A stretch of 64,000 bases of DNA, from the NCBI GenBank assembly GCA_007378985.1, contig VMHB01000001.1, forward strand, positions 192,252 through 256,251, given 5' to 3'. This document shows, one piece after another, positions 1 to 64,000 of the stretch. The position numbers were made by a program, and so were the translations under genes. Under the pieces are notes generated by a model. It was given only the letters and a program-made list of their open reading frames with translations. It was not told the DNA's origin and made no database searches. The number at the start of each line of letters is the position of its first letter. The stretch's first letter is position 1. The DNA comes from Parcubacteria group bacterium Greene0714_7. Its GTDB lineage: Bacteria; Patescibacteriota; Minisyncoccia; Phycocordibacterales; Phycocordibacteraceae.

Positions 1-2
1 AC

Positions 3-995
3 ATGCGTCATCGTCCAGTAGGTTTGGGTGTAGGCGGATTCCAAGATGCTTTGTACCAACTCAACATTGATTTCGCATCTGAGGCATGTGTGCAGTTTGC
101 TGATGAAAGTATGGAAATTCTTTCCTACTACTCAATCCTCGCTTCTACTGATTTGGCTCGAGAAAGGGGGGCCTATGAATCTTTTGTTGGTTCAAAATGG
201 GATCGAGGGCTTTTGCCAGTAGATACTATTCGACTTCTTGAGGATGAGAGGGGTGAAACTATTGATGTTGCTCGTGACACAAGACTTGATTGGAATGCTG
301 TACGTGACGCGATAAAGAAATACGGTATGCGCAATTCTAACTGTATGGCAATTGCTCCAACTGCTTCAACTTCAAATATTGTTTCAGTAGTGCCATCCGT
401 TGAACCTGTCTACAAAAATATTTATGTTGAGTCCAACATCAGCGGAGACTTTACTGTAGTAAATCCTTACCTTGTTGAAGACTTAAAGAAATTAAATCTC
501 TGGAACGATGCGATGTTGAACGAGCTTAAATATCAAGATGGTTCACTAGGAAAAATTGCTGGTATTCCGCAAGCTCTCAAGGATAAATATAAAGAAACAT
601 TTGAAATAGATATGCGTTGGATAATCAAAGCAGCTGCGTATCGTGGAAAGTGGATTGACCAATCACAGTCATTGAACATTTTCTTCCGTGGTTCATCAGG
701 TAAGGAGCTTTCTGAAATCTACTTCTACGCATGGGAGATGGGCTTGAAAACAACGTATTATCTTCGTTCGCTTGCCGCAACACAGGTTGAAAAATCAACA
801 GTCTCAACTAAAGAATTTGGTTCCACTCATACTCGTGATCAAAATGCTGGTGTAGATGCTAATGATGCTATGTCTATGACTAAGCCTGCTTCAACGGTGA
901 CTCCCGCACAAGCACCTGTTGCTGCTCTCGAGACAGCCCCACGAACCTATGTGTTACATCGAGCTCTTGCTGCTGCGTGTGAGTCGTGTGAGTAA
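3..995 (+). CDS. nrdA: Ribonucleoside-diphosphate reductase (class I) alpha subunit, C-terminal part (5'-truncated by window edge)
   Basis: Translation shows the RNR large-subunit C-terminal region, including the cysteine-containing tail (…ACESCE). It is followed directly by the nrdB small subunit. Confidence 0.85.
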   Translation: MRHRPVGLGVGGFQDALYQLNIDFASEACVQFADESMEILSYYSILASTDLARERGAYESFVGSKWDRGLLPVDTIRLLEDERGETIDVARDTRLDWNAVRDAIKKYGMRNSNCMAIAPTASTSNIVSVVPSVEPVYKNIYVESNISGDFTVVNPYLVEDLKKLNLWNDAMLNELKYQDGSLGKIAGIPQALKDKYKETFEIDMRWIIKAAAYRGKWIDQSQSLNIFFRGSSGKELSEIYFYAWEMGLKTTYYLRSLAATQVEKSTVSTKEFGSTHTRDQNAGVDANDAMSMTKPASTVTPAQAPVAALETAPRTYVLHRALAAACESCE

Positions 996-1128
996 GTAAA
1001 TTGTTATGAGCGAAGCGAATTACAAGTTACTTACCCTGTTAAATAGCCGTCAGACGGCTCCTGGTAGCCAGGATTTAACAGGGTGTAAGGTTTTCTGAAC
1101 TCATTATTATTCGTTAACAAAACCTAAC

Positions 1129-2163
1129 ATGGCAATCCAGAGAAACGCAAAGCCCGTCGATATTAACCAGCGCCGTGTCATTAACGGTCTTGAAGCTGAT
1201 GTTATTCAGCTTTACCCAATGAAGCATAAGTTTGCGTGGGAGTACTACAACGCAGCAAACTCAAACCACTGGCTACCAACAGAAATTTCCATGCAGCTCG
1301 ACATTGAGCAGTGGAAATCACCAACTGCACTCTCGCAAGATGAACGACATGCCTTTGAAACCATTCTTGGATTTTTCACAACCGCTGATTCAATCGCCGC
1401 AAACAATATTGTCATCGGTTTCTACAAGCATGTGACCTCGCCTGAGATTCGTATGTACTTGCTTCGTCAGGCCTACGAAGAGGCGATTCATACCCATGCA
1501 TATCAATATATTGTTGAGTCTTTGGGAATGGATGAGTCAAAAATATTCAACATGTATCGTGAGGTTGATGCTCTCTACAACAAGGAAGCATTCATCCTTT
1601 CCTTCAATGAAGGTGTCTTTGATCCAGCATTTAAAACAGGAACGTTTGAAGCCGATCAAAAATTCTTGGAAAACTGGGCAGTATTTTCACTCATCTTGGA
1701 AGGTATCTTTTTCTATTCGTCATTTGCAGTTATGTTTGGTTTCCAACGCCAGCACAAGCTCACTGGCTCTGCAGAGCAAATTCAGTACATCATGCGTGAT
1801 GAATCAATGCACTTGAACTTCGGTCTTGAAATCATCAATGCAATTCGCGAAGAAAATCCAGAGCTCTGGACACAGAAGTTTCAAGATCGCATCATCGAGC
1901 TTGTACATCAAGCTGTGAAACTTGAATATGAGTATGCACGGGATGTGTTTCCAACAGGAATCTTTGGACTTAACGCTGATGGATTCAAGGAATACATTCA
2001 GTTTATTGCGGACAGGCGACTTGAGCGTGTAGGACTCCCTGCGCAGTTCCACTCACAAAATCCGTTCCCATGGATGAGTGAAGCTATCGACCTTGCTAAG
2101 AAAAAGAACTTCTTCGAGACTAGAGTTACTGAATACAAAACAGGTGGGGCTCTCAATTGGTAA
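1129..2163 (+). CDS. nrdB: Ribonucleoside-diphosphate reductase (class I) beta subunit
   Basis: 344 aa with di-iron/tyrosyl-radical R2 motifs (EEAIHTHAYQYI, ESMHLNFG) and typical R2 length and position after nrdA. Confidence 0.9.
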   Translation: MAIQRNAKPVDINQRRVINGLEADVIQLYPMKHKFAWEYYNAANSNHWLPTEISMQLDIEQWKSPTALSQDERHAFETILGFFTTADSIAANNIVIGFYKHVTSPEIRMYLLRQAYEEAIHTHAYQYIVESLGMDESKIFNMYREVDALYNKEAFILSFNEGVFDPAFKTGTFEADQKFLENWAVFSLILEGIFFYSSFAVMFGFQRQHKLTGSAEQIQYIMRDESMHLNFGLEIINAIREENPELWTQKFQDRIIELVHQAVKLEYEYARDVFPTGIFGLNADGFKEYIQFIADRRLERVGLPAQFHSQNPFPWMSEAIDLAKKKNFFETRVTEYKTGGALNW

Positions 2164-2194
2164 AGGGTCGCTCAGTTCCAGCATTGGAGAAACA

Positions 2195-2223
2195 AAAAGC
2201 CCCTCCTGCGGGGGCTTTTTTCG
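2195..2223 (+). terminator. Rho-independent terminator after nrdB
   Basis: GC hairpin agcccctcctgcgggggct followed by a T-run, immediately after the nrdB stop. Confidence 0.7.
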
Positions 2224-2368
2224 TCCTCAACTGGATTCTGCCTGAGGCAGGCAGACCAAGCAATCCAGTTTGCGAATGTTCTCCAATGCAGGAGCCTCGC
2301 TTAAATGGAAAAGAGTGCTGGTTTCTGCGTTCATTGACAAAATAGTTTATCTGTTGTACTATTAATCT

Positions 2369-2563
2369 ATGGCTATGGAAAAAACCTGTTCTGCTTGCTA
2401 CGGTGCTGGTGGAAAAAAATGCGGGCCGTGCAATGGCATGGGTAGAATTGGAGGTAATCCTTTTTATCGTGGAACTTCGAGTGACCTCTCGCCGTGCTCC
2501 AACTGCCATGGAGTAGGGCGAATTGGTCTTTGTTCATTGTGTGGTAAAAAAGCGAGTCCATAA
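2369..2563 (+). CDS. Small DnaJ-type zinc-finger protein (four CxxCxGxG repeats)
   Basis: 64 aa containing CSACYGAG, CGPCNGMG, CSNCHGVG and CSLCGKK, i.e. the DnaJ central cysteine-rich repeat pattern as a stand-alone domain. Confidence 0.5.
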   Translation: MAMEKTCSACYGAGGKKCGPCNGMGRIGGNPFYRGTSSDLSPCSNCHGVGRIGLCSLCGKKASP

Positions 2564-2572
2564 GATTGATTC

Positions 2573-2791
2573 TTGATTGTTATTCGAAAATTTGACAGGA
2601 AATTGTCGTATGTTTTTATGTTCTATATGCATATAAAAACGCCAGAAGTTAGGCATCTTTTCCCAGTACATGAATATCATCACGGCGCTGTGTTTAAAGA
2701 GCGTGGTGTGCTTATGCGTTACTGTGCTTTTTGTAAAATAAAAATGGCAGATGTGCTGTGGCGAGAGCACCTAAAAGAAATGAAGCATTAA
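2573..2791 (+). CDS. Hypothetical small protein
   Basis: 72-aa ORF between the Zn-finger gene and a palindromic terminator. No recognisable motif. Confidence 0.2.
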   Translation: MIVIRKFDRKLSYVFMFYMHIKTPEVRHLFPVHEYHHGAVFKERGVLMRYCAFCKIKMADVLWREHLKEMKH

Positions 2792-2821
2792 TTATGAAGA
2801 TTGTGGATGAAAACAGGGTCT

Positions 2822-2847
2822 AAAAACTCTCATGCATGAGAGTTTTT
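2822..2847. terminator. Perfect palindrome/bidirectional terminator-like hairpin
   Basis: aaaaactctcatgcatgagagttttt: 12-bp perfect stem with A/T runs on both sides. Confidence 0.5.
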
Positions 2848-2895
2848 GTTTATATGTCCCTAGCTCCTAAGCGTTAAACGCTATACACTGTTTAA

Positions 2896-4362
2896 ATGCT
2901 GGGATTTTTGAAAAAATCGACTGAACGATTACCTCTCTTTCTCTACAACACACTCTCTAAAACAAAAGAGGAATTTAAGACAATAAGTGGCAAAAAGGTA
3001 AAGATGTATACCTGTGGTCCCACGGTGTATGACTATGCACATATTGGAAATCTACGTGCCTACGTATTTGCTGATACGCTTCGGCGAACACTTGAATACG
3101 CTGGTCTCTCAGTGAAGCAGGTGATTAACATCACTGATGTTGGGCATCTGGCGCAGGATTCCGATGATGGAGAAGATAAGATGACCAATGCATTGAAGCG
3201 TGAAGGCAAAGAACTCACCATTCCGAACATGAAGCTTTTAGGAGAAAGCTACACTTCGCTTTTTATAGAAGACTTGAAGGCGCTCAATGTTGAAATGCCA
3301 TTCGTATTTCCACGAGCTACCGCACATATTCACGAGCAAATTGCATTTATTTCTTCGCTCTTTCAGAAAGGATATGCGTATAAAACCTCAGACGGCATAT
3401 ATTTTGATACAGCCAAGTTTCCGTCCTATGGTGCACTCGGTGTGTCTGACGGAGGACAGGCTTTGCCTTCTTTAGGTCAAGCACGCATAGTGGCAAACCC
3501 CGAAAAGCACGACCAGCGAGACTTCGCACTTTGGAAGTTTGATAGCTCTCTTGGTTTCGAAGCGCCGTGGGGAAAAGGGTTCCCCGGGTGGCACATTGAA
3601 TGTACTGCCATGGCAACCAAGTATCTTGGAAAAAGTTTTGATATACATACTGGTGGCGTTGATCACATTGCCATTCATCACAATAATGAAATTGCACAAG
3701 CAGAAGCAGTGTCGGGTAAAAGATTCGTGAACTATTGGATGCACGGGGAATTTATTACCATTGAAGGAAAACGCATTGGAAAGTCAGAAGGAAATGCGAT
3801 TCGCTTATATCAACTTCGTGAACGTAATGTAAGTCCAACTGCATATAGGTATTTATTGCTCACTGCTCATTACCGTTCGCTTTTGAATTTCACATGGGAA
3901 GCTGTACTTGGAGCGCAAACTGCACTTCAGAGGGCTCAACGCATGTTTGCGGATTTTCCAGCGGGTGGACATATTGCAACTCTCTATCGCACAAAGTTTG
4001 GGACGGCGATTAATGATGATTTGAATATACCAATCGCAATTGCGGTGATGTGGGAGCTTTTGAAAGATGATTCGGTTACACCTGCCGATAAGCGGGCGAC
4101 AATTCTCGATTTTGATCGTGTATTTGGGTTAGGCTTTGGTACAGGATCGCTTTCTGAGAGCTCTAAAGTTTCGGTCACTGCGTTATCTGATGTACCGACG
4201 GAGGTAGCGTCTTTGGTTAAAGAGCGTGAAGAGGCCAGGGGATCTAAGGATTGGGCACGCGCTGATGCACTAAGGCTTTCCATTGAAGAGCAAGGGTTTA
4301 CAGTTGAAGATGCCCCAGAAGGGCCGATCGTGCATAAAACGTCCGAAGGGTTTAAGGGATAG
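2896..4362 (+). CDS. cysS: Cysteinyl-tRNA synthetase
   Basis: Class I aaRS motifs: CGPTVYDYAHIGNLRAY (HIGH region) and a KMSKS-like GKSEGN. 488 aa is typical of CysRS. Confidence 0.9.
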   Translation: MLGFLKKSTERLPLFLYNTLSKTKEEFKTISGKKVKMYTCGPTVYDYAHIGNLRAYVFADTLRRTLEYAGLSVKQVINITDVGHLAQDSDDGEDKMTNALKREGKELTIPNMKLLGESYTSLFIEDLKALNVEMPFVFPRATAHIHEQIAFISSLFQKGYAYKTSDGIYFDTAKFPSYGALGVSDGGQALPSLGQARIVANPEKHDQRDFALWKFDSSLGFEAPWGKGFPGWHIECTAMATKYLGKSFDIHTGGVDHIAIHHNNEIAQAEAVSGKRFVNYWMHGEFITIEGKRIGKSEGNAIRLYQLRERNVSPTAYRYLLLTAHYRSLLNFTWEAVLGAQTALQRAQRMFADFPAGGHIATLYRTKFGTAINDDLNIPIAIAVMWELLKDDSVTPADKRATILDFDRVFGLGFGTGSLSESSKVSVTALSDVPTEVASLVKEREEARGSKDWARADALRLSIEEQGFTVEDAPEGPIVHKTSEGFKG

Positions 4363-4465
4363 TAGGTAGCCGCACAGGTGTTGAATTTTGTAGTTTTTTC
4401 CCTAAAACCTAGTCCCTAGCACCTACCTCTGTGGTATCCTGTTTTTATTAACTAAGCATTTTTTT

Positions 4466-4993
4466 ATGAACAGTAAAAACATCAACGTTATCATCATATT
4501 GGCAATTGCAGTTGTTGCTATTTTCATCGGACTTGGATTCTTTGGTTTCGGTGGACTTGGTACTACAGGTGCTCCAAAAACTGAACAAAATGGCGCGCAA
4601 GCAATTCTTGCTGAAATTCAACAGACAGGAACAGTTGCAGATCTTCGAGTTCAAGAAATTACTGACGGGGCCGGCGAAGTAGTTGCCCCCGGAGATACGC
4701 TCACCGTTCAATACATTGGCGTTTTACCTGATGGTACAGTTTTTGATTCAACTGATGCACATGGTGGTACGCCCTTCGTATTTACTATTGGAGCTGGAAA
4801 GGTTATTCAGGGGTGGGAAAGAGGTCTTCTTGGTATGAGAGAAGGGGGCCGTCGCTTACTTGCAGTGCCACCGGCGTTAGGATACGGCGCACAGGCAAAT
4901 GGTGTGATTCCTGCAAATTCCACGTTGATATTTGATGTGCAACTTTTGAAACGGGTTCCCGCAGGCACTCCTGTCGCACCAGCGATTCCATAA
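4466..4993 (+). CDS. FKBP-type peptidyl-prolyl cis-trans isomerase with N-terminal membrane anchor
   Basis: FKBP domain (DGTVFDSTD…PFVFTIGAGKVIQGWERGLLGM…IPANSTLIFDVQLL) preceded by a hydrophobic N-terminus. Confidence 0.85.
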   Translation: MNSKNINVIIILAIAVVAIFIGLGFFGFGGLGTTGAPKTEQNGAQAILAEIQQTGTVADLRVQEITDGAGEVVAPGDTLTVQYIGVLPDGTVFDSTDAHGGTPFVFTIGAGKVIQGWERGLLGMREGGRRLLAVPPALGYGAQANGVIPANSTLIFDVQLLKRVPAGTPVAPAIP

Positions 4994-6235
4994 GTGGTAA
5001 TGTCTGTAGGTCCTTTCTCGTTTAAGATAGAGCACGCGCTTCGAATTGGAGCGCGTGTTGGCATTGTAGAGACTCCCCATGGTTCGTTTGAAACTCCTGC
5101 GTTTGTGGTGGTGGGGACAAAAGCAACAGTGAAATCTGTGTTGCCTGATGATTTGCGTATGCATGCCGGTGTGGATGTTGCTCTTGCAAACACGTATCAT
5201 CTTTTTCTTCAGCCAGGCGAAGATATTGTAGCGTCCGCTGGAGGTCTGCATGCGTTTATGGGTTTCGATGGGCCACTCTTCACTGATTCGGGAGGGTTTC
5301 AAGTTTTTTCGTTGGGTGTAGGTTTTGGAAAAGGTGTTTCAAAACTTGTTCCACGTAAGGATGACGTGGAACCTACGAGCTCCCACATGCCGACAGTGTT
5401 TGATGAAGATGTTCGTTCACAACATGGGAAGCTGGCCATTGTTGATGATGAGGGAGTTTCCTTTACTTCCCACATTGATGGAACGCTCTATCGATTTACA
5501 CCTGAGCGATCAGTCGAAATTCAACACAAGCTCGGGGCTGATATCTTTTTTGCATTTGATGATTTTGTTTTACCGGACGCTCCTCGCGAAGAGCAAATAG
5601 CTTCAATGCGTCGAACGCATGCATGGGCAGAGCGATCTCTCGCGACGCATCGCGCAAATCTTGAAGCGAGAAAACGGCAAGCGATTTTTGGCATTGTGCA
5701 GGGTGGGCGATATGCTGATTTACGTGCAGAGAGTGCGAAGATAATTGGGGAAATGGAGTTTGACGGTTTTGGTATTGGTGGAACTTTTTCTAAGGCGGAT
5801 TTAGGAGAAACTCTTCGTGTTGCCATAGATAATCTTCCATTCCTAAAGCCCCGACATCTTTTGGGTATCGGAGAACCTGAGGATATTTTTGAAGCGGTGT
5901 CACAGGGTATAGATACTTTCGATTGTGTACAGCCAACACGGCTTGCACGAACTGGAATGATTTATACGGCTCGAGGCAAGGTTAATCTTTTGAATGAAAG
6001 ATACATTCGTGACTTCTCACTACTCGATGTAGAAACAGGAGGGTATGCTTCAGAGCACTTCTCAAAGGCGTATGTTGCACATCTCTTTCGTGCAAAAGAA
6101 ATGCTTGGCGCTACAATAGCCTCAATTCATAATTTATATTTTCTCACTTCTTTGATGAAAAATATCCGCAATTCAATCCTTGAAGATAGGTTTGATGCCT
6201 TTCGAGAAGATTTTCTAAAAAAATATCTGGCGTAA
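4994..6235 (+). CDS. tgt: Queuine tRNA-ribosyltransferase (tRNA-guanine transglycosylase)
   Basis: TGT motifs (FETPAFVVVGTKATVK, DSGGFQVFSLG) and a zinc-binding C-terminal region. GTG start at 4994, or ATG at 5000. Confidence 0.85.
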   Translation: MVMSVGPFSFKIEHALRIGARVGIVETPHGSFETPAFVVVGTKATVKSVLPDDLRMHAGVDVALANTYHLFLQPGEDIVASAGGLHAFMGFDGPLFTDSGGFQVFSLGVGFGKGVSKLVPRKDDVEPTSSHMPTVFDEDVRSQHGKLAIVDDEGVSFTSHIDGTLYRFTPERSVEIQHKLGADIFFAFDDFVLPDAPREEQIASMRRTHAWAERSLATHRANLEARKRQAIFGIVQGGRYADLRAESAKIIGEMEFDGFGIGGTFSKADLGETLRVAIDNLPFLKPRHLLGIGEPEDIFEAVSQGIDTFDCVQPTRLARTGMIYTARGKVNLLNERYIRDFSLLDVETGGYASEHFSKAYVAHLFRAKEMLGATIASIHNLYFLTSLMKNIRNSILEDRFDAFREDFLKKYLA

Positions 6236-6318
6236 TTTCTAAATTTCTACTCCTCTCGAATTTCTAACTCTTAGAAAGAACTGTGTGAGAAAATTTTTCC
6301 GCAATACCTTTATAAACT

Positions 6319-6360
6319 CATCCTCTAAACACTATCATATATGATAGTGTTTAGAGGATG
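6319..6360. promoter_or_regulatory. Perfect 42-bp palindrome overlapping the yerC-like start codon (putative operator)
   Basis: catcctctaaacactatcatatatgatagtgtttagaggatg is perfectly self-complementary. The ATG at 6358 lies inside its right arm. Confidence 0.6.
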
Positions 6361-6786
6361 AAGGTTAAACCAAAAAAACTCACAAAAGATCAAATTATTG
6401 AAACTCTTGATGCTTTATATACAGCGGCAGGGTCACTACGAGGGCGTGCCACTATGAAATTATTTCTTCGCGATCTTCTGACCGAAGGAGAGAGGGTGAT
6501 GCTTGGTAGACGCATTCTGATTGCAAGACATCTTTTACGGGGTGAAAGCTATATCAGTATTCAACGTACTCTTGGCACAAGTCCTGTAACAATACGAAAT
6601 GTAGAGAAATGGTTAGACGATCAAATGCCGGGGTACGAGACAGCGATTAAGGGTATGCAAGCAACTTTTGCAAAGCGAAAACAAAAAAGCGCATCCATTG
6701 GCACATTTGCTTACTTAAAGAAGCGTTACCCGTTGCACTTTCTCCTCTTTCCGTGGCCAAAAGGGTATCGTACGGAAGATCAGTAA
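6358..6786 (+). CDS. TrpR-like DNA-binding protein, YerC/YecD family
   Basis: 142 aa. Shares a signature with the paralog at 52390-52830 (LYTAAGS.RGR.TMKLFLRDLLTE.ER.MLGRRI.IAR.L…KRKYPLHFLLFP). Confidence 0.8.
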   Translation: MKVKPKKLTKDQIIETLDALYTAAGSLRGRATMKLFLRDLLTEGERVMLGRRILIARHLLRGESYISIQRTLGTSPVTIRNVEKWLDDQMPGYETAIKGMQATFAKRKQKSASIGTFAYLKKRYPLHFLLFPWPKGYRTEDQ

Positions 6787-6793
6787 TATAAAC

Positions 6794-6813
6794 CACTATC
6801 ATATATGATAGTG
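6794..6813. promoter_or_regulatory. Second copy of the CACTATCATATATGATAGTG palindrome, immediately downstream of the yerC-like gene and upstream of rarA
   Basis: Perfect 20-bp palindrome identical to the core of the 6319-6360 site. Confidence 0.55.
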
Positions 6814-6846
6814 ATAATGAACACAGAGTAGAAGTTTGTTAAGTAT

Positions 6847-8022
6847 GTGGAAGGGGTGTATGTGTCGCACATAAAAGATACAATGATACACATGGAACCT
6901 TTGGCAGCAAAAATCAGACCAAAAAATCTTGATGAATTCATTGGGCAGGAGCATTTAGTAGGAGCTGGAAAACCTTTCCGTGTTGCCATAGAAGGTAAAC
7001 ACCGATTTTCTTTTGTGCTCTGGGGACCACCAGGGGTAGGAAAGACAACTTTGGCACGCATTTATGCAGACTCATTAGACGCTACTTTTTTTGAACTTTC
7101 GGCTGTTGCGGTTGGAAAAGAAGATATTAGGAAAGTAATAGCTACTGACACAGGCGGAAAACCAAAAGTTTTATTTCTTGACGAGATTCATAGATTTAAT
7201 AAAGCTCAGCAAGATTTTCTTCTTCCTTTTGTAGAGAAAGGCGACCTAACATTAATTGGAGCAACTACTGAAAATCCTAGTTTTGAAGTTATTCCTGCTC
7301 TTTTGTCTCGCGCTCGGGTATTTGTATTGCAGTCCATATCGGCAGAAAATATGGAAAAGATAATTGGGCGCACTGGCATGAAGATTGATTCAGAAGCGAT
7401 TGAGTGGGTCGTTGCCTATGCGAACGGTGATGCTCGAGCTGGAATCACTATAATTGAGAATGCTGAGCGTTTGTATGGAGAGGTAACTCAAAAGACACTA
7501 CAAGAATCACTCCAATCAGGGCGTCTTCGTTATGACAAAAAAGGTGAGGAGCACTACGATACTATTTCCGCATTTATAAAAAGTATGCGCGCAAGTCAGC
7601 CTGACGCCGCGATGTATTATCTTGCCCGTATGCTTGAAGGTGGAGAAGATCCCGTGTTCATTGCACGGCGTATGGTGATTTTTGCAAGTGAGGATATCGG
7701 GCTCGCACAGCCAACAGCACTAGTGGTAGCAAATGCGGTGTTTGATGCTGTTCGCTCAATAGGAATGCCTGAGGCTGGAATAAATCTTGCTCATGGTGTT
7801 GCCTATCTCTCGAACTCAAAAAAAGACCGATCAGCCTATGATGCACTCCGAGGAGCTCAGGCGGATGTTCAGACAACAGGTAATCTGCCTATCCCTATGA
7901 ATGTGCGTAATGCACCAACAAAGCTTATGAAGGAGTTGGGATACGGCAAGGATTATACAAAATATGACACAGAGAGTTATTTGCCTGAAAAGTTAAAAAA
8001 GAAGAAATATTTTGATTCTTGA
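6847..8022 (+). CDS. rarA: Replication-associated recombination protein A (AAA+ ATPase)
   Basis: Walker [13 protein letters not shown], the AAA+ region and the MgsA/RarA C-terminal domain. The true start may be a few codons downstream. Confidence 0.85.
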
Positions 8023-8033
8023 CAGAATTTTTG
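8006..8033 (+). promoter_or_regulatory. Sigma70-like promoter (TTGACA-N16-TATTTT)
   Basis: Consensus -35 and a reasonable -10. The ATG at 8040 lies about 7 nt after the -10, consistent with a leaderless transcript. Confidence 0.4.
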
Positions 8034-8039
8034 AAAAGA

Positions 8040-8093
8040 GTATTTTGGATATATGGCAACTGTAGCTCAGAGCTTTGGCCTTCTTCTCGTCGT
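8040..8093 (+). CDS. Putative 17-aa hydrophobic peptide (MATVAQSFGLLLVVSLR), possible small toxin-like/membrane peptide or sRNA
   Basis: Compact unit of promoter, mini-ORF and strong terminator. The peptide is mostly hydrophobic. Confidence 0.3.
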
Positions 8094-8124
8094 CAGCCTA
8101 CGCTAACGGAGGGAATTTGAGTTA

Positions 8125-8150
8125 TATACAAAACAAACCCCTCCCTAAAA
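8125..8150 (+). terminator. Rho-independent terminator
   Basis: cccctcc-ctaaaac-ggagggg followed by ttttt. Confidence 0.7.
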
Positions 8151-8392
8151 CGGAGGGGTTTTTAAAAATAAATATCATGAGTATAGATAATGGGGAGAGG
8201 AGTCATCGCAGATTTTTAGGTTCACGACAGCATGTTGAACGCAAAACTGTACATCCTGGATGTTTTTGTCAAATGAAACTTTCATCTGAAAATTCTACCC
8301 CTACGCATAAGCGTTATGTGTGTATTTTTGAAGGATGTAATGAGGGTAGGTGGGAGCGGAAAATATAATTTTGAGTTTTTTGTTATAGTGCC

Positions 8393-8500
8393 ATGATGAG
8401 CGGATTTAAACTTAAATCAGAATATAGTCCTGCAGGGGACCCCAGTACCAGACGCTCTTGCGTCGGTACGGGGCAGGTCATCCTTCATATAAAAACATGA
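8393..8500 (+). CDS. Upstream ORF (35 codons) whose first 16 codons mimic the uvrB N-terminus. Its TGA stop overlaps the uvrB ATG (ATGA).
   Basis: uORF MMSGFKLKSEYSPAGD… vs UvrB MSGFNLKSDYKPAGD…: 9 synonymous and 3 non-synonymous codon differences. It contains the conserved 38-nt element. Confidence 0.45.
   Translation: MMSGFKLKSEYSPAGDPSTRRSCVGTGQVILHIKT
8440..8477 (+). repeat. Conserved 38-nt start-proximal element (CCCCAGT-N21-ACGGGGCAGG), copy 1 of 3
   Basis: ccccagtaccagacgctcttgcgtcggtacggggcagg. Strong hairpin potential (CCCAGTACC/GGTACGGG outer, GACGC/GCGTC inner). Confidence 0.65.
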
Positions 8501-10581
8501 GTGGTTTTAATCTCAAATCTGACTACAAACCAGCTGGCGATCAACCGCGAGCCATCGAGGCGTTGGTTAAGGGTGTGAAAGACGGGGAGTCACATCAGAC
8601 ACTTCTTGGGGTTACCGGCTCGGGTAAAACATTCACTGTTGCAAATGTTATACAGCAGATTCAAAAGCCAACCTTAGTCATTGCACACAATAAAACACTC
8701 GCAGCGCAACTTACACAAGAGTATCGAGAATTTTTCCCTGAAAATGCGGTGCACTATTTTGTTTCTTACTACGACTACTATCAGCCAGAGGCATACATGC
8801 CGATGACTGATACCTACATTGAAAAAGAGGCTCAAATTAACGCTGAAATTGATCGTTTGCGCCATGCTTCTACTCAGGCACTTTTAACTCGGAGTGATGT
8901 CATTATTGTGGCATCCGTTTCCGCTATCTACGGTCTTGGTTCTCCTGAGCAATATAAAAGAGTCCATAGGAATATTAGGGTGGGTGAAAAATTCGAGCGT
9001 GCAGAATTTGTACGTGCTCTCATTGGGCTCCAGTTTGAGCGTACAAACGCCGACTTAACTCCGGGGACATTTAGAGCGGTAGGTGCGAACGTTGAGCTTA
9101 TGCCAGTCAATGAAGTAGCGGTGTACCGTATTCATCCAGAGCAAGGAAGAATCGCACACATTAGTAAGCTCAATGCTGTTTCCCGGGCTCTTGTTGACGA
9201 GCCAAAAGAATTTTTTCTTTTTCCTGCAAAACATTATGTTACCGATGAAGCTGATAGAGGAAGGGCGGTAGCAGATATACAAAAAGAACTTGATGTTCGT
9301 TTGGTCCAGCTTGAAGCTGAAGGAAAAATGCTGGAGGCAGAACGCCTGCGGAGGCGTACTCGCTACGACCTCGCCCTCATTCGTGAAATTGGATACTGCA
9401 ACGGCATTGAAAATTATTCTCGCCACTTTGATGGACGCAAAGCTGGAGAGCCTCCGTATACGCTTCTTTCGTATTTTCCACACAAAGCAGATGGAACGCC
9501 AGATTTCCTTACGGTCATTGATGAGTCACACGTCACTATTCCTCAGCTCCGTGCCATGTATGCAGGAGACCAGTCACGAAAAAAGATGCTGGTTGATTAC
9601 GGGTTTCGTTTGCCATCTGCTGCGGACAATCGCCCTTTAACATTTGCGGAATTTGAGAAAAGAGTTGGAGAAAAAGTGTATACCAGTGCAACGCCAGGAG
9701 TGTATGAGTTTGAGCATTCGGGTACACCAATCGAGCAAGTCATTCGACCTACGGGACTCATTGACCCTGAAATAATAATTCGCCCCGTAACGGGCACCAG
9801 TTCATCGAGTAGTCAGGTAGTTGATTTCATACAGGAGACCGTCTCGGTAGTAAAAGGAGGAGGGCGAGTGCTTGTCACTACACTGACGAAGAAGATGGCG
9901 GAAGACTTGTCGGAATTCTTAAAAGAAAAAAATATAAAAGCTGAGTATATTCATAGTGATATTAAAACGATTGACCGCATTACTATTCTCACTGAATTTC
10001 GCAAAGGGACCTTTGATTGCTTGGTTGGTGTGAACCTACTTCGTGAAGGGCTCGACCTACCTGAAGTTGAGCTTGTGGGAATACTTGATGCCGATAAGGA
10101 GGGATTTCTTCGCTCCGATACATCACTCATTCAGACTATTGGTCGCGCAGCTCGAAATGTTAATGGTCGGGTTATTCTCTATGCCGATGGAATGACTGGC
10201 TCTATGGAGCGTGCCATTGGAGAGACTAATCGTAGGCGTGCGGTACAGCTTGCCTACAATACAAAGCACGGCATCACACCAAAAACCATTCATAAGAACA
10301 TTAAAGACATTACGGAAACACTGCAATCAGAGAGAGCTGCGGCTATTACTATGCTTTTGGCAGTTGATGAGGATCGTACGCATGATCCTAAAGCCTTGAA
10401 GGCTCTTATTAGCGAGAAACGCCAGCAAATGGAAGATGCGGTTGAGGTTCTTGATTTTGAGACTGCCGCACTGCTGCGAGATGAGGTCTATAAACTTGAA
10501 GAAAAACTACCCGTGCCGAAAAAGCCTAAGCGTAAACCCAAATGGCCCAAGAAAGGTATGGTAATTGATTTAGAAGATTAG
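8497..10581 (+). CDS. uvrB: Excinuclease ABC subunit B
   Basis: Helicase motifs (GVTGSGKTF), the beta-hairpin region and a C-terminal UVR domain, with a Lys/Pro-rich tail. The six-frame ORF starts at 8458 in the same frame, but homology begins at MSGFNL (8497). Confidence 0.9.
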   Translation: MSGFNLKSDYKPAGDQPRAIEALVKGVKDGESHQTLLGVTGSGKTFTVANVIQQIQKPTLVIAHNKTLAAQLTQEYREFFPENAVHYFVSYYDYYQPEAYMPMTDTYIEKEAQINAEIDRLRHASTQALLTRSDVIIVASVSAIYGLGSPEQYKRVHRNIRVGEKFERAEFVRALIGLQFERTNADLTPGTFRAVGANVELMPVNEVAVYRIHPEQGRIAHISKLNAVSRALVDEPKEFFLFPAKHYVTDEADRGRAVADIQKELDVRLVQLEAEGKMLEAERLRRRTRYDLALIREIGYCNGIENYSRHFDGRKAGEPPYTLLSYFPHKADGTPDFLTVIDESHVTIPQLRAMYAGDQSRKKMLVDYGFRLPSAADNRPLTFAEFEKRVGEKVYTSATPGVYEFEHSGTPIEQVIRPTGLIDPEIIIRPVTGTSSSSSQVVDFIQETVSVVKGGGRVLVTTLTKKMAEDLSEFLKEKNIKAEYIHSDIKTIDRITILTEFRKGTFDCLVGVNLLREGLDLPEVELVGILDADKEGFLRSDTSLIQTIGRAARNVNGRVILYADGMTGSMERAIGETNRRRAVQLAYNTKHGITPKTIHKNIKDITETLQSERAAAITMLLAVDEDRTHDPKALKALISEKRQQMEDAVEVLDFETAALLRDEVYKLEEKLPVPKKPKRKPKWPKKGMVIDLED

Positions 10582-10652
10582 AGGTCGTCTAGCGTTAGTC
10601 ATCGAGAGACGGTAGTATGAGGGTACCGCCGGTTCGGCGGTTATTCCTATAT

Positions 10653-13316
10653 ATGGCAAAAGAAAAATCGAAAGATATCCACGACTCTGATGTAGGTCTC
10701 GACAAGATTGTTGTTCGAGGTGCCAAGACACACAATTTGAAGAATGTCTCTTTAGAGATACCTCGAAACAAACTCGTGGTATTTACGGGACTTTCTGGCT
10801 CAGGAAAATCATCGCTCGCATTTGATACTATTTTTGCTGAAGGGCAGAGACGATATGTGGAATCGCTTTCCGCATACGCTCGGCAGTTTTTAAATCAGAT
10901 GGCAAAGCCTGATGTGGAGGAAATTACTGGCCTTTCGCCTGCAATTGCCATCGACCAGAAGAGTCGTTCCAACAACCCTCGTTCTACCGTTGCGACTATC
11001 ACTGAAATTTATGACTACATGCGTATTTTGTATGCCCGTGTAGGTCAGCCGTACTGTACACAAGACGACACTCCAATTCAGAAACTCTCAAAAGAGGAGA
11101 TTATGAAAATAATTCTTCGCACCGTTGAGGTTGTGGATTTGAAGGCAACTGCAAAGCGGGCAATGGGAGTCGCATATAACGATTTGAAAATTCGTATTTT
11201 GGCCCCTGTAGTTGTGGGCAGAAAAGGCGAATACTATCAGCTTCTGTACGATTTACTTGGTAAAGGATATGAAAAGGTAATTGTTGATGGAAAAGAACAC
11301 TCGCTTCGAGAAAGAATTACAATTGAAAAAAACAAAGCGCACGACATTGATGTTGTGGTGGATGAAATTTTTGTTACTGAATTTGATCCCATCGGAAACG
11401 CAAAGCGTTCCAAGGAGCTTGGAAAATCAAAGGTGAACGATGCGAGAGAGCGGTTAAGTGAAGCGATTGAGCTTGCCCTCAAAGAGTCAAATGGTCTTAT
11501 AAAGATTGAAAATCCACTCAAAGAAGTACGCATTCTTTCGGCAAAGTTTATCTGCCCGCTAGACGGTTCATCGTTTCCTGAGGTCGAACCTAGACTATTC
11601 TCATTCAATAGTCCCTATGGTGCATGTCCTGAATGTCATGGGCTCGGAACAGTAGGGTTCTTTAATCTCGATGTTTGTACAGTATGTGAAGGCAAGCGCC
11701 TTCGACCTGAAGCGCTTCGTGTATTTTTAGGAGGCACTGAAAACAAACTCGGTATTTCAATCGTGGACCTTACGAGACTTTCTATCATTGATGCTAAAGT
11801 ATTTATTGAAAATCTAAAGCTCACCAAAAAACAGGAAGAAATTTCAAGTGCAATACTCAAAGAAATTCTTGCACGCTTGCAATTTATGATTGATGTAGGT
11901 ATCGGGTACTTGACGCTCGACCGCACCGCCAACACGCTTTCTGGTGGTGAGGCACAGCGCATTAGGCTCGCATCACAGCTCGGAAGCGGTCTTGTGGGAG
12001 CACTCTACGTTCTCGACGAGCCTACTATCGGACTTCACCAAAAAGATAATGACCGCCTCGTTAAAACACTGCTGAGGCTTCGTGATTTAGGTAATAGCAT
12101 CATCGTAGTGGAACATGACGAAGATACAATTTTCTCTTCGGACTTTATTGTGGACATTGGTCCAGGAGCTGGTGTGCATGGTGGTGAGATCGTCGTGGCT
12201 GGCTGGCTCGACAAACTTCTCACCGCTAAACGAAATGACTCAGGCTCTTTGACCCTCTCGTATCTTCGTGGAGAAAAAAAGATTCCAATTCCCGATGAGC
12301 GACGCACTGAGCAAAAAGGTGCTTTGAAAGTAAGACAGGGAAATGTCTTTAACATCAAAAATATGGATGTTGATGTTCCGCTAGGAAGACTGATTTGTGT
12401 CACTGGCGTATCTGGTTCAGGTAAATCATCTTTCATGTATGAGCTTTTATATAAAAATCTTCGAGGGAAGTTGGAGCGAAATTACAGAACAACCAAGCTG
12501 TATAACTGCACTAGCTTTTCAGGCTCTGAATATTTGAGTCGTGTAATTCTTATTGACCAATCATCGATTGGGCGTACACCCCGCTCTAACCCTGCAACAT
12601 ACACCGGTGCGTTTTCACATATTCGAGATATGTTTGCTGCAACGACTGAGGCTCGTGCACGAGGATGGAAAGGTGGACGGTTTTCTTTCAATGTAAAGGG
12701 AGGGCGATGTGAAGCGTGTCAAGGAAACGGCACCATAGCGGTTGAAATGCATTTCTTGCCAACGGTGTATGTGACCTGCGATGTGTGTGATGGTAAGCGG
12801 TTTATGAAGGAAACCTTGGAAGTTGAGTATCGAAAGAAAAATATACATCAAGTACTTTCTATGACGGTGGAAGAGGGACTTGAGTTCTTTAATGATATTC
12901 CTGCGATTCATGACCGCTTAAAAACCCTTTCAGAAGTAGGCTTGGGTTACTTGAAGCTAGGGCAATCAGCAACAACGCTTTCAGGTGGAGAAGCACAGAG
13001 AGTCAAAATCTCCTCGGAGCTGTATCGAAGACATACTGAGAAGACCATCTATCTTTTAGATGAGCCAACCATAGGTCTTCACTACGAAGATGTTCGAAAG
13101 CTTATTGATATTTTGCAAACCCTTGTGAATAAGGGCAATACCGTCATGGTTATTGAACACAATATGGAGCTTATAAAGAGCTCTGACTTTGTGATTGACA
13201 TAGGTCCTGACGGGGGAGTCGATGGCGGAAAAATCGTCGCTAAAGGCACTCCAGAGGAAGTTGCTCGCACCAAAGGTTCATATACCGGCGAATATTTAAA
13301 GCCTCTTTTGAAATAA
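10653..13316 (+). CDS. uvrA: Excinuclease ABC subunit A
   Basis: Two ABC ATPase modules (GLSGSGKSS, GVSGSGKSS), LSGGE signatures and zinc-finger cysteines. There is an in-frame ATG at 10617, but homology starts at MAKEKS (10653). Confidence 0.9.
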   Translation: MAKEKSKDIHDSDVGLDKIVVRGAKTHNLKNVSLEIPRNKLVVFTGLSGSGKSSLAFDTIFAEGQRRYVESLSAYARQFLNQMAKPDVEEITGLSPAIAIDQKSRSNNPRSTVATITEIYDYMRILYARVGQPYCTQDDTPIQKLSKEEIMKIILRTVEVVDLKATAKRAMGVAYNDLKIRILAPVVVGRKGEYYQLLYDLLGKGYEKVIVDGKEHSLRERITIEKNKAHDIDVVVDEIFVTEFDPIGNAKRSKELGKSKVNDARERLSEAIELALKESNGLIKIENPLKEVRILSAKFICPLDGSSFPEVEPRLFSFNSPYGACPECHGLGTVGFFNLDVCTVCEGKRLRPEALRVFLGGTENKLGISIVDLTRLSIIDAKVFIENLKLTKKQEEISSAILKEILARLQFMIDVGIGYLTLDRTANTLSGGEAQRIRLASQLGSGLVGALYVLDEPTIGLHQKDNDRLVKTLLRLRDLGNSIIVVEHDEDTIFSSDFIVDIGPGAGVHGGEIVVAGWLDKLLTAKRNDSGSLTLSYLRGEKKIPIPDERRTEQKGALKVRQGNVFNIKNMDVDVPLGRLICVTGVSGSGKSSFMYELLYKNLRGKLERNYRTTKLYNCTSFSGSEYLSRVILIDQSSIGRTPRSNPATYTGAFSHIRDMFAATTEARARGWKGGRFSFNVKGGRCEACQGNGTIAVEMHFLPTVYVTCDVCDGKRFMKETLEVEYRKKNIHQVLSMTVEEGLEFFNDIPAIHDRLKTLSEVGLGYLKLGQSATTLSGGEAQRVKISSELYRRHTEKTIYLLDEPTIGLHYEDVRKLIDILQTLVNKGNTVMVIEHNMELIKSSDFVIDIGPDGGVDGGKIVAKGTPEEVARTKGSYTGEYLKPLLK

Positions 13317-13337
13317 TGATTTTGGTATAGTGATTCT

Positions 13338-14567
13338 GTGGAGAAGAAAGATCTAGATTTTTCAAAGATTCCTGATACGCCAGGCATTTATATTTTTCGA
13401 AAAGGAAAGAAGATTTTGTATATAGGTAAAGCAACCTCACTTAGAAGTAGGGTCCGTAGTTATTTTGTTGATGCTATAGCTGATATCCGCAGTCCCTTGA
13501 TTGCAAAGATTGTTGCGGACGCGGGAGTGGTTACTTGGGAAGAAACTGATTCAGTTTTAGAGGCATTCCTTTTGGAGTCCAAGCGAATAAAAGAATATCA
13601 GCCAGTAGGAAATACAGATGCTAAAGATAATAAGAGTTGGAATTATTTAGTGGTTACCAATGAAACCTTTCCTCGTTTTCTTGTTGTTCGTGAAAGAGAA
13701 CTTACTTCTAAATTTTCTCCATCTCTCATCAAGCATCTCTTCGGACCTTTTCCGAGTGGAGCAATGCTCAAGAGTGCTTTAAAAATAATTCGGAGAATTT
13801 TTCCTTTCTTTGATACCAAGTTTCCTTTAGACGGTCATTTAAGTCCTGCGAATGACAAGACGTTCCACTTTAATCAATCCATCGGGCTTTATCCGCGCGA
13901 GCTCAATGAAACTGAATATAAAAAAACAGTTCGGAATATCGTGCTTCTTTTTGAAGCAAAGAAATCAACTCTTTTGAAAACATTGGAGCGAGAAATGATG
14001 AGATCAGCAAAAGCTGAGGATTTTGAAGAAGCAGAAAAACTAAAACGACAAGTGTTTGCCTTAAAGCACATTCAAGACATTAGTTTAGTAAAAGAAGAGC
14101 TCCGTGCTCCTGATAGCTCCGAATTTCGTATCGAAGCCTATGACACGGCTCACATTCGTGGCAGTGCTCCGCGTGGGGTTATGTCGGTCATAGTGGATGG
14201 GGAAGCTGTTCCCGCTGAATATCGAATATTCACGATTCGAGATGCAAAGGCAGGTGATGATTTTGCAGCCCTTACAGAAATCATCACACGAAGAGCTAAT
14301 CATCCAGAATGGCCTTTCCCAAAATTAGTAGTTATTGATGGAGGAAAAACGCATCTGAATATGGCAAAGAAGGTGCTTGTGAAAGTGGGTATTGATGCGG
14401 ATGTTGTTTCTGTAGTGAAAGACGAACGACATCGTCCACGAGAAATTTTAGGCGGTACTGCGCTCGCTGTAACACATGAATCCAGCATTCTTCTTGCAAA
14501 TAGCGAGGCTCATCGTTTCGCTATTTCTCGCCATAGAAGGGCATTACGGAAGTCTCATATACAGTAA
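13338..14567 (+). CDS. uvrC: Excinuclease ABC subunit C, compact form (GIY-YIG + UVR + RNase H-like domain, apparently lacking the C-terminal HhH2)
   Basis: GIY-YIG N-terminus (GIYIFRKGKKILYIGKATSLRSR), a UVR-like helix (EEAEKLKRQVFALKHI) and the C-terminal endonuclease region (YDTAHIRG…YRIF…DDFAAL). At 409 aa it is shorter than the usual ~600 aa. Confidence 0.75.
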   Translation: MEKKDLDFSKIPDTPGIYIFRKGKKILYIGKATSLRSRVRSYFVDAIADIRSPLIAKIVADAGVVTWEETDSVLEAFLLESKRIKEYQPVGNTDAKDNKSWNYLVVTNETFPRFLVVRERELTSKFSPSLIKHLFGPFPSGAMLKSALKIIRRIFPFFDTKFPLDGHLSPANDKTFHFNQSIGLYPRELNETEYKKTVRNIVLLFEAKKSTLLKTLEREMMRSAKAEDFEEAEKLKRQVFALKHIQDISLVKEELRAPDSSEFRIEAYDTAHIRGSAPRGVMSVIVDGEAVPAEYRIFTIRDAKAGDDFAALTEIITRRANHPEWPFPKLVVIDGGKTHLNMAKKVLVKVGIDADVVSVVKDERHRPREILGGTALAVTHESSILLANSEAHRFAISRHRRALRKSHIQ

Positions 14568-14608
14568 CTTTGAAACCTATTTTCTGAAGGTGCGGTACAA
14601 TATTTAAC

Positions 14609-15574
14609 ATGATAACTGTTGCTGTACTTCGCGGAGGCCCTAGTAATGAACACGATGTCTCTTTAAAGTCGGGAGCCAATGTTTTAAGTCACTTACAAAG
14701 AGAGCCATATCGCGCGATAGATGTATTTATAGATAAGAAAGGCGTGTGGCATGTTCGTGGTGTTCCTATTGACCCTGAGAGGGCACTCAGCTCTGTGGAC
14801 GTGGCATTTAATGTCATTCATGGGCATTACGGAGAAGATGGCACCCTACAGAGGATATTAGACAGGATTGGCATTCCCTACACCGGAGCGAACGCTTTGT
14901 CAGCAGGTTTATCTATGAACAAAGTGCTAACGAAAGATATGCTTGCTTCTTCTGGTATCAAAATGGCACATCATGCAACTTTGAATGTGTCACCGACTTT
15001 GGATAAAGACATATTCGAGCTGTTCAGAAGATTCCCTCAGCCTTCGGTAATAAAACCAAATGCGTCTGGTTCGTCTGTGGGTGTTACTATTGCTCGCAGT
15101 TTTGATGATTTTAAGGAAGGTATTAAAAAAGCTTTTGCTCATTCCACTCAGGTATTAGTGGAGGAGTTTATACAAGGCAAAGAAGCGACCGTTGGTATTG
15201 TTGAAGGGCTCCGTGGCAAGAAACACTATGATCTTCTACCTGTTGAGATTGTGCCACCACCGGATGCTGATTTCTTTGATTACGAATTTAAGTACAATGG
15301 TCAAACGACTGAACGAGTTCCTGGAAATTTTACTCGGGATGAAACAGGTGAGCTTCAGCGACTTGCCGCGCTAGCGCATGAGAAGATTGGACTTCGTCAC
15401 TATTCCCGCTCTGACTTTATTGTGTCCCCTCGAGGTATCTATTTCCTTGAAGTAAACAGCGCTGCTGGTGTTGGATTAACCGAGCAGTCGCTTCTACCGA
15501 AAGCTCTTTCCGCAGTGGGTATTTCCATGGATGAATTTTTAGATCATGTTATTCAAGAAACATTAAAGAAGTAA
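14609..15574 (+). CDS. ddl: D-alanine--D-alanine ligase
   Basis: ATP-grasp Ddl N-terminus (VAVLRGGPSNEHDVSLKSG) and the C-terminal catalytic region. Confidence 0.9.
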   Translation: MITVAVLRGGPSNEHDVSLKSGANVLSHLQREPYRAIDVFIDKKGVWHVRGVPIDPERALSSVDVAFNVIHGHYGEDGTLQRILDRIGIPYTGANALSAGLSMNKVLTKDMLASSGIKMAHHATLNVSPTLDKDIFELFRRFPQPSVIKPNASGSSVGVTIARSFDDFKEGIKKAFAHSTQVLVEEFIQGKEATVGIVEGLRGKKHYDLLPVEIVPPPDADFFDYEFKYNGQTTERVPGNFTRDETGELQRLAALAHEKIGLRHYSRSDFIVSPRGIYFLEVNSAAGVGLTEQSLLPKALSAVGISMDEFLDHVIQETLKK

Positions 15575-15577
15575 TCT

Positions 15578-15997
15578 GTGAACATTCACCTTACCGATAA
15601 AAAGTGTGTTGCATGCGAGGGAGGTATTCCGCCACTTATGGAAGCGGAAATTTTAACTTTCAAACCTCAAGTGCCCGCTTGGAACATAACCAGAACTGCT
15701 TCTGGTTTGTTCCGGTCCGATGAAATCGGAACGACCGATGCTCGGGCTTCGGAGCAGGTCGTAGGAGGAATAGTGGAATCCATCCCTCAATCAATTTCAC
15801 GAAAATTTGTATTTAAAGATTTCAAAGAGGCTCTTGCTTTCGTGGATAAGGTTGGTGCCATAGCTGAAGAAGAAGGACATCACCCTGATATGAATTTGTT
15901 TGGTTTCAAGAATGTACTCATTACACTTTCCACCCACGCAATAGGAGGTCTCTCTGAGAATGATTTTATTGTCGCTGCAAAAATTGATTTACTGTAA
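15578..15997 (+). CDS. Pterin-4a-carbinolamine dehydratase (PCD/DCoH family) with an N-terminal extension
   Basis: PCD signature EEGHHPDM…THAIGGLSENDF. Longer than the usual ~100 aa. Confidence 0.7.
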   Translation: MNIHLTDKKCVACEGGIPPLMEAEILTFKPQVPAWNITRTASGLFRSDEIGTTDARASEQVVGGIVESIPQSISRKFVFKDFKEALAFVDKVGAIAEEEGHHPDMNLFGFKNVLITLSTHAIGGLSENDFIVAAKIDLL

Positions 15998-16007
15998 GAG
16001 TAAATCG

Positions 16008-16080
16008 TAAGTGTATGTGGACCGTGCCGGTTTCGAACCGGCTGCCTCCGCATTGCAAATGCGGCGCTCTACCAATTGAG
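16008..16080 (-). tRNA. tRNA-Ala (anticodon UGC)
   Basis: Reverse complement GGGCCGTTAGCTCAATTGGTAGAGCGCCGCATTTGCAATGCGGAGGCAGCCGGTTCGAAACCGGCACGGTCCA folds as a cloverleaf with a G3:U70 pair and anticodon loop TTTGCAA. Confidence 0.85.
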
Positions 16081-16084
16081 CTAA

Positions 16085-16335
16085 CGGCCCTCACTGAGAA
16101 AGAGAGTATCATACAACTCTTTGTATGTACTCTTTTCGAAGAGGGCGGCCGAAAACTTTGTTTACAGGCCCTCGACGAGAAAGAGGATAGCATACGAGAT
16201 TCTCATATGTACCTCTCTCAATGAAGAAGAGAATACCATGAGTGGGGAATCTATGCACCTCTCAGATAGGTCGAATATATAGGTTGAGGGTCATATTTCG
16301 ACATAAGGGCCTCGGTTGTTATACTAGCCGTATAC
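16085..16335. repeat. Degenerate ~55-nt hairpin-containing tandem repeats between tRNA-Ala and pdxS
   Basis: Repeated units gagaaagag(a/g)gtat(c/a)…catac…tct…tgtac…tct…, each with internal inverted repeats. Upstream of pdxS there is also ggtcgaatatata…catatttcgac. Confidence 0.4.
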
Positions 16336-16345
16336 GTATATTTAA

Positions 16346-17257
16346 ATGAAAAAAACACCTGCGCCTATTGTTGTGAAAGGAACTTTCAAACTCAAGTCGG
16401 GTTTGGCTGACATGCTAAAGGGCGGTGTCATTATGGATGTCGTAAATGTAGAGCATGCAAAGATTGCAGAAGATGCCGGGGCTGTTGCGGTGATGGCCCT
16501 CGAGCGGGTGCCGTCTGATATTCGTGCCATGGGTGGTGTAGCTCGTATGTCTGATCCAAAAATGATTAAAGGCATACAGTCTGCTGTTACCATTCCTGTA
16601 ATGGCAAAGTGCAGAATAGGGCACTTCGTGGAGGCACAGGTACTCGAAGCTCTGGCTGTGGATTTCATTGATGAAAGCGAAGTGCTTACTCCTGCAGACG
16701 AACAATTTCATATTTCAAAAGAAAATTTCACCGTGCCGTTTGTGTGTGGCGCCCGTGATTTAGGGGAGGCTCTCAGAAGAATCTCTGAAGGAGCCGCAAT
16801 GATACGAACAAAGGGTGAAGCGGGTAGTGGAAATATTGTGGAAGCAGTACGGCACATTCGTGCGATGCAAGCAGGTATTACTGAGCTTGTCGACCTTCTT
16901 AAGAAAAAGAATACAAAAAAATTACAAACGCTTGCTCGTGAGTATAGGGTTTCATATGAATTGGTTTTAAAAGTAGTGAAGCTGGGACGATTGCCGGTAG
17001 TTAATTTTGCAGCGGGAGGCATTGCAACTCCAGCGGACGCAGCGCTCTGTATGCAACTTGGTGTTGATGGTGTGTTTGTAGGTTCAGGGATATTTAAGAG
17101 TTCAAATCCTAAAAAAACAGCGAGGGCTATTGTTGACTCCGTTGCTCACTTTAATGATGCAAAAAAGATTGCACTAGCAAGTGAAGATGTAGGAGAGGCT
17201 ATGAAGGGGCAAGAAATTTCAGCTCTCCAAACTCGTTTAGCAAGTCGTGGTATTTAG
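16346..17257 (+). CDS. pdxS: Pyridoxal 5'-phosphate synthase, synthase subunit
   Basis: Highly conserved PdxS/Pdx1 sequence (GGVIMDVVN…[11 protein letters not shown]…[11 protein letters not shown]). Confidence 0.92.
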
Positions 17258-17867
17258 TGCTTCCATGCGCTCTCTCACGGTAGGTGTTCTCGCGCTTCAA
17301 GGCGATGTGAGTGAGCATATAGAAGCAACCAAATCGGCAGGGACTCTTTTAAAGATTCCAATCACCGTTATATCTGTTCGTATAGCGGGTGATTTGGAAA
17401 CACTTGACGCTCTTATTATTCCTGGGGGTGAAAGCACCACACTGCAAAAACTGTGCGAAAGGGAAGGAATGTTTCAGAAAATGAAAAAAGTGAAGAATAT
17501 ATTTGGCACCTGTGCTGGGGCAATTCTTCTAGCAAAAGAAGTTTTACATAAAACATCAGACCAAAAAACTCTAGCTCTTATGAATATAGAGGTGGATAGA
17601 AATGCCTATGGTCGCCAGAATGAATCTTTCGAAAGGGTAATTGAGACGGAATTTGGACAAATGAATGCGGTTTTTATTCGTGCTCCAAAAATACGAACCG
17701 TTGGAAAGAAACTAAAGGTACTTGCTAGAAATGGAACTGAAATAGTTGCCTGTGAGGAACGAGATGGAGGCAGATACTACTTAGCCACGTGTTTTCATCC
17801 AGAGTACACCTCTGGCGCTTTCCATAAATATTTTTTAGAGCAGACTTTGCGAGAGGTAGTTGGGTAG
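17247..17867 (+). CDS. pdxT: Pyridoxal 5'-phosphate synthase, glutaminase subunit
   Basis: Class I glutamine amidotransferase (GVLALQGD…, catalytic Cys in GTCAG). Overlaps the pdxS end as usual. Confidence 0.9.
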
Positions 17868-17868
17868 T

Positions 17869-18930
17869 TTATTTCCCCTGACCGTAATATTGCTTGAGAA
17901 GAGCAACGTGCTCCTTGTAGGTTGCGGTACAGTGGAAACCTCCTTTTTTATCGTGGAAGTAGAAAATGCAATTCGTTTTTTTAGGATTAAGTGCTGCAAT
18001 GACAGCGGCAACAGAGGGGTTTGCAATAGGGGTTGGTGGCAATCCAGGATTTAGGTATGTGTTGTAGCTTGATTTAATATATTTATCTTTTGGTGCAACT
18101 TTAGGCCACCATATATCGTTTTTCCCTTTGTTTGCAGAACTTTTTGCATATTGAAGTGTCGCGTCAATTTGGAGATTCATGTCATTCCAAATGCGATTCC
18201 AGATTATGCCTGAAATTATTCGCATTTCATCAGGGTCACTTGTCTCACGCTCTAAGAGTGATGCAATTGTTAGTGCTGTTTCGAGTGGCACGATTTGAGC
18301 AGTGGAAGTCGCATATCGAGAAAGTATTGTGTTATGAAAACGTTCATCCAAGGTGCGTTTGATAGCATCAATATCGTCGCCGGCATTGACTTCGTATGTC
18401 CCTGGAGCAAATTTCCCCTCACCTAAAGTTGGGGCTTCCGTATTTGTGTGTGTAAGAAACTCTGCACGTTCTTCCTTATTCCAATCTAGTGTTTTTCCAA
18501 AAGCTCGCGCAACTTCTTCTTGTCTATATCCTGGGTAAATAGTGACGAACTGCATTCCAGCAGCTCCGACAAGTGCATAGCCAGGCACGGAAGCGATAAT
18601 ACTAGCGATAGTGCCCAATATTCCTTTCGCCTTAATAGAGGCAGCAGATATTGAGGGGTTTTCATTGGTGAAGAAGGCATCAACTTCTGCATTTTCGTTG
18701 ATAGATCTTCCTTGAGGGTTAACGCTGACGGGGAACGGCTTAATTGTAGGGGTTACGATTTCTTGTTCTTGGTGTATTTGGAAAGAAAAAAATGAAGGAA
18801 ATGAAAGAACTGCACCACCTATAATTAGGGCAAATGCCACACCCCACAACACGAGTGATTTTTTATTTGGCATTTTTTTCTTACCTCTAATTTTTTGCAC
18901 CAAAGGTTTTGATGCTGAAGAACTTGCCAT
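17869..18930 (-). CDS. YceG/MltG-like endolytic transglycosylase (paralog 1)
   Basis: N-terminal TM segment plus the YceG signature YNTYLNPGLPPTPIANP. Confidence 0.7.
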   Translation of the reverse strand: MASSSASKPLVQKIRGKKKMPNKKSLVLWGVAFALIIGGAVLSFPSFFSFQIHQEQEIVTPTIKPFPVSVNPQGRSINENAEVDAFFTNENPSISAASIKAKGILGTIASIIASVPGYALVGAAGMQFVTIYPGYRQEEVARAFGKTLDWNKEERAEFLTHTNTEAPTLGEGKFAPGTYEVNAGDDIDAIKRTLDERFHNTILSRYATSTAQIVPLETALTIASLLERETSDPDEMRIISGIIWNRIWNDMNLQIDATLQYAKSSANKGKNDIWWPKVAPKDKYIKSSYNTYLNPGLPPTPIANPSVAAVIAALNPKKTNCIFYFHDKKGGFHCTATYKEHVALLKQYYGQGK

Positions 18931-18959
18931 ACGATATAGTATAACGCTAGGAATGCTCT

Positions 18960-19976
18960 CTAGTCAGTTTCAAAAAGCTCACTCAAAGATTCGCCATTAT
19001 TAAGGCGATTTATAGCATTGCCAAAAATTTCACCCACAGAAATAATTTCTATCTTTTGAGATAATGCTTGTGTTGGGAGAACGCTATCAGTTATGAATAT
19101 TTTTTTAACGGGCGAACGATCAATAGAGGCCATGGCATTTCCTGAAAGTATTCCGTGCGTTGCGGCAGCGTAGACTTCTTTTGCACCATTCTCCATAAGC
19201 AAAGCAGAGGCTTTTTCAAGAGTTCCGCAGGTATCAAACATGTCATCAATGATGAGTGCAATCTTTCCTTTTACATCACCGACAAGTTTCATGGCCGTTA
19301 CCTGATTTGGAATTTCTCGTTGCTTGTGAATAATTGCAAGATCCACATTTTTTGTTAGTCGTTTTGCGTATGATTGTGCACGACTTACACCGCCAACATC
19401 TGGGGAAACAACCACAAGCTCTTCTTTTGCTAATGCATCAGCAAAGAAGGATTGGAAGAAAGAAATAAATACAGGTCGTGCGTATAAATAATCAACATTT
19501 GTGTCTCTAAAGAATCCGCCGATGGCATCTGTATGTAAGTCCATTGCTAAAATTTTGTCAGTACCGAGCGTTTCAAGAAGCACCGCCACTACTCGAGCGG
19601 AAATTGGTTCACGAGGCTTTGCTTTCCTCTCCTGTCTGGCATATCCCATATACGGGAGTACGACTGTGATTTCCCTGGCAGATGCACCGCGTGCAGCTTC
19701 AACGGCGAGGAATAAGCGCATCCAATTTTCAGCAGGTGGGTTAGTGGACTGAACAAGAAATACACTCTTCCCACGAAGGTTCTCCATAAACTGCACATGC
19801 TGTTCGCCATCAGAGAATGTTTTCAGTTTTATTTTCCCCAAGGAGGTGCCGAGCTTTGATGCAATTTTTTCAGCAAGAGGGTCGTTCGAGCCGAGGCTGA
19901 AAATTGCGTAGTCCATCCGGTTGTGAGTTTTGGCGTCATGCCCGCAGTCGTCCGTAGAGATTGAAGTGTGCCCCAT
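18960..19976 (-). CDS. prs: Ribose-phosphate pyrophosphokinase
   Basis: PRPP synthetase motifs (FSDGE…, VVSPDVGGVSRA, PRPP-binding DDMFDTCGT). The start is probably the internal M of MDYAIF, around 19916. Confidence 0.9.
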   Translation of the reverse strand: MGHTSISTDDCGHDAKTHNRMDYAIFSLGSNDPLAEKIASKLGTSLGKIKLKTFSDGEQHVQFMENLRGKSVFLVQSTNPPAENWMRLFLAVEAARGASAREITVVLPYMGYARQERKAKPREPISARVVAVLLETLGTDKILAMDLHTDAIGGFFRDTNVDYLYARPVFISFFQSFFADALAKEELVVVSPDVGGVSRAQSYAKRLTKNVDLAIIHKQREIPNQVTAMKLVGDVKGKIALIIDDMFDTCGTLEKASALLMENGAKEVYAAATHGILSGNAMASIDRSPVKKIFITDSVLPTQALSQKIEIISVGEIFGNAINRLNNGESLSELFETD

Positions 19977-20180
19977 ATATTTAGATGAAGTGGACTATAC
20001 CACTGCCGTTATGGGCATAAAAGACCGCAACGCCAAAATCTACAACGGGATCCATTAGTGGGGAGTATATCAAGAACTGTGTCTAATGTGTAACATTTTC
20101 CTCCTTGCATGGGTTTATGTATTCAGCACTAGGATACATGCGTAAAGGAGTCCTGTGTCTTATACTGCTTTAATACACCA

Positions 20181-20609
20181 ATGATTAACGTAAACCAACT
20201 CACTGAGGCTTCAGAGCAAAACATACAGGAACTAGAGCTTCTCTCGGGTATGTTGCATGGCGATGAACGAAAATCATCGGCAGACGAAATTGCCCGTATA
20301 CTCAGTAACCCCTCTGTTATTTTTGTTGTTGCAAAAGATGGGGAACGTATTATTGGGATGGGTGCGCTCTATATACATCAGAAAGTTGGTAAAATAGGGT
20401 CATATATAGAAGATGTCATTGTTGATAGTGCGTACCGTGGGAAAGGATTAGGTAAAGAAATAGTACAAGCTCTCATTGATGGAGCACGCGAGCGGGGGGT
20501 AGTATCAGTTTCACTTACCTCACGACCAGAAAGAATTGCAGCGCATACTTTGTATGAAAAACTTGGTTTTAAAAAATATGACACAAATGTTTTTAGAATT
20601 ACCCTCTAA
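20181..20609 (+). CDS. GNAT family N-acetyltransferase
   Basis: Acetyl-CoA-binding motif A region RGKGLGKEIVQALIDGARERG in a 142-aa protein. Confidence 0.8.
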   Translation: MINVNQLTEASEQNIQELELLSGMLHGDERKSSADEIARILSNPSVIFVVAKDGERIIGMGALYIHQKVGKIGSYIEDVIVDSAYRGKGLGKEIVQALIDGARERGVVSVSLTSRPERIAAHTLYEKLGFKKYDTNVFRITL

Positions 20610-20621
20610 TAGATAGCTCTA

Positions 20622-21767
20622 ATGTCACGGGTAAAAATTACGGAGTATAGAGCTAAGAAACTTATACTTGGGGACGCATATGCGGGTCGTTCCTTGTCGG
20701 GTATTTCTGATGTTGGGTTTACGAAACCCAACATGGTGGTGAAGGTTGATCAAGGGATTAAGAAGCGTTTTAAGCAGGGGCTTGTTGCGGTCAATGTTTC
20801 TTCAAAGGAGGCAGGGCAGAAAGTAAGGGAATGGGAAAAGCGAGGTTTTTCTCATTTTCTTGTTGAGCCGTATGTATCGCATGAGGAGTCTGAAGAGCAG
20901 TACCTTTTTTTAGAGCGGGTACGCACGGGGATACGAGTTCTACATGCTTCTTCGGGTGGTATTGATATCGAGGCACACCCAGAACTAGTGAAAACATATC
21001 TCATAAACCCGGCACTATCATATATGGTAGTGCCGGGCATCCCAGAAAAATTCTTGAAACATCTTGTGGAGGTGTTTGAAAAAAACTTTTTCTCTTTTCT
21101 TGAAATTAATCCACTTGTTGTTCGGGGAGATGAGGTATATATCCTCGATGCAGCGGTGCTCGTCGACAGCGCGGGAATATTTTTCGTCAAAAATGGATGG
21201 AACGAAGAAGACGTTGTTGAGGGAAAGGTACGACATATTGCTGAAGAAAAAGTACAGGCACTTCAAAAAACTACCCCTGCCTCCCTGAAACTCACCATTT
21301 TGCACCCTGATGGAGGTTTGTTTTTTCTGCTTTCAGGTGGTGGTGGAAGTATTGTTATTGCAGATGAGGCAGAACTTAATGGTGTGGGTCGCTCCATTGG
21401 TAATTATGGAGAATATAGCGGTGGTCCAACTCGAGAAGAAACACATCTCTACGCACGAGAGGTGATTCAGCTATTACTTAATTCACCTGCAAAGAAGAAG
21501 GCGCTCGTGATTGCTGGAGGTATTGCAAATTTTACTGATGTTAAGTCAACATTTAAGGGTATTGTTGATGCCTTGTCAGAGTGCGCGAGCACTCTTCGAG
21601 GAAAAGGTGTAAAAGTATTTGTGCGTCGTGGCGGACCGAATGAAATTGAAGGGCTTCTTTTTATGGAAGAGTATTTAAAAAAAGAAAAATTATTTGGTTC
21701 AGTGTATGGTTCTGGTGCAGTAATTACGAGTGCAGTTGATGATGCCATTGCATTTATAAAAAAATGA
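20622..21767 (+). CDS. aclB: ATP-citrate lyase beta (ATP-grasp) subunit
   Basis: Block-by-block match to the N-terminal half of ATP-citrate lyase (MVVKVDQGIKKRFKQGLVAVN; LEINPLVV…VYILDAAVLVDS; SLKLTILHPDGG…GGGGSIV…NYGEYSGGP; IAGGIANFTDVKSTFKGIV; VFVRRGGPN). Confidence 0.85.
   Translation: MSRVKITEYRAKKLILGDAYAGRSLSGISDVGFTKPNMVVKVDQGIKKRFKQGLVAVNVSSKEAGQKVREWEKRGFSHFLVEPYVSHEESEEQYLFLERVRTGIRVLHASSGGIDIEAHPELVKTYLINPALSYMVVPGIPEKFLKHLVEVFEKNFFSFLEINPLVVRGDEVYILDAAVLVDSAGIFFVKNGWNEEDVVEGKVRHIAEEKVQALQKTTPASLKLTILHPDGGLFFLLSGGGGSIVIADEAELNGVGRSIGNYGEYSGGPTREETHLYAREVIQLLLNSPAKKKALVIAGGIANFTDVKSTFKGIVDALSECASTLRGKGVKVFVRRGGPNEIEGLLFMEEYLKKEKLFGSVYGSGAVITSAVDDAIAFIKK
21007..21036. promoter_or_regulatory. 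Near-palindrome cccggCACTATCATATATGGTAGTGccggg inside aclB, resembling the yerC-associated operator motif
   Basis: Shares CACTATCATATATG with the 6319/6794 sites and ATATGG with the 52354/52877 sites. One mismatch from a perfect palindrome. Confidence 0.3.
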
Positions 21768-21813
21768 ACCCCGTTAGAAATACCACCTGCACAGATTTCT
21801 AAAATATTTATAT

Positions 21814-23652
21814 ATGAAAAAGCGCATTGATAAAATTTCTAACGGGGTGAACATACTTGAATTAACACGGAGTGGAAGAGCAAGAGTTCTCGTCATAGGG
21901 AATCATTCAGGCATTATTCAGTCAATGCTCGATTTTGATTTTCTTTCAGGCAAGGAAATTCCTTCTGTATTGGGGATAGTTGCAGGGAATCGTAAGGCAG
22001 AAAAATATTTTTTTGGGACTAAAGAAATTTTGTTGCCATGCTATAAGAATATTCAAATTGCTTCGGAGGCCTTAGGTTCAAAGGTCGACTGGATGCTTAA
22101 TCTTCAGTCGGGACGGCGTACATTTGAATCAACGGTTTCCTTTTTTGATTTTTTCCCAAAATCGCTTGGGGCACACATATTTGCAGAAAATGTTCCAGAA
22201 AGTCACGCAACTGAGCTCATTTCTCGTTTTGGTAAGAAGTATTTTATCGTAGGGCCTTCAGGAGTTGGATTGTTGATACCAGGCGCTTTGAAGCTTGGCG
22301 CCATTGGTGGTGTTGATGCGGTTCAAATTAAATCTGGAGCACTGACAAACGCTGGAAATATTGCGGTTGGTTCAACTTCTGGAGGAATGACTAATGAGCT
22401 GATTCATGCAGTTGCGCGTGCTGGGAAAAGACTCTCGTTTGCAATAGCTATTGGCGGAGACAGGTTTCCTGTAGTTTCTTTGACGCAGATATTTGCGCTT
22501 GCTGAAGCAGATTCTCAAACAGAAGGATTTGTATATTTTGGAGAGCTTGGCGGTGTAGATGAATATGAAATTATTGAGCTCATTAAGGCAAAAAAGTTCA
22601 CCAAACCTCTTGTTGCGTATATTGCGGGAATTATAGATGAAGCATTTGATGAACATGTACAATTTGGGCATGCAAAGGCATTGGTGCAGACAATGGATGA
22701 AAGTGCTCGTGCAAAGCGTGAGGCACTTCGCGAGGCTGGTGTTATTGCTCCTGATACATTTCCTCAGTTTCTTGATGCGCTTCAAAAACTTCCCGGAGGC
22801 GCGTATACTGCTGAGGAAATGGATATAGAGCCGCTTCAAGGACGACAGAAAAGTATTCTTTCGACGAGAAAGGTTTCAGACATAGATGAAGGTCGTATTT
22901 TTGTAAAAGGAAAAAAACTTTCGAAAGGCAAAGAAAATGCATTTGTGGACGCTACGTTAGTTGCACTTCTTGGAAAGCCTGTACAGTCTCCAATAACACG
23001 AGCCTTTACCGAAGCTGTGTTTGAAATGCTTATAGACCACGGAGGAAATGTTTCAGGGGCAGTAAATACCATGATTACCGCTCGTGCTGGTAAAGATCTT
23101 GTTTCATCCCTTGCCTCAGGCCTTCTCACTGTTGGTCCCCGTTTTGGTGGAGCAATAAACGAAGCAGCTCGTTTGTGGATTTCGGGTGTTGTATCGCAAA
23201 AAACAGGTTTGGAATTTGTAGCTGAAAAAGCAAAGGCAGGTGAGTTGATTTTAGGCATTGGGCACAAGAAATACCGCGTTGGGCTCCCAGATCCTCGAGT
23301 GAAAGCTCTTGCTGAATTTGCAACGCTTCTTAAAGTACATCCACATTATGATTTCGCACGGAGCGTAGAGAAAGCAACAACTTCAAAAAACGGGAAATTG
23401 ATTTTAAATATCGACGGCGCTATTGCAGCGTTACTCTTAGACATCTTGAGTGAATGCGAAGGGATGAGTCAGCGCGAACTTCAAGAGCTTGCTGATGCTG
23501 AATTCTTTAATGCATTTTTTGTTATTCCTCGCTCTGTAGGTTTCATTGCACATTTCATGGAACAAAAGAAAAATGATGAAGGTTTGTTTCGTCTTCCTGA
23601 TGAACTACTGTTTGTGAGAGCAGAGACTCCAAAGAAAACTAAGAAGAAATAA
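21814..23652 (+). CDS. aclA: ATP-citrate lyase alpha subunit (CoA-binding/phosphohistidine domain + citrate-synthase-like domain)
   Basis: SucD-like part with VQFGHAKA (phospho-His loop). C-terminal part matches the ACL citryl-CoA lyase domain (HGGNVSGAVNTMITARAGKDLVSSLASGLLTVGPRFGGA; GIGHKKYRV…DPRV; VEKATTSKNGKLILNIDG). Confidence 0.85.
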   Translation: MKKRIDKISNGVNILELTRSGRARVLVIGNHSGIIQSMLDFDFLSGKEIPSVLGIVAGNRKAEKYFFGTKEILLPCYKNIQIASEALGSKVDWMLNLQSGRRTFESTVSFFDFFPKSLGAHIFAENVPESHATELISRFGKKYFIVGPSGVGLLIPGALKLGAIGGVDAVQIKSGALTNAGNIAVGSTSGGMTNELIHAVARAGKRLSFAIAIGGDRFPVVSLTQIFALAEADSQTEGFVYFGELGGVDEYEIIELIKAKKFTKPLVAYIAGIIDEAFDEHVQFGHAKALVQTMDESARAKREALREAGVIAPDTFPQFLDALQKLPGGAYTAEEMDIEPLQGRQKSILSTRKVSDIDEGRIFVKGKKLSKGKENAFVDATLVALLGKPVQSPITRAFTEAVFEMLIDHGGNVSGAVNTMITARAGKDLVSSLASGLLTVGPRFGGAINEAARLWISGVVSQKTGLEFVAEKAKAGELILGIGHKKYRVGLPDPRVKALAEFATLLKVHPHYDFARSVEKATTSKNGKLILNIDGAIAALLLDILSECEGMSQRELQELADAEFFNAFFVIPRSVGFIAHFMEQKKNDEGLFRLPDELLFVRAETPKKTKKK

Positions 23653-23702
23653 TTCCTGTTCCGTAGCCACTTGTTCTGAGTTATTATTGTCCCTACAGTA
23701 TC

Positions 23703-23775
23703 GGGCGGTTAGCTCAGTTGGTAGAGCGTTCCCTTCACACGGGAGAGGTCACAGGTTCGAATCCTGTACCGCCCA
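23703..23775 (+). tRNA. tRNA-Val (anticodon CAC)
   Basis: GGGCGGTTAGCTCAGTTGGTAGAGCGTTCCCTTCACACGGGAGAGGTCACAGGTTCGAATCCTGTACCGCCCA is a canonical cloverleaf with anticodon loop TTCACAC. Confidence 0.85.
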
Positions 23776-23798
23776 CACATGATTTATTATTGTTAGTT

Positions 23799-23869
23799 CG
23801 GGGCGGAGTATGCCGGTAGTACATACGATTCGGGTTCGTATAGACCGAGTTCGATTCTCGGCGCCCCGA
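23799..23869 (+). tRNA. tRNA-Pro (anticodon CGG)
   Basis: CGGGGCG acceptor (C1:G72, A73, typical of bacterial tRNA-Pro), a 3-bp D-stem, anticodon arm TACGA-TTCGGGT-TCGTA (CGG, G37) and T-arm CCGAG-TTCGATT-CTCGG. Confidence 0.7.
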
Positions 23870-24004
23870 CTGAACAAAGTGAAGGAGGAAGAACAGACCG
23901 ACTGCTCGGTCTGTGTCCGGAATCGAAAGTCGGAGTCATGCCGTTAGGCAGACGAGACCGGGTAGAAACCACTTAGCGAGTCCTCGAGCGGAGTTCGTTG
24001 ACGC

Positions 24005-24023
24005 CGATTCTCGGCGCCCCGAC
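24005..24023 (+). repeat. 19-nt direct repeat of the tRNA-Pro 3' end (cgattctcggcgccccgac), ~135 bp downstream of the tRNA
   Basis: Exact copy of 23852-23870. This att-site-like arrangement is typical of integrase-mediated insertion/excision at a tRNA 3' end. Confidence 0.6.
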
Positions 24024-24126
24024 CATAGAGGTCAAATATATTTTTTATTCATGGGCCTATAAGCAAAGCTTTTAGGCTCCTCTCTCGAAAAAAGTAGACA
24101 TACATGCCATACTTTCTTTCTCGTTC

Positions 24127-24197
24127 GGGCCTATAGTCTAGTGGTACGACGCTACATTCGCATTGTAGAGGCGCGAGTTCGATTCTCGCTAGGTCCA
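24127..24197 (+). tRNA. tRNA-Ala (anticodon CGC)
   Basis: GGGCCTATAGTCTAGTGGTACGACGCTACATTCGCATTGTAGAGGCGCGAGTTCGATTCTCGCTAGGTCCA with G3:U70, anticodon loop TTCGCAT and a standard T-arm. Confidence 0.8.
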
Positions 24198-24207
24198 CAG
24201 AAACAAG

Positions 24208-24257
24208 GATCTCCCTCCGAAGGAGAAAATCCAGGTTCGACTCCTGGTGAGAGCACC
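24208..24257 (+). pseudogene. Orphan tRNA 3' half (anticodon arm with CCG, T-arm, 3' acceptor strand) lacking the 5' acceptor and D-arm
   Basis: TCTCC-CTCCGAA-GGAGA anticodon arm, CCAGG-TTCGACT-CCTGG T-arm and TGAGAGC-A-CC 3' end. No complementary GCTCTCA 5' strand upstream. Confidence 0.5.
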
Positions 24258-24323
24258 TTTCGACTCCATGACTCACTCAGAGCAAGCACCCGTGGACTAT
24301 TTTTCTAAACACTACAAAAGAGC

Positions 24324-24365
24324 CAGTATAGTATAAGTTAACGACCGTTAAATTATACTATACTG
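24324..24365. repeat. Palindromic element of the TGTATAGTATAA family (copy 1)
   Basis: cagtatagtataagttaacgaccgttaaattatactatactg: 13-nt perfect outer arms around a taacgaccgttaa core. Confidence 0.6.
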
Positions 24366-24409
24366 ATTGAAACTGCTTTTATTTTAGAATTAATTTTTTA
24401 CTCAATTTT

Positions 24410-24721
24410 TTATTTGGCCTTTTTTAAAAATTTGACGCTCAAAGGTGAAATGTTTGGATAGAGGCGTGCTAATTCTGTCGGGTCAGATTTATACGGTGTG
24501 AATGCTTCAATAGTTGCATCTGATGCGGTGCCTGGTCCAAGCCATACAGTATCCCCACCTTCATCAGTATGTCTTTCAATGTGAAATACTCGGTAGACAA
24601 TGCCGGGGAAAAAATGAGGAGCAAGAGAAATAAAGTCTTGCGCTGAGAGGGCTCGTAGTTTCACCCGATCTCCTTTTTGAAGAAAGAGATGTTCAGGTTT
24701 TCGGTGGTCTTTTTCTGACAT
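24410..24721 (-). CDS. Hypothetical protein (103 aa)
   Basis: ORF bracketed by two copies of the palindromic element. No recognised motif. Confidence 0.45.
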   Translation of the reverse strand: MSEKDHRKPEHLFLQKGDRVKLRALSAQDFISLAPHFFPGIVYRVFHIERHTDEGGDTVWLGPGTASDATIEAFTPYKSDPTELARLYPNISPLSVKFLKKAK

Positions 24722-24797
24722 AGATGCCGTTTATTATATCATTTTGATTTTTTAACTCTTCAGTAATGTAATTTTTAAGTATTATTAACCAATTGCC

Positions 24798-24837
24798 TGT
24801 ATAGTATAATTTAACGACCGTTAAATTATACTATACA
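24798..24837. repeat. Palindromic element of the TGTATAGTATAA family (copy 2), between divergent genes
   Basis: tgtatagtataatttaacgaccgttaaattatactataca: perfect 19-nt arms with the same taacgaccgttaa core as copy 1. Confidence 0.6.
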
Positions 24838-24876
24838 CCTTAATACTACTTAGCTTAGGCGGTATATAATAAAAAA

Positions 24877-25455
24877 ATGAAAGACCGATCGTACAGAAAA
24901 CCTCTGATGCCTGAAAATGCGAAGCGTGTTTTTGAAGGTGAGATTTTTGACATGTATCAGTGGGAACAAGAGCTCTACGATGGAACTTCTGCAACTTTTG
25001 AAAAAGGTTCTCGTCCCGACACTGCTATCGTGTTTCCAATTACTGAGACTGGAGAGATTCTTATAATCGAAGATTCACAACCTCATAGAGAAACTGTTTT
25101 GACTTCAGTGAGTGGGCGAATAGAGTCAGGCGAGACTCCCGAAGAAGGAGCGAGACGGGAACTCTTGGAAGAGACAGGCTATGAAGCAAATACATGGGAA
25201 TCTTTTTACACCAGTACACCAGTAGAGAAACTCGATTGGGTTAATTATGTTTTTATTGCAAAAGGATGCAAGAAAATAAAAGACGCCAAGCCTGACGCAG
25301 GAGAAAAAATAGTTATCCGTTCGGTCACGTTTGATGAACTTATTTTACTTGCTTCAGAAGGGAAGTTACGAGGAAAGGATTTCAGCATCATGGTGCTTCA
25401 GGCGATGCTGAATCCTGAAAAAATGAAAGATTTACGAAAGAAGTTTACGCCCTAG
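24877..25455 (+). CDS. NUDIX hydrolase
   Basis: Nudix box GRIESGETPEEGARRELLEETG. Confidence 0.85.
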   Translation: MKDRSYRKPLMPENAKRVFEGEIFDMYQWEQELYDGTSATFEKGSRPDTAIVFPITETGEILIIEDSQPHRETVLTSVSGRIESGETPEEGARRELLEETGYEANTWESFYTSTPVEKLDWVNYVFIAKGCKKIKDAKPDAGEKIVIRSVTFDELILLASEGKLRGKDFSIMVLQAMLNPEKMKDLRKKFTP

Positions 25456-25484
25456 TAGAAATTCGCTTTATTTTATAAATATTT

Positions 25485-25988
25485 TCACCACACCCATTTT
25501 ACTGATACAAAAGCAATTGCGAGAACACTAAGAAGTGTGATTCCTTGTAGTGCCATTAATATATATTTATGTGAACGTGCGACATGTGATTTTCTTTTAA
25601 GATATGCACGCCAACCTTGATGAATTAAAATTATATTCCCAGTTAGTGCAAAAATAAGTATTAATGCAGAGGTGTTGGTGGTGAACGCTAATGCGTCAAA
25701 CCCGTAGAGAGCTACACTCGCCCCCACTCCAACAAATAGTATGTCCAGTAGTGCATTTTCTGCATCCTCTACGAGGCCAGCCCCAAACTCAAGAGCTTCG
25801 TAGAGTACTGCTCCACCAGTGATTGCTATAAAAGCGTAGAGAGTGGACACCTCTAGAAACCACGCGAATGCTCCGAATGTTAATCCAGAAAATAGGTGCA
25901 CGAGCGACCAGAAATCAGCATAGCGACCATGCGCCCACCCGAAGTTTACGAGTTTTGAAGCTGTGCGTTCAAAGTTTAATTTCAGCAT
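25485..25988 (-). CDS. Hypothetical integral membrane protein
   Basis: Multiple hydrophobic helices. Start assumed at the internal M (MLKLNF…) to avoid overlap with the divergent gene; the six-frame ORF extends to 26156. Confidence 0.45.
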   Translation of the reverse strand: MLKLNFERTASKLVNFGWAHGRYADFWSLVHLFSGLTFGAFAWFLEVSTLYAFIAITGGAVLYEALEFGAGLVEDAENALLDILFVGVGASVALYGFDALAFTTNTSALILIFALTGNIILIHQGWRAYLKRKSHVARSHKYILMALQGITLLSVLAIAFVSVKWVW

Positions 25989-26061
25989 CTTCTCCCTAGT
26001 ATACCTTTCCATCTTAAAATATCGTGGTATTCTTTGCGCGTATTCTAAAGAAGAAATACCT

Positions 26062-26580
26062 ATGGACGAAAAACAATTGAACGGGGAGATACGCACTGAA
26101 AAGACTCCACGCACGGTGTATTTTTTTGAGTACCTGACGCGTTGGACGGGTTCCATCCCATCATTGATTGTTCACACAATTCTTTTCGGTGGTGCTTTTG
26201 CTCTTGGGTTCTTTCATGTAGCTCCGTGGGATTCTGTGCTTTTGGTATTGACGACATTAGTTTCTTTAGAAGCAATCTATCTTTCTTTGCTCATACAAAT
26301 GACTGTCAATAGACACTCAGAAAGCTTGAAGGAGGTTGGAGAAGACGTTGAGGGGATTCAGGAAGACATTGAAGAAATTACCGAAGACGTTGAGGGAATT
26401 CAGGAAGACATTGAAGAAATTACCGAAGACGTTGAGGGAATTCAGGAGGATGTTGAAGAAATGACCGAAGAAGATGCTGAAGACGCAGAATTAGAAAAGC
26501 GTCATCTCGTGAGCCTAGAGCAGTTAACAAAAGATGTACAACGGGTTTTACAGGACTTGGAGAAATTCAAGAAACAGTGA
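26062..26580 (+). CDS. Membrane protein (DUF1003-like) with acidic tandem-repeat C-terminus
   Basis: Two TM helices then (EDVEGIQEDIEEIT)x3 and a coiled-coil tail. Start assumed at MDEKQ. Confidence 0.55.
   Translation: MDEKQLNGEIRTEKTPRTVYFFEYLTRWTGSIPSLIVHTILFGGAFALGFFHVAPWDSVLLVLTTLVSLEAIYLSLLIQMTVNRHSESLKEVGEDVEGIQEDIEEITEDVEGIQEDIEEITEDVEGIQEDVEEMTEEDAEDAELEKRHLVSLEQLTKDVQRVLQDLEKFKKQ
26341..26466 (+). repeat. 3 x 42-bp near-perfect tandem repeat (in-frame, inside the CDS)
   Basis: gaagacgttgagggRattcaggaagacattgaagaaattacc repeated three times with 1-5 substitutions, plus a partial fourth unit. Confidence 0.9.
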
Positions 26581-26707
26581 GCTATAGATTAGTGTATAGC
26601 GTTTAGTGGTTAGGGGAATTCAATTCAAGAAAACTAAACCCTAAACGCTAGACCCTAAACCCTATTTAAGCTAGCCCCGAGAGGTTCGAAGTGTTAAAGT
26701 ATTTGCG

Positions 26708-27460
26708 ATGGAATCTAAAATTCATATCTCGCTGAAAGCGGATTCGTTTGGAACTTTGTGGGGTATGCCCATCACGAGCAGTCTGCTTATGACATGGCTG
26801 GCAATGGGAATTCTCTTCCTTTTCGTGTTTCTGTTTAGGCGCTCCATTGCACTCATACCGGGAAAGCTGCAAGCAATGCTTGAGTGGGCTATTGAAGGCG
26901 CCCTGTCGTACATGACCGAGACCCTTGAGGATGCGAAGCTTGCTCGACGTTTTTTCCCACTCATAGCAACGCTCTTTCTCTTTATTCTGACTATCAACGA
27001 ACTCGCGTTCTTCCCTGGTGTAGGAAGCGTAGGGTTCTTTACTGAGCACGGATTCGCGCCACTACTCCGCCCTTCAACTGCCGACCTCAATACAACGCTC
27101 GCTCTTACCCTCATCTCAGTTATTATTGTTGAAATCACCGGTGTGGTAGCGTTGGGATTTTTCCGTTATACAGGGAAATTCATAAATTTCTCGTCACCAC
27201 TTAATTTTGTTGTTGGTTTAATTGAGTTAGTGAGCGAACTGGGACGCTTGGTATCGTTGTCGTTTCGTCTTTTCGGTAACATATTTGCGGGTGAGGTTTT
27301 GATCGCGGTGATTGCGCTGTTCGTGCCGTATATTATGCCTATCCCATTTATGCTCTTCGAAATTTTTGTTGGCTTTGTTCAAGCTGTTATTTTCTCTCTA
27401 CTGACTTTGTTTTTCATCAAACTTGCGGTTACGCCTCCTCATGCGAGCGAAGCTCATTAA
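26708..27460 (+). CDS. atpB: F0F1 ATP synthase subunit a
   Basis: Subunit-a signature LSFRLFGNIFAGE with the essential Arg, and multiple TM helices. Confidence 0.9.
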   Translation: MESKIHISLKADSFGTLWGMPITSSLLMTWLAMGILFLFVFLFRRSIALIPGKLQAMLEWAIEGALSYMTETLEDAKLARRFFPLIATLFLFILTINELAFFPGVGSVGFFTEHGFAPLLRPSTADLNTTLALTLISVIIVEITGVVALGFFRYTGKFINFSSPLNFVVGLIELVSELGRLVSLSFRLFGNIFAGEVLIAVIALFVPYIMPIPFMLFEIFVGFVQAVIFSLLTLFFIKLAVTPPHASEAH

Positions 27461-27568
27461 AACTGAGGAAAAACAGCCTCAATTGCTAGCCTAGTGAGGG
27501 GAAATTGGTGTATACTAGCGAGGTAATTATCAAGCCGTAAGGCATTATTTTGTATTAATTAACTATAT

Positions 27569-27774
27569 ATGGACATTGATTCTGCAAAACTGATTGGTAT
27601 GGCACTCGCCGCAGGTTTGGGTGTGCTTGGACCTGGTATTGGTATTGGTCTTATTGGAGGACGAGCCCTGATGCATCAGGCAAGATTATTCCAAACATGA
27701 TCCTTGCTATTGTTTTCACCGAAGCCTTGGGTATTCTCGCTTTGGTTGTGGCCTTTATCATCAAGTTCGTCTAA
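27569..27774 (+). CDS. atpE: F0F1 ATP synthase subunit c, reading frame interrupted by an apparent 1-nt frameshift
   Basis: N-terminal helix MDIDSAKLIGMALAAGLGVLGPGIGIGLIGGRAL is in one frame (stop at 27698-27700). The C-terminal helix GKIIPNMILAIVFTEALGILALVVAFIIKFV with the conserved Glu is in the -1 frame. The shift maps near the CCC run at 27666-27668. Confidence 0.6.
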
Positions 27775-27802
27775 TTGAGTTGATTTAGAAGGAATCTAAA
27801 AT

Positions 27803-28249
27803 ATGGGAGAGCTATTTGCTACATTCGGTCTTGATGTACGACTGCTTGGTATACAGGCAGTCAACTTTGGGATTACACTCGTTGTACTCTGGTACTTTTT
27901 GTATCGACCACTTCTTCGCATAATTAGCGAGCGAAAAGAGAAGATTGCGAAAGGTGTCCGTGATGCCGAAGCAGCAGCTCTCGCTGTTACAGAAATTGAA
28001 GAAAAGCGCACTTCAATGCTTTCTGCCACAGAGCGTGAGGCACAAGGCTTGGTTGAGCGTGCAACTCTCGAAGGTAAGGATGAGCGTGCAAAAATCATAA
28101 AAACTGCACAAGAAAGAAGCGACGCAATACTTGCCGATGCTAAAGCGGAGGCTGTGGAAATGCAACGCCGTGCTCTTGCTGAGTCTGAAAAGGAAATGAC
28201 TCGTTTGGCAGTGCTTGCTGCAGAAAAAATTCTTCGAAAACAATCATAA
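27803..28249 (+). CDS. atpF: F0F1 ATP synthase subunit b
   Basis: N-terminal TM helix followed by a long charged helix, in operon position. Confidence 0.85.
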   Translation: MGELFATFGLDVRLLGIQAVNFGITLVVLWYFLYRPLLRIISERKEKIAKGVRDAEAAALAVTEIEEKRTSMLSATEREAQGLVERATLEGKDERAKIIKTAQERSDAILADAKAEAVEMQRRALAESEKEMTRLAVLAAEKILRKQS

Positions 28250-28255
28250 ACCACC

Positions 28256-28639
28256 ATGTCACTTGCTAATGCCTATGCTTCAGTTATCAATGAAACTCCA
28301 CAAGAGCTTCAAAATGCTGATTTTACTCTGAAGTTGCTTGCGTTTATGCGTGCACGAGGACATATGTCACTTCTTTCTGAGATTGTGCAAATACTGGAAA
28401 ATAAACCAAAAGAGGCTGACGCAGTAGTGACTGTCGCTCACGGGGCAGATTTGAAAGAATTTGCATCTGAAATAAAATCCGCTCTCTCTACATTAGGGGC
28501 GGATGCAAAAATACACCGCACCATCGTTGATGCTCGTGCTGTGGGTGGCTATTCAGTGCGTGCAGGTTCTCAGATAATTGATAACACTTTCAGAACAGCG
28601 CTTGTCGACATTTATCAAAAAACGGTAGGTAGTAGATAA
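28256..28639 (+). CDS. atpH: F0F1 ATP synthase subunit delta (OSCP), short form
   Basis: Position between atpF and atpA. 127 aa, shorter than the typical ~180. Confidence 0.65.
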   Translation: MSLANAYASVINETPQELQNADFTLKLLAFMRARGHMSLLSEIVQILENKPKEADAVVTVAHGADLKEFASEIKSALSTLGADAKIHRTIVDARAVGGYSVRAGSQIIDNTFRTALVDIYQKTVGSR

Positions 28640-28714
28640 TCGGTAGCGCACTTTAAGCTCGTTACTTACCATTTACTACGTACTTTAAACTTGTTACTAA
28701 CTTACTAATCTCAT

Positions 28715-30274
28715 ATGGACATCAGCATCATTGAACGCCTCAAGAAAGAAATTGAATCCTTTGCACCAAATGCAAAACCAACTGAAACGGGCATCGTGCG
28801 CAAGGTGGGTGATGGCATTGTTGAGATAGAAGGTTTGGATGAAGTGTCGATGGCCGAGATGGTTCGTTTTGACGAGGGTTCGGTATCTGATGTGAAAGCA
28901 ACTATTGCACATGAGGATACACTCTATGGTGTTGTATTGAACTTGGAAGAGAATACCGTAAAGGCAATCATCCTCGGGGATTCGTCACGCATTAAAGAGG
29001 GAATGCTTGTGCATCGCACAAAGAAACTTCTTTCAATTCCTGTAGGAGACGCGGTTATTGGTCGCATTGTTGATGCACTCGGAGTTCCTATAGATGGGAA
29101 AGGGCCAATCAAAGCAGATGCCACAAGTCCTATTGAGCGCGAAGCGTACGGCGTTATCGATAGAGGCCCAGTAAATGTACCAATGCACACCGGCATTAAA
29201 GCAATTGATTCATTAATTCCTATTGGTCGTGGACAGCGTGAACTCATCATTGGCGACAGAGGCACTGGTAAAACAACAGTTGCTATCGATGCAATTTTGA
29301 ACCAACTTAATGAACCAAAGGAGACACGCCCTATTTGTGTATATGTTGCTATTGGTCAAAAAGAATCAAAGACTGCCCGCATTGCAGCGATGCTTAAAGA
29401 GCGCGGTGCGATGGATTACACCATTGTGGTATCGGCTCCAGCATCAGCTTCAGCAGCATTCCAATTCTTGGCACCGTACGCTGGCGTAACTTTGGGTGAG
29501 TATTTCATGGACAAAGGCAGAGATGTTTTGGTTATCTACGATGATCTTTCCAAGCAAGCTGTTGCGTACCGACAACTTTCGCTCCTCCTTCGTCGTCCCC
29601 CTGGACGCGAGGCATATCCTGGAGACATTTTCTATCTCCACTCAAGACTTTTGGAACGAGCCGCAAAACTTTCTCCTGAAAAAGGAGGAGGCTCTCTTAC
29701 GGCGCTTCCTATTATTGAAACGCAAGAAGGCGACATCTCGGCGTACATTCCAACCAATGTTATTTCCATTACTGACGGTCAAATGTTCCTCGAGGCTGAT
29801 CTCTTCAATAAAGGAACACGCCCTGCAATCAATGTAGGTATTTCAGTTTCTCGTGTCGGTTCTGCCGCTCAAACAAAAGCTATGAAGAAGGTGTCGGGAC
29901 GCATCAAGCTCGACCTCGCACAGTTCCGTGAACTTGAAGCATTCATGCAATTCTCACAAGATCTCGATGCTGAAACGAAGAAGACCATTGATGGAGGTCG
30001 TCGTCTTTCGGCAATTCTGAACCAAAACAAAAACGCCCCAATTCCATTTGAGCGACAGGTTGTTGTTATGTATGCAGTCACTAACGGCTTCTTCGATACA
30101 TTTGGTGCTGAACAGATGAGTGAAATAGAAGCAAAGTTCCTCGCGTATTTGGATAGGGAAGCTAAAGGCGTTCTTGACGCTATTCGTACATCAAAAGAAA
30201 TAGCTAAAGACACGGAGGAGAAACTTAAGACTGCCATTCAGTCGTTTGTTTCAACTGTAGATGTGAAAAGCTAA
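28715..30274 (+). CDS. atpA: F0F1 ATP synthase subunit alpha
   Basis: Walker A GDRGTGKT and overall highly conserved alpha sequence. Confidence 0.95.
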   Translation: MDISIIERLKKEIESFAPNAKPTETGIVRKVGDGIVEIEGLDEVSMAEMVRFDEGSVSDVKATIAHEDTLYGVVLNLEENTVKAIILGDSSRIKEGMLVHRTKKLLSIPVGDAVIGRIVDALGVPIDGKGPIKADATSPIEREAYGVIDRGPVNVPMHTGIKAIDSLIPIGRGQRELIIGDRGTGKTTVAIDAILNQLNEPKETRPICVYVAIGQKESKTARIAAMLKERGAMDYTIVVSAPASASAAFQFLAPYAGVTLGEYFMDKGRDVLVIYDDLSKQAVAYRQLSLLLRRPPGREAYPGDIFYLHSRLLERAAKLSPEKGGGSLTALPIIETQEGDISAYIPTNVISITDGQMFLEADLFNKGTRPAINVGISVSRVGSAAQTKAMKKVSGRIKLDLAQFRELEAFMQFSQDLDAETKKTIDGGRRLSAILNQNKNAPIPFERQVVVMYAVTNGFFDTFGAEQMSEIEAKFLAYLDREAKGVLDAIRTSKEIAKDTEEKLKTAIQSFVSTVDVKS

Positions 30275-30308
30275 AACCTGATACCTGAAAGTTGACACCT
30301 AAAACCCC

Positions 30309-30413
30309 ATGTCTCTCAAAGATATCAAACTCAAAATAAAATCTGTTGACCCCAGTCGTAGAGCTGGAACAGCTCACAACGGGGCAGGCCGTACTCACAT
30401 ACTATGTCGTTAA
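30309..30413 (+). CDS. Upstream ORF (34 codons) whose first 14 codons are a synonymously recoded copy of the atpG N-terminus. Its stop lies 3 codons inside atpG.
   Basis: MSLKDIKLKIKSVD (identical peptide to AtpG 1-14, 9/42 nt differ) then PSRRAGTAHNGAGRTHILCR. Contains the conserved element. Confidence 0.45.
   Translation: MSLKDIKLKIKSVDPSRRAGTAHNGAGRTHILCR
30350..30388 (+). repeat. Conserved 39-nt start-proximal element (CCCCAGT-N22-ACGGGGCAGG), copy 2 of 3
   Basis: ccccagtcgtagagctggaacagctcacaacggggcagg with an internal GAGCTG/CAGCTC hairpin. Confidence 0.65.
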
Positions 30414-31321
30414 AGGATATTAAATTGAAAATAAAGTCCGTGGACAGAACACGGAAAGTTACGAAGGCAATGGAATCTGTTTCTGCGGTGAAGATGCGCA
30501 AAAGTCAGATACGCGCAATTACCTCGAGGCCCTACGCTTCTTCCGCGCTCTCCATTCTGGAGCGCATGAGTGTTTCTCTCGCGTCTCTTAAACATCCGTT
30601 AACTGTTGTGCGACCTGTCAAAAAAGCAGCAATAGTTGTGGTTACCAGCGACAAGGGACTCTGCGGCATATTAAATGCAGCTGTTGTGAAATCTGCCTAC
30701 ACTCTTGCAGAATCATTGGAACTCCCTCGTGAAGCAATTTCTATCTACGCTTTTGGACGCAAAGGGGCTGAGTTTTTTGATCGCCGTGGATATCAAATTT
30801 TAGGAAAGTTTGAAAACGTTTCTGACGATGTTTCTGTTGCTGACCTAGCTCTTGTCTCAAATGATATCGCCCGTGCATTTCTAAATAAAGAATTTGACCG
30901 TGTTGATGTTGTATATACCAACTTTAAATCTACGTTTGAGCAAAGTGCTATTGCCCATAAAGTACTTCCACTCTCCATTGAAACAGTATCTGAAATAGTG
31001 AGCGGTATTGTGCCAGTAAAAGGAAAGTTTGCTGTGGTAGAGCGAGTGAAAGGTCCTGCATCATACACGGCAGAGCCATCTACTGAAGTTGTCGTAGACG
31101 CCCTCATTCCACGCCTTGTCAGTGTACTTTTCTTCCACGCACTTTTGGAGTCAAAAGCGTCAGAGCATTCAGCTCGTATGGTTGCCATGAAGAATGCGTC
31201 AGATAAATCTCGAGATCTTTCTAAGCTACTGACAAGAAAATACAACAAAGCTCGTCAGGCGCTTATTACCAGAGAAGTTTCCGAGATTGTTGGAGGTATC
31301 GAGGCCATGGCAACGAGTTAG
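30404..31321 (+). CDS. atpG: F0F1 ATP synthase subunit gamma
   Basis: Gamma N- and C-terminal coiled-coil helices (…ARMVAMKNASD…ITREVSEIVGG). Confidence 0.9.
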   Translation: MSLKDIKLKIKSVDRTRKVTKAMESVSAVKMRKSQIRAITSRPYASSALSILERMSVSLASLKHPLTVVRPVKKAAIVVVTSDKGLCGILNAAVVKSAYTLAESLELPREAISIYAFGRKGAEFFDRRGYQILGKFENVSDDVSVADLALVSNDIARAFLNKEFDRVDVVYTNFKSTFEQSAIAHKVLPLSIETVSEIVSGIVPVKGKFAVVERVKGPASYTAEPSTEVVVDALIPRLVSVLFFHALLESKASEHSARMVAMKNASDKSRDLSKLLTRKYNKARQALITREVSEIVGGIEAMATS

Positions 31322-31354
31322 AAAGAATAGAAGAATTAAGGTAAAATCAAAAAC

Positions 31355-31530
31355 ATGACACTTCTAGCTGAAAGAGTACATAGAAAAAATTCTGACAAAG
31401 GATTGAAAACAGTGGTGGAAACTGACGGAGTTCGAAAAAGTTCGTGGCGTCTTACTGAGGCTGAGCAGGCTATCTTAAGGGTATTAAATGGCGAGGCAAC
31501 TGTAGGGCCTGTTTGGGATATAAAATAAAA
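31355..31530 (+). CDS. Hypothetical 58-aa protein inserted between atpG and atpD
   Basis: ORF MTLLAERVHRKNSDKGLKTVVETDGVRKSSWRLTEAEQAILRVLNGEATVGPVWDIK. Not in the supplied ORF track, which has a 60-aa cutoff. Confidence 0.3.
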
Positions 31531-31532
31531 AT

Positions 31533-31724
31533 ATGGCATCACCAGAAAGAAAGGGAAGATTAGACATTAGTGAGGTTCCATTTCGTGGGCGCCTTGCTTC
31601 CGCTGGTGGTTTTGATGGGAGAGGTCGAGGTGGCGGAGGTAGACTTGAGGATGAGAAATTTAGACCTCGCCTCCTTCAAGGAGGATTAAGTTCATCTTCA
31701 GATCCGGAAAATCAAAAAGAATAA
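31533..31724 (+). CDS. Hypothetical Gly/Arg-rich 63-aa protein inserted between atpG and atpD
   Basis: Low-complexity RGRGGGGR segment. Could be non-coding. Confidence 0.25.
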   Translation: MASPERKGRLDISEVPFRGRLASAGGFDGRGRGGGGRLEDEKFRPRLLQGGLSSSSDPENQKE

Positions 31725-31770
31725 AAGAAATTAATATATTAAAAGTTGCAACCTATAACCTGACACCTAA

Positions 31771-33156
<1,386 letters not shown>

Positions 33157-33316
33157 CTTCCTATGGCTTTACTCAATCAGGCAGAAAGTTTGCGGGCTCC
33201 TCAAAAGCACACGGGGGGTGGTAACTGGCTAGAGGCATATCTAAATATGTTGTTTAAGGTGTCAGGACCGATGATGGATTTTCTCTTACTAACTACTCCA
33301 AAAAAGAATTAGGCTT

Positions 33317-33547
33317 ATGTTGGTTGTTATTGCAAAAGTTCATGAGAATCTTTTTTCAGGGGAAGCACTCTCGCTTTCTGCTATGACCACAGAAGGGAAG
33401 CTCACTATACTCCCCAAGCACGAGCCCTTTGTGGCGAATTTGAAGGCGGGAGAGGTGACAGTAAAGACAACATCAGGAGAGCAAAAATTTGATATTACTG
33501 GTGGTGTTCTTGAAGTTTCCAACAATCAGGTAACGGTGCTTTTGTAA
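33317..33547 (+). CDS. atpC: F0F1 ATP synthase subunit epsilon, N-terminal beta-sandwich only (76 aa)
   Basis: Epsilon N-domain pattern (…FSGEA…LTILPKHEPF…L.AGEV…). The C-terminal helical hairpin is absent. Confidence 0.75.
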   Translation: MLVVIAKVHENLFSGEALSLSAMTTEGKLTILPKHEPFVANLKAGEVTVKTTSGEQKFDITGGVLEVSNNQVTVLL

Positions 33548-33548
33548 T

Positions 33549-33740
33549 ATGGCTAAGCGTGCAACTGCTGTAGAGGCAAATTTGGCGGATTTTTGGAGTG
33601 TAGTTAGCCATCCTCTCAATTTCGAAAATCCAGCTACACGAGACACTGTTCGAAAAATTGCTTTCAGTGCCATGAAGAAATGTAATAGAGAAGATGCTCT
33701 AAAAATACAAGCTTTTTTGGATGAGTATAACTGTGGTTGA
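33549..33740 (+). CDS. Hypothetical small protein
   Basis: 63-aa ORF directly after atpC. No motif. Confidence 0.25.
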   Translation: MAKRATAVEANLADFWSVVSHPLNFENPATRDTVRKIAFSAMKKCNREDALKIQAFLDEYNCG

Positions 33741-33765
33741 CAAAATTGTATTTTGGAGTATAAAT
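33737..33765 (+). promoter_or_regulatory. Sigma70-like promoter (TTGACA-N16-TATAAAT) driving an apparently leaderless small ORF
   Basis: Consensus elements. The ATG at 33771 is 6-7 nt after the -10. Confidence 0.4.
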
Positions 33766-33770
33766 AAGAA

Positions 33771-33935
33771 ATGGCAAGTAAGAAACCAAGAGAAGCTCGG
33801 GAAAAAATATCCTGGTGTGCACAGCTATATTGTCTGCTTCCGGGTCAAGTAGTTTGTATTCATTGCAGAGATATATACTGTTTCTTTCATTATGCTATTC
33901 ACCGAGCAATCAGTAGTTGTTCAGTAAAATTCTAA
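33771..33935 (+). CDS. Hypothetical Cys/His-rich 54-aa protein
   Basis: MASKKPREAREKISWCAQLYCLLPGQVVCIHCRDIYCFFHYAIHRAISSCSVKF, bracketed by a promoter and a terminator. Confidence 0.3.
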   Translation: MASKKPREAREKISWCAQLYCLLPGQVVCIHCRDIYCFFHYAIHRAISSCSVKF

Positions 33936-33953
33936 GATGAGGCATTGCTAGTA

Positions 33954-33981
33954 CGACATCACTGATGTGATGTCGTTTTTT
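33954..33981 (+). terminator. Rho-independent terminator
   Basis: cgacatcac-tgat-gtgatgtcg followed by tttttt. Confidence 0.65.
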
Positions 33982-34078
33982 AATTATTTTTTTGAAACAC
34001 TAACCTTCGTTATTAAGAAGGATTCCAGAATTGTTTGTAGTGCGAGGGGAGTCCTCATGCTACATAAGTGTAAGTTTT

Positions 34079-37000
34079 TTAGAGAGGGGAAGAAGGGTTC
34101 CAGAATTGTTTCCCCGGGTTTCGGTAGACGAGGATTGGTGTGAGTACGAGTGTCAGAATCATTGCAAATGAGAGACCAAACATAATAGCGAAGGCAAGAG
34201 GTCCCCATAGTGCAGATGCGCCAGCGAGAGGAATCATACCAATGACGGTAGTGATGGTAGTGAGAACAATTGGTCGAAGCCTGCTTGCTGAACCGTCAAC
34301 AACTACCTCCTCCAGTGTCTTTCCTTCGGGATTCTTCATGCGGATTATGATTGAGTCCACAAGAATTATGGCGTGGTTGATTATGACACCAGCAAGTGCA
34401 ATGACACCTAAGAGAGATGAGAACGAGAGCGGTTGTCCCGTAAGTGCAAGGCCACCTAATACTCCAATGAGAGAAAGAATGACGAGCATGAGGAGATAGA
34501 ACGAATAGCGGAATGAATTGAATTCGAGTACTAGAACTGCAAGCATAAGCACCAAACCAGCGAGGAAGGCAATTCCCATTTCGCTGAATGACTTATTTAC
34601 ATCTTCCGTTTCGCCTCCGATTTTCATTACGACACCAGTAGGCAAAGTTTCTTTTTCAATAGCTTTTTTGAATGCGGTAGATACCTCAACAGCTGTTGCT
34701 CCTCCTGCAGTGTAGCTAGAGACAGTAGCAATGTTTTTTTGGTCTTGGCGCCTAATAACTGCGTTTGATTTTTCAATAGAAGGGGAGAGAATTGAGCCTA
34801 ACAGTACTGTGCCTCGAGGCGTTTTTACAGAGAGGTTTAAGAGCGTATTGATATCTGCTTTTGTAGTATCTTCCGGTTCTTGCCAAGAAGGGTTGAGGTT
34901 TGTGGAGACAAGAACGTCGATGTCCTCGGTGTCATTTTTTATAGTGGTTGCAACAACACCTGAGACTGCAGTTCGGAGAATGCTTGCTACCTGTAGAGGA
35001 GAGAGCCCCACTTGTGATGCCTTGGCGCGGTCAATAGTGAGGGCAAACTGTGTTCCATCGTCCTTAATAGATGTAGCTACTTCAGCAGTACCTTTAATGG
35101 AGCGCATTATTTTTTCGCCTGTAGCTACTGAGCGCTCTAAGTCATCAAGATTGTCTCCAGAGAAGGTTATAAGAACTGGGGCGCCTGAAGGTGGTCCGCC
35201 AGCTGGCTCGAATGCATTTACAGAAAATTCATGGAAAACAGAAACTTTGTTTCTGAGCTCTTCAGTAATTTGTGTTGAAGTTTGTTTTCGATCTTCTTTC
35301 GGTACAAGCTTGATGGTGATGTTTGCGTATTTGGCACCGCTGGATTGATTTTGACTTAATCCTGATGAGGCACCAACAGTTGTTACAAATGAGCTGATAC
35401 GCGAATCGTTATAAAGAAGCTCTTCTACACCTCGGGTGGCAAGATCAGTCACTTCAAGTGGTGTGCCTTGCTTTGCTTCTACTTCAAGATATACATAATC
35501 GGCATCCTCTGATGGGAAAAAGAGCACTTTCACAATGCCTGACACTGGTAAGAGAATTGCTACGACGAGAGCGAGACCCAATCCAAGCATGAATCTATTT
35601 TGGAATTTTCTATTTTTCAAAACTCCCGTAAGAAAGCTTCGGTACCATACTTGCGCTTTGTTGTTCCACTCTTCTTGTATGATTTGAAGTTTGCCAGTGC
35701 TTCGCTTGGTGAGATTTATTGCAATTAATGGCACTAAACCGAGTGCTACAAAAATCGAAGCAATAAGAACGGTAATGATTGTAAAGGGGATTGATTGAAT
35801 GTATTGACCTACAATACCTGAAATAAAGAAGAGTGGCGCAAACATAACGACAGTCGTCATAGTGCCTGCGGTTAGGGGCCTGGCATATTCGCGAATCGCT
35901 TCTTTTGCTGCACGAATTGGATCCCCAAATTTCTGATAGCGCGTGTGAATTGCTTCCGTCACCACGATGCCAGAATCAACAAGAATGCCGATTGCAAGAA
36001 TGAGTGCAAAGAGGGAGACGAAATTTATGGTGTTACCTGAAGCGTTCAGTCCTATGAATGCAATAACGAAAGAAAGAGGAATTGAAAGTCCTGCAACGAG
36101 AGATTCTCGCCAGCCAATTGTTAACACAAGACAGATCATGACGAGAGCGATTGTTTCTAAGCCAACTTTAGTAAGTTCGCTCAAACTTTTCTGAACTTCT
36201 TCTCCAAGGTCAATCGAGATATCGGTAGTAATACCCAAAAGCATTGTTCCCGAGAGCGAGTTTAGTTTTTCTTTTGCTGCTGATGCTGTTTTGAAAATAT
36301 TTCCTCCAGCTTTTTTATATACTGAAAGGGTAATTGCAGGCTCTGCTGGAGCGCCTTTAGTAGAAACGCGAGATACACTTTTTGCTTTCTCAAGACCGTT
36401 AACGATGTCCGCTACATCGCGAAGATAAATTGGGTTGCCATCTAAATTCCCGATACTTGTTTGCGCGAGTTCTTCTGGATCATTCAAATCGCCCTTAAAG
36501 GCAACAGAATACTCAATGGCATCGACAGTTATAGTGCCAACAGGTAAAGAACTATTGGACGCACTTAGGGCAGATACTACGTCCGTAAGTGATAGTCCGT
36601 ATGATTGTAAAGCTTCTTTGCGAACTATTATGTTCGCTTCTCGTTCGCGGGTACCGCTGATTTCCACTCTGGACACACCAGATACTTGTTCAAGTTCATC
36701 CTGCACATCTTTGGCAAGACGAGTAAATTCTGTTGGTGGAAGTCCGCCAGAAAGAGACACTATAAAAATTGGTTGATCGTTCGCTGTGATGCGGAGTACT
36801 ACAGGTTCGTCTGCATCTTTAGGAAGTTTTGGTTTTGCACGGTCAACCGCATCTTTAACATCCTGAATTGATTTATCAATATTTGCCGATGCTTCAAATT
36901 CAGCACTCACTACAGAGACTCCCTCGCGAGAAGAGGAAGTGAGTTTGTGAAGGTTCTCAACAGTGCCAACCTCTTTCTCTATTTCCTTTGTTATGAGTTT

Positions 37001-37183
37001 TTCAGTGTCTGCCGCGGAGGCACCACGAAGCGTTGTTTGAATAATGGCAATAGGAATTGTTACCTCTGGGGCATTCTCTTTTGGTATTGCTAAAACGGCT
37101 ACAAATCCCGCCACCACAAGAGCGATTATCACTAGAATAGTGAACTGCCTGCGTTCAATGAAAAAGTTCCAAAATTTATGCAT
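34079..37183 (-). CDS. RND family efflux transporter permease (AcrB/HAE-like)
   Basis: 1034 aa, 12-TM architecture with two large periplasmic loops and conserved RND blocks. Confidence 0.9.
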   Translation of the reverse strand: MHKFWNFFIERRQFTILVIIALVVAGFVAVLAIPKENAPEVTIPIAIIQTTLRGASAADTEKLITKEIEKEVGTVENLHKLTSSSREGVSVVSAEFEASANIDKSIQDVKDAVDRAKPKLPKDADEPVVLRITANDQPIFIVSLSGGLPPTEFTRLAKDVQDELEQVSGVSRVEISGTREREANIIVRKEALQSYGLSLTDVVSALSASNSSLPVGTITVDAIEYSVAFKGDLNDPEELAQTSIGNLDGNPIYLRDVADIVNGLEKAKSVSRVSTKGAPAEPAITLSVYKKAGGNIFKTASAAKEKLNSLSGTMLLGITTDISIDLGEEVQKSLSELTKVGLETIALVMICLVLTIGWRESLVAGLSIPLSFVIAFIGLNASGNTINFVSLFALILAIGILVDSGIVVTEAIHTRYQKFGDPIRAAKEAIREYARPLTAGTMTTVVMFAPLFFISGIVGQYIQSIPFTIITVLIASIFVALGLVPLIAINLTKRSTGKLQIIQEEWNNKAQVWYRSFLTGVLKNRKFQNRFMLGLGLALVVAILLPVSGIVKVLFFPSEDADYVYLEVEAKQGTPLEVTDLATRGVEELLYNDSRISSFVTTVGASSGLSQNQSSGAKYANITIKLVPKEDRKQTSTQITEELRNKVSVFHEFSVNAFEPAGGPPSGAPVLITFSGDNLDDLERSVATGEKIMRSIKGTAEVATSIKDDGTQFALTIDRAKASQVGLSPLQVASILRTAVSGVVATTIKNDTEDIDVLVSTNLNPSWQEPEDTTKADINTLLNLSVKTPRGTVLLGSILSPSIEKSNAVIRRQDQKNIATVSSYTAGGATAVEVSTAFKKAIEKETLPTGVVMKIGGETEDVNKSFSEMGIAFLAGLVLMLAVLVLEFNSFRYSFYLLMLVILSLIGVLGGLALTGQPLSFSSLLGVIALAGVIINHAIILVDSIIIRMKNPEGKTLEEVVVDGSASRLRPIVLTTITTVIGMIPLAGASALWGPLAFAIMFGLSFAMILTLVLTPILVYRNPGKQFWNPSSPL

Positions 37184-37213
37184 AAGAGTTAGCTAATGGC
37201 TATACCCTAAAAC

Positions 37214-38815
37214 CTATTGGCTAATAATTACTTCTTCACCATCCTTCAGGCCTCGTGCATCTTTAACTATTCTCATGTCGGAAGTTATTCCTGAAGTTAC
37301 TGCAATTCTAGAACCTGCAAGCGTTCCGACGATCACAGGGTGAGGGACAAGGATTCCATTTTCACTAACAGTGAAAACAATTGTCCCTTCAGGGGTAATT
37401 TTGAGTGCAGATAAAGGCAGAGTGAGGAGGGTATCTTTTACGGATGTTTTAGTTGTTCGCGCAATGGAGACAGATGCACTTGATCCAGAAACTAGCGAAG
37501 TGTTTTGAGGAATAGAGATACGAACTTCAGCCTTTTTTGTTATAGGATCAAGGGCGTTTGCCAGTCTTGCAACTTTTCCTGTGACGGATTTTCCAACCAC
37601 TACAGTTGCTCCAACGGAAATATCAGCAATATCACGCTCAGAAACGAATACGACAACTTCAAGGCCTCGCGCGTTCGTTATATACACAACAGGCACTGAC
37701 GCGTTCACGAAAGACCCCACCTCAAGATCAAGGCGGTTGATAGTGCCTCCAATTGGTGCGCGGATGATAGTTTTTTCTAAGTTAGCTTTCGCCACTTGAA
37801 GATTAGCCTCTGCTCCGCGTACATCTGAATTTTGTGATGTGCCCCCAGAAAGATTTTCTGTTGATACTTGCACTGCGGCAGTTTTTGCCTTTAGATTTTC
37901 AATCGCACTGTTAACTGCGGACGCAGCACCGTTTACGTTTGAAAGTGCTAGAGATACATCGGCACGATATCCTGCAATTGCAGCATCAGTAACTGAGCCA
38001 GACGCAATTGCTTTATTGAGAGCTGAAACCGTTGCAGAGAGAAGGTCGCGAACTTTATTGATGTCACTTCTGAGAGTCTCAAGCTCAGCCAAGGCGCTTG
38101 TGGCATCAGTTGGAGTTTCTGCTTTTTCTTCTCGTGCTAAAACTGTCTGTATTGCAAGGCGTTTACTTTCAACAGTGAGAACAGCCTGAGAATTTGAAGT
38201 TGATACTATAAATTTAGGTTGTGAGCCGTTTGGATTAGAAAATACCCCATCTAATTTTTTACTCACTGCATCATCGAGTGTCGCATACGTTCCGAGGATA
38301 GTATTTTTCGCTGAATTAATTGCTGAAGTGAGACTGTCTTCTGCGGACCCAAGACCGATACCGGTTATTGTTGCACCTGTCTTTGCTTTATCGAGGGCTG
38401 CTTCCGCTTGAGCTACTCCTGCGCGTTGTGAATCATTCTTTAGGTCTGCAATGACTGCTCCAGCACCAACTGTGTCACCGAGTGATCGGTAGACGTGAGC
38501 GACGGTGCCCGATACGTCAGGAGCTACATTGGCTTCGCTTACGGAGCGAACTTCACCAATTAGAGATATAGGTTCTGGTGCGGAAAGATCACTGGCTGAA
38601 AGCAAGGTCACTTGTCGTCTTCCATCTGTAGCACCTTCAAGTTTTGATTTAAAAAAATAAGATATACCCACACTCCCTGCAATAAGGGCAACAATAATAC
38701 CAAGGGAAATGAGTTTATGTGCTTTTGCTACGATAAAAAATTCTTGTGAAGCTTTCCAAATAAATATCAATCCTCCCCGAAGAAAAGTGAGTGCACGTAT
38801 AAGATGTTCATTCAT
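37214..38815 (-). CDS. Efflux RND transporter periplasmic adaptor (membrane fusion protein, HlyD family)
   Basis: N-terminal TM, long alpha-helical hairpin region and C-terminal beta-barrel domain. Upstream of the RND permease on the same strand. Confidence 0.8.
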   Translation of the reverse strand: MNEHLIRALTFLRGGLIFIWKASQEFFIVAKAHKLISLGIIVALIAGSVGISYFFKSKLEGATDGRRQVTLLSASDLSAPEPISLIGEVRSVSEANVAPDVSGTVAHVYRSLGDTVGAGAVIADLKNDSQRAGVAQAEAALDKAKTGATITGIGLGSAEDSLTSAINSAKNTILGTYATLDDAVSKKLDGVFSNPNGSQPKFIVSTSNSQAVLTVESKRLAIQTVLAREEKAETPTDATSALAELETLRSDINKVRDLLSATVSALNKAIASGSVTDAAIAGYRADVSLALSNVNGAASAVNSAIENLKAKTAAVQVSTENLSGGTSQNSDVRGAEANLQVAKANLEKTIIRAPIGGTINRLDLEVGSFVNASVPVVYITNARGLEVVVFVSERDIADISVGATVVVGKSVTGKVARLANALDPITKKAEVRISIPQNTSLVSGSSASVSIARTTKTSVKDTLLTLPLSALKITPEGTIVFTVSENGILVPHPVIVGTLAGSRIAVTSGITSDMRIVKDARGLKDGEEVIISQ

Positions 38816-38818
38816 ATG

Positions 38819-39070
38819 TTACGACCGTTCAGTTTTTTTAAGTACCGAGCGAATATTTTTTAAATTGCCTGCTAAATGCGCTGCGAATTTTTCAACATTG
38901 GCAAGCTTAGTAAATGCAATCATATCGCATCCCATACCAAAAACGAGTAATTTTTCACCGTCTTTAAGGTTCATTGCTTTGCGTGCTTCGGCGGGAATTA
39001 CAACCTGCCCTTTAGCGCCCACTGTGGTGGCGCCATAAAACTCTTTTTGAGTAGTGTGTGGTTTTATCAT
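38819..39070 (-). CDS. AbrB/MazE/SpoVT-family DNA-binding protein (putative regulator of the efflux operon)
   Basis: SpoVT/AbrB swapped-hairpin motif GQVVIPAEARKAMNLKDGEKLLV. Start taken at an internal Met. Confidence 0.55.
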   Translation of the reverse strand: MIKPHTTQKEFYGATTVGAKGQVVIPAEARKAMNLKDGEKLLVFGMGCDMIAFTKLANVEKFAAHLAGNLKNIRSVLKKTERS

Positions 39071-39181
39071 AAGCATTCGGAATCGTATCATGAATATCCT
39101 AATACATACAAGTATGAAATGTAAGAATATCAGCAAGCTCGTCCACATACATCTTTAGATAAAAAATAAAGGAAAGATTGT

Positions 39182-39790
39182 ATGTCTGCTAGAATAGGCG
39201 ACATGACTTCGAGCAAGAAAAAAATATTTATCCTCATGGGAAATCCCGACAGCGATTCTCGTACAGGACACCTTGCTGATGCATATGAACTCGGAGCTCT
39301 TGAGGCGGGGCATGAAGTGAGGCGCCAAAATGTAGGCGAAATGCATTTTGACCCAATACTCCATAAGGGATATAAGGTTATTCAGGAATTAGAGCCTGAT
39401 TTAAAAACATTTCAGGAGAATGTACGCTGGGCAGATCATTTGGTGGTGCTATATCCAAACTGGTGGTCTACGATGCCCGCACTTCTAAAAGGACTCATTG
39501 ATCGAGCGTGGCTTCCGGGGTTTGCGTTTCGTTTTCATAAAACCGATGTCTGGTGGGACGGTCTCCTCAAAGGTAAAAGTGCACGAATCATAATTCTAGC
39601 CAATACACACCCATGGTTTGCGTGGCTTATGTTTGGCGAGTTCACCAATGAACTTGCTCGCGCAACGCTGGCATTTTCAGGTATAGCCCCAATTTTTATA
39701 AATGTACTTACTCCATCTGAAAAAGTTTCTGAAACCAAATGGAAAAAATGGGTGCAGATGGTGCAAGAGATGGGTTCCCGTGCTACTTGA
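39182..39790 (+). CDS. Flavodoxin-like NAD(P)H-dependent oxidoreductase (NAD(P)H:quinone oxidoreductase/KefF-like)
   Basis: KIFILMGNPDSDSRTGHLADAY…GHEV… matches the Flavodoxin_2 fold family. Confidence 0.7.
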   Translation: MSARIGDMTSSKKKIFILMGNPDSDSRTGHLADAYELGALEAGHEVRRQNVGEMHFDPILHKGYKVIQELEPDLKTFQENVRWADHLVVLYPNWWSTMPALLKGLIDRAWLPGFAFRFHKTDVWWDGLLKGKSARIIILANTHPWFAWLMFGEFTNELARATLAFSGIAPIFINVLTPSEKVSETKWKKWVQMVQEMGSRAT

Positions 39791-39837
39791 CAAAAATAGT
39801 TACATGGTATATAATATGCAGTACATTAAAAAATTAT

Positions 39838-40011
39838 ATGAGCGAAGAATCACTAAAACAAATTGGACTTACTCCTGATCAGCGGGCAATTATACAACAA
39901 TTCAGAGAAAGAGGTATTATTCCAAATGCAGCACTTAAGATGCTTGAGCGACTGATGATAGACGCTAAACTCGATGCTGAGGCTACAGTTAGACACTTTA
40001 AGAGGGGTTGA
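39838..40011 (+). CDS. Hypothetical small protein
   Basis: 57 aa counted from MSEES. The six-frame ORF starts earlier, at 39739. Confidence 0.25.
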   Translation: MSEESLKQIGLTPDQRAIIQQFRERGIIPNAALKMLERLMIDAKLDAEATVRHFKRG

Positions 40012-40184
40012 GAATTGCTGATTGAAGTCGAGTGTTTCATACACTAACTAGCCAATTTTTTATTTAGGAGATATTAGAAAAAAGAAAAATGGAAACAGTG
40101 GGTTGATATAGTTCAACAAATAGGAAGTAGGGCAAAATAAATTAGGACCCTCTAATAATTAATGCCCCGTGTCTCCGAAAAACA

Positions 40185-40228
40185 CCTGTATAGTATAAAA
40201 TCACGGTCGTGATTTTATACTATACAGG
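40185..40228. repeat. Palindromic element of the TGTATAGTATAA family (copy 3), followed by a T-run, so likely also a terminator
   Basis: cctgtatagtataaaatcacggtcgtgattttatactatacagg is a perfect 44-nt palindrome. Core cacggtcgtg is the reverse complement of the cgaccg-type core in copies 1-2. It is followed by ttttaaatttttttttt. Confidence 0.6.
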
Positions 40229-40287
40229 GTTTTAAATTTTTTTTTTAGGCTAGCCACTAAAGCCTAAACCCTATACACTGCTCCTTT

Positions 40288-41385
40288 ATGGGTTTATCTA
40301 TTGGAATTGTTGGACTGCCAAATGTCGGGAAATCCACGCTTTTTAATGCGCTCACCGCAAAAGGTGTTCCTGCAGAGAATTATCCGTTTTGTACCATCGA
40401 TCCATCGGTGGGTATTGTGCCCGTGCCTGATCCTCGTCTTCAAAAACTCGCAACGCTTTCGAGCTGTTTTAAGATTATTCCTGCGGTTATCGAATTCGTT
40501 GATATTGCAGGCTTGGTAAAGGGTGCCTCTGAAGGCGCAGGTTTAGGAAATCAGTTTCTCCAACATATTCGCGAGACCGATGCGATTTTGGAAGTGGTCC
40601 GTATTTTTGATGACGCCGATATTACACACGTTGAGGGGGAGGTTGATCCTGTTCATGATATTGAAGTCATCAATTTAGAGCTTGTCCTTACCGACCTTTC
40701 TGCGGTAGCGAAGAGACTTCAGAGTGTTGAACGTGATGCTAAACGAGGTGTAAAGGAGGCAATTTTAGAGCAAGCAACATTACAGAAAGTTGACCAAACT
40801 CTTTCGGAAGGGAAACTCGCTTCAACAACACCTCTGACAAGTGAAGAGCGCCACGCAATACGCGCGTTGCAACTTCTAACCATGAAGCCAATTATGTACG
40901 CCCTCAATAAAAAAGCGGGAGGACACAATCTTGATGAGATGAATGATGGCAGGTATCAGAAACTGATTGAATTTTTAGATGGTATGGGTGCTGAATACGC
41001 CACTGTGGATGCAGGCATTGAAGGGGAGCTTCGTGATGTGGCAGGTGAAGACAAAGAAACACTTAGACGAGAGTTTGGGGTTTTAGACGATGGGCTGGAC
41101 GGGCTTATTCGTGCAGGATATCGATTACTTGGATTAATGACATTTCTTACCACTGGTGAAGTTGAAACAAGAGCTTGGACAGTGAAGATTGGTTCAACGG
41201 CACCTGAGGCGGGAGCTGCTATTCATACTGATTTCAGGGATACATTTATTAGGGCGGAGGTGGTTGCCTATGACAAACTCATTGAAGCTGGTTCATACGC
41301 TACAGCTCGCGAAAAAGGGTGGGTTCGGACAGAAGGCAAGGAGTATATTGTTAAAGACGGGGATGTTATTGAGTTTAAGGTTTGA
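40288..41385 (+). CDS. ychF: Ribosome-binding ATPase YchF (Obg-family GTPase)
   Basis: G1 GIVGLPNVGKSTLFNALT, the coiled-coil insert and a TGS domain. 365 aa. Confidence 0.9.
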   Translation: MGLSIGIVGLPNVGKSTLFNALTAKGVPAENYPFCTIDPSVGIVPVPDPRLQKLATLSSCFKIIPAVIEFVDIAGLVKGASEGAGLGNQFLQHIRETDAILEVVRIFDDADITHVEGEVDPVHDIEVINLELVLTDLSAVAKRLQSVERDAKRGVKEAILEQATLQKVDQTLSEGKLASTTPLTSEERHAIRALQLLTMKPIMYALNKKAGGHNLDEMNDGRYQKLIEFLDGMGAEYATVDAGIEGELRDVAGEDKETLRREFGVLDDGLDGLIRAGYRLLGLMTFLTTGEVETRAWTVKIGSTAPEAGAAIHTDFRDTFIRAEVVAYDKLIEAGSYATAREKGWVRTEGKEYIVKDGDVIEFKV

Positions 41386-41399
41386 GTTACTGTGTGCCA

Positions 41400-41427
41400 T
41401 TGACACTATTCAAAAATTCTATATAAT
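41400..41427 (+). promoter_or_regulatory. Sigma70-like promoter (TTGACA-N16-TATAAT)
   Basis: Consensus -35 and -10 hexamers. Confidence 0.45.
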
Positions 41428-41456
41428 TTTTTCTTAGTAAAAATAACACTAAATAT

Positions 41457-41597
41457 ATGGGTAACATAGAAGGTTCAGGTGCCCTTGCTCTTCTGGGCGT
41501 ATTGAATACTAGAAAACCAAAACCAGACTCCCTTCCGCCGTATTGTTCAGAATGTGAGCGCAGGCATGTAGGGTCTTGTCGCAAGTTGTGGGGTTAG
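41457..41597 (+). CDS. Hypothetical 46-aa peptide with C-terminal CxxC…C
   Basis: MGNIEGSGALALLGVLNTRKPKPDSLPPYCSECERRHVGSCRKLWG. Lies behind a consensus promoter and upstream of a membrane protein. Confidence 0.25.
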   Translation: MGNIEGSGALALLGVLNTRKPKPDSLPPYCSECERRHVGSCRKLWG

Positions 41598-41663
41598 TTT
41601 TTGACTCCCATTGTTTTATCCATGTTAGGCTGAAGTAAGCATTATTGTCTTATATTTTTTCCT

Positions 41664-42617
41664 ATGGATACAACAACTCAAGTTAAAGCCAAAGTTACTG
41701 CAAAAGACTTCTTTTTGTGGCTTGGCGCGATGGTCGCGCTGTATGTTTCAGCAACATCGCTCATTCTTTTAGTGCATCAGTATATAAATGTATTTTTTCC
41801 TAATGCCCTAGACTACGCAGCTTCGTACTCCAGTTCGATGCGATTCGCGATAGCGTCTCTCGTTGTGTTTTTCCCGCTCTATGTGTGGCTTACACGGATG
41901 CTCCACGAAGACATTCGGCACACACCTTTGAAGCAAGAACTCTGGGTTCGCAAATGGCTCATCTTTCTCACGCTCTTTGTTGCAGGTATAACCATGGCAA
42001 TCGATTTAGTGATGCTCGTCAATACATTCTTAAATGGTGATATAACAACTCGCTTCATCCTCAAGGCGCTCACAATACTCGTCGTTATTGGTGGTGGTTT
42101 TTGGTACTACCTTAATGAATTGAAAGGAAAGTGGGAGGAAAAGAAAAAAGAATCTACTGTTGTCGCTTTTGTTGTTTCTGGCATTGTCCTCGCAACGATA
42201 GTTAGCGCTTTCTTCATAATAGGCTCTCCACAAACGGAGCGTTTGGCACGCTTTGATGAGCAGAAAACTTATGATTTGCAGAGCATTCAGTGGCAGATAG
42301 TAAGTTACTGGCAACAAAAAGAAAAATTACCAGTAGGTATTTCAGATCTTGAAGATCCATTAACCGGCTTTGTTGCTCCGAAAGATCCTCAAACTGGAGC
42401 TTCATACACTTATGAGTCAACAGGCGCAATGTCATTTAAGCTTTGTGCCGATTTTAACGCACCAAGTCGCGACATGGTCGTGGATGGGAAAAGTAGACCT
42501 GCTGTTCCTCAGCCAGTAGGAAGTGAACTCGCTAATGAAAATTGGAAACACGACAAAGGCACTGTTTGTTTTGACCGAACCATTGATCCAGAGCGTTTTC
42601 CTGTTTTCAAGAAATAG
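41664..42617 (+). CDS. Hypothetical integral membrane protein
   Basis: About 5 TM helices N-terminally, then a soluble C-terminal domain. Confidence 0.5.
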   Translation: MDTTTQVKAKVTAKDFFLWLGAMVALYVSATSLILLVHQYINVFFPNALDYAASYSSSMRFAIASLVVFFPLYVWLTRMLHEDIRHTPLKQELWVRKWLIFLTLFVAGITMAIDLVMLVNTFLNGDITTRFILKALTILVVIGGGFWYYLNELKGKWEEKKKESTVVAFVVSGIVLATIVSAFFIIGSPQTERLARFDEQKTYDLQSIQWQIVSYWQQKEKLPVGISDLEDPLTGFVAPKDPQTGASYTYESTGAMSFKLCADFNAPSRDMVVDGKSRPAVPQPVGSELANENWKHDKGTVCFDRTIDPERFPVFKK

Positions 42618-42653
42618 CTTTCAGCTTGGAGTTTTCAGTCGTATAATCCCTAC

Positions 42654-42755
42654 ATGGGAAGTTACGACCGCCCCAGTACCACCGGGCTCCGCATGGCTAC
42701 GGGGCAGGAAGTGGTTCGATATATAATCGTGTTTTTGACATTTTCAGTACCCTAA
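42654..42755 (+). CDS. Upstream ORF (33 codons) beginning MGSYDR, a recoded copy of the LeuS N-terminus MQSYDH. Its stop is 6 nt before the leuS ATG.
   Basis: Ser encoded AGT vs TCA (a codon-family switch) and Tyr-Asp identical. Contains the conserved element. Confidence 0.4.
   Translation: MGSYDRPSTTGLRMATGQEVVRYIIVFLTFSVP
42671..42708 (+). repeat. Conserved 38-nt start-proximal element (CCCCAGT-N21-ACGGGGCAGG), copy 3 of 3
   Basis: ccccagtaccaccgggctccgcatggctacggggcagg. Its first 10 nt are identical to copy 1. Confidence 0.65.
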
Positions 42756-42761
42756 ATCTGC

Positions 42762-45173
42762 ATGCAATCATACGACCACAAAAAAATAGAGAAAAAATGG
42801 CGAAAGCTTTGGGAAGAGTCAGGTATTTACAAGACTAGTGAAAATTCATCAAAGCCAAAGCACTATGTTCTGGACATGTTTCCGTACCCATCGGCGTTAG
42901 GTCTTCACACTGGTCATGTTGAAGGGTATGCGGCGACCGATATTTACAGTCGTTTTAAACGAATGAAGGGGTTCAGTGTGCTCCATCCTATGGGATGGGA
43001 TGCGTTCGGTCTCCCTGCAGAAAACTATGCAATAAAAACAAATACGCCACCTCGAGAAACTACAAATAAGGCAATTGATAACTTCCGCAATCAAATCCAA
43101 CGCTTAGGCCTTTCGTATGACTGGTCACGAGAAATAGGCACTCACAATCCTGACTATTATAAGTGGACACAGTGGTTGTTTTTGTTCTTGTTTGAAAATG
43201 GTCTTGCGGAAAAACGCATGGGTAAGGTGAATTGGTGTCCCACCGACCAAACAGTGCTCGCCAATGAACAAACAGTGAGTGAGAGTGGAGAAAAGGGTGT
43301 GTGTGTTCGTTGCGGTACAAAAATAATTCAACGCGAACTTTCACAGTGGTTTTTCAAAATTACTGATTTTGCTGATGTATTAATTGATGATTTGAATGGT
43401 GTTGATTGGCCAGAGTCTACAAAAATAAATCAACGAAATTGGATTGGTAGAAAAGAAGGAGTCATTGTTACTCATAAAGTGAAAGGGCTGGATGTATCGC
43501 TCGACACGTTTAGTGCCTATCCTGCATGGCTTTTTGCGGATACCTATATGGTACTTGCTCCTGAGCACCCAATAGTAAAAACTCTTGTGGAAGGTACTGA
43601 AGTACAAAAGAGTGTTGAGGATTTTGTGAAGTGTATGCAGGAGGTCACAACGATTGATCGCACAAACGCAACAACGGAGAAAGAGGGTATTTTTACAGGA
43701 CGCTTCGCTATTGACTCTCTCTCCGGTAAAGAATTTCCTATTTGGATTGCTAACTTTGCTTTGATGGATTTTGGAACAGGTATTATTCGTTGCTCTTCAC
43801 ACGATATCCGCGACCTTACATTTGCTAAAAAATACGGAATCCCTTTGAGTGAGGTAGTCGAGAGAGAAAGTCCTGATATGCCCGTTGATGCCCATGCTAA
43901 TAAGGGTGTTTTGAAAGACTCGGGTCCGTTCACTGGTCGCACTATTAATAATGAGTTAATTCAAGAAATAATTGCGTGGATAGAAAGTAATGGATATGGG
44001 CATGCACAGACTACATACCGTCTTCGTGATTGGCTTATTTCTCGTCAACGATATTGGGGGGCGCCTATTCCAGTAGTGTATGACCCAGAAGGGAAAGCGC
44101 ATGGAGTTCCCAAAGAGCACTTGCCGTGGCTCCTTCCTGAAGATGTAGAGTATTTACCGAAGGGAACTTCACCGCTCGGAACCTCAAAGGAACTTTTGGA
44201 ACGAACAGAGAAAATATTTGGGAAAGGGTGGAAGCCAGAGATCGACACTATGGACACTTTCGTGTGTTCTTCGTGGTATTTTCTTCGATTTGCCGATCCA
44301 CATAATGAGATTGAGTTTGCGTCGAAAGAAGTAGTAAAAAAATGGCTTCCCGTTGACCTCTACATGGGAGGTGCTGAACATACAGTTTTGCATCTTATGT
44401 ACGCCCGCTTTATTACCAAGGCCCTGCAGAAGTTTGGATACATAGAGTTTGGTGAGCCATTCTCCAAGCTCCGTCACCAAGGGATGATTCTTGCTGAAGA
44501 TGGAACCAAGATGTCTAAGTCGAAAGGTAATGTCATAAACCCTGACGAAATTAGTGAACTCTACGGTGCGGACACGCTACGAATTTATGAAATGTTCATG
44601 GGTCCTCTTGAAGCTATGAAGCCATGGAGCACCAAAAATATTATTGGCTCACGGAGATTTTTGGAGCGTGTCTGGAGGGTACAAGAAAAGGTGAGTCAAG
44701 GTGCAACTTTGAGTGCAAGCGCTGATGCCACTCTACAGCAAACAATTAAAAAAGTAGCTGAAGATATCGAGCTCCTTAGTTTAAACACGGCAGTGAGTCA
44801 GATGATGATTTGTGTTAATGCTTTTGAAAAAGAAGAAAAAATACCTGCTGAAAGCTATGAGAGCATGCTGTTGGTACTTGCCCCGTTTGCACCTCATATG
44901 ACAGAAGAATTATGGGAAACTTTGGGTCATACTTCTTCAATTCATCAAGAAAATTGGCCAGTGTTTGATGAAAGTAAGCTCGAAAAAAATGAAGTAGTAA
45001 TGGCTGTTCAGGTTGGTGGGAAAGTAAAGGGCACCATTGTCATTCCTCGCGGAGCTACAGAAGAAGAAGTAATTGAGTTAGTACGAAAAGACGTCAAACT
45101 TGGTGGGGTAGTTCCTCAAAACCCATCCCGCATGATATTCGTTCCCAATAGGGTCGTTAACTTCATACCCTAG
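42762..45173 (+). CDS. leuS: Leucyl-tRNA synthetase
   Basis: HIGH region (LGLHTGHVEGY), KMSKS and the CP1 editing and anticodon-binding domains. 803 aa. Confidence 0.95.
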   Translation: MQSYDHKKIEKKWRKLWEESGIYKTSENSSKPKHYVLDMFPYPSALGLHTGHVEGYAATDIYSRFKRMKGFSVLHPMGWDAFGLPAENYAIKTNTPPRETTNKAIDNFRNQIQRLGLSYDWSREIGTHNPDYYKWTQWLFLFLFENGLAEKRMGKVNWCPTDQTVLANEQTVSESGEKGVCVRCGTKIIQRELSQWFFKITDFADVLIDDLNGVDWPESTKINQRNWIGRKEGVIVTHKVKGLDVSLDTFSAYPAWLFADTYMVLAPEHPIVKTLVEGTEVQKSVEDFVKCMQEVTTIDRTNATTEKEGIFTGRFAIDSLSGKEFPIWIANFALMDFGTGIIRCSSHDIRDLTFAKKYGIPLSEVVERESPDMPVDAHANKGVLKDSGPFTGRTINNELIQEIIAWIESNGYGHAQTTYRLRDWLISRQRYWGAPIPVVYDPEGKAHGVPKEHLPWLLPEDVEYLPKGTSPLGTSKELLERTEKIFGKGWKPEIDTMDTFVCSSWYFLRFADPHNEIEFASKEVVKKWLPVDLYMGGAEHTVLHLMYARFITKALQKFGYIEFGEPFSKLRHQGMILAEDGTKMSKSKGNVINPDEISELYGADTLRIYEMFMGPLEAMKPWSTKNIIGSRRFLERVWRVQEKVSQGATLSASADATLQQTIKKVAEDIELLSLNTAVSQMMICVNAFEKEEKIPAESYESMLLVLAPFAPHMTEELWETLGHTSSIHQENWPVFDESKLEKNEVVMAVQVGGKVKGTIVIPRGATEEEVIELVRKDVKLGGVVPQNPSRMIFVPNRVVNFIP

Positions 45174-45176
45174 AGC

Positions 45177-45212
45177 ATGTGGGACCTCGGAGGTCCCACA
45201 TGGGGGTGGCCC
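45177..45212 (+). terminator. Tandem GC-rich hairpins after leuS (terminator-like, no U-tract)
   Basis: catgtgggacctc-g-gaggtcccacatg (13-bp stem) followed by gggggtggccccc. Confidence 0.4.
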
Positions 45213-45440
45213 CCGCACTAAAACTTGGCGTTATAGCTTGCTGTACTGATATATGAGATTATTTATACTACTGTTGCCACTATTGCACTCCGTGTAATGC
45301 GTTATACTCACGCTTCGCTATGAGGTACGACGCCAAGTTCTAGTGACGGGGTGGGGATAAGTATTTGACGGTTTGACGGGATTTAAAATATGTGCTATAA
45401 GAAGTGGACACAGTAATCAATAAAAATACGGCTCATATTT

Positions 45441-46469
45441 ATGATCAAACTTCCTTTCAAGCCTGTTCAAGTGAGCAAACGACTTGTTGCAGTACTACCT
45501 GAGCGTTCACGCGATGTTGTAGTGAGCCGTTATGGCTTAGGTTCAAAAGCTCGCGGAGAAACTCTTGATGCTATTGGAAAGCGATATGGCATTACACGAG
45601 AACGCGTTCGCCAAATTGAAAACCACGCAACAAAACTCATACAAGATTCTCCAGCACTTACAAAAGAAGCTTCTTCTTTTGTCTGGCTTGAGAATGCTAT
45701 TCGTGAATTAGGGGGCGTACTGTCAGAGAGTATGTTGCTTGATGAGTTTGCAAAGGACACTGAAACACGAAACCATCTTTATTTTTTACTCGTTGTTGGA
45801 CAGCCATTTATTTCTGCAAAAGAAACTCCTGACTTTAAAGCTCGCTGGTCTGTTGATCCAGAGCTCACCAAGGCAGTTGAATCTGCTTTGAAGCAAGTTC
45901 ATGGAACCGTTAAACACTCTGATGTTTTATCTGAAGATAAACTTGTTGAGCATGTCATGAGTTGCCTCACTAAGGTCAACACTAAATATCGCTCTAAAGA
46001 TACTGTCCGTAGATGGCTAGAGCTTTCAAACTGTATTATGCGAAATCCTTTAGGTGATTGGGGACGCGCATCGGCACCAGGAATTAGAGTAAAAAATATT
46101 CGCGACCATGCGTATCTTGCCTTGAAGCGTCATGGCTCACCAATGCATTTTCGTGAAGTCGCAAAATCAATCGAGAAACTTTTTGGAAAGAAAGCTCACG
46201 AAGCAACAACGCATAATGAGCTTATTAAAGATGGCCGTTTTGTGTTAGTGGGTAGAGGTATCTACGCTCTCAAGGAGTGGGGATATCGAATTGGTCCAGT
46301 GGTTGAAATAATTAAACACATTCTGAAGGAATCAGGACCTTTAACTCGTGAGGAAATCATGAAGCGTGTTTCTAAAGAGCGTTATGTGAAGCCAAACACT
46401 ATCATTGTGAACTTGCAAAATTCATCATTCACAAAAAAAGACGGGAAGTATTCATTGAAGGGAACATAA
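45441..46469 (+). CDS. Putative DNA-binding protein: sigma-70 region-4-like HTH followed by a HARE-HTH-like winged-helix region
   Basis: N-terminus LGSKARGETLDAIGKRYGITRERVRQIENHA matches the sigma70 region-4 pattern. C-terminal …SPMHFREVAKSIEKLFGKK…GRGIYALKEWGY resembles HARE-HTH. Confidence 0.45.
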   Translation: MIKLPFKPVQVSKRLVAVLPERSRDVVVSRYGLGSKARGETLDAIGKRYGITRERVRQIENHATKLIQDSPALTKEASSFVWLENAIRELGGVLSESMLLDEFAKDTETRNHLYFLLVVGQPFISAKETPDFKARWSVDPELTKAVESALKQVHGTVKHSDVLSEDKLVEHVMSCLTKVNTKYRSKDTVRRWLELSNCIMRNPLGDWGRASAPGIRVKNIRDHAYLALKRHGSPMHFREVAKSIEKLFGKKAHEATTHNELIKDGRFVLVGRGIYALKEWGYRIGPVVEIIKHILKESGPLTREEIMKRVSKERYVKPNTIIVNLQNSSFTKKDGKYSLKGT

Positions 46470-46480
46470 TATACATATGT

Positions 46481-46681
46481 ATGCCTAGGCATGAAAAACC
46501 TCAATTGAAGCTCATTCAAGGGGGATTAGCAGAAGCTCCATTCCCTCCCACTTCTAAGTTTTTTACTAGACCACCTCAGTCTTCTCCGTTTTCACTCACT
46601 GATTTTAAACTCCCTGACGACGAATTTGTTCTCTCGATAGAAATTCTCAACGGCCTAAGAGAAAGATTTGATCTAGATTGA
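46481..46681 (+). CDS. Hypothetical small protein
   Basis: 66-aa ORF. No motif. Confidence 0.2.
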   Translation: MPRHEKPQLKLIQGGLAEAPFPPTSKFFTRPPQSSPFSLTDFKLPDDEFVLSIEILNGLRERFDLD

Positions 46682-46726
46682 GAGATAAGAGTATCGGCCT
46701 TAGGTTGGGTCTTATTGTGATATATT

Positions 46727-47959
46727 TTGATAATGTCTCGTCGCTACACAGTGCAATTTCTCGTTATTTTTGCACTCCTTGCGGTTCCAGTTCTCATTTA
46801 TTTTGCTCCATCTTTTGTAGCTTTTCTTTATCACACTCTTACTTTTTTAGCCCCTCTATGGCTCCCTGTCGCACTTCTAGCGATTGCTTGGCCTCTCTGG
46901 CTCAATGTCATTCGCTCTAGATTCGTTGATTCAATTTCTTATGTCACGCTCGAATTAAAGCCGGGTGATGAAACGCCTTCTACTGCAAAAGCAATGGAGC
47001 TTGTTTTTTATTCTCTGTATCATCGGACAAACATTTCTCGAATAGATGCCTATTTCCATGGCAAAGTTCGTTCATCTTGGTCGTTTGAAGTATATGCACA
47101 CAATGGTCGTGTACGATTTTTTGCCCATGTGCCAGAAAGTTATCGTGTATTACTCGAAGGACGAATCCAAGCGGAATATCGCGATATTGATATTCATGAA
47201 GTGCGTGATTATTCAAGAGAACTTCACTTCGATCCCCTCCATATGCGACTTTCTGCACGCGAATACACTCTCGCAAAACCAGATCCGTATCCACTAAAAA
47301 CCTACGTCTCATATGAAGGTGGGCAGGGGAAACGAGATGTCTTTGGTGAAATTGTAGAAGGGTTAGCGCATACCAATACACATGAACATGTGTTTCTTTC
47401 AATAATAATGCGACCGCATCAACGGGATCGTTACAATATTTTTGAAAATCCACGAGACACGCTTCATGAGGCAGCACACATTGAAATTAAAAAATTAGTT
47501 GGTGCACAAGGTGAAATGAGTAAGCTTGCACCAACAACTAAAACTATAGTGAGTGCTATAGAGTCAGCGTTAAACAAGCCTTCTTTCGATTGTGGCATAC
47601 GGTCTCTTTATATTGCAGACAGAGATCATTTTGATGAATCATATGAACAAAAACTCACACGTTTGCTCGACCCTTTAAACGACAATGATTTGAACAGCTT
47701 TGTTGCGTATGACCCCAATCACCGTCCTGGTTTTGTATTGTCTGAGATCTTTGGTGCAGTACCCATACTCGCCTCATCGCACCTTCTAAATTTATATCGT
47801 CGTCGAGCATTTTTTGCCCCACCGTACTATGGGAAAGCATTTGTGCTTAATACTGAAGAATTAGCAACATTATTTCACTTACCACACGCAAGCAGAGGTA
47901 GTGCACTGGCCCGTATGCGTGGTCTTACGCTGGAACCGCCTGAGAATTTGCCAGTTTAG
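46727..47959 (+). CDS. Hypothetical membrane-anchored protein
   Basis: Two N-terminal TM helices and a ~330-aa soluble domain. No motif recognised. Confidence 0.45.
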   Translation: MIMSRRYTVQFLVIFALLAVPVLIYFAPSFVAFLYHTLTFLAPLWLPVALLAIAWPLWLNVIRSRFVDSISYVTLELKPGDETPSTAKAMELVFYSLYHRTNISRIDAYFHGKVRSSWSFEVYAHNGRVRFFAHVPESYRVLLEGRIQAEYRDIDIHEVRDYSRELHFDPLHMRLSAREYTLAKPDPYPLKTYVSYEGGQGKRDVFGEIVEGLAHTNTHEHVFLSIIMRPHQRDRYNIFENPRDTLHEAAHIEIKKLVGAQGEMSKLAPTTKTIVSAIESALNKPSFDCGIRSLYIADRDHFDESYEQKLTRLLDPLNDNDLNSFVAYDPNHRPGFVLSEIFGAVPILASSHLLNLYRRRAFFAPPYYGKAFVLNTEELATLFHLPHASRGSALARMRGLTLEPPENLPV

Positions 47960-47979
47960 AAGAAGGTTCTAGTTTTTAG

Positions 47980-48948
47980 GTGCTAGCTTTTAAAATGGAA
48001 AAAAATACTAAAAAAATAATCTATAGCATTTCGGGAGTTCTGATTGTTTTTCTTTTTGCTACCTACGGTGCATTTTTTGCACCTCCACTTAGTTTTCAGA
48101 AAGATTCCATTGTCACAATTTCCTCAGGGACGGGCGTACAAGAGGCTGGGGAATTGTTGAAAGCAAAGAGTGTTATTCAATCTCCATTCGTGTTTTCAAT
48201 ACTTGTTCGATTTATCTACCCCTCAGGTATTATCGCTAACCACTATTCGTTTTCTAAGCCCCAGTCAGTATTGACTGTTGCGTACCGTCTTGCAAAAGGG
48301 AAAACAGATTTGGTGCCCCTTAAAGTAACTATCCCAGAAGGCTCTAGTTCTTTCGAGATTTCAAACATCCTTGAGGGCACACTTAAGGATTTTGATTCGG
48401 TAACTTTCAAGGCACTCGCAAAATCACAAGAGGGATACTTGTTTCCTGACACCTACTTTTTCTTACCAGGAACCACACCCGACGTAGTGATTGATACGAT
48501 GCGTAAAAACTTTGATGAAAAAATAAAACCACTTGAGAGCGATATTGTTATATTTGGGAAACCAATGAGTGAGATACTCACAATGGCTTCTATTCTTGAA
48601 AGGGAAGCACGTCAGAGTGAAACTAGGAGAATGGTCGCGGGAATATTGTGGAAGCGAATATCTATTGGCATGCCACTTCAGGTTGACGCAGTGTTTGGCT
48701 ATATTTTTCAAAAGAGTGGCTATGCTCCAACGCTCACTGATTTACAAACTGATTCTCTCTACAATACATATTTACATAGAGGACTTCCACCAATGCCCAT
48801 TGGTAACCCTGGTCTTGAGGCAATACAGGACGCCGTCACGCCTACAAAAAATCCTTACCTCTATTACTTAACTGATACAGATGGGAATATATACTATGCA
48901 AAGACATTTGCGGAACATCGGCTCAACAAACTAAAAGCCAGAAACTAA
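47980..48948 (+). CDS. mltG: YceG/MltG-like endolytic transglycosylase (paralog 2)
   Basis: N-terminal TM plus the signature SLYNTYLHRGLPPMPIGNPGLEAI. Confidence 0.8.
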   Translation: MLAFKMEKNTKKIIYSISGVLIVFLFATYGAFFAPPLSFQKDSIVTISSGTGVQEAGELLKAKSVIQSPFVFSILVRFIYPSGIIANHYSFSKPQSVLTVAYRLAKGKTDLVPLKVTIPEGSSSFEISNILEGTLKDFDSVTFKALAKSQEGYLFPDTYFFLPGTTPDVVIDTMRKNFDEKIKPLESDIVIFGKPMSEILTMASILEREARQSETRRMVAGILWKRISIGMPLQVDAVFGYIFQKSGYAPTLTDLQTDSLYNTYLHRGLPPMPIGNPGLEAIQDAVTPTKNPYLYYLTDTDGNIYYAKTFAEHRLNKLKARN

Positions 48949-48960
48949 CAAGAAATTTCC

Positions 48961-49000
48961 CCATTTCTTATATATCGATTAATCGATATATAAGAAATGG
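48961..49000. promoter_or_regulatory. Perfect 40-bp palindrome immediately upstream of a consensus promoter
   Basis: ccatttcttatatatcgattaatcgatatataagaaatgg. Confidence 0.5.
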
Positions 49001-49007
49001 ACATGGG

Positions 49008-49036
49008 TTGACAAAATATGATTAAGCTAGTATATT
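49008..49036 (+). promoter_or_regulatory. Sigma70-like promoter (TTGACA-N17-TATATT); downstream ORF appears leaderless
   Basis: The ATG at 49043 is 6-7 nt after the -10. Confidence 0.45.
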
Positions 49037-49042
49037 ACACAG

Positions 49043-49315
49043 ATGGCAGGAGAAGATTATATAGGAGATCGGGTTCGTAGGGGAATCCCTGTTTTAAAGG
49101 CAACTGAGGCTTTGGCAGTAGTTGCTGGTGTTTCTGTACCTGTAGCAGTGGGGCACTTACTTATAGCAGGATTACTTACTCCACCTCTCGGAGCTATTGC
49201 TGCCGGTACTTTTGCGACTTCAGCACTTGTTTTTTGGTTAGCACGAGGATACAGAAAAGGTAGAGAGAGCGTTCTTGATCATTGGAACAAATGGCCAGTC
49301 AGACCCGGTAAATGA
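49043..49315 (+). CDS. Hypothetical small membrane protein (90 aa)
   Basis: Two hydrophobic helices (…VVAGVSVPVAVGHLLIAGLLTPPLGAIAAGTFATSALVFWLA…). Confidence 0.4.
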   Translation: MAGEDYIGDRVRRGIPVLKATEALAVVAGVSVPVAVGHLLIAGLLTPPLGAIAAGTFATSALVFWLARGYRKGRESVLDHWNKWPVRPGK

Positions 49316-49344
49316 TACTAAAATCGACTTTAAAGTAATATTTT

Positions 49345-49533
49345 ATGTCTTCAGGAAAAAGAGAAACACTTCGAATACAAGGTGAGCGCAATTTTGCGAG
49401 ACTTGTAGATAACATAAGAAGCGCAACTAGTAGAGCTCTGGAGCAGATGACCGAAGACTGGAGTTGCACTGTCTGTGGGCTTGCAGGAATACCTGAAGGT
49501 AGTAGATGTCCAACTTGTAATCCATATAAATAA
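49345..49533 (+). CDS. Hypothetical small zinc-ribbon protein
   Basis: C-terminal CTVCG…CPTC pair of CxxC motifs. Confidence 0.35.
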   Translation: MSSGKRETLRIQGERNFARLVDNIRSATSRALEQMTEDWSCTVCGLAGIPEGSRCPTCNPYK

Positions 49534-49581
49534 TTTTTCTTAAAACTGGAAGACTGGGGCTTGAGGCTATAGACTGTCTTC

Positions 49582-50610
49582 ATGGATACTGTTTTTGTAG
49601 GACTCTCTGGAGGTGTTGATTCTGCAGTTTCCGCGTATCTTTTGAAGAAGCAAGGATACAAAGTAGTGGGCGCTTTTATAAAGGGCTGGGAACCTGATTT
49701 TTTGCCATGCACCGGTGTTCGTGATCGTTTGGAAGCAATGAGGGTGGCAGCTCACCTCGGCATTCCATTCGTTACTTACGACTTGTCAGAAGAATATAAG
49801 CGGGGAGTCGTTGATTATTTTGTTAGTGAATACAAGCTCGGTAGGACACCTAATCCTGATGTCATGTGTAATCGAGTTATAAAATTTGGTGCATTTTGGG
49901 AAAAAGCAAAAGCAGATGGAGCCAATCTAATTGCAACCGGCCATTACGTCCAAAAGAAGATGGCAGATGGCAGTTTTCAGATGGCAGTCTCGGAAGATAT
50001 GGAGAAAGATCAAACATATTTTTTGTGGACATTGACACAAGAGGATCTTAGTCATTCTTTCTTTCCAGTAGGTGGACTTGAAAAAAGTGAAGTCAGGCGA
50101 CTTGCACTTGAAGCAAATCTACCAAATGCCTCACGCGCCGACTCGCAAGGGCTTTGTTTTTTAGGGCATGTTGATATGCACGCATTTTTAAAGCGATATC
50201 TACCAACTGAAATAGGTGTTGTGCGAGATGAAAATGGAAAGTCTATTGGTAGTCATGATGGAATTTGGTTTTATACTCTTGGTCAACGGCACGGCTTCGG
50301 TTCTCTTGGAGGTGAACGTTTGTATGTGGTAGCAAAAGATCGTACGAAAAACGAATTAATTGTTTCTACAAGTCCTCTTGGAGAAAATGCGGAGAAATCA
50401 TTTGCATTAACTAATGAGAGTTCGGTAGATGGCTCTCCACTAGTAGGGAAATATTTGGGTCGCTATCGGTATCGTCAGACATTATTGCCTGTGGAAATTC
50501 ATGACGGACAGGCTTCTTTTGACACTCCGCAACGGATAGCCTCTGGGCAGTCGCTCGTGGTGTATGACGAGAGAGGGGAAATAATGCATGGTGGTGCTAT
50601 TATTGAGTAA
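49582..50610 (+). CDS. mnmA: tRNA-specific 2-thiouridylase
   Basis: PP-loop SGGVDSAV and conserved catalytic cysteines. 342 aa. Confidence 0.9.
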   Translation: MDTVFVGLSGGVDSAVSAYLLKKQGYKVVGAFIKGWEPDFLPCTGVRDRLEAMRVAAHLGIPFVTYDLSEEYKRGVVDYFVSEYKLGRTPNPDVMCNRVIKFGAFWEKAKADGANLIATGHYVQKKMADGSFQMAVSEDMEKDQTYFLWTLTQEDLSHSFFPVGGLEKSEVRRLALEANLPNASRADSQGLCFLGHVDMHAFLKRYLPTEIGVVRDENGKSIGSHDGIWFYTLGQRHGFGSLGGERLYVVAKDRTKNELIVSTSPLGENAEKSFALTNESSVDGSPLVGKYLGRYRYRQTLLPVEIHDGQASFDTPQRIASGQSLVVYDERGEIMHGGAIIE

Positions 50611-50612
50611 CT

Positions 50613-51446
50613 ATGTCGTTGCCTATTATTATAAAAGGAGATGGAAACAAAGAGTCTTTTGCAATAGAAAAACTTACCGAATCTCTGCGTCGCTCAGGAA
50701 CAGATGAGCATTTAGCAGAAGCTGTAGCAAAGCGCGTTGGTGCGACCGTTAAAGACGGTATGACTACTACCGCTATTTACCAAGAAGCTTTCAAAGTACT
50801 CCGCAAGGAGGAGCGTGTTTCAGCAGCCCGATATTCAATGCGCCGAGCTATTCTTGATTTAGGGCCTACTGGTTTTCCATTTGAGAAATTTGTTGCCGCG
50901 CTCATGCATGCAAAAGGATACGAAACTTCGTATGGCATCACGGTGCAGGGAAGATGTATTGATCATGAAGTTGATGTAGTAATGCGAAAAGATGGAAAGG
51001 CAATTGGCGCTGAATTAAAATTTCATAATACCCCCGGATTTAAAACAGATCTAAAGACCGCACTCTATGTGCGTGCAAGATATTGGGATATTCAATGGGG
51101 GGCTGAAGACAGGGAAGAGAAGGCTGGTATTGACGAAGGATGGCTTGTGACGAATACAAAGTTTACTTCGAAAGCTATCCAATATTCAAATTGTTCGGGC
51201 ATTAAACTTCTTGGGTGGAGTTATCCTGATGGCGCCAGTCTTTCTGACTTTATTCGAGAGACGGGTGTCTATCCCATAACGATCTTAACGACACTCTCAC
51301 AAGCAGAAAAAAATCGACTTCTTCAGTCTGGCGTAACAATGTGTCACATGGTAATGAGTGATCCCGATTCACTAAAGCGAATTGGTATTCCAGCAAAAAA
51401 ACAAAGTGAGGTAGTTGCAGAGAGTAAGGCAATTTGTCAGCTGTAA
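50613..51446 (+). CDS. ATP-cone domain fused to a restriction-endonuclease-like (Mrr catalytic, PD-(D/E)xK) domain
   Basis: N-terminus IIKGDGNKESFAIEKLTESLRRSG…AVAKRV…AARYSMRR fits an ATP-cone. Middle …GRCIDHEVDVVMRKDGKAIGAELKFHN fits the Mrr_cat D…(D/E)xK core. Confidence 0.6.
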   Translation: MSLPIIIKGDGNKESFAIEKLTESLRRSGTDEHLAEAVAKRVGATVKDGMTTTAIYQEAFKVLRKEERVSAARYSMRRAILDLGPTGFPFEKFVAALMHAKGYETSYGITVQGRCIDHEVDVVMRKDGKAIGAELKFHNTPGFKTDLKTALYVRARYWDIQWGAEDREEKAGIDEGWLVTNTKFTSKAIQYSNCSGIKLLGWSYPDGASLSDFIRETGVYPITILTTLSQAEKNRLLQSGVTMCHMVMSDPDSLKRIGIPAKKQSEVVAESKAICQL

Positions 51447-51470
51447 CATTGTATTTTTTCACAAAGCATT

Positions 51471-52307
51471 ATGTCGCAATACTATAAGCCACACCGTAAA
51501 GTTGATTGGAATTATGGAGGGCCTAGGTGGCGTCTGTCGCGTTCAAAAATAGATCTCTTCATTCAGTGTCCTCGTTGTTTTTATATTGATAATAAGCTTG
51601 GTACTGCACGACCTCCTGGATTTCCATTCAATTTGAACTCAGCCGTCGACAAACTTTTAAAAAAAGAGTTTGATATTCACCGAAATTCAAAAAGTACTCA
51701 TCCATTAATGAGTAAGTATGGTGTTGATGCTATCCCCTTTGAGCATAAAAAGATGGATACATGGAGAGAAAATTTTAAAGGGATTGATTGCTTCCATGCA
51801 CCTACTGGATTCACTGTTTCGGGCGCCATAGATGATGTATGGGTTAGTCCAAAAGGTGAGTTACACATTGTTGATTACAAGGCTACGAGTAAAGATGAGG
51901 AAGTAACCCTTGATGCCGAGTGGCAGGATGGATACAAGCGTCAAATGGAAGTGTACCAATGGCTATTTCGTCAAAACGAGTTCACTGTCTCTGACATGGG
52001 GTATTTTGTGTATGCGAACGGAAGAACAGATACCGAGGCATTCGATGGCAAGCTTGAGTTCGATGTAAAGGTAATCCCGTACGTCGGCAAAGCGGATTGG
52101 ATTGACGGGACTCTTTTGGAAATTAAAGCGTGCCTAGATGCCGATGTAATTCCAAAAACAGGCGAAGCGTGCGATTACTGTACGTACCGCAAAGCAGTTG
52201 GGGAAGTTCTTCAGCCATTTATAAAAAAAGATGTAGGCAGTTCAAAAATAAGTAAGGCAAAATCAAAAGATAGTGAAGATTCACATGAGCAATCCCTTTT
52301 TAGATAA
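51471..52307 (+). CDS. Cas4-like PD-(D/E)xK nuclease with 4-Cys Fe-S cluster signature (stand-alone)
   Basis: N-terminal CPRCF, core IVDYKAT (D-x-K), QMEVYQWLF (QxxxY) and C-terminal CDYCTYR: the RecB/Cas4-family arrangement. Confidence 0.6.
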   Translation: MSQYYKPHRKVDWNYGGPRWRLSRSKIDLFIQCPRCFYIDNKLGTARPPGFPFNLNSAVDKLLKKEFDIHRNSKSTHPLMSKYGVDAIPFEHKKMDTWRENFKGIDCFHAPTGFTVSGAIDDVWVSPKGELHIVDYKATSKDEEVTLDAEWQDGYKRQMEVYQWLFRQNEFTVSDMGYFVYANGRTDTEAFDGKLEFDVKVIPYVGKADWIDGTLLEIKACLDADVIPKTGEACDYCTYRKAVGEVLQPFIKKDVGSSKISKAKSKDSEDSHEQSLFR

Positions 52308-52353
52308 TTTTTTAAATTAACGACTAGTGTCTACAAATTTCTTTTTTGCATGA

Positions 52354-52393
52354 CTGAGAAACTTATTTCCATATATGGAAATAAGTTTCTCAG
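52354..52393. promoter_or_regulatory. Perfect 40-bp palindrome overlapping the 3' end of the second yerC-like gene
   Basis: ctgagaaacttatttccatatatggaaataagtttctcag, with a CCATATATGG core. Confidence 0.55.
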
Positions 52394-52830
52394 TCTAATT
52401 TTTTCTTTTTTGGTTCTGGAAATAGAAGAAAATGCAACGGGTATTTGCGTTTAAGTGCTCTGAAAGAAAATGGACCATAGTTCGCCTCAAAAAGGTTTTC
52501 CCTCTTTTTGAATTCTTTATCCATGCTTTTGATTGCTTCCTCGAATCCAGGAAATTGATCTTGAAGCCATCGTTCTACTCGGTATATGGTTGCCAATCCA
52601 ACGCGTAGTTTTGTGGCGATGTCATTAGCTCGTTCGCCTTGGATAAGGAGTCGAGCTATCCAAATTCGCCTTCCAAGCATGATTCTCTCGCTTTCAGTGA
52701 GAAGATCGCGCAGGAAGAGTTTCATTGTGCTTCGTCCGCGAACTGATCCCGCTGCAGTGTAGAGAATATCTAGTGTTTTCATTTTCTCCTCCTTTCCAAG
52801 GTCGCTAGATTTTCTTTTCATACTGAACAT
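52390..52830 (-). CDS. TrpR-like DNA-binding protein, YerC/YecD family (paralog 2)
   Basis: 146 aa. Clear paralog of the 6358-6786 protein (LDILYTAAGSVRGRSTMKLFLRDLLTESERIMLGRRIWIARLL…KRKYPLHFLLFP). Confidence 0.8.
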   Translation of the reverse strand: MFSMKRKSSDLGKEEKMKTLDILYTAAGSVRGRSTMKLFLRDLLTESERIMLGRRIWIARLLIQGERANDIATKLRVGLATIYRVERWLQDQFPGFEEAIKSMDKEFKKRENLFEANYGPFSFRALKRKYPLHFLLFPEPKKKKLD

Positions 52831-52832
52831 AT

Positions 52833-52850
52833 TTTCATATATGGAAATAT
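52833..52850. promoter_or_regulatory. Near-palindromic TTTTCATATATGGAAA site immediately upstream of the yerC paralog-2 start
   Basis: Half-sites TTTTCATAT and ATATGGAAA, 3-8 bp from the start codon (minus strand). Confidence 0.5.
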
Positions 52851-52874
52851 CTGCACGAAAACATGGTGTATAAC

Positions 52875-52918
52875 TTCACTCACATGTATTTCCATATATG
52901 GAAATACATGTGAGTGAA
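52875..52918. promoter_or_regulatory. Perfect 44-bp palindrome with CCATATATGG core upstream of yerC paralog 2
   Basis: ttcactcacatgtatttccatatatggaaatacatgtgagtgaa. Confidence 0.55.
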
Positions 52919-52969
52919 CAGATTTGGGCGTGCAAGATGAGCTAGGCAAAAGGGTGGTATATTTGATAA

Positions 52970-53257
52970 ATGGTGCAGGTATTTTCAAAGAAGTTCAAAG
53001 ATGATTTCAGGGCTCGAGTGGTGGCGGTGGTAAAGAAAATACCGCGCGGAAAAACTATGAGTTATGGGCAGGTTGCTCTGGCAGCTGGGCGTCCAAATGC
53101 AGGAAGGGCAGTTGGAACTATTATGGCGGGAAATCAGGATAAGGGCGTGCCGTGTCACCGAGTGATTCGCTCTGATGGGAAAATTGGGGGCTACAACGGT
53201 CTTCGAGATGGTTTGAGTAAGGAAGAACTTTTAAGAAAGGAAGGGGCGATTAAATAG
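52970..53257 (+). CDS. ogt: Methylated-DNA--protein-cysteine methyltransferase (DNA-binding/active-site domain only)
   Basis: Active-site motif VPCHRVIRSDGKIGGY. At 95 aa it is the C-terminal domain alone. Confidence 0.8.
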   Translation: MVQVFSKKFKDDFRARVVAVVKKIPRGKTMSYGQVALAAGRPNAGRAVGTIMAGNQDKGVPCHRVIRSDGKIGGYNGLRDGLSKEELLRKEGAIK

Positions 53258-53325
53258 ATTCAAGGTACAGGATTCAAGAAGCAAGAATTAAAAAACCTTT
53301 ACTCCTGAATCGCGAATCTTACTTC

Positions 53326-54009
53326 TTGAATGCAAGGCATATGGAAATACGCATTGAGCAATCTTGGAAAGAAAAATTGAAAGAGGAATTTGAAAAGCCA
53401 TATTTCAAAACACTGATTTCATTTGTTAAAGATGCCTATACAAAAGGTTCGGTATACCCACATCCAAAAAATATCTTCCGTGCGTTTGATTTATGTCCAT
53501 TTGGTGCGGTTAAGGTAGTTATCTTGGGTCAGGATCCGTATCACGGAGAAGGCCAGGCAAATGGCCTTTCGTTTGCAGTAGAGGAAGGAGTACGACCACC
53601 GCCATCGCTTCAAAATATTTTCAAAGAAATTCAATCAGATATTGGTAAGCCTCTTGTTCATACGAACGGTGACTTATCAAGGTGGGCAACGCAGGGAGTA
53701 CTACTTTTAAACGCAACGCTCACTGTGCAAGCGAATACGGCAGGCTCGCATCAGGGTAAAGGTTGGGAAGAGTTTACTGATGCGGCAATTAAATTACTTT
53801 CAGAAGAACGTGAACACCTAGTGTTTATTCTTTGGGGTAATTATGCCAAAGCAAAAGGTGCGCATATTGATCGCACTAAACATCTTGTTATTGAATCGCC
53901 ACACCCATCACCTTTCTCGGCCTTTAGTGGATTTTTTGGAAGTAAACCTTTCAGTAAAACAAACACGTATCTTATGGTTAAGGGACACGCTCCTATTGAT
54001 TGGCTCTGA
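53326..54009 (+). CDS. ung: Uracil-DNA glycosylase (family 1)
   Basis: VVILGQDPYHGEGQANGLSF water-activating loop, HPSPFS and C-terminal motifs. Confidence 0.9.
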   Translation: MNARHMEIRIEQSWKEKLKEEFEKPYFKTLISFVKDAYTKGSVYPHPKNIFRAFDLCPFGAVKVVILGQDPYHGEGQANGLSFAVEEGVRPPPSLQNIFKEIQSDIGKPLVHTNGDLSRWATQGVLLLNATLTVQANTAGSHQGKGWEEFTDAAIKLLSEEREHLVFILWGNYAKAKGAHIDRTKHLVIESPHPSPFSAFSGFFGSKPFSKTNTYLMVKGHAPIDWL

Positions 54010-54079
54010 ATGTTATCCACTTATGTTCTACTTGTACCCGTAATCAATTTATGTGGGTGATACAAATAAAAAGTAAGTT

Positions 54080-54301
54080 ATGGGTGCACACTGTTCAGAA
54101 CGTCATCTGGTGGATAAATTGAGAGATTTAGGATTTGAAGGGCCTGTCCCCGGTGGCCATCATAAGAAAATGACGAGAGATGGAAAAACAGTTGCAATAC
54201 CGAACACACATGGGAGCGGTCAACTCGACATTTGCGCAAAACTTCTTTTTAAAATTTTACGAGAGGGAGGGGTTACAAAAGATGAGTGGCGTCAGAATTA
54301 A
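54080..54301 (+). CDS. HicA/YcfA-like mRNA interferase family protein (no adjacent HicB)
   Basis: …GGHHKKMTRDGKTVAIPNTHGSGQLDICAKLLFKILREGGV… fits the HicA fold pattern (GSHH…, …PVH…, …ILKQAG). Confidence 0.5.
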   Translation: MGAHCSERHLVDKLRDLGFEGPVPGGHHKKMTRDGKTVAIPNTHGSGQLDICAKLLFKILREGGVTKDEWRQN

Positions 54302-54318
54302 TTCCTTAATTAATACCT

Positions 54319-56298
54319 TCACCAAACTTTTGCACGTTTGTTTTTAGGACGATACAAAGCATCCTCTTTTTGGACTTTAAATGCAGAGTAGAACTCTTCA
54401 AAATTTGAAACGGGACCATTTACACGGCATGGCGCTGGAGAATGGGGGTCAGTGAGTGCTGCCATTTTCAAAAATTCTGGACGCGCAATTTCTCGCTCTG
54501 CCTGAGCAAACCCTAAGAAAAACCGTTGTTCAGGAGTGAGTCCATCAATATTTTTTCTGCCAGTTACTCTGAGACGTTTTTGATACGCATCGTATGCGAT
54601 GGAGAGTCCTCCAAGGTCGGCTATGTTTTCTCCCAAGGTTAATTTTCCATTTACCTGCACACCCGCTGCCGCTTCGTACTGGTCGAATTGTTTAGCAATA
54701 AGCGATGCTCTTTTAGCAAATTGCTTTTCATCCTTTTTTGTCCACCAACTTTTCATGTTGCCGTTTCCATCAAACTTTGAACCCTGATCATCAAAACCAT
54801 GTGTCATTTCATGCCCTATGACCGCGCCAATGCCCGCATAGTTTATTGCGTCATCTGCATTTTCATCAAAAAATGGTGCCTGAAGAATGGCAGCAGGGAA
54901 AACAATTTCATTTAAATTAAAACTGCAGTATGCGTTTACTGTCTGCGGAGTCATAAACCATTCTTTACGGTCAACGGGGCGACTCAGCTTCCGTACTTCA
55001 CGATTATGAGCTTGTTCATGAGCGCGAATAATGTTTCCAAAGTAGTCGGTCGGGTCTACTTTGAGTCCTCTATACGTTCTGAAACGTTTTGGGTACCCAA
55101 TTTTGCGGTTCATTTTTCGAAGTTTCAGAATTGCTTTCTTTTTTGTTTGTGCACTCATCCAATCAAGGGCACGAATTCTGTCTTCATATACAATAAAAAG
55201 ATCGCTAACGAGTGCATACATTCTTTTCTTTGCCGATTGTGGAAAATAGCGCTCAACATAGAGTTTCCCGAGCGCTTCTCCAATTGTTCCATTCACAGTG
55301 CCGAGCGCACGGCGCCAGAGTGGTTTCATTTTCTTTGCTCCACTGAGTACTGTGCCGTAGAAAGCAAAGTTCTCTTTCACAAATTTTTCTGAAAGTAGTG
55401 ACGCCGTATCGTTTATGAGGTGCCACGAGAAGTATGTTTTCCAGTCATCTATAGAGATAGTTTCAAGCATTCGAGAAATTTCTTTAAAGAAGTTTGGTGT
55501 GGCCACAATAACTGTCGAAACATTTTTAATGCCTGAATTTTTAAAGTAATGCTTCCAATTAATGCTCGGAGAGAGATAACCGAGAGAGGAAAGGTTCATT
55601 TTGTTGTAGGTCTTTTCAACATCACGGGTATCTTCTTTATTCATTGATGCGCGCGCGAGACGAGTTTCTATTTCTAGTACCACACGAGAAATATGAGCTC
55701 GTTCTTCAGCTGTTTTTCCATGAAGCTTTAGAAGGGCATCAATGTGTGCAAGATATGCACCCCGAACACGCTTCTGCTCCGCTTCATTTTTAAGGTAATA
55801 ATCACGCTCAGGCATACCCAAGCCTCCTTGATACAAATGCAGTATGTATGAGTCACTCTTTTTTGAATCCTGATCTACCGAGCTATTCCATAGAGCTGAA
55901 ATACCGACGCGGTGTGCTTTGGTAATGTAATTGAGTAAATCTTTAGTATTGGAGATATCTTCAACTACTCTCTGCCATTTGATTATTGGTGTGGTGTCGA
56001 GCTTGTTTCGGAGTGGCATATCAACGGCTGACCTATATAGGTCCCTGACAAGCTTTTCTGGACCCTCCTTAATTCTTGATGCTTTCAGAAGTTCATTTAG
56101 GAGCGTGTGCTGTTGATAGTCTGTTTTATGTCGAAGCATAATAAAACTTCCCCAACGAGATTCATCGGAGGGGAGTTTTGTCTTTTTTATCCATCCACCG
56201 TTCGCAAACAAAAAGAAATCATCCTGAGGACGCACTGAAGAATCAATTGTCTTAGGGTTAAAACCCCAGCCAGTCTTTTTTCCCTTTACGGTGTTCAT
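54319..56298 (-). CDS. M13 family zinc metallopeptidase (PepO/neprilysin-like)
   Basis: HExxH (VIGHEMTHGFD), downstream ExxxD and NAYY motifs. 659 aa. Confidence 0.9.
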   Translation of the reverse strand: MNTVKGKKTGWGFNPKTIDSSVRPQDDFFLFANGGWIKKTKLPSDESRWGSFIMLRHKTDYQQHTLLNELLKASRIKEGPEKLVRDLYRSAVDMPLRNKLDTTPIIKWQRVVEDISNTKDLLNYITKAHRVGISALWNSSVDQDSKKSDSYILHLYQGGLGMPERDYYLKNEAEQKRVRGAYLAHIDALLKLHGKTAEERAHISRVVLEIETRLARASMNKEDTRDVEKTYNKMNLSSLGYLSPSINWKHYFKNSGIKNVSTVIVATPNFFKEISRMLETISIDDWKTYFSWHLINDTASLLSEKFVKENFAFYGTVLSGAKKMKPLWRRALGTVNGTIGEALGKLYVERYFPQSAKKRMYALVSDLFIVYEDRIRALDWMSAQTKKKAILKLRKMNRKIGYPKRFRTYRGLKVDPTDYFGNIIRAHEQAHNREVRKLSRPVDRKEWFMTPQTVNAYCSFNLNEIVFPAAILQAPFFDENADDAINYAGIGAVIGHEMTHGFDDQGSKFDGNGNMKSWWTKKDEKQFAKRASLIAKQFDQYEAAAGVQVNGKLTLGENIADLGGLSIAYDAYQKRLRVTGRKNIDGLTPEQRFFLGFAQAEREIARPEFLKMAALTDPHSPAPCRVNGPVSNFEEFYSAFKVQKEDALYRPKNKRAKVW

Positions 56299-56345
56299 TC
56301 AGAGGATGATACCGTACCCTTAAGAAAATTGGTAAGATACCACCT

Positions 56346-58253
56346 ATGACCGTAAACGAACTGCGATCCAAATATCTTGAATTTTTTAGGCAAAGAGGGC
56401 ACCGGGTAATTCCTTCGGTTTCACTAGTGCCTGAGAATGACCCAACCACCCTGTTCGTTTCTTCGGGTATGCAACCTTTGTTGCCGTACTTTTTGGGAAT
56501 TCCACATCCGATGGGTAGCCGTGTTACTAACTCGCAGAAATCTCTCCGCACACAAGACATTGAAGAGGTAGGCGACAACCGCCATACGACGTTTTTTGAG
56601 ATGCTCGGTAATTGGTCTTTTGGAGATTACTTCAAGGCAGAACAATTGCCATGGTTTTTTGAATTTTTAACTGATGTGGTGGGGCTCGACCCGGCACGTT
56701 TGTATGTAACTACATTCATCGGAGACGAAAGTTTAGGAATCCCACGGGATACCGGGTCGGCAGAGATTTGGAAGAAACTTTTTAGCTCGAAGGGGGTAGA
56801 GGCAAAAGATGTTGCTTTAGGCTCCGAAGAAAACGGTGGAACCAAAGGTATGCAGGGTGGGCGTATTTTTTACTACGACGCAAAGAAAAACTGGTGGAGC
56901 CGCGCCGGAGCCCCGTCTCTCATGCCAGCGGGCGAGCCTGGTGGTCCTGACTCTGAAGTCTTTTATGACTTTGATCCAACAGGGGTAATGCACGACGTGA
57001 AATTTGGGAAAGAGTGTCACCCTAATTGTGATTGCGGAAGATTCATGGAAATAGGCAATTCTGTTTTCATGGAGTACATCAAGAAAGAGGATGGCAGTTT
57101 CGAACCTCTTCCCAATAAAAATGTGGATTTTGGTGGGGGGTTAGAACGCATTGCAGCAGCTCGTGAAGGGGGTGGTGACGTGTTTCTTTTGGATGCGTTT
57201 ACTCCGCTTATTTCCGTCCTTGAAAAAGCAGGCACAAAAAAATACAAAGAGGCAACAAAATCATTTCGTGTCGTGTTAGATCACATTCGTGCTGCGACAT
57301 TCATGCTTGGCGATGGAGTCACCCCTTCAAATACTGAGCGAGGGTACATTGCACGCCGGCTCATTCGTCGTGCGGTGCGTCATGTTGATGTACTCGGCGC
57401 ACCACAGGGAACCCTCGCTCTACTCGCTACTGCCGTTATTGAGTATTTCAAAGAGCATTATCCCGAACTCAAATCAGCTGAAACGATAATCCAAGAAAAT
57501 ATTAATATCGAGGAAGATAAATTCCGGAAAACTTTAACGCAAGGCATGCGAGAATTTGAGAAACTCTCGAAAGAGGGACCACTTCGTGGAGAAGATGCAT
57601 TTACACTCTTTACAACCTTCGGATTTCCTTTTGAAGTTACAGAAGAACTAGCAAAAGAGAGAGGTCTAGCTTTTGATAGTGCTGGTTTCAAGCAAAAAAT
57701 GGAGGAACATCAAAAACTTTCTCGTGCTGGTGCGGCACAAAAATTTGCAGGAGGTTTGGCGGATCATTCAGAGCAAACAGTTCGTTATCACACCACGCAT
57801 CACATCCTTCTAAAAGCTTTGCAAGTAGTCCTGGGTCCTGAAGTGCATCAGCGAGGATCAAATATCACCTCCGAGAGACTCCGTATCGACTTTTCGTACC
57901 CAACCAAAATGACACCAGAGCAAAAAGCGGAAGTGGAAAAAATTGTGAACGAAAAAATAGCAGAAAAGCTTCCTGTTATGCGTACCGTTATGCCAAAGGG
58001 AGAAGCTGAGAAATTTGGAGCGGAGCACGAGTTTGGCGTGAAATATCCTGAAATGGTATCTGTTTACTCTGTAGGACCAAAGGGAGCGGTTGAAGGTAAT
58101 CCGCAAATTGAGAGCGCATTCTCAATAGAGTTTTGCGGAGGTCCTCATGTAAACAACACACAAGAAATTGGCGACAACGGCAGAATCTTTAAAATTCAAA
58201 AAGAAGAAGCGGTAGCATCAGGAGTTCGAAGAATAAAAGCGGTGTTAGTGTAA
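56346..58253 (+). CDS. alaS: Alanyl-tRNA synthetase, short form (catalytic + tRNA-recognition + editing domains, no C-terminal C-Ala/DHHA1 region)
   Basis: Class II AlaRS N-terminus (FFRQRGHRVIPSVSLVP…FVSSGM), the editing-site HxxxH (HTTHHILL) and the CGGPHV zinc motif. 635 aa vs the usual ~870. Confidence 0.85.
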   Translation: MTVNELRSKYLEFFRQRGHRVIPSVSLVPENDPTTLFVSSGMQPLLPYFLGIPHPMGSRVTNSQKSLRTQDIEEVGDNRHTTFFEMLGNWSFGDYFKAEQLPWFFEFLTDVVGLDPARLYVTTFIGDESLGIPRDTGSAEIWKKLFSSKGVEAKDVALGSEENGGTKGMQGGRIFYYDAKKNWWSRAGAPSLMPAGEPGGPDSEVFYDFDPTGVMHDVKFGKECHPNCDCGRFMEIGNSVFMEYIKKEDGSFEPLPNKNVDFGGGLERIAAAREGGGDVFLLDAFTPLISVLEKAGTKKYKEATKSFRVVLDHIRAATFMLGDGVTPSNTERGYIARRLIRRAVRHVDVLGAPQGTLALLATAVIEYFKEHYPELKSAETIIQENINIEEDKFRKTLTQGMREFEKLSKEGPLRGEDAFTLFTTFGFPFEVTEELAKERGLAFDSAGFKQKMEEHQKLSRAGAAQKFAGGLADHSEQTVRYHTTHHILLKALQVVLGPEVHQRGSNITSERLRIDFSYPTKMTPEQKAEVEKIVNEKIAEKLPVMRTVMPKGEAEKFGAEHEFGVKYPEMVSVYSVGPKGAVEGNPQIESAFSIEFCGGPHVNNTQEIGDNGRIFKIQKEEAVASGVRRIKAVLV

Positions 58254-58258
58254 GGGGA

Positions 58259-58287
58259 TTGACTTACTGTATCAACTAATGTATAAT
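58259..58287 (+). promoter_or_regulatory. Sigma70-like promoter (TTGACT-N17-TATAAT); downstream ORF appears leaderless
   Basis: Consensus hexamers. The ATG at 58294 is 7 nt after the -10. Confidence 0.45.
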
Positions 58288-58293
58288 ATATCT

Positions 58294-58464
58294 ATGAGTG
58301 AAAGACCAGCGAGCGCATCAAGACAAGAAACTCAAAGAGCTCTGAGAGAAGACTCGCTATTTGAGGAGTTTTTGCAAGATATAGGAGTTACTGATTGGAA
58401 TAGAATTCTTAAAATCGATGCCGAGAAATTAGTTGACCGACTTTTTGGTGTTGATAAAAAATAG
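58294..58464 (+). CDS. Hypothetical small protein (56 aa)
   Basis: MSERPASASRQETQRALREDSLFEEFLQDIGVTDWNRILKIDAEKLVDRLFGVDKK. The six-frame ORF starts 5 codons earlier at 58279, but promoter geometry favours 58294. Confidence 0.35.
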   Translation: MSERPASASRQETQRALREDSLFEEFLQDIGVTDWNRILKIDAEKLVDRLFGVDKK

Positions 58465-58514
58465 AAGTTTTTTTAAGCTAAGGCTTCATTTCATAGGTTA
58501 CAATAATCTGTGAA

Positions 58515-59630
58515 ATGAAAAAGAGTAGAACTGAGTTAATTTTAGATATCGGCAGTGCTTCTGTTGGAGCATGTGTGGCAACTTTTACAAAAGGCGAAAA
58601 AATAGTAATGCACCACTCTGAGAGGGTTGCCATTCAAAATGATTCAGGAGATGCAGTTGGTGGTATTCAAACACTAACTCTTCAGGCATTAAAGAAAGCT
58701 CTTGACACGGTGGCACGTACTACGCACCTAGATCTAGTGCATGTTGTTTTTGCTGCTCCTTGGTATGCGTCAGAGATAAAGGTTGTACTCTCAGAATCTA
58801 AAAAACCTTTAAAAATTACACAGGCAACAGTGTCGCATGCTTTGAAAACAGAGCGTTTAGAAAATTCAAGAAATCGTCGCACAGGGCGTCATCCACTTGA
58901 GTCGGTGGTTAGTCAAATATATGTTAATGGATACCTCACCACTTTGGATTCTGCAGTTCAAGGGACTGAACTAAAAGTGCATTTGTACGAAAGTGAAGCC
59001 GATTCTGCTTTTGTACAAGGAGTCACCGAGCTTATTAAGAGTGCTTTCCCGCACATTCACATTAGTTTTCAAACGTTCCCTTTTATAGCATTTTCCATGC
59101 TCCAAGCCACCCGCGAAGAAGAAAATTTTATGGTTCTCGATATCGGAGGTGAAATAACTGATTGTCTCATTGGTGATAGGGGGGCTCTTTCTTTTATGAG
59201 TTCATTCCCAAAAGGTACACGCTCATTTGTTCGTGAGATTGCAGGTGCAGGAAGTATTACCGACGCACTGTCCAGGCTTACATTATTCGCACGAGGAGAG
59301 CTGAGTCCGGAGCAGACAGAAGCTTTTTCAAAGGTTTTTAGAGATGCGAGTGCTTCATGGATTAAAGGCTACGAGCGTGTTATTGAATTAGCTCGTGAGA
59401 GTACCCCAGTTCCTCGGACGATATTCTTAATGGCCGATAAAGAGGCGTTGCCGTGGTTTGAGAAGATTTTTTCACTGGGGATTCCGAATTCTGTAGTAAA
59501 TACAATCTTAGTCACACCTAATTTTTTTGAAAAATATATCACACTTGGAAAAGATACAATTCACGACCCATTTCTTTCTGTCGAGGCTCTTTTTGCAAGT
59601 GTGAATGATGGCGAGATATCCAAAATCTAG
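58515..59630 (+). CDS. Actin-like ATPase domain protein (PilM/FtsA-like)
   Basis: LILDIGSASVG (phosphate-1-like) and MVLDIGGEITD (phosphate-2-like) motifs of the ASKHA fold. Confidence 0.5.
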   Translation: MKKSRTELILDIGSASVGACVATFTKGEKIVMHHSERVAIQNDSGDAVGGIQTLTLQALKKALDTVARTTHLDLVHVVFAAPWYASEIKVVLSESKKPLKITQATVSHALKTERLENSRNRRTGRHPLESVVSQIYVNGYLTTLDSAVQGTELKVHLYESEADSAFVQGVTELIKSAFPHIHISFQTFPFIAFSMLQATREEENFMVLDIGGEITDCLIGDRGALSFMSSFPKGTRSFVREIAGAGSITDALSRLTLFARGELSPEQTEAFSKVFRDASASWIKGYERVIELARESTPVPRTIFLMADKEALPWFEKIFSLGIPNSVVNTILVTPNFFEKYITLGKDTIHDPFLSVEALFASVNDGEISKI

Positions 59631-59706
59631 TTCCTGCTCATTTTGTACACAGGTATAGCAATAAGGGGAGATTGGGTTTGCGTGAAAGAGGGGTATACTT
59701 TACGGA

Positions 59707-60984
59707 ATGGATCAGCATCGCAGCATTCAAGATATTATTCCACCTGCCCGTTCAAAGCCTATAAGAAGTTCTATGCCTGGAACTTCAGAAACTACACCAC
59801 CACCACGATCAACACCACCAAAAAGCATGCCTGTTAATCCTAAACGACCAAGTGGCTTCTTCGGATTCGCTGTCGTGGCGGGAATTGTTGCGGTACTGCT
59901 CGTTGTCGGTGTTGTAGTCATTAGTACGGTTTTCTACCGAGCATATATTACTGTGACCCCAGTCTCTTTCAGCGTCCCTGTACAAGCTTCTTTCGAGGCA
60001 TCTCTTACGAGTACAGAACTTCCATATCAAAAAATTGCCGTTTCTGATACCGCGTCTAAGAGTGTGCCTGCTACAGGAACACAGCATGTTGAAAATCATT
60101 CTTCGGGAACGATTACTATCTACAATGCGTATACTGCGACACCCCAGCGTCTCATTACAAATACTCGTTTTGCAACAAAAGATGGGCTAGTTTTCCGAGT
60201 GCATGCGCCAGTTGTAATCCCTGGTTACACAATGAAGGCCGGTATTAAGGTACCAGGCTCTGTAGATGTCCTTGTATATGCTGATGAAGCAGGAGAGAAA
60301 TACAATATCAGTCCTACCGACTTCACTATCCCCGGCCTTAAGGCATCTAAGCAATACACTCTTATATATGCGAAATCAAAAGGATCTACAACGGGAGGAT
60401 TTATAGGCGAACAGGCCGTTGTAGACTCAACTGTTCGTTCGGAAACTGTTGCAGGTTTAAAGGCAGAAGTTGAACGCTCTCTTCGTGCAAAGATGCTCGT
60501 GGCACTGCCCGCAGGGACATTGGTTTTTAATGACTCTGTTTCCATCATCTATGTAGAAGCTCCTGACGCTGTTGATGGTAGTAATGCAGTAATCTCTATT
60601 TCTGGCACGGCTTCGGCACCGGCGGTCAATGAAAATGCACTGGCTCGTTCAATCGCCACTACAGGGCAAGTTTCGTACGATGGGTTATTGGGCATTGCAA
60701 ATCCTAATGATTTCCGTGTTGTAGTGGATGTTCCTGAGTCGTTAGGCACAGATACGCCTATACACCTGAATGTTTCTGGGACGGCAAAATTGGTTGCACT
60801 TTTCGATATTAACGCTCTAACTAAAGATCTTACGGGTATACAAAAAAAGGACATAAAGGTTGTTTTGCCTAACTATCCATCGATTTCAAACATCGATGTC
60901 AAGGTATATCCTTTCTGGAGAGGGGGCATGCCTAATGACCCAAAGAAGCTCAAAATAACAGTGTCCGAGACATCCACAAACTAA
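59707..60984 (+). CDS. Hypothetical membrane-anchored protein with Pro-rich cytoplasmic N-terminus and large extracytoplasmic domain
   Basis: Single TM (FGFAVVAGIVAVLLVVGVVVI) after a Pro/Ser/Thr-rich segment. Follows the PilM/FtsA-like gene. Confidence 0.4.
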   Translation: MDQHRSIQDIIPPARSKPIRSSMPGTSETTPPPRSTPPKSMPVNPKRPSGFFGFAVVAGIVAVLLVVGVVVISTVFYRAYITVTPVSFSVPVQASFEASLTSTELPYQKIAVSDTASKSVPATGTQHVENHSSGTITIYNAYTATPQRLITNTRFATKDGLVFRVHAPVVIPGYTMKAGIKVPGSVDVLVYADEAGEKYNISPTDFTIPGLKASKQYTLIYAKSKGSTTGGFIGEQAVVDSTVRSETVAGLKAEVERSLRAKMLVALPAGTLVFNDSVSIIYVEAPDAVDGSNAVISISGTASAPAVNENALARSIATTGQVSYDGLLGIANPNDFRVVVDVPESLGTDTPIHLNVSGTAKLVALFDINALTKDLTGIQKKDIKVVLPNYPSISNIDVKVYPFWRGGMPNDPKKLKITVSETSTN

Positions 60985-61195
60985 CCTGTGAGTTCTTCTT
61001 GACCCCGTTGTAGATGTTGGTGATATTCAATTAATGATTTAAAAAACGTTGAAAAACATGATTAAAATGAACTCGCTCACTTTGCAAAAACTATCTCAAG
61101 TGGATAACTTTTCACCAACATTCACAACGGGGTTGACGTCTGATACTTATTTCTGGTACTATAGCTAAGTCCAATTCAGATACTGATTCGCTCAA

Positions 61196-61414
61196 ATGGT
61201 ACGCACGAAAGACACTGAGGAAAAGCTTGGTACAGTTACCGAGTCACTCCCAAATGCTCTATTTCGAGTAATCCTTGAAGGCGGAGAGGAAGAGATGCTT
61301 GCATATCTTGCAGGTAAAATGAGACTCCATCGCATTCGCGTGTTGGTGGGGGATCGCGTTTCTCTTGTTCTGGATCCGTACGGCGGACGTGCACGAATAG
61401 TGCGACGTCTATAA
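61196..61414 (+). CDS. infA: Translation initiation factor IF-1
   Basis: 72-aa S1-like OB fold: [31 protein letters not shown]…IRVLVGDRV. Confidence 0.9.
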
Positions 61415-61428
61415 TTTTTTACACACAC

Positions 61429-61545
61429 ATGAAGGTTCTAGCATCCGTAAAGAAGCAGCAAGCAGGCGATATTCTCGTCCGCAGGCGTGGTCGCTTGTAC
61501 CGGATCAACAAGAAGAACCCTCGTCGTAAAGCTCGCCAAGGATAA
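61429..61545 (+). CDS. rpmJ: 50S ribosomal protein L36, cysteine-less (zinc-independent) form
   Basis: 38 aa, [38 protein letters not shown], at the canonical position between infA and rpsM. Not in the ORF track because it is under 60 aa. Confidence 0.8.
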
Positions 61546-61591
61546 GCGTTTCAAAATAAATTCAATCTACTAAAAATATTCTCTATTAATT

Positions 61592-61972
61592 ATGCGTGTC
61601 GCTGGTATTACCATCCCTGATAACAAACATCTTTCTATCGCTCTTACTGCGGTGTATGGAGTTGGTCGGGTACGTGCAAGCACAATACTTGCAAGGGTTG
61701 GTGTTTCTGGCACAACGGTCGCAAAAGATCTTTCTCCTGAAAAAGAGTTAGAAATAAGAACACTCATTGAATCGTTTACTATTGAAGGAGATCTCAGAAG
61801 AGAAATTGGCGGTAACGTAAAACGCCTAAAAGATATCAAGGCATTTCGCGGTATTCGTCATCTTAAAAGCCTTCCTGCTCGAGGACAGCGCACCAAGACA
61901 AACTCACGAACTGTTCGTGGCAATGTCAGAAAGACCATGGGTTCAGGCCGTCGTAAACTAGAAAAAACATAA
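61592..61972 (+). CDS. rpsM: 30S ribosomal protein S13
   Basis: MRVAGITIPDNKHLSIALTAVYGVGR… and a basic C-terminus. Confidence 0.95.
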   Translation: MRVAGITIPDNKHLSIALTAVYGVGRVRASTILARVGVSGTTVAKDLSPEKELEIRTLIESFTIEGDLRREIGGNVKRLKDIKAFRGIRHLKSLPARGQRTKTNSRTVRGNVRKTMGSGRRKLEKT

Positions 61973-61978
61973 AATATC

Positions 61979-62413
61979 ATGGGTAAAAGACGAATATTAA
62001 AGAAACAAGGTAGTGGTGTTGATTCCGGAAAGCGGGATCGCACTCTTTCAAAGATCTCGAAAAGACATATTGATCGAGCTATTTTGCATATTGAGTCAAC
62101 ATTCAATAACACTCGTGTCAGTCTTACTGATAAGGAGGGTGGCATGCTTATGTGGTCATCATCGGGATCTATGGGATTCACTGGGAATCGTAAATCAACT
62201 CCATTCGCTGCTGCAAAAGTCGGCGAAGTCATAGGAGAAAAATCTGTAACCATTGGTGTTAAGGAAGTAGAAGTGTTCATTAAGGGGGTTGGTTCTGGTC
62301 GCGAATCAGCACTCCGTGCTTTTGCTGGCAAAGGTATCCAGATCCTTGCTATCCACGACATAACGCCAGTTCCTCATAATGGTCCACGACCTTGTAAGCC
62401 TCGTCGCGTATAA
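61979..62413 (+). CDS. rpsK: 30S ribosomal protein S11
   Basis: Conserved S11 sequence (…HIESTFNNT…SSSGSMGF…GNRKSTPFAA…). Confidence 0.95.
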   Translation: MGKRRILKKQGSGVDSGKRDRTLSKISKRHIDRAILHIESTFNNTRVSLTDKEGGMLMWSSSGSMGFTGNRKSTPFAAAKVGEVIGEKSVTIGVKEVEVFIKGVGSGRESALRAFAGKGIQILAIHDITPVPHNGPRPCKPRRV

Positions 62414-62429
62414 TCAATAAATAATTTTT

Positions 62430-63038
62430 ATGATACTCGGACCTAGATACAAAATCTGTAAACGCCTTGGCTCTTCCATTTTTGAGAAGTGTCAGACACA
62501 AAGCTTCGCTCTTTCAAAGCAACGCTCTGATGCAAATAAGAAGAAGGGACGCCGAAATGTTTCTGACTATAATCGTCAGCTCATCGAGAAGCAGAAGCTT
62601 CGTCTTTTGTATGGTCTTACTGAAAAACAATTTTCTACGTATGTAGAAAAAGCGCTTGAAAGTAAAGCGAATCCACAGGCAACACTTTTCGGTTTCCTTG
62701 AAAGCAGGCTCGATTCGGTTGCGTATCGCATGGGTCTTGCTTCAACGCACCGCATGGCACGCCAAATGGTCTCTCATGGCCACCTCGTAGTGAATGGCAA
62801 GCGCGTTACCGTACCTTCATACCGTGTCTCTCCGGGAGACAGTATTACTATCCGCGTAGGAAGTAAGGATAGTGGTTTGTTCCAAACACTTGGCGAAAAA
62901 TTGAAAGAGGCTCGCACACCATCATGGATTTCTTTTGATCCAAGCGTTATGGAAGGGAAGTTGAAAACTACTCCGGTATTTTCTGATCAGGATACAGCCG
63001 TTGACATTGGTGCTGTGTTTGAATATTACACACGTTAA
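62430..63038 (+). CDS. rpsD: 30S ribosomal protein S4
   Basis: S4 N-terminus and S4 RNA-binding domain (…RLDSVAYRMGLASTHRMARQMVSHGH…VNGKRV…). Confidence 0.95.
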   Translation: MILGPRYKICKRLGSSIFEKCQTQSFALSKQRSDANKKKGRRNVSDYNRQLIEKQKLRLLYGLTEKQFSTYVEKALESKANPQATLFGFLESRLDSVAYRMGLASTHRMARQMVSHGHLVVNGKRVTVPSYRVSPGDSITIRVGSKDSGLFQTLGEKLKEARTPSWISFDPSVMEGKLKTTPVFSDQDTAVDIGAVFEYYTR

Positions 63039-63065
63039 TAATTAGCCAATAATCACTTAATCACT

Positions 63066-64000
63066 ATGGATTACTCCATTACATTGCCATCAAAGCCACG
63101 AATCGTTTCTGAGGAAGGAACTACCGGTATCTATGAAATCGATGGCTTGTACCCTGGCTACGGACATACACTCGGCAATTCACTTCGCCGAATTATTCTT
63201 TCTTCTATCCCAGGAGCTGCAATCACATCAGTGAAAATTGAGGGTGCATCGCATGAGTTTTCAACTATGGCAGGTGTCAAAGAGGACACTATTGGTGTTA
63301 TTTTGAACCTTAAAAAAGTTCGTATTCGCATCTTCGATAATCAACCACATACTCTCTCTATCAATGTAAAGGGTATAAAAACACTTACAGCAAAAGACAT
63401 CACTGTTCCTGGTCAGGTTGAAATATTAAATCCTGATCAACACATTGCTGAGCTCACTGATAAAAATGCACATTTTGAGTCTGAATTGATAGTAGACACA
63501 GGACTTGGTTACGTACCAAAAGAAATTACTCAGAAAGACCGAGTAGACATTGGCATGATTGCACTTGATGCAATATTTACACCAATTCGTCGTGTTAACT
63601 ACGAAGTTGAGAACATGCGTGTTGGTGATCGTACCGATTTCAATCGTTTGCGTATTGTTATTGAAACAGACGGCACTCTTTCACCAAGAGAAGCATTGGA
63701 GCGCTCTGTTGCAACAATGATTCAGCAGTTGAAAGCTGTCGTTGGTTTTAAAGAAGATGCTCCAGTACCTTCAGAGGCTGAGTCTGTTGCAATGGGTGAC
63801 GAAGCGAGAGAGGATGTCATGAAGACTCGTATTGAGTCACTTGAACTTTCAACAAGAACTGCAAACGCGCTTACTGGTGCTGGTATTCGTACACTTGGAG
63901 GACTCGCTCGAAAGACTCCTGAAGATATTCTTGCACTTGAAGGTATCGGAGAAAAAGCAGTTGAGGAAATAAAAGAAGCTCTCTCACATTTCGGTATTTC
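63066..64000 (+). CDS. rpoA: DNA-directed RNA polymerase alpha subunit (3'-truncated by window edge)
   Basis: The ORF from ATG 63066 translates to MDYSITLPSKPRIVSEEGTTGIYEIDGLYPGYGHTLGNSLRRIILSSIPGAAITSVKIEGASHEF…, the alpha N-terminal domain. It continues to the window end. Confidence 0.9.
   Translation, partial: MDYSITLPSKPRIVSEEGTTGIYEIDGLYPGYGHTLGNSLRRIILSSIPGAAITSVKIEGASHEFSTMAGVKEDTIGVILNLKKVRIRIFDNQPHTLSINVKGIKTLTAKDITVPGQVEILNPDQHIAELTDKNAHFESELIVDTGLGYVPKEITQKDRVDIGMIALDAIFTPIRRVNYEVENMRVGDRTDFNRLRIVIETDGTLSPREALERSVATMIQQLKAVVGFKEDAPVPSEAESVAMGDEAREDVMKTRIESLELSTRTANALTGAGIRTLGGLARKTPEDILALEGIGEKAVEEIKEALSHFGI

Follow-up and report, generated by a model that had tools for sequence, protein, structure and literature searches.

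Immediately upstream of leuS in Parcubacteria group bacterium Greene0714_7 lies a short reading frame whose peptide begins much as LeuS itself does, and the question that this locus raises is why an essential gene should be preceded by an apparent copy of its own start. We analyzed this arrangement in a 64,000-nt stretch of the genome (the window, whose coordinates are used throughout). The upstream open reading frame (uORF; 42654..42755, + strand) has 33 codons, encodes the peptide MGSYDRPSTTGLRMATGQEVVRYIIVFLTFSVP (MGSYDR...) and ends in a TAA at 42753-42755, from which 6 nt (atctgc) lead to the leuS ATG at 42762 (MQSYDH...); the original prediction had described the frame and its stop in the same way. 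On its course the frame stays open through a 38-nt element at 42671-42708. The leuS product matches at 100% the LeuS recorded for Parcubacteria group bacterium Greene0714_7 and contains Pfam tRNA-synt_1 domains. The features of the locus, named as the comparisons below suggest, are the following.

42642..42647, + strand: native leuS -10 box, TATAAT
42654..42670, + strand: fossil leuS start, ATG GGA AGT TAC GAC CG, that is, MGSYD and the first 2 nt of codon 6
42654..42755, + strand: uORF, running from the fossil start through the element into the spacer
42671..42708, + strand: element copy 3 (CCCCAGT...ACGGGGCAGG, 38 nt), sequence CCCCAGTACCACCGGGCTCCGCATGGCTACGGGGCAGG
42709..42761, + strand: spacer U' between the element and the new leuS start
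42762..42854, + strand: replacement leuS 5' end, ATG CAA TCA TAC GAC CAC ...
42762..45173, + strand: open reading frame of leuS, leucyl-tRNA synthetase, 803 aa

The resemblance between MGSYDR and MQSYDH, previously counted as five of six residues, amounts to four of six (M, S, Y and D). Serine is indeed encoded by AGT upstream and by TCA in leuS, with TAC GAC retained. The suspicion that the similarity exceeds chance held: an upstream ATG whose peptide matches at least three of residues 2-6 has p ~0.0017 per comparison, about 0.1 such matches are expected in the whole window, and only three genes reach this level, exactly those bearing the element. At leuS, the similarity reflects homology and not chance because the orthologous loci show the native start.

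These orthologous sites, in the relatives L128, L129 and L130, carry no element. In L128 and L129, whose LeuS proteins are 94% and 83% identical to that of the window, leuS begins as TATAAT-N6-ATG GGT AGT TAC GAC CAT (MGSYDH) within the context gtcgTATAATccctaYATG; the region reads ...gtcgtataatcccta[ct]ATGGG[TC]AGTTACGACCA[TC] and matches the context of the window's upstream copy, where TATAAT likewise stands 6 nt before the original ATG, a leaderless-type promoter context. The fossil differs from the functional start of L128 (ATGGGTAGTTACGACCA) at 2 of 17 nt, and the start now in use at 6 of 17. Because both the context and the coding of the upstream copy are shared by the element-free L128 and L129, the comparison shows, at the level of sequence, that this copy preserves the promoter, the start and the first six codons native to leuS, and that MQSYDH is the newcomer. 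What had been taken for a mimic is thus the native start, and the CGC regarded as an extra codon is the native sixth codon, which in the relatives is His (CAT/CAC).

The newcomer is an abrupt patch within near-identical flanks. Divergence extends to approximately codon 31, beyond which the gene is 96% identical to that of L128: identical nucleotides number 11/18, 21/24 and 33/51 within nt 1-93 and then 141/147, and the alignment of the window with L128 contains a 39/60 block at 42789. The residues EESGIYK of the patch resemble those of more distant LeuS lineages, unlike the nearest relatives. The exchange of AGT for TCA, earlier described as a two-step codon-family switch, need not have happened in place. 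Positions 42741-42761, at the 3' end of spacer U', are homologous to the native leuS promoter and start region, though diverged from it (local alignment of TTTTCAGTACCCTA-AAT--CTGCATG with native TTTTCAGT--CGTATAATCCCTACATG); the first ~30 nt contain TATATAAT and have no source assigned, and no sigma-70 consensus promoter was called in the spacer.

The original prediction also tied the duplicated N-terminal codons to a repeat shared with uvrB and other loci, and this association, which takes in uvrB and atpG, is real.

8393..8439, + strand: fossil uvrB start, ATG ATG AGC ... GGG GA, preceded by a native TATAGT at 8384-8389
8440..8477, + strand: element copy 1 (uvrB), 49.5 bits with the covariance model
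8478..8550, + strand: uvrB locus 3' of the element, with 7 native nt (TCATCCT) and a 12-nt spacer with TATAAA
ATG at 8497, + strand: uvrB replacement start, followed by 18 recoded codons
30309..30349, + strand: fossil atpG start, ATG TCT CTC ... GTT GA
30350..30388, + strand: element copy 2 (atpG), 52.1 bits with the covariance model, z = -3.2 as a DNA fold
30389..30454, + strand: atpG locus 3' of the element, with 8 native nt (CCGTACTC) and then a 7-nt spacer
ATG at 30404, + strand: atpG replacement start, followed by 17 codons, every one synonymous with the native codon

Relative to the start that functions in L251, a relative that has no element, the uvrB fossil taken together with native bases 8478-8484 shows 4 differences in 51 nt. 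The uvrB patch differs from L251 at 19 of 54 nt, including five amino-acid changes; the next 30 of 30 nt are identical, and identity is 97-100% over more than 1 kb on each side. With flanks this similar, a patch differing at 19 of 54 nt is not one that diverged in place. At atpG, the fossil and the next 8 native nt differ from element-free L126 at 3 of 49 nt, and the patch differs from the native sequence at 13 of 51 nt (for example, Leu CTC to TTA/TTG and Arg CGT to AGA). Native bases directly 3' of the element match at 8 of 8 nt at atpG and 6 of 7 at uvrB, and the empty sites of element-free relatives read GTTGA/CCGTACTC (atpG) and GGAGA/TCAGCCT (uvrB), the slash marking the insertion point. 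The Asp codon GAC proposed as a common junction codon is accordingly no codon-level feature; the junction reads GAC because the CCCC of the element follows an A, giving GA + C. The uvrB uORF ends in a TGA that overlaps the new ATG as ATGA.

The geometry of the patches is not uniform. Those of uvrB and atpG end within one codon of the end of the fossil, which has the look of a duplication unit, unlike a random recombination tract, and the leuS patch is ~75 nt longer than its fossil. The annotated AtpG of this genome (P0009) lacks 12 residues.

The element common to the three loci has the form CCCCAGT-hairpin-ACGGGGCAGG, with an invariant lower stem closed by CCCC/GGGG, two bulged A's, a 3' CAGG tail, and an upper stem and loop that vary freely. 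As first observed, the leuS copy and the uvrB copy at 8440-8477 have CCCCAGTACC and TACGGGGCAGG in common, and the leuS copy has a different middle that is no obvious hairpin: its DNA fold is poor (-7.3 kcal/mol, z = -0.43), and that of the uvrB copy reaches -14 kcal/mol (z = -5.9). The leuS copy scores 37.5 bits (E ~1e-9, covariance model), its lower stem and bulged A5/A11 being intact and its upper stem decayed. An alignment of copies had been proposed as a check, and across 105 distinct copies of 32-53 nt the ends are constrained and the middle varies as a helix; 95% of cells are paired, 216 changes are double-sided, and the covariation score is 0.343 vs 0.092 in shuffles.

As a DNA palindrome, the element is small, mobile and non-autonomous. 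Its mobility follows from clean insertions, from exactly three copies in the window against none in 180 kb of the relatives' syntenic DNA, from its presence in several phyla (Patescibacteria, Desulfobacterales, Cloacimonadota and Bacteroidota), and from nested copies in locus L001. Insertion occurs after A, rarely after G or T, with a target specificity no greater than A/Y, and target duplication is absent in four comparisons of filled with empty sites (atpG, uvrB, L019 and L080), the last two being tRNA genes that each have an uninterrupted paralogue. Intergenic positions account for 103 of 145 copies, and solitary intergenic copies number more than 100; both orientations occur within ORFs and tRNA genes. 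Every one of the three window copies lies at a rescued essential gene; none is intergenic. The Saccharibacteria loci L023 and L144 carry the element at one shared site of dnaG, where it is read in frame and encodes PSTTSPSGLATGQA, and it is translated in frame within other ORFs as well. Rfam returned no match at the element, either in a scan of the whole window at gathering thresholds or with the uvrB copy at E up to 10. No Y1/HUH motif appeared in six-frame translations of ~320 loci and the window, no transposase in a Pfam scan of the window ORFs, and no candidate from clustering of neighboring ORFs. Viral contigs as a vector were also considered and rejected, since 66 of them yielded few structured copies (one of the Patescibacteria type and five of the Desulfobacterales type), all intergenic where inspected.

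REPs and REPINs are mobilized by RAYT (Y1 HUH) transposases. The element resembles them as a 30-45-nt imperfect palindrome with a conserved base and a variable top, present in many, mostly intergenic copies with strong covariation and in several phyla. Most copies also carry GTAG...CTAC (window copies 1 and 3 have GTAC), but the GTAG/GTAC is paired with CTAC/GTAC in the stem and does not form an unpaired tag; the conserved unpaired parts are A5, A11 and the 3' CAGG. No RAYT gene was found near any copy in the loci and the window. A REP survey places REPs occasionally inside genes, including uvrB and uvrA (PMC3733652), and neither a text search of this survey nor the other literature searches brought up duplicated, recoded gene 5' ends with REPs. 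Literature searches on the element sequence, on REP/RAYT in Patescibacteria and on N-terminal duplications returned only general REP biology and competence.

Hairpin MITEs of the IS200/IS605 family (PATEs) appear to share with the element the lack of target duplication and insertion directly 3' of a fixed base, and they share strand and orientation effects and nested self-insertion (L001); the extrahelical bases of the element's hairpin also give it the look of a recognition feature. Such MITEs have left and right hairpins, whereas the element has one, and its A/Y target is weaker than the 4-5-nt targets of the family; neither TnpA nor TnpB was found in the DNA examined (loci and window). Rickettsia palindromic elements (RPEs) are likewise palindromes tolerated in frame within essential protein genes. 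They are 100-150 bp long and confined to Rickettsia, and we know of no 5'-end duplication or fossil start associated with them.

The layout is not peculiar to this window. In the order native 5' fragment, hairpin, a few native bases, short spacer, and intact and often heavily recoded 5' end, it occurs at ~15-20 further Patescibacteria loci. Counting the window, the genes affected include uvrB, atpG, leuS, rplX, smpB, dnaE and GTPases, together with tRNA-Ile, tRNA-Phe and tRNA-Thr genes, and the same layout is found with unrelated hairpins at another leuS (L133) and at L205. An N-terminal duplicate accompanies ~17 of 67 sense-oriented copies adjoining a gene start, vs 2 of 55 in the antisense control. 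In 3 of 11 loci the uORF stop and the new ATG overlap (ATGA), and in most the two are no more than ~10 nt apart. Between the two copies at 15 loci there are 108 nucleotide differences, 69 of them at third codon positions, and 54 synonymous and 26 non-synonymous codon changes, a synonymous bias inflated by the choice of metagenome loci for protein similarity of the two copies.

Several simple accounts of the layout fail on these data. A target-site duplication can be rejected because native sequence runs 6-15 nt past the element before the second copy begins. A long-lived, gene-specific homing cassette shared across genomes is contradicted by smpB and rplX, where the two copies within a genome are closer to each other than to the counterparts in another genome, and by uvrB, which is hit at different sites in different genomes (window vs L211). 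The change spectrum of the recoded patches is mixed, without a signature of DGR-like adenine mutagenesis or deaminase activity.

We consider it probable that displaced native starts, insertion of a mobile hairpin and diverged replacement 5' ends together provide the full explanation. In the Greene0714_7 lineage, the element would have entered leuS after codon 6, and uvrB and atpG likewise within their first codons, in each case without duplicating its target. The original promoter, ATG and N-terminal codons persist as a fossil, at uvrB and atpG along with 7-8 native bases past the element. Behind them comes an intact replacement end, in which a short spacer leads to a new ATG whose N-terminal codons pass in register into the old gene. 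The apparent mimic uORF is then the displaced native start reading through the element. From the sequence comparisons we infer this order of events, and we infer likewise that the replacement end differed from the native sequence since its origin, most likely having come from a diverged homologous allele, taken up as DNA from a related lineage and copied or ligated in while the element-disrupted gene was repaired or replicated. No match to a donor allele was found for any patch; the uvrB start of L252 differs from the patch at 8 of 54 nt and from the fossil at 7 of 51, and at nucleotide level is no closer to the patch. Mosaic exchange is shown by GCA_040384205.1, since its AtpG is 96% identical to that of the window and its LeuS only 70%. 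Natural competence has been reported for Patescibacteria, as has the presence of homologous-recombination genes (PMC12455944).

Two known processes come close to this reading. Integrative elements in tRNA, icd and dusA genes supply a diverged copy that restores the target, and a fossil stays behind; the loci described here are alike in their fossil native end and diverged, mostly synonymous working end; here, an integrase and an island are absent, the insert is 60-130 nt, and sites vary within a gene. Homology-facilitated illegitimate recombination joins foreign homologous DNA in register at one end and illegitimately at the other, with small duplications. The type of joint is alike and the host group is competent (PMC12455944), but here the joint lies 0-15 nt past a mobile hairpin at every placeable locus, and this suggests a role for the element that the known process does not include.

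The strongest competitor, which we regard as unlikely, is a tandem duplication at the hairpin templated by the gene itself, on the sister or the same template, through insertion or through stalling and template switching. Rapid synonymous divergence of the functional copy would follow, selected, for example, against repeat-mediated loss or for improved initiation in its new context. The equal spans of patch and fossil, within one codon, at uvrB and atpG speak for such an origin, as do near-identical copies elsewhere (40/40 at L158, 41/45 at L154, also L218 and L073) and the L158 spacer, which looks like a copy made, in the manner of template switching, from the tRNA leader's other strand. At uvrB, however, the patch differs at 19 of 54 nt with five amino-acid changes and the unconstrained fossil at only 4 of 51, within flanks of 97-100% identity; this asymmetry is too large for the short time available and excludes point mutation there, neutral or selected. 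Switches from AGT to TCA (Ser) and from CGT to AGA (Arg) would moreover require non-synonymous intermediates, the functional and fossil tRNAs of L235 differ in the 5' strands of stems, and at L154 divergence is greater in the non-coding spacers than in the coding part, as between orthologous alleles.

Far less probable is a regulatory uORF, a leader peptide that imitates the downstream N-terminus with the hairpin as attenuator or structural switch. The uORFs are open across the element and stop at or beside the gene ATG at all three window loci, and amino-acid identity is kept though nucleotides changed, as such a function would lead one to expect. Against this, the upstream copy is the native start, no such uORF is present upstream of leuS, uvrB or atpG in relatives with 79-97% protein identity, and no Rfam family matches. 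The layout at tRNA genes, where there is no peptide, argues against a function at the peptide level, and the unrelated nature of the genes hit (uvrB, atpG, leuS, rplX, smpB, dnaE, GTPases) rules out a gene-specific signal.

Of similarly slight probability, lower still than that of a leader peptide, are three further readings. In translational bypass or RNA-level excision, decoding would skip from the codon before the element to an identical codon ending the second copy, and the upstream ATG would make the real protein. The GAC...GAC arrangement at atpG, where one codon stands both before the element and at the end of the duplicated stretch, and a stable hairpin at the would-be take-off site recall phage T4 gene 60. 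In that system, the codons match, a stop follows the take-off codon and the gap is ~50 nt; here, no stop follows, the gaps span 90-130 nt, and the two codons disagree at uvrB (GAC/GAT) and leuS (CGC/CAC). The in-frame translation of the element inside dnaG and other ORFs, its occurrence in both orientations in ORFs and tRNA genes, and an ATG on the downstream copy in all cases also oppose this reading.

A scar of a larger island or phage that targeted gene 5' ends, brought the replacement end in its attachment site and later lost its interior, leaving the hairpin, would account for the polarity of native and diverged copies, given what is generally known of such elements. We regard this, too, as hardly credible: integrase and island remnants are absent, native sequence without an att core lies on both sides of the hairpin (8/8 nt at atpG, 6/7 at uvrB), insertion sites vary within uvrB (window vs L211), and more than 100 solitary copies are intergenic. 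An assembly artefact joining two strain alleles in tandem is conceivable for a metagenome-assembled genome, in which adjacent alleles that differ could be a strain chimera, but is about as improbable, given that ~20 independent assemblies from different projects show the layout, each time with precise element boundaries, that an assembler would not yield a conserved 38-nt hairpin at the joint, and that a 99%-identical AtpG in an independent assembly is also annotated from an internal GTG (P0010, 293 aa, like P0009), which we read as a possible sign of the same upstream structure.

A -10-like hexamer lies 3-10 nt before the ATG in 22 of 38 window genes, and a Shine-Dalgarno-like motif is found in 1 of 38. 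Because the host does without Shine-Dalgarno sites and has its promoters directly before the ATG, present expression of the genes behind the element probably proceeds either by termination-reinitiation from the fossil uORF, whose stop lies at or adjoining the new ATG, or by transcription from a -10 box within the spacer.

A more tentative proposal is that in naturally competent Patescibacteria without Shine-Dalgarno sites, insertion of mobile hairpins at the starts of protein and tRNA genes is mechanistically coupled to the acquisition of a short piece of 5' gene sequence from a diverged homologue. Coupling of insertion and rescue seems implied by the window itself, since three of three copies at rescued genes would be unexpected were rescue a rare second event. 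It might arise by insertion into the displaced strand of a recombination D-loop, or by template switching at the hairpin. Such a mechanism appears to be undescribed. If true, fossil start, hairpin and foreign replacement start would form a stable module and provide an undescribed survival route for a selfish element in essential genes, one that would drive the transfer of very short allelic patches and create obligatory reinitiation uORFs.

The analysis explains puzzling uORFs that mimic an N-terminus as displaced native gene starts and corrects the direction in which such pairs are read, with consequences for gene-start annotation, as for AtpG of this genome. It also defines a widespread family of hairpin elements with clear stem covariation that lies outside Rfam, and it bears on how genes are expressed behind a uORF in leaderless genomes without Shine-Dalgarno sites. 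Insertions in the first codons of essential genes and in tRNA genes have repeatedly been survived by means of a short replacement 5' end. These ends, which often seem to come from a different allele, may point to an undescribed coupling between a mobile element and recombination or repair in ultra-small, competent bacteria.

The leuS gene is preceded by an open reading frame (uORF) that reads through one copy of a 38-nt mobile hairpin, hereafter the element, and whose first residues resemble the N-terminus of LeuS.

42654-42755, + strand: uORF of 33 codons with an ATG start (MGSYDRPSTTGLRMATGQEVVRYIIVFLTFSVP) and a TAA stop 6 nt before the leuS ATG, as first noted
42671-42708, + strand: element at leuS (CCCCAGTACCACCGGGCTCCGCATGGCTACGGGGCAGG), read through by the uORF

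The leuS ATG lies at 42762 and the protein begins MQSYDH; the MGSYDR of the uORF shares four of these six residues, one fewer than first counted. The proposed check against chance similarity gave p of about 0.002 per upstream ATG, a level that only the three element-bearing genes of the window reach, and the leuS finding is real and exceeds chance. The element ends, CCCCAGT...ACGGGGCAGG, are common to the element copies before leuS, uvrB (8440-8477) and atpG (30350-30388). Allowing at most one mismatch, the 11-mer TACGGGGCAGG occurs three times in the window versus 0.32 expected, and a covariance model built from 105 element copies matched exactly these three sites (52 bits at atpG, 49.5 at uvrB and 37.5 at leuS; next hit 7.8 bits). 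The leuS case is the shortest and most decayed of the three. Its element had been noted to lack an obvious hairpin in the middle, and indeed the lower stem is kept and the upper stem decayed (DNA fold z = -0.43; -5.9 for the uvrB copy and -3.2 for atpG).

To establish which copy is native, we took the syntenic leuS, uvrB and atpG loci of relatives; the window itself belongs to Parcubacteria group bacterium Greene0714_7, with LeuS and UvrB matching at 100%. The element had 0 matches in the 180 kb of relatives' loci. In relatives with LeuS identities of 94% and 83%, leuS begins gtcgTATAATcccta[ct]ATG GG[TC] AGT TAC GAC CA[TC], encoding MGSYDH, and this start, promoter included, is the upstream copy of the window. 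The upstream copy is thus the original start, a fossil; it is neither the mimic first proposed nor a regulatory peptide, and the same layout also occurs at tRNA genes. The supposed Asp GAC junction codon is GA plus the first C of the element, because the element inserts cleanly after A, and the "extra CGC" is no addition: it is the native sixth codon with one change (CA[TC], His, in relatives).

The other two loci have the same polarity. To either side of the uvrB site, more than 1 kb of the window matches the element-free relative L251 at 97-100%; the fossil differs from the functional start of L251 (...tatagtgccATGGTGAGCGGATTTAAACTTAAATCAGAATATAGTTCTGCAGGAGATCAGCCTAAG) at 4 of 51 positions, and the start now used differs at 19 of 54 nt and in five residues, after which 30/30 nt are identical. 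At atpG, compared with the element-free L126, the fossil shows 3/49 differences and the working start 13/51; every change in the latter is synonymous, among them Leu CTC to TTA/TTG and Arg CGT to AGA. The divergent patch at leuS comprises a 53-nt spacer, whose 3' part is a diverged homologue of the native promoter and start region, and roughly the first 93 nt of leuS; past it, identity to the element-free relative L128 rises to 141/147. Elsewhere along the alignment with L251, window positions 6200-6900 fall to 58-64% identity (97-100% outside this stretch). A 142-aa ORF with a Trp-repressor-like domain lies there (6358-6786), with a perfect inverted repeat, cctctaaacactatcatatatgatagtgtttagagg, ahead of it, and the stretch may be a replaced or mobile small gene.

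Comparisons of filled with empty sites revealed clean insertion with zero target duplication, after A (rarely G or T) and before a pyrimidine; the empty sites read GTTGA|CCGTACTC at atpG and GGAGA|TCAGCCT at uvrB, and intact paralogues served as empty sites for two tRNA genes. Beyond the element, the native gene runs on for a few bases at uvrB (TCATCCT), atpG (CCGTACTC) and most other loci examined (e.g., ATT GAT CAC, IDH, in L169), followed by a spacer of 7-53 nt and the second copy; at leuS, no native continuation was recognisable after the element. Because the native gene continues past it, the element lies inside the first copy and not between two target-site duplicates, which excludes a simple target-duplication model.

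Where did the second copy come from? Across 15 loci, 108 of the 420 nt compared differ between the copies; 69 of these are third positions, and 54 codon changes are synonymous versus 26 non-synonymous. Part of this bias reflects the way in which the metagenome loci were selected; those in the window were picked via the element and not via copy similarity. Gradual divergence of the uvrB and atpG patches in place is ruled out by the near-native fossils, which have stayed close to native although unconstrained, and by flanks nearly identical to those of relatives; for the same reasons, both patches were already different when they arose. Synonymous changes, codon-family switches, tRNA stem differences and spacers more diverged than coding parts make the copies look like functional alleles of different lineages. 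Residues D9, K11, P12 and R18 of the uvrB patch, present in other lineages and absent from the native type, and EESGIYK of the leuS patch, as in more distant LeuS, hint at the same. Our search found no donor for the patches, locus L252 being equidistant from the uvrB patch and fossil at the nucleotide level. Competence and proficiency in recombination have been reported for Patescibacteria (PMC12455944). In the genome carrying L124 (GCA_040384205.1), compared over window positions 26700-33200 and 42762-45173, AtpG is 96% and LeuS 70% identical to the window's, a mosaicism implying that the atp operon was recently exchanged between otherwise distant Paceibacteria lineages.

A metagenome scan for the element added 120 loci. 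An N-terminal duplicate (score of at least 27) accompanied 17 of 67 sense-oriented copies adjoining a gene start, against 2 of 55 antisense controls, neither aligned at the N-terminus. The genes hit were metG-, alaS-, lepA-, typA- and miaB-like, rplX, smpB and dnaE (twice each), and uvrB of a further genome at a different site. Among tRNA genes, the 3' half of tRNA-Ile is duplicated at L158 (40/40; element 6912-6950), L189 involves tRNA-Phe (- strand, element at 8793 in reverse coordinates), and at L235 (tRNA-Thr) the intact copy departs from the fossil at several sites along the 5' strands of its acceptor and anticodon stems, for which the fossil has no matching 3' strands. Elements sit in D- or T-loops in either orientation at these three loci and at L019 (3273-3315), L080 (3301-3339) and L133 (7551-7593); a partial fossil followed by an intact tRNA is seen at L158, L189, L235 and L133. 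The L158 spacer ahead of the intact tRNA is the reverse complement of the tRNA leader, which is suggestive of strand switching. Among 1100 long ORFs scanned for N-terminal duplicates, eight scored above 40, six with the element between the copies and two with different palindromic insertions:

L133, about 4284-4371: another leuS, fossil MSKYDHKKIE..., working start MEKYNHSKIEKKW, separated by the palindrome CCCTCCTTCGTCCCGCTAAGCGGGACTTCGGAAGGG
L205, about 7830-8006: N-terminal duplicate with other hairpins

The layout is thus found with more than one element family; together with the metagenome and tRNA loci, these cases mark it as a general consequence of hairpins inserting at gene starts in these genomes, not a peptide-level device.

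The alignment proposed for the element, here of 105 distinct copies mostly from groundwater Patescibacteria, bore out a covarying helix in its interior; constraint at its ends is harder to read, since the search patterns had preset both the CAGG tail and the invariant CCCC/GGGG and GT/AC pairs of the outer stem. Bulged A5 and A11 are also invariant, A11 being preset by the metagenome pattern, so only interior columns are informative. There, 95% of cells are paired and 216 changes are double-sided; covariation scores 0.343, compared with 0.092 for shuffles and no more than 0.078 for slid controls. No Rfam family for the element was found. Related copies occur in Desulfobacterales, Cloacimonadota and Bacteroidota. 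A 33-nt relative (CCCCAGTACGATCTGCCGGACCTACGGGGCAGGC) is abundant in Desulfobacterales (many loci among L006-L120); copies are nested at the Desulfobacteraceae locus L001 (- strand, 168-224 in reverse coordinates; repeated left halves, then repeated CGGGGCAGG), and several other copies are flanked by short direct or inverted repeats. In Patescibacteria, 103 of 145 copies lie outside long ORFs, and some are in frame within proteins, as in dnaG (primase) of two Saccharibacteria genomes:

L023, 3222-3262, - strand: in-frame element adding PSTTSPSGLATGQA
L144, 355-395, + strand: in-frame element adding the identical PSTTSPSGLATGQA

Both insertions fall between ...GFSGRIF and ARKES... and look old, tolerated and translated.

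Mechanistically, the hairpin entered the 5' coding region cleanly, leaving the native promoter, start and N-terminal codons as a fossil that remains open through the element, and an intact replacement end, which follows within 0-15 nt of the element plus a short spacer, joins up with the gene again in register. While the disrupted gene was being repaired or replicated, a second, diverged homologous template would have supplied this end, by copying or ligation. This could have happened through template switching at the hairpin, by taking in an unpaired 5' flap of transforming DNA, or if the element inserted into the displaced strand of a D-loop. None of the three window copies is intergenic, all being of the rescued type, which suggests that insertion and replacement were coupled and not independent.

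As for expression, a Shine-Dalgarno-like motif precedes only 1 of 38 window genes, and in 22 of 38 a -10-like box ends 3-10 nt ahead of the ATG (TACAAT-7-ATG, TATAAT-6-ATG; e.g., 14609, 24877, 18930-, 59707); transcripts thus probably start at or near the ATG, suggesting largely leaderless transcription in this organism. The fossil ATG retains its -10-box context. At uvrB, L180 and L211, the uORF stop and the new ATG share bases (ATGA); at most other loci they are no more than about 10 nt apart (6 nt at leuS), which suggests that termination-reinitiation expresses the genes behind uORFs. Alternatively, the spacer may supply its own -10 box, such as the TATAAA 3 nt before the uvrB ATG. The public AtpG annotation (P0009; window 30404-31321) starts at an internal GTG, giving 293 instead of 305 aa, probably because the uORF overlaps the true ATG; the homologues P0019, P0024, P0029, P0043 and P0060 are shortened likewise and might hide comparable insertions. 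At L121 (5093-5177; AtpG 90% identical), the 85-nt atpA-atpG spacer is filled with a different palindromic repeat (ATTCATGAAT motifs), and no fossil start was recognisable in it.

The element works like a REP or an IS200/IS605-type hairpin MITE but fails the defining tag and end tests, and no transposase turned up in the loci scanned. Copies that are read in frame resemble Rickettsia palindromic elements. A fossil gene end beside a diverged working end is also left by integrative elements restoring tRNA, icd or dusA; here, however, the insert measures only about 100 nt, with neither an integrase nor an island. REPs within uvrA and uvrB were noted earlier, with no associated duplication mentioned (PMC3733652), and we found no description of a fossil-hairpin-replacement module in the literature searched. 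The leuS locus is a displaced native start adjoining a mobile hairpin, with a replacement 5' end probably of foreign origin. As a variant of small palindromic mobile elements, both the element family and its coupling to 5'-end replacement appear to be new.

Follow-up and report, generated by a model that had tools for sequence, protein, structure and literature searches.

Palindromes bracketing a family of TrpR-fold regulator genes in Patescibacteria are probably their private operators

Why should a small regulator gene be enclosed at both of its ends by long palindromes built on one common core, and why should a paralog of the same gene be accompanied by palindromes with another core? These questions are raised by the 64-kb stretch of Patescibacteria DNA analysed here (hereafter the window), which carries two such regulator genes, yerC1 and yerC2 (Table 1). 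To our knowledge, transcriptional regulation has been little explored in the Patescibacteria (CPR), and the cis-elements of this TrpR-fold family can be read straight from the sequence.

Table 1. Positions, within the window, of the two regulator genes, their palindromes and the divergent neighbour of yerC2.
Feature	Coordinates	Strand	Description
Site A	6318-6361		Perfect 44-bp palindrome, core 6330-6349; 5' of yerC1
yerC1	6358-6786	+	142 aa; paralog, 60% identical to yerC2
Site B	6794-6813		Perfect 20-bp palindrome (predicted operator); begins 8 nt past the yerC1 stop codon
Site C	21008-21037		30-bp near-palindrome CCCGGCACTATCATATATGGTAGTGCCGGG, core 21013-21032; within the ATP-citrate-lyase-beta-like (ACL-like) gene (20622-21767)
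Site D	52352-52395		Perfect 44-bp palindrome, core 52364-52383; overlaps the yerC2 stop codon
yerC2	52390-52821	-	TrpR-fold HTH regulator, 143 aa; longest ORF reaches 52830
Site E	52830-52849		20-bp near-palindrome TATTTTCATATATGGAAATA, 1 mismatched pair; predicted proximal operator
Site F	52875-52918		Perfect 44-bp palindrome, core 52887-52906; divergent region common to yerC2 and the ogt-like gene
ogt-like gene	52970-53257	+	95 aa, DNA_binding_1 domain only; divergent neighbour of yerC2

The three palindromes that an earlier note on this DNA had placed around yerC2 all exist, and site F lies exactly where it was claimed to be. Site D is also a real palindrome, but the 40 bp originally given for it (52354-52393) are only the inner part of 44 bp; similarly, the near-palindrome E is genuine but is displaced slightly from the claimed 52833-52850. 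The cores of D and F are an identical 20-mer (TATTTCCATATATGGAAATA), their outer arms have no relation in sequence, and the core common to D, E and F is TATTT(C/T)CATATATGGAAATA. When up to 3 mismatches are allowed, the D/F 20-mer is found at three places in the window, namely D, E and F themselves, against an expectation of 0.00, and CATATATG has 6 occurrences versus 0.75 expected. A chance origin of these three sites is excluded. E and F have their centres 57 bp apart, E ends 8 nt from the ATG at 52821, and D sits between yerC2 and a convergent Cas4-like gene. The palindromes of the paralog are equally real: A and B, both perfect, share the core CACTATCATATATGATAGTG, and this 20-mer (again with up to 3 mismatches) has three copies in the window. 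The core of site C is of this paralog-1 type, with a 19/20 match (one mismatch), at a distance of 14 kb from yerC1. A tblastn search of the window found no third regulator paralog. The window also holds further long palindromes, with sequences and architectures unrelated to the operator-type sites.

What kind of protein is encoded between these sites? Translation of yerC2 probably begins at the ATG at 52821 (MKRKSSDLGKEEKMKTLD) and not at the longest-ORF start at 52830, because the N-terminus of the family is MK[RKV][KR]. The product scores 48.7 bits against the Pfam Trp_repressor model PF01371 (cut-off 27), a domain present in all the homologs listed. Its AF2 model (pLDDT 85) shows an all-alpha TrpR fold in which helices D and E form the HTH; the best Foldseek matches are 3KOR, 3G1C and 3FRW (TM 0.80-0.85), with E. 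coli TrpR at 0.62-0.68. Against the YerC/YecD model TIGR02531, the two window proteins reach just 27.9 and 26.0 bits, with a cut-off of 42.2. They possess in addition a conserved C-terminal extension of ~40 aa (LKRKYPLHFLLFPxPK) that is uncovered by any PDB relative, and residues 92-133 form additional C-terminal helices in the AF2 model. High conservation of the N-terminal core would be compatible with a ligand pocket; in the TrpR family, DNA binding depends on an amino-acid co-repressor. There is no catalytic domain: the 143 aa of yerC2 are TrpR fold plus helices throughout. By these sequence criteria yerC2 is a member of the TrpR family but not a bona fide YerC/HisR, and the initial label of "YerC paralog" is right to the extent that the Trp_repressor cut-off is passed and wrong in that the YerC/YecD cut-off is missed and the C-terminal extension is present.

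The family is widespread, with more than 1,200 clusters found in the Patescibacteria. Our sample comprised 147 homologous genes, of which 143 could be evaluated for flanking palindromes (20 bp with at least 8/10 pairs, no more than 120 bp from the ATG on the upstream side or from the stop codon on the downstream side). Such palindromes occur at both ends of 121 of these 143 genes, as against 50 of 508 control windows. Perfect palindromes reach 3.62 per kb in the gene flanks versus 0.145 per kb elsewhere, a 25-fold enrichment over 80 loci. The upstream and downstream half-sites of the same gene agree at 6.3 of the 7 variable positions, and non-cognate pairs at 3.2. As judged from these comparisons, the TrpR/YerC-like regulator encoded between the palindromes very probably has in them its private DNA-binding sites. 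They could conceivably be instead a dispersed REP- or MITE-like repeat family that has nothing to do with the regulator, or operators at which a different protein binds, given that one copy of the paralog-1 core lies far off in another gene and that the window has other long palindromes. But the latter are unrelated in sequence and architecture, five of the six window copies of the yerC1 and yerC2 cores flank the two genes, the flank enrichment holds across 80 loci, a gene's own core seldom recurs at a distance in ~350 kb of sequence flanking the homologs, and HTH residues of the adjacent protein predict the bases of the sites (see below). This alternative is exceedingly improbable; with three copies per core in 64 kb, the dispersed repeat that the earlier note had named as fatal to its proposal is effectively refuted.

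The strongest argument that the enclosed protein reads these sites comes from covariation. In a set of 128 gene-site pairs, where the control for kinship consists of sequence-cluster and close-pair checks only, the operator bases from -4 to -9 are predicted by recognition-helix positions 1, 2 and 5 together with the first HTH helix. At position 2 of the recognition helix, Asp goes with TG at -5/-4 (46/47), Asn with TC (17/18) and Ala with CC (15/19); at position 1, Arg is associated with G at -8 (16/16) and Pro with A at -6 (23/23). Glu at position 5 accompanies C at -8 (11/11), and Arg in the first HTH helix accompanies G at -9 (24/24). The mutual information between residue and base has z-scores of up to 26.6, and each rule was found again in 3-8 sequence clusters. 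Moreover, when the comparison is limited to pairs with 70% identity or more outside the HTH, an increase from 0 to 5 key-residue differences is paralleled by a rise from 0.69 to 3.83 half-site differences. The rules are chemically sensible (Asp with C:G, Arg with G, Asn with T/A). Since HTH residues predict operator bases, the palindromes would be the cognate 20-bp operators of these proteins; the co-variation of specificity is real, in orthologs no less than in paralogs. The recognition helices of the two window paralogs, whose comparison had been suggested beforehand, both follow the rules of the family.

The original proposal was that the two paralogs had diverged in specificity to insulate their regulons. 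That the sites belong to the adjacent regulator, and that site and protein specificity co-vary, is upheld; the restriction to paralogs is not, as orthologs switch too. Loci L004 and L084 encode proteins 72-74% identical to yerC2, located between the same ogt-like and PD-(D/E)XK genes, and have the core TATCTTATAAGATA: even in conserved synteny, then, the predicted cores of orthologs have been switched. Within genomes, paralogs differ at two or more positions per half-site in all 14 pairs, a number that lacks statistical power, and these differences fit insulation. From the sequences we infer that each paralog and many of the orthologs have a private specificity, with the core and the HTH co-evolving rapidly. 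If confirmed, this would constitute a simple recognition code for the TrpR-fold HTH, from which orthogonal repressor/operator pairs could be predicted or engineered.

The position of the upstream operator hints at its function. A Shine-Dalgarno-like sequence precedes only 9 of 134 family genes. For sites of the -12 to -20 class, the operator-proximal hexamer matches TAnnnT in 36 of 53 cases and ends 6-7 nt before the ATG in 33 of 57; the ogt-like and uvrC genes likewise have TGnTAnnnT, 6 nt and then the start codon. In the window, the proximal half of site E reads TG-A-AAATAT on the yerC2 strand and is followed after 7 nt by the ATG, as an extended -10-like element would be, although the -10 fit is poorer here than in most family members. 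The right arm of site A has TG-A-TAGTGT, again 7 nt before the ATG, and covers the yerC1 start codon. Because the upstream operator lies on a -10-like hexamer close to an ATG devoid of a Shine-Dalgarno sequence, autorepression of a leaderless gene is implied: the operator would overlap or abut the TAnnnT hexamer situated 6-7 nt before the ATG, and the bound protein would exclude RNA polymerase from its own leaderless, monocistronic gene. Should this be confirmed, it would be evidence for leaderless genes with TGnTAnnnT promoters in the Patescibacteria.

Does the regulator control anything besides itself? A role for yerC2 in governing the nearby ATP-cone/Mrr, Cas4-like, ogt and ung genes had been envisaged. 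For the first two this finds no support: they follow mnmA after a 2-nt gap, no site lies upstream, and only site D is present, at the 3' end. The annotation of yerC2 is corrected in both respects: it is neither a bona fide YerC/HisR nor, as judged from the sites, the regulator of the neighbouring nuclease genes. PADLOC gave no match for the regulator, and for its neighbour generic Cas4 similarity only. Co-regulation of ogt and ung through site F is possible, with the ogt-like gene as the only plausible extra target; the core of F is 63-83 bp upstream of the ogt-like ATG, outside the predicted extended -10 (TGGTATATT at 52955-52963, 6 nt before the ATG), and does not overlap the predicted ogt promoter. 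Across ~350 kb of homolog flanks, an own-core 16-mer (up to 2 mismatches) recurs more than 200 bp from the gene just 6 times; three of these matches belong to an adjacent second paralog (L023), one is 205 bp upstream (L011), and the truly distant copies number two (L030 and L031). A Pfam tally of 142 neighbour proteins revealed no common target operon, the neighbours being varied housekeeping genes (obg, secA, ogt, rarA and similar). The "regulon" initially imagined shrinks for the most part to the regulator gene itself, with remote own-core copies a rarity.

Having so few targets besides its own gene, the protein might serve its own propagation, the gene and its two palindromes forming a mobile or selfish cassette in which the palindromes act as termini or recombination sites, in the manner of REP/RAYT. 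Cognate palindromes bracket the gene as tightly as REPs do RAYT genes, and the regulator gene is usually antiparallel to both of its neighbours. At locus L165 there is a third paralog cassette between uvrA and uvrC that is missing from the window, and in one small clade a palindrome replaces, in frame, a loop-coding segment of the ACL-like gene. Yet the protein has no catalytic domain, a scan of viral contigs found no relatives, the L165 indel shows no target-site duplication, and the copies are not dispersed. Synteny, moreover, is stable within ortholog groups (obg-gene-secA in ~10 loci; ogt-gene-PDDEXK in L004 and the window). We consider a mobile cassette very unlikely. With respect to site C, we had also entertained an in-frame insertion, and rejected it: the homologs are not shorter, and the segment is a replaced variable loop in four close relatives. 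An operator-like site inside a coding gene is nevertheless odd for a simple autoregulator.

Binding of a transcription factor does not by itself account for perfect palindromes of 44-62 bp or for the invariant ATATAT centre. Perfect arms of at least 12 nt occur at 95 of 264 sites and of at least 20 nt at 18, the perfect palindromes reaching 62 bp. The outer arms are AT-rich (29-32% GC versus 50% overall) and contain 2 mismatches in ~750 pairs, without a G.T bias; the 44-mers have a folding energy of -20 kcal/mol (z about -11.7). One could read the palindromes as RNA hairpins (terminators, attenuators, mRNA-stabilising or start-codon-sequestering structures) whose shared core is incidental to the protein. 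In addition to the folding energy, this reading has in its favour the arm of A over the yerC1 start codon and site D, which on the + strand matches the intrinsic-terminator pattern (a 20-pair stem with a T-run after it); a bidirectional stop signal would also be useful where the downstream neighbour is convergent, as it is at 55 of 72 loci. Family-wide, however, a T-run is present on either side of only 7-10% of the downstream sites, and in just 5 of 19 even when the arms are at least 16 nt. Extension is as frequent for the upstream sites located in divergent promoter regions as it is for downstream sites, and the upstream site of a leaderless gene would stay untranscribed. The nearly mismatch-free outer arms have no G.U-type bias, Rfam yields no family but only sub-threshold generic hairpin matches, and the prediction of core bases by HTH residues is left unexplained. 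As a general account RNA hairpins are unlikely; the terminator in particular was discarded after stratification by arm length, T-runs being rare after downstream sites, and is retained for D alone.

A second structural reading would have the sites act as extruded DNA cruciforms, supercoiling-sensitive switches or structure-specific targets whose perfect arms are selected at the DNA level. Zero-spacer perfect palindromes, AT-rich outer arms and strict symmetry with abrupt ends all suit this idea, a centre that is always (AT)3 would make it easier to melt and extrude the DNA, and each arm of the window's three long palindromes is exactly 22 nt. But at ~20 bp (median arm 10) most of the sites are too short to extrude stably, the length of the arms differs greatly both within and between genomes, and a dimeric HTH that reads both half-sites requires a linear duplex. 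Cruciforms seem to us quite unlikely. In 23 ortholog-like site pairs, 46 arm positions differ and both members are still perfect palindromes, and between site A and its ortholog at L165 the 4-nt block change ATGA/GAGG has its mirror image in TCAT/CCTC. On this evidence the outer arms look like the result of hairpin-templated symmetrisation. The arms beyond the 20-bp core would not be read by the protein; they would probably be made and kept perfect by hairpin-templated copying, that is, by quasi-palindrome template switching, with the AT-centred perfect core as a likely seed. If confirmed, this would be a natural case of palindrome symmetrisation seemingly driving the concerted evolution of binding sites.

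Taken as a whole, the best explanation of these sequence comparisons, and one that we regard as probable, is that the palindromes are cognate operators of the enclosed TrpR-fold protein, which would repress its own gene and whose HTH would co-evolve with the core. From the covariation, a dimer would read positions -10 to -4 of each half-site via the first HTH helix and recognition-helix positions 1, 2 and 5, the invariant ATATAT centre probably serving indirect readout or a structural role. The operator after the stop codon is a family-wide design, most likely for cooperative binding or for looping of the ~470-bp gene, which would employ a dimer of dimers joined via the family-specific C-terminal extension; it may also shield the gene, as a roadblock or insulator, from a neighbour that is usually convergent. 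The spacing between upstream and downstream sites showed no significant helical phasing (Rayleigh test, best p ~0.05 at 11.0 bp, uncorrected). In the window, E would be the promoter operator, F an auxiliary upstream operator and D the downstream operator, which also resembles a terminator for the Cas4-like gene. If confirmed, operators at both ends of a regulator's own gene would be an unusual architecture in need of a mechanism (looping, roadblock or insulation); our full-text literature search found no account of such gene-bracketing operators in CPR. A bolder and rather doubtful suggestion is that we are dealing with a self-contained cassette not described before: a leaderless TrpR-fold gene with two private operators bridged by its C-terminal domain, in which symmetrisation speeds co-evolution and yields, by natural evolution, a library of mutually orthogonal pairs that obey a simple residue-to-base code. 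If true, the role of such a cassette could exceed gene regulation, for example as transcriptional insulation or roadblocks in compact genomes, and it could mark chromosomal sites such as the one within the ACL-like gene.

How does this family compare with known systems? Both TrpR and HisR (YerC) bind 20-bp palindromes, TrpR and some HisR genes are autoregulated, and HisR operators have a lineage-specific consensus, cacTTTAnnnnnnTAAAgtg, with an unconserved centre (PMC9413887). HisR of Bacillus subtilis and the structures 3G1C, 3KOR and 3FRW are the closest relatives by profile (E 1e-10 to 1e-8) as well as by fold, and the outer triplets of the paralog-1 core (CAC...GTG) resemble the HisR consensus cacTTTAnnnnnnTAAAgtg. 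However, HisR has fewer than 105 aa and no further domains, compared with 142-143 aa and a C-terminal extension in the window proteins; its operators precede histidine biosynthesis or transport genes, whereas the window sites flank the regulator gene with no histidine genes nearby. The logic of the site is also inverted, HisR having conserved flanks and a free centre, and the window family an invariant ATATAT centre and variable flanks. Unlike HisR, the family has 2-3 paralogs per genome, each with a private core. E. coli TrpR, of the same Pfam family and fold, is less similar to yerC2 (E about 1e-3). It is a dimeric HTH repressor that is autoregulated through a palindromic operator over its own promoter. 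Its multi-operon regulon with one conserved motif sets it apart, as does the lack of a known downstream operator and of hypervariable specificity.

Other likenesses are those of arrangement. LacI/GalR systems that loop DNA provide each transcription unit with 2-3 operators, of which one follows the promoter, as does lac O2 at 401 bp downstream, and LacI adds a C-terminal oligomerisation helix to a dimeric DNA binder. In the window family, too, extra C-terminal helices co-occur with an operator pair. The resemblance is mechanistic only, since the fold is unrelated and the second operator lies past the stop codon, where a loop would enclose the gene. The C proteins of restriction-modification systems and phage immunity repressors are small autoregulated HTH dimers in which boxes and recognition residues diversify against cross-talk. 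They have another fold and control adjacent R-M or lytic genes, in contrast to the window family with its lack of conserved linked effector genes. REP/RAYT (IS200-like) shares with our family a gene flanked by its own cognate palindromes, but RAYT is an HUH transposase and REPs number tens to hundreds of copies, compared with no catalytic domain and ~3 copies per core in 64 kb here; Rickettsia palindromic elements offer a parallel for site C, as a palindrome in frame in a coding gene. Finally, in the quasi-palindrome template-switch mutagenesis of E. coli, one arm is copied from the other to give perfect symmetry. Known as a mechanism of mutational hotspots and not as the steady-state shaping of an operator family that it would represent here, template switching fits the mismatch-free arms, the abrupt ends and the mirrored multi-base changes of the window family.

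The three palindromes that the earlier note had placed around yerC2, a gene for a TrpR-fold protein, are real, and the positions given there were accurate to within a few bases; the length of the first required correction, the supposed 40-bp palindrome (site D) being actually one of 44 bp. The 20-mer TATTTCCATATATGGAAATA is identical in sites D and F; outside it their arms are mutually unrelated, each being fully self-complementary. When up to three mismatches are allowed, TATTTCCATATATGGAAATA occurs in the 64-kb window only at the positions of D, E and F (0.00 expected). In the public annotation, as in the longest ORF, yerC2 spans 52390-52830 (146 aa, beginning MFSMKRK), but comparison of N-termini across the family indicates that the real start is the second ATG, at 52821 (MKRKSSDL...). 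The paralog yerC1 is 60% identical and likewise flanked by palindromes, sites A and B having the common core CACTATCATATATGATAGTG. In both paralogs 8 nt separate the proximal core from the ATG and 6-8 nt separate the stop codon from the downstream core.

Positions of the two regulator genes, their palindromic sites and the ogt-like neighbour in the window
Feature	Position	Strand	Description
Site A	6318-6361		perfect 44-bp palindrome; right arm extends into the yerC1 start codon
yerC1	6358-6786	+	paralog of yerC2
Site B	6794-6813		perfect 20-bp palindrome; begins 8 nt past the yerC1 stop
Site C	21008-21037		30-bp near-palindrome with yerC1-type core (19/20), within the ATP-citrate-lyase-beta-like ORF 20622-21767
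Site D	52352-52395		perfect 44-bp palindrome
yerC2	52390-52821	-	143 aa; end 52390, start ATG 52821, set by family N-terminus comparison
Site E	52830-52849		20-bp near-palindrome, one pair mismatched
Site F	52875-52918		perfect 44-bp palindrome
ogt-like gene	52970-53257		95 aa; methyltransferase DNA-binding/active-site domain alone, contains PCHR

As to the identity of the protein, the label "YerC paralog" is imprecise: the match to Pfam Trp_repressor reaches 48.7 bits (cut-off 27), but the scores against NCBIfam TrpR and NCBIfam YerC/YecD both stay under the curated cut-offs. A family profile matches the YerC/HisR-type structures 3FRW, 3KOR and 3G1C with E-values of 1e-10 to 1e-8 (E. coli TrpR, about 1e-3), over profile positions 9-104 only, and the all-helical AlphaFold model (pLDDT 85) has the same three structures as its top matches (TM 0.80-0.85). 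In this model the final ~40 residues form extra helices with a near-invariant motif, LKRKYPLHFLLFPxPK, for which the solved relatives offer no counterpart. Because of these profile scores, structure matches and C-terminal extension, we regard the window proteins as a distinct Patescibacteria-wide subfamily, of which more than 1,200 clusters were found, and not as YerC proper.

The bracketing of the gene by palindromes recurs across this subfamily. From 160 homologous loci gathered from GTDB genomes and metagenomes we obtained 147 non-redundant genes, and searched the 120 bp before the ATG and the 120 bp past the stop for 20-bp palindromes (at least 8 of 10 pairs). Among the genes having both flanks, 121/143 (85%) carry a palindrome on both sides, versus 50/508 control windows, and perfect palindromes are enriched 25-fold in the gene flanks. 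Palindrome centres upstream are most frequent at -17/-18 from the ATG, and those downstream mostly fall at +7 to +30; as central octamer, 143 sites have CATATATG and 89 have GATATATC. Within a gene, the upstream and downstream sites agree at 6.3 of the 7 variable half-site positions, compared with 3.2 of 7 against the sites of other genes. In ~350 kb of homolog flanks, only six copies of a gene's own core lie more than 200 bp from it: three belong to an adjacent second paralog in one locus, one is 205 bp upstream in another, and two are truly distant. The neighbours are varied housekeeping genes, most commonly obg upstream and secA downstream, and the regulator gene is usually antiparallel to both. 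No relatives of the regulator were found in the viral contigs searched. Locus L004 has, beside its yerC2 ortholog, another TrpR-like gene that is more divergent (1391-1807, 138 aa, without the HFLLFP motif). It too stands between perfect palindromes, at 1356-1389 and 1836-1863 (core ACTATACGATATATCGTATAGT), so that this layout is not confined to the subfamily studied here.

The upstream operator generally coincides with promoter-like sequence. In the main positional class a TAnnnT hexamer lies in the gene-proximal half of the operator (36/53) and ends 6-7 nt before the ATG (33/57); in cores with CATATATG the TG of the centre makes an extended -10, as in yerC1 (TG-A-TAGTGT, 7 nt, ATG; 6343-6360). 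In a second class the palindrome is immediately upstream of a separate -10-like hexamer. For yerC2 the promoter operator would be site E, which with its single mismatch and flank reads TG-A-AAATAT. Such an overlap of operator and promoter is the classic arrangement from which autorepression of the regulator gene would be expected. Of 134 genes of the family, just 9 are preceded by a Shine-Dalgarno-like sequence. TGnTAnnnT, then 6 nt, then the start codon is also the arrangement at the ogt-like gene (52955-52963) and at uvrC (13323-13331), which suggests that this organism commonly makes leaderless mRNAs; these two genes (52955-52972 and 13323-13340), like yerC1, combine an extended -10-like element 6-7 nt from the start with the lack of a Shine-Dalgarno sequence. 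Long inverted repeats with 2-nt spacers at 24798-24837 and 40180-40233 have in common the outer motif TGTATAGTATAA(T), which is extended -10-like; the former separates divergent genes, as if one strong promoter were present in two overlapping copies facing each other.

Site F is 57 bp farther upstream of yerC2 than E and 63-83 bp from the ATG of the ogt-like gene, without overlapping the predicted ogt promoter; it may be an auxiliary operator of yerC2 or influence ogt/ung. The ogt-like protein lacks an N-terminal domain, and the position of its gene is conserved in L004. The proposal that yerC2 also controls the ATP-cone/Mrr and Cas4-like nuclease genes finds no support, since these directly follow mnmA and have no site upstream.

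The near-universal downstream operator calls for a function. A canonical terminator is unlikely in general because T-runs are too rare (7-10% of downstream sites, 5/19 among those with the longest arms), site D being among the exceptions; a promoter operator of the next gene can be rejected, since most downstream neighbours are convergent. The downstream operator could conceivably act as a roadblock or insulator against convergent transcription. We prefer a dimer of dimers that would bind cooperatively or loop the ~470-bp unit; this would connect two features peculiar to the family, the C-terminal helices and the second operator. The spacing of the operator pairs displays no helical phasing. 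Two other palindromes in the window have sequences unlike the TrpR-like operators: AAAAACTCTCATGCATGAGAGTTTTT (2822-2847), a perfect palindrome of 26 bp flanked by A5/T5 that resembles a bidirectional terminator, and CCATTTCTTATATATCGATTAATCGATATATAAGAAATGG (48961-49000), a perfect one of 40 bp right after a YceG/MltG-like gene.

The suggestion that the specificities of the two paralogs co-vary with their sites is supported and extends to the family. Mutual information, computed for protein alignment columns against half-site positions, is maximal at the predicted DNA-reading positions: recognition-helix position 2 (yerC2 A77/yerC1 V77) with bases -4 and -5 (z 26.6), position 1 (L76/P76) and position 5 (Y80/R80) with bases -6 and -8 (z 13.6 and 11.9), and the first HTH helix (N66/I66) with base -9 (z 12.6). 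The resulting rules are chemically sensible: at -5/-4, Asp is paired with TG (46/47), Asn with TC (17/18) and Ala with CC (15/19); G at -8 (16/16) or at -9 (24/24) accompanies Arg, C at -8 accompanies Glu (11/11), and A at -6 accompanies Pro (23/23). Every rule recurs in 3-8 sequence clusters, and where two proteins share at least 70% identity outside the HTH, the half-site differences climb steadily from 0.69 to 3.83 as more key residues differ. Both window paralogs conform, residues 76, 77 and 80 differing in step with the cores: L, A and Y of yerC2 pair with TTTCC at -8 to -4, and P, V and R of yerC1 with CTATC.

The closest yerC2 orthologs, L004 and L084, have the same ogt-like/PD-(D/E)XK synteny yet the core TATCTTATAAGATA; specificity therefore shifts in place and not solely after duplication. 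The half-sites of paralogs within a genome always differ at two or more positions, although the 14 pairs are too few to show selection for insulation. The related genome L165, with an 88% yerC1 ortholog, keeps the tgt-yerC1-rarA-uvrB-uvrA synteny of the window and carries between uvrA and uvrC a ~900-bp block (16828-17734), absent from the window (cf. 13317-13337) and without obvious target-site duplication, which contains, besides a 75-aa ORF, a third TrpR-like paralog in antiparallel orientation, accompanied by palindromes of its own (core ATTCACCCATATATGGGTGAAT).

The intragenic site C is in frame and codes for PALSYMVVPG, the palindromic segment replacing a variable loop of the ACL-like protein in its four closest homologs only. 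The orthologous site of the L004/L164 genome (L164 1887-1916) is a perfect 30 bp with another core, CACTCCCATATATGGGAGTG, and differs from site C by one mirrored double change and one single change; that of L168 (L168/L169 ~4380-4410) reads CACATCCATATATGAGTGTG. From genome to genome the core differs by mirrored changes (CACTATCATA.. in the window, CACTCCCATA.. in L164, CACATCCATA.. in L168), a hint that its sequence tracks whichever paralog is resident. The L168 site also has the 16-mer CATCCATATATGAGTG, two asymmetries included, in common with L165 17130-17160, the downstream site of the third paralog there, which hints at either gene conversion between sites or one regulator common to that lineage.

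Beyond the 20-bp core, the arms are perfect over at least 12 nt in 95 of 264 sites and over at least 20 nt in 18 (longest palindrome, 62 bp), when five extra pairs are expected by chance in ~0.1% of random sequence. In sites A, D and F, the family's three long palindromes in the window, each arm is exactly 22 nt long and the outer sequences are unrelated; in other genomes arm lengths are 13-31 and unequal within a genome. These extensions vary both within a gene's pair of sites and from ortholog to ortholog, end abruptly and contain only 2 mismatches in ~750 pairs; the few core mismatches have no G.T bias. In 23 ortholog-like site pairs, 46 arm positions differ while both members remain perfect; a 4-nt block by the start codon is ATGA in the window and GAGG in L165, mirrored distally as TCAT and CCTC. 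This signature fits the templated copying of one arm from the other by quasi-palindrome template switching, seeded by the perfect AT-centred core, and fits poorly with selection on RNA base pair by base pair. Alternatively, the arms may well be under selection for extrusion of the DNA as a cruciform; an invariant ATATAT centre and AT-rich outer arms are compatible with both views. Arm-to-arm copying would ease quick concerted change of both half-sites, helping to explain the fast evolution of specificity.

Our literature search found no description of operator-pair bracketing of the gene, of hypervariable, decodable specificity in such a regulator, or of extended palindromes kept as perfectly symmetric as here. 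The element itself would, judging from its sequence, be a TrpR-family autorepressor with palindromic operators, and this kind is already known; in B. subtilis, YerC is the histidine-responsive repressor HisR, a TrpR-family member whose operators are 20-bp palindromes (PMC9413887).
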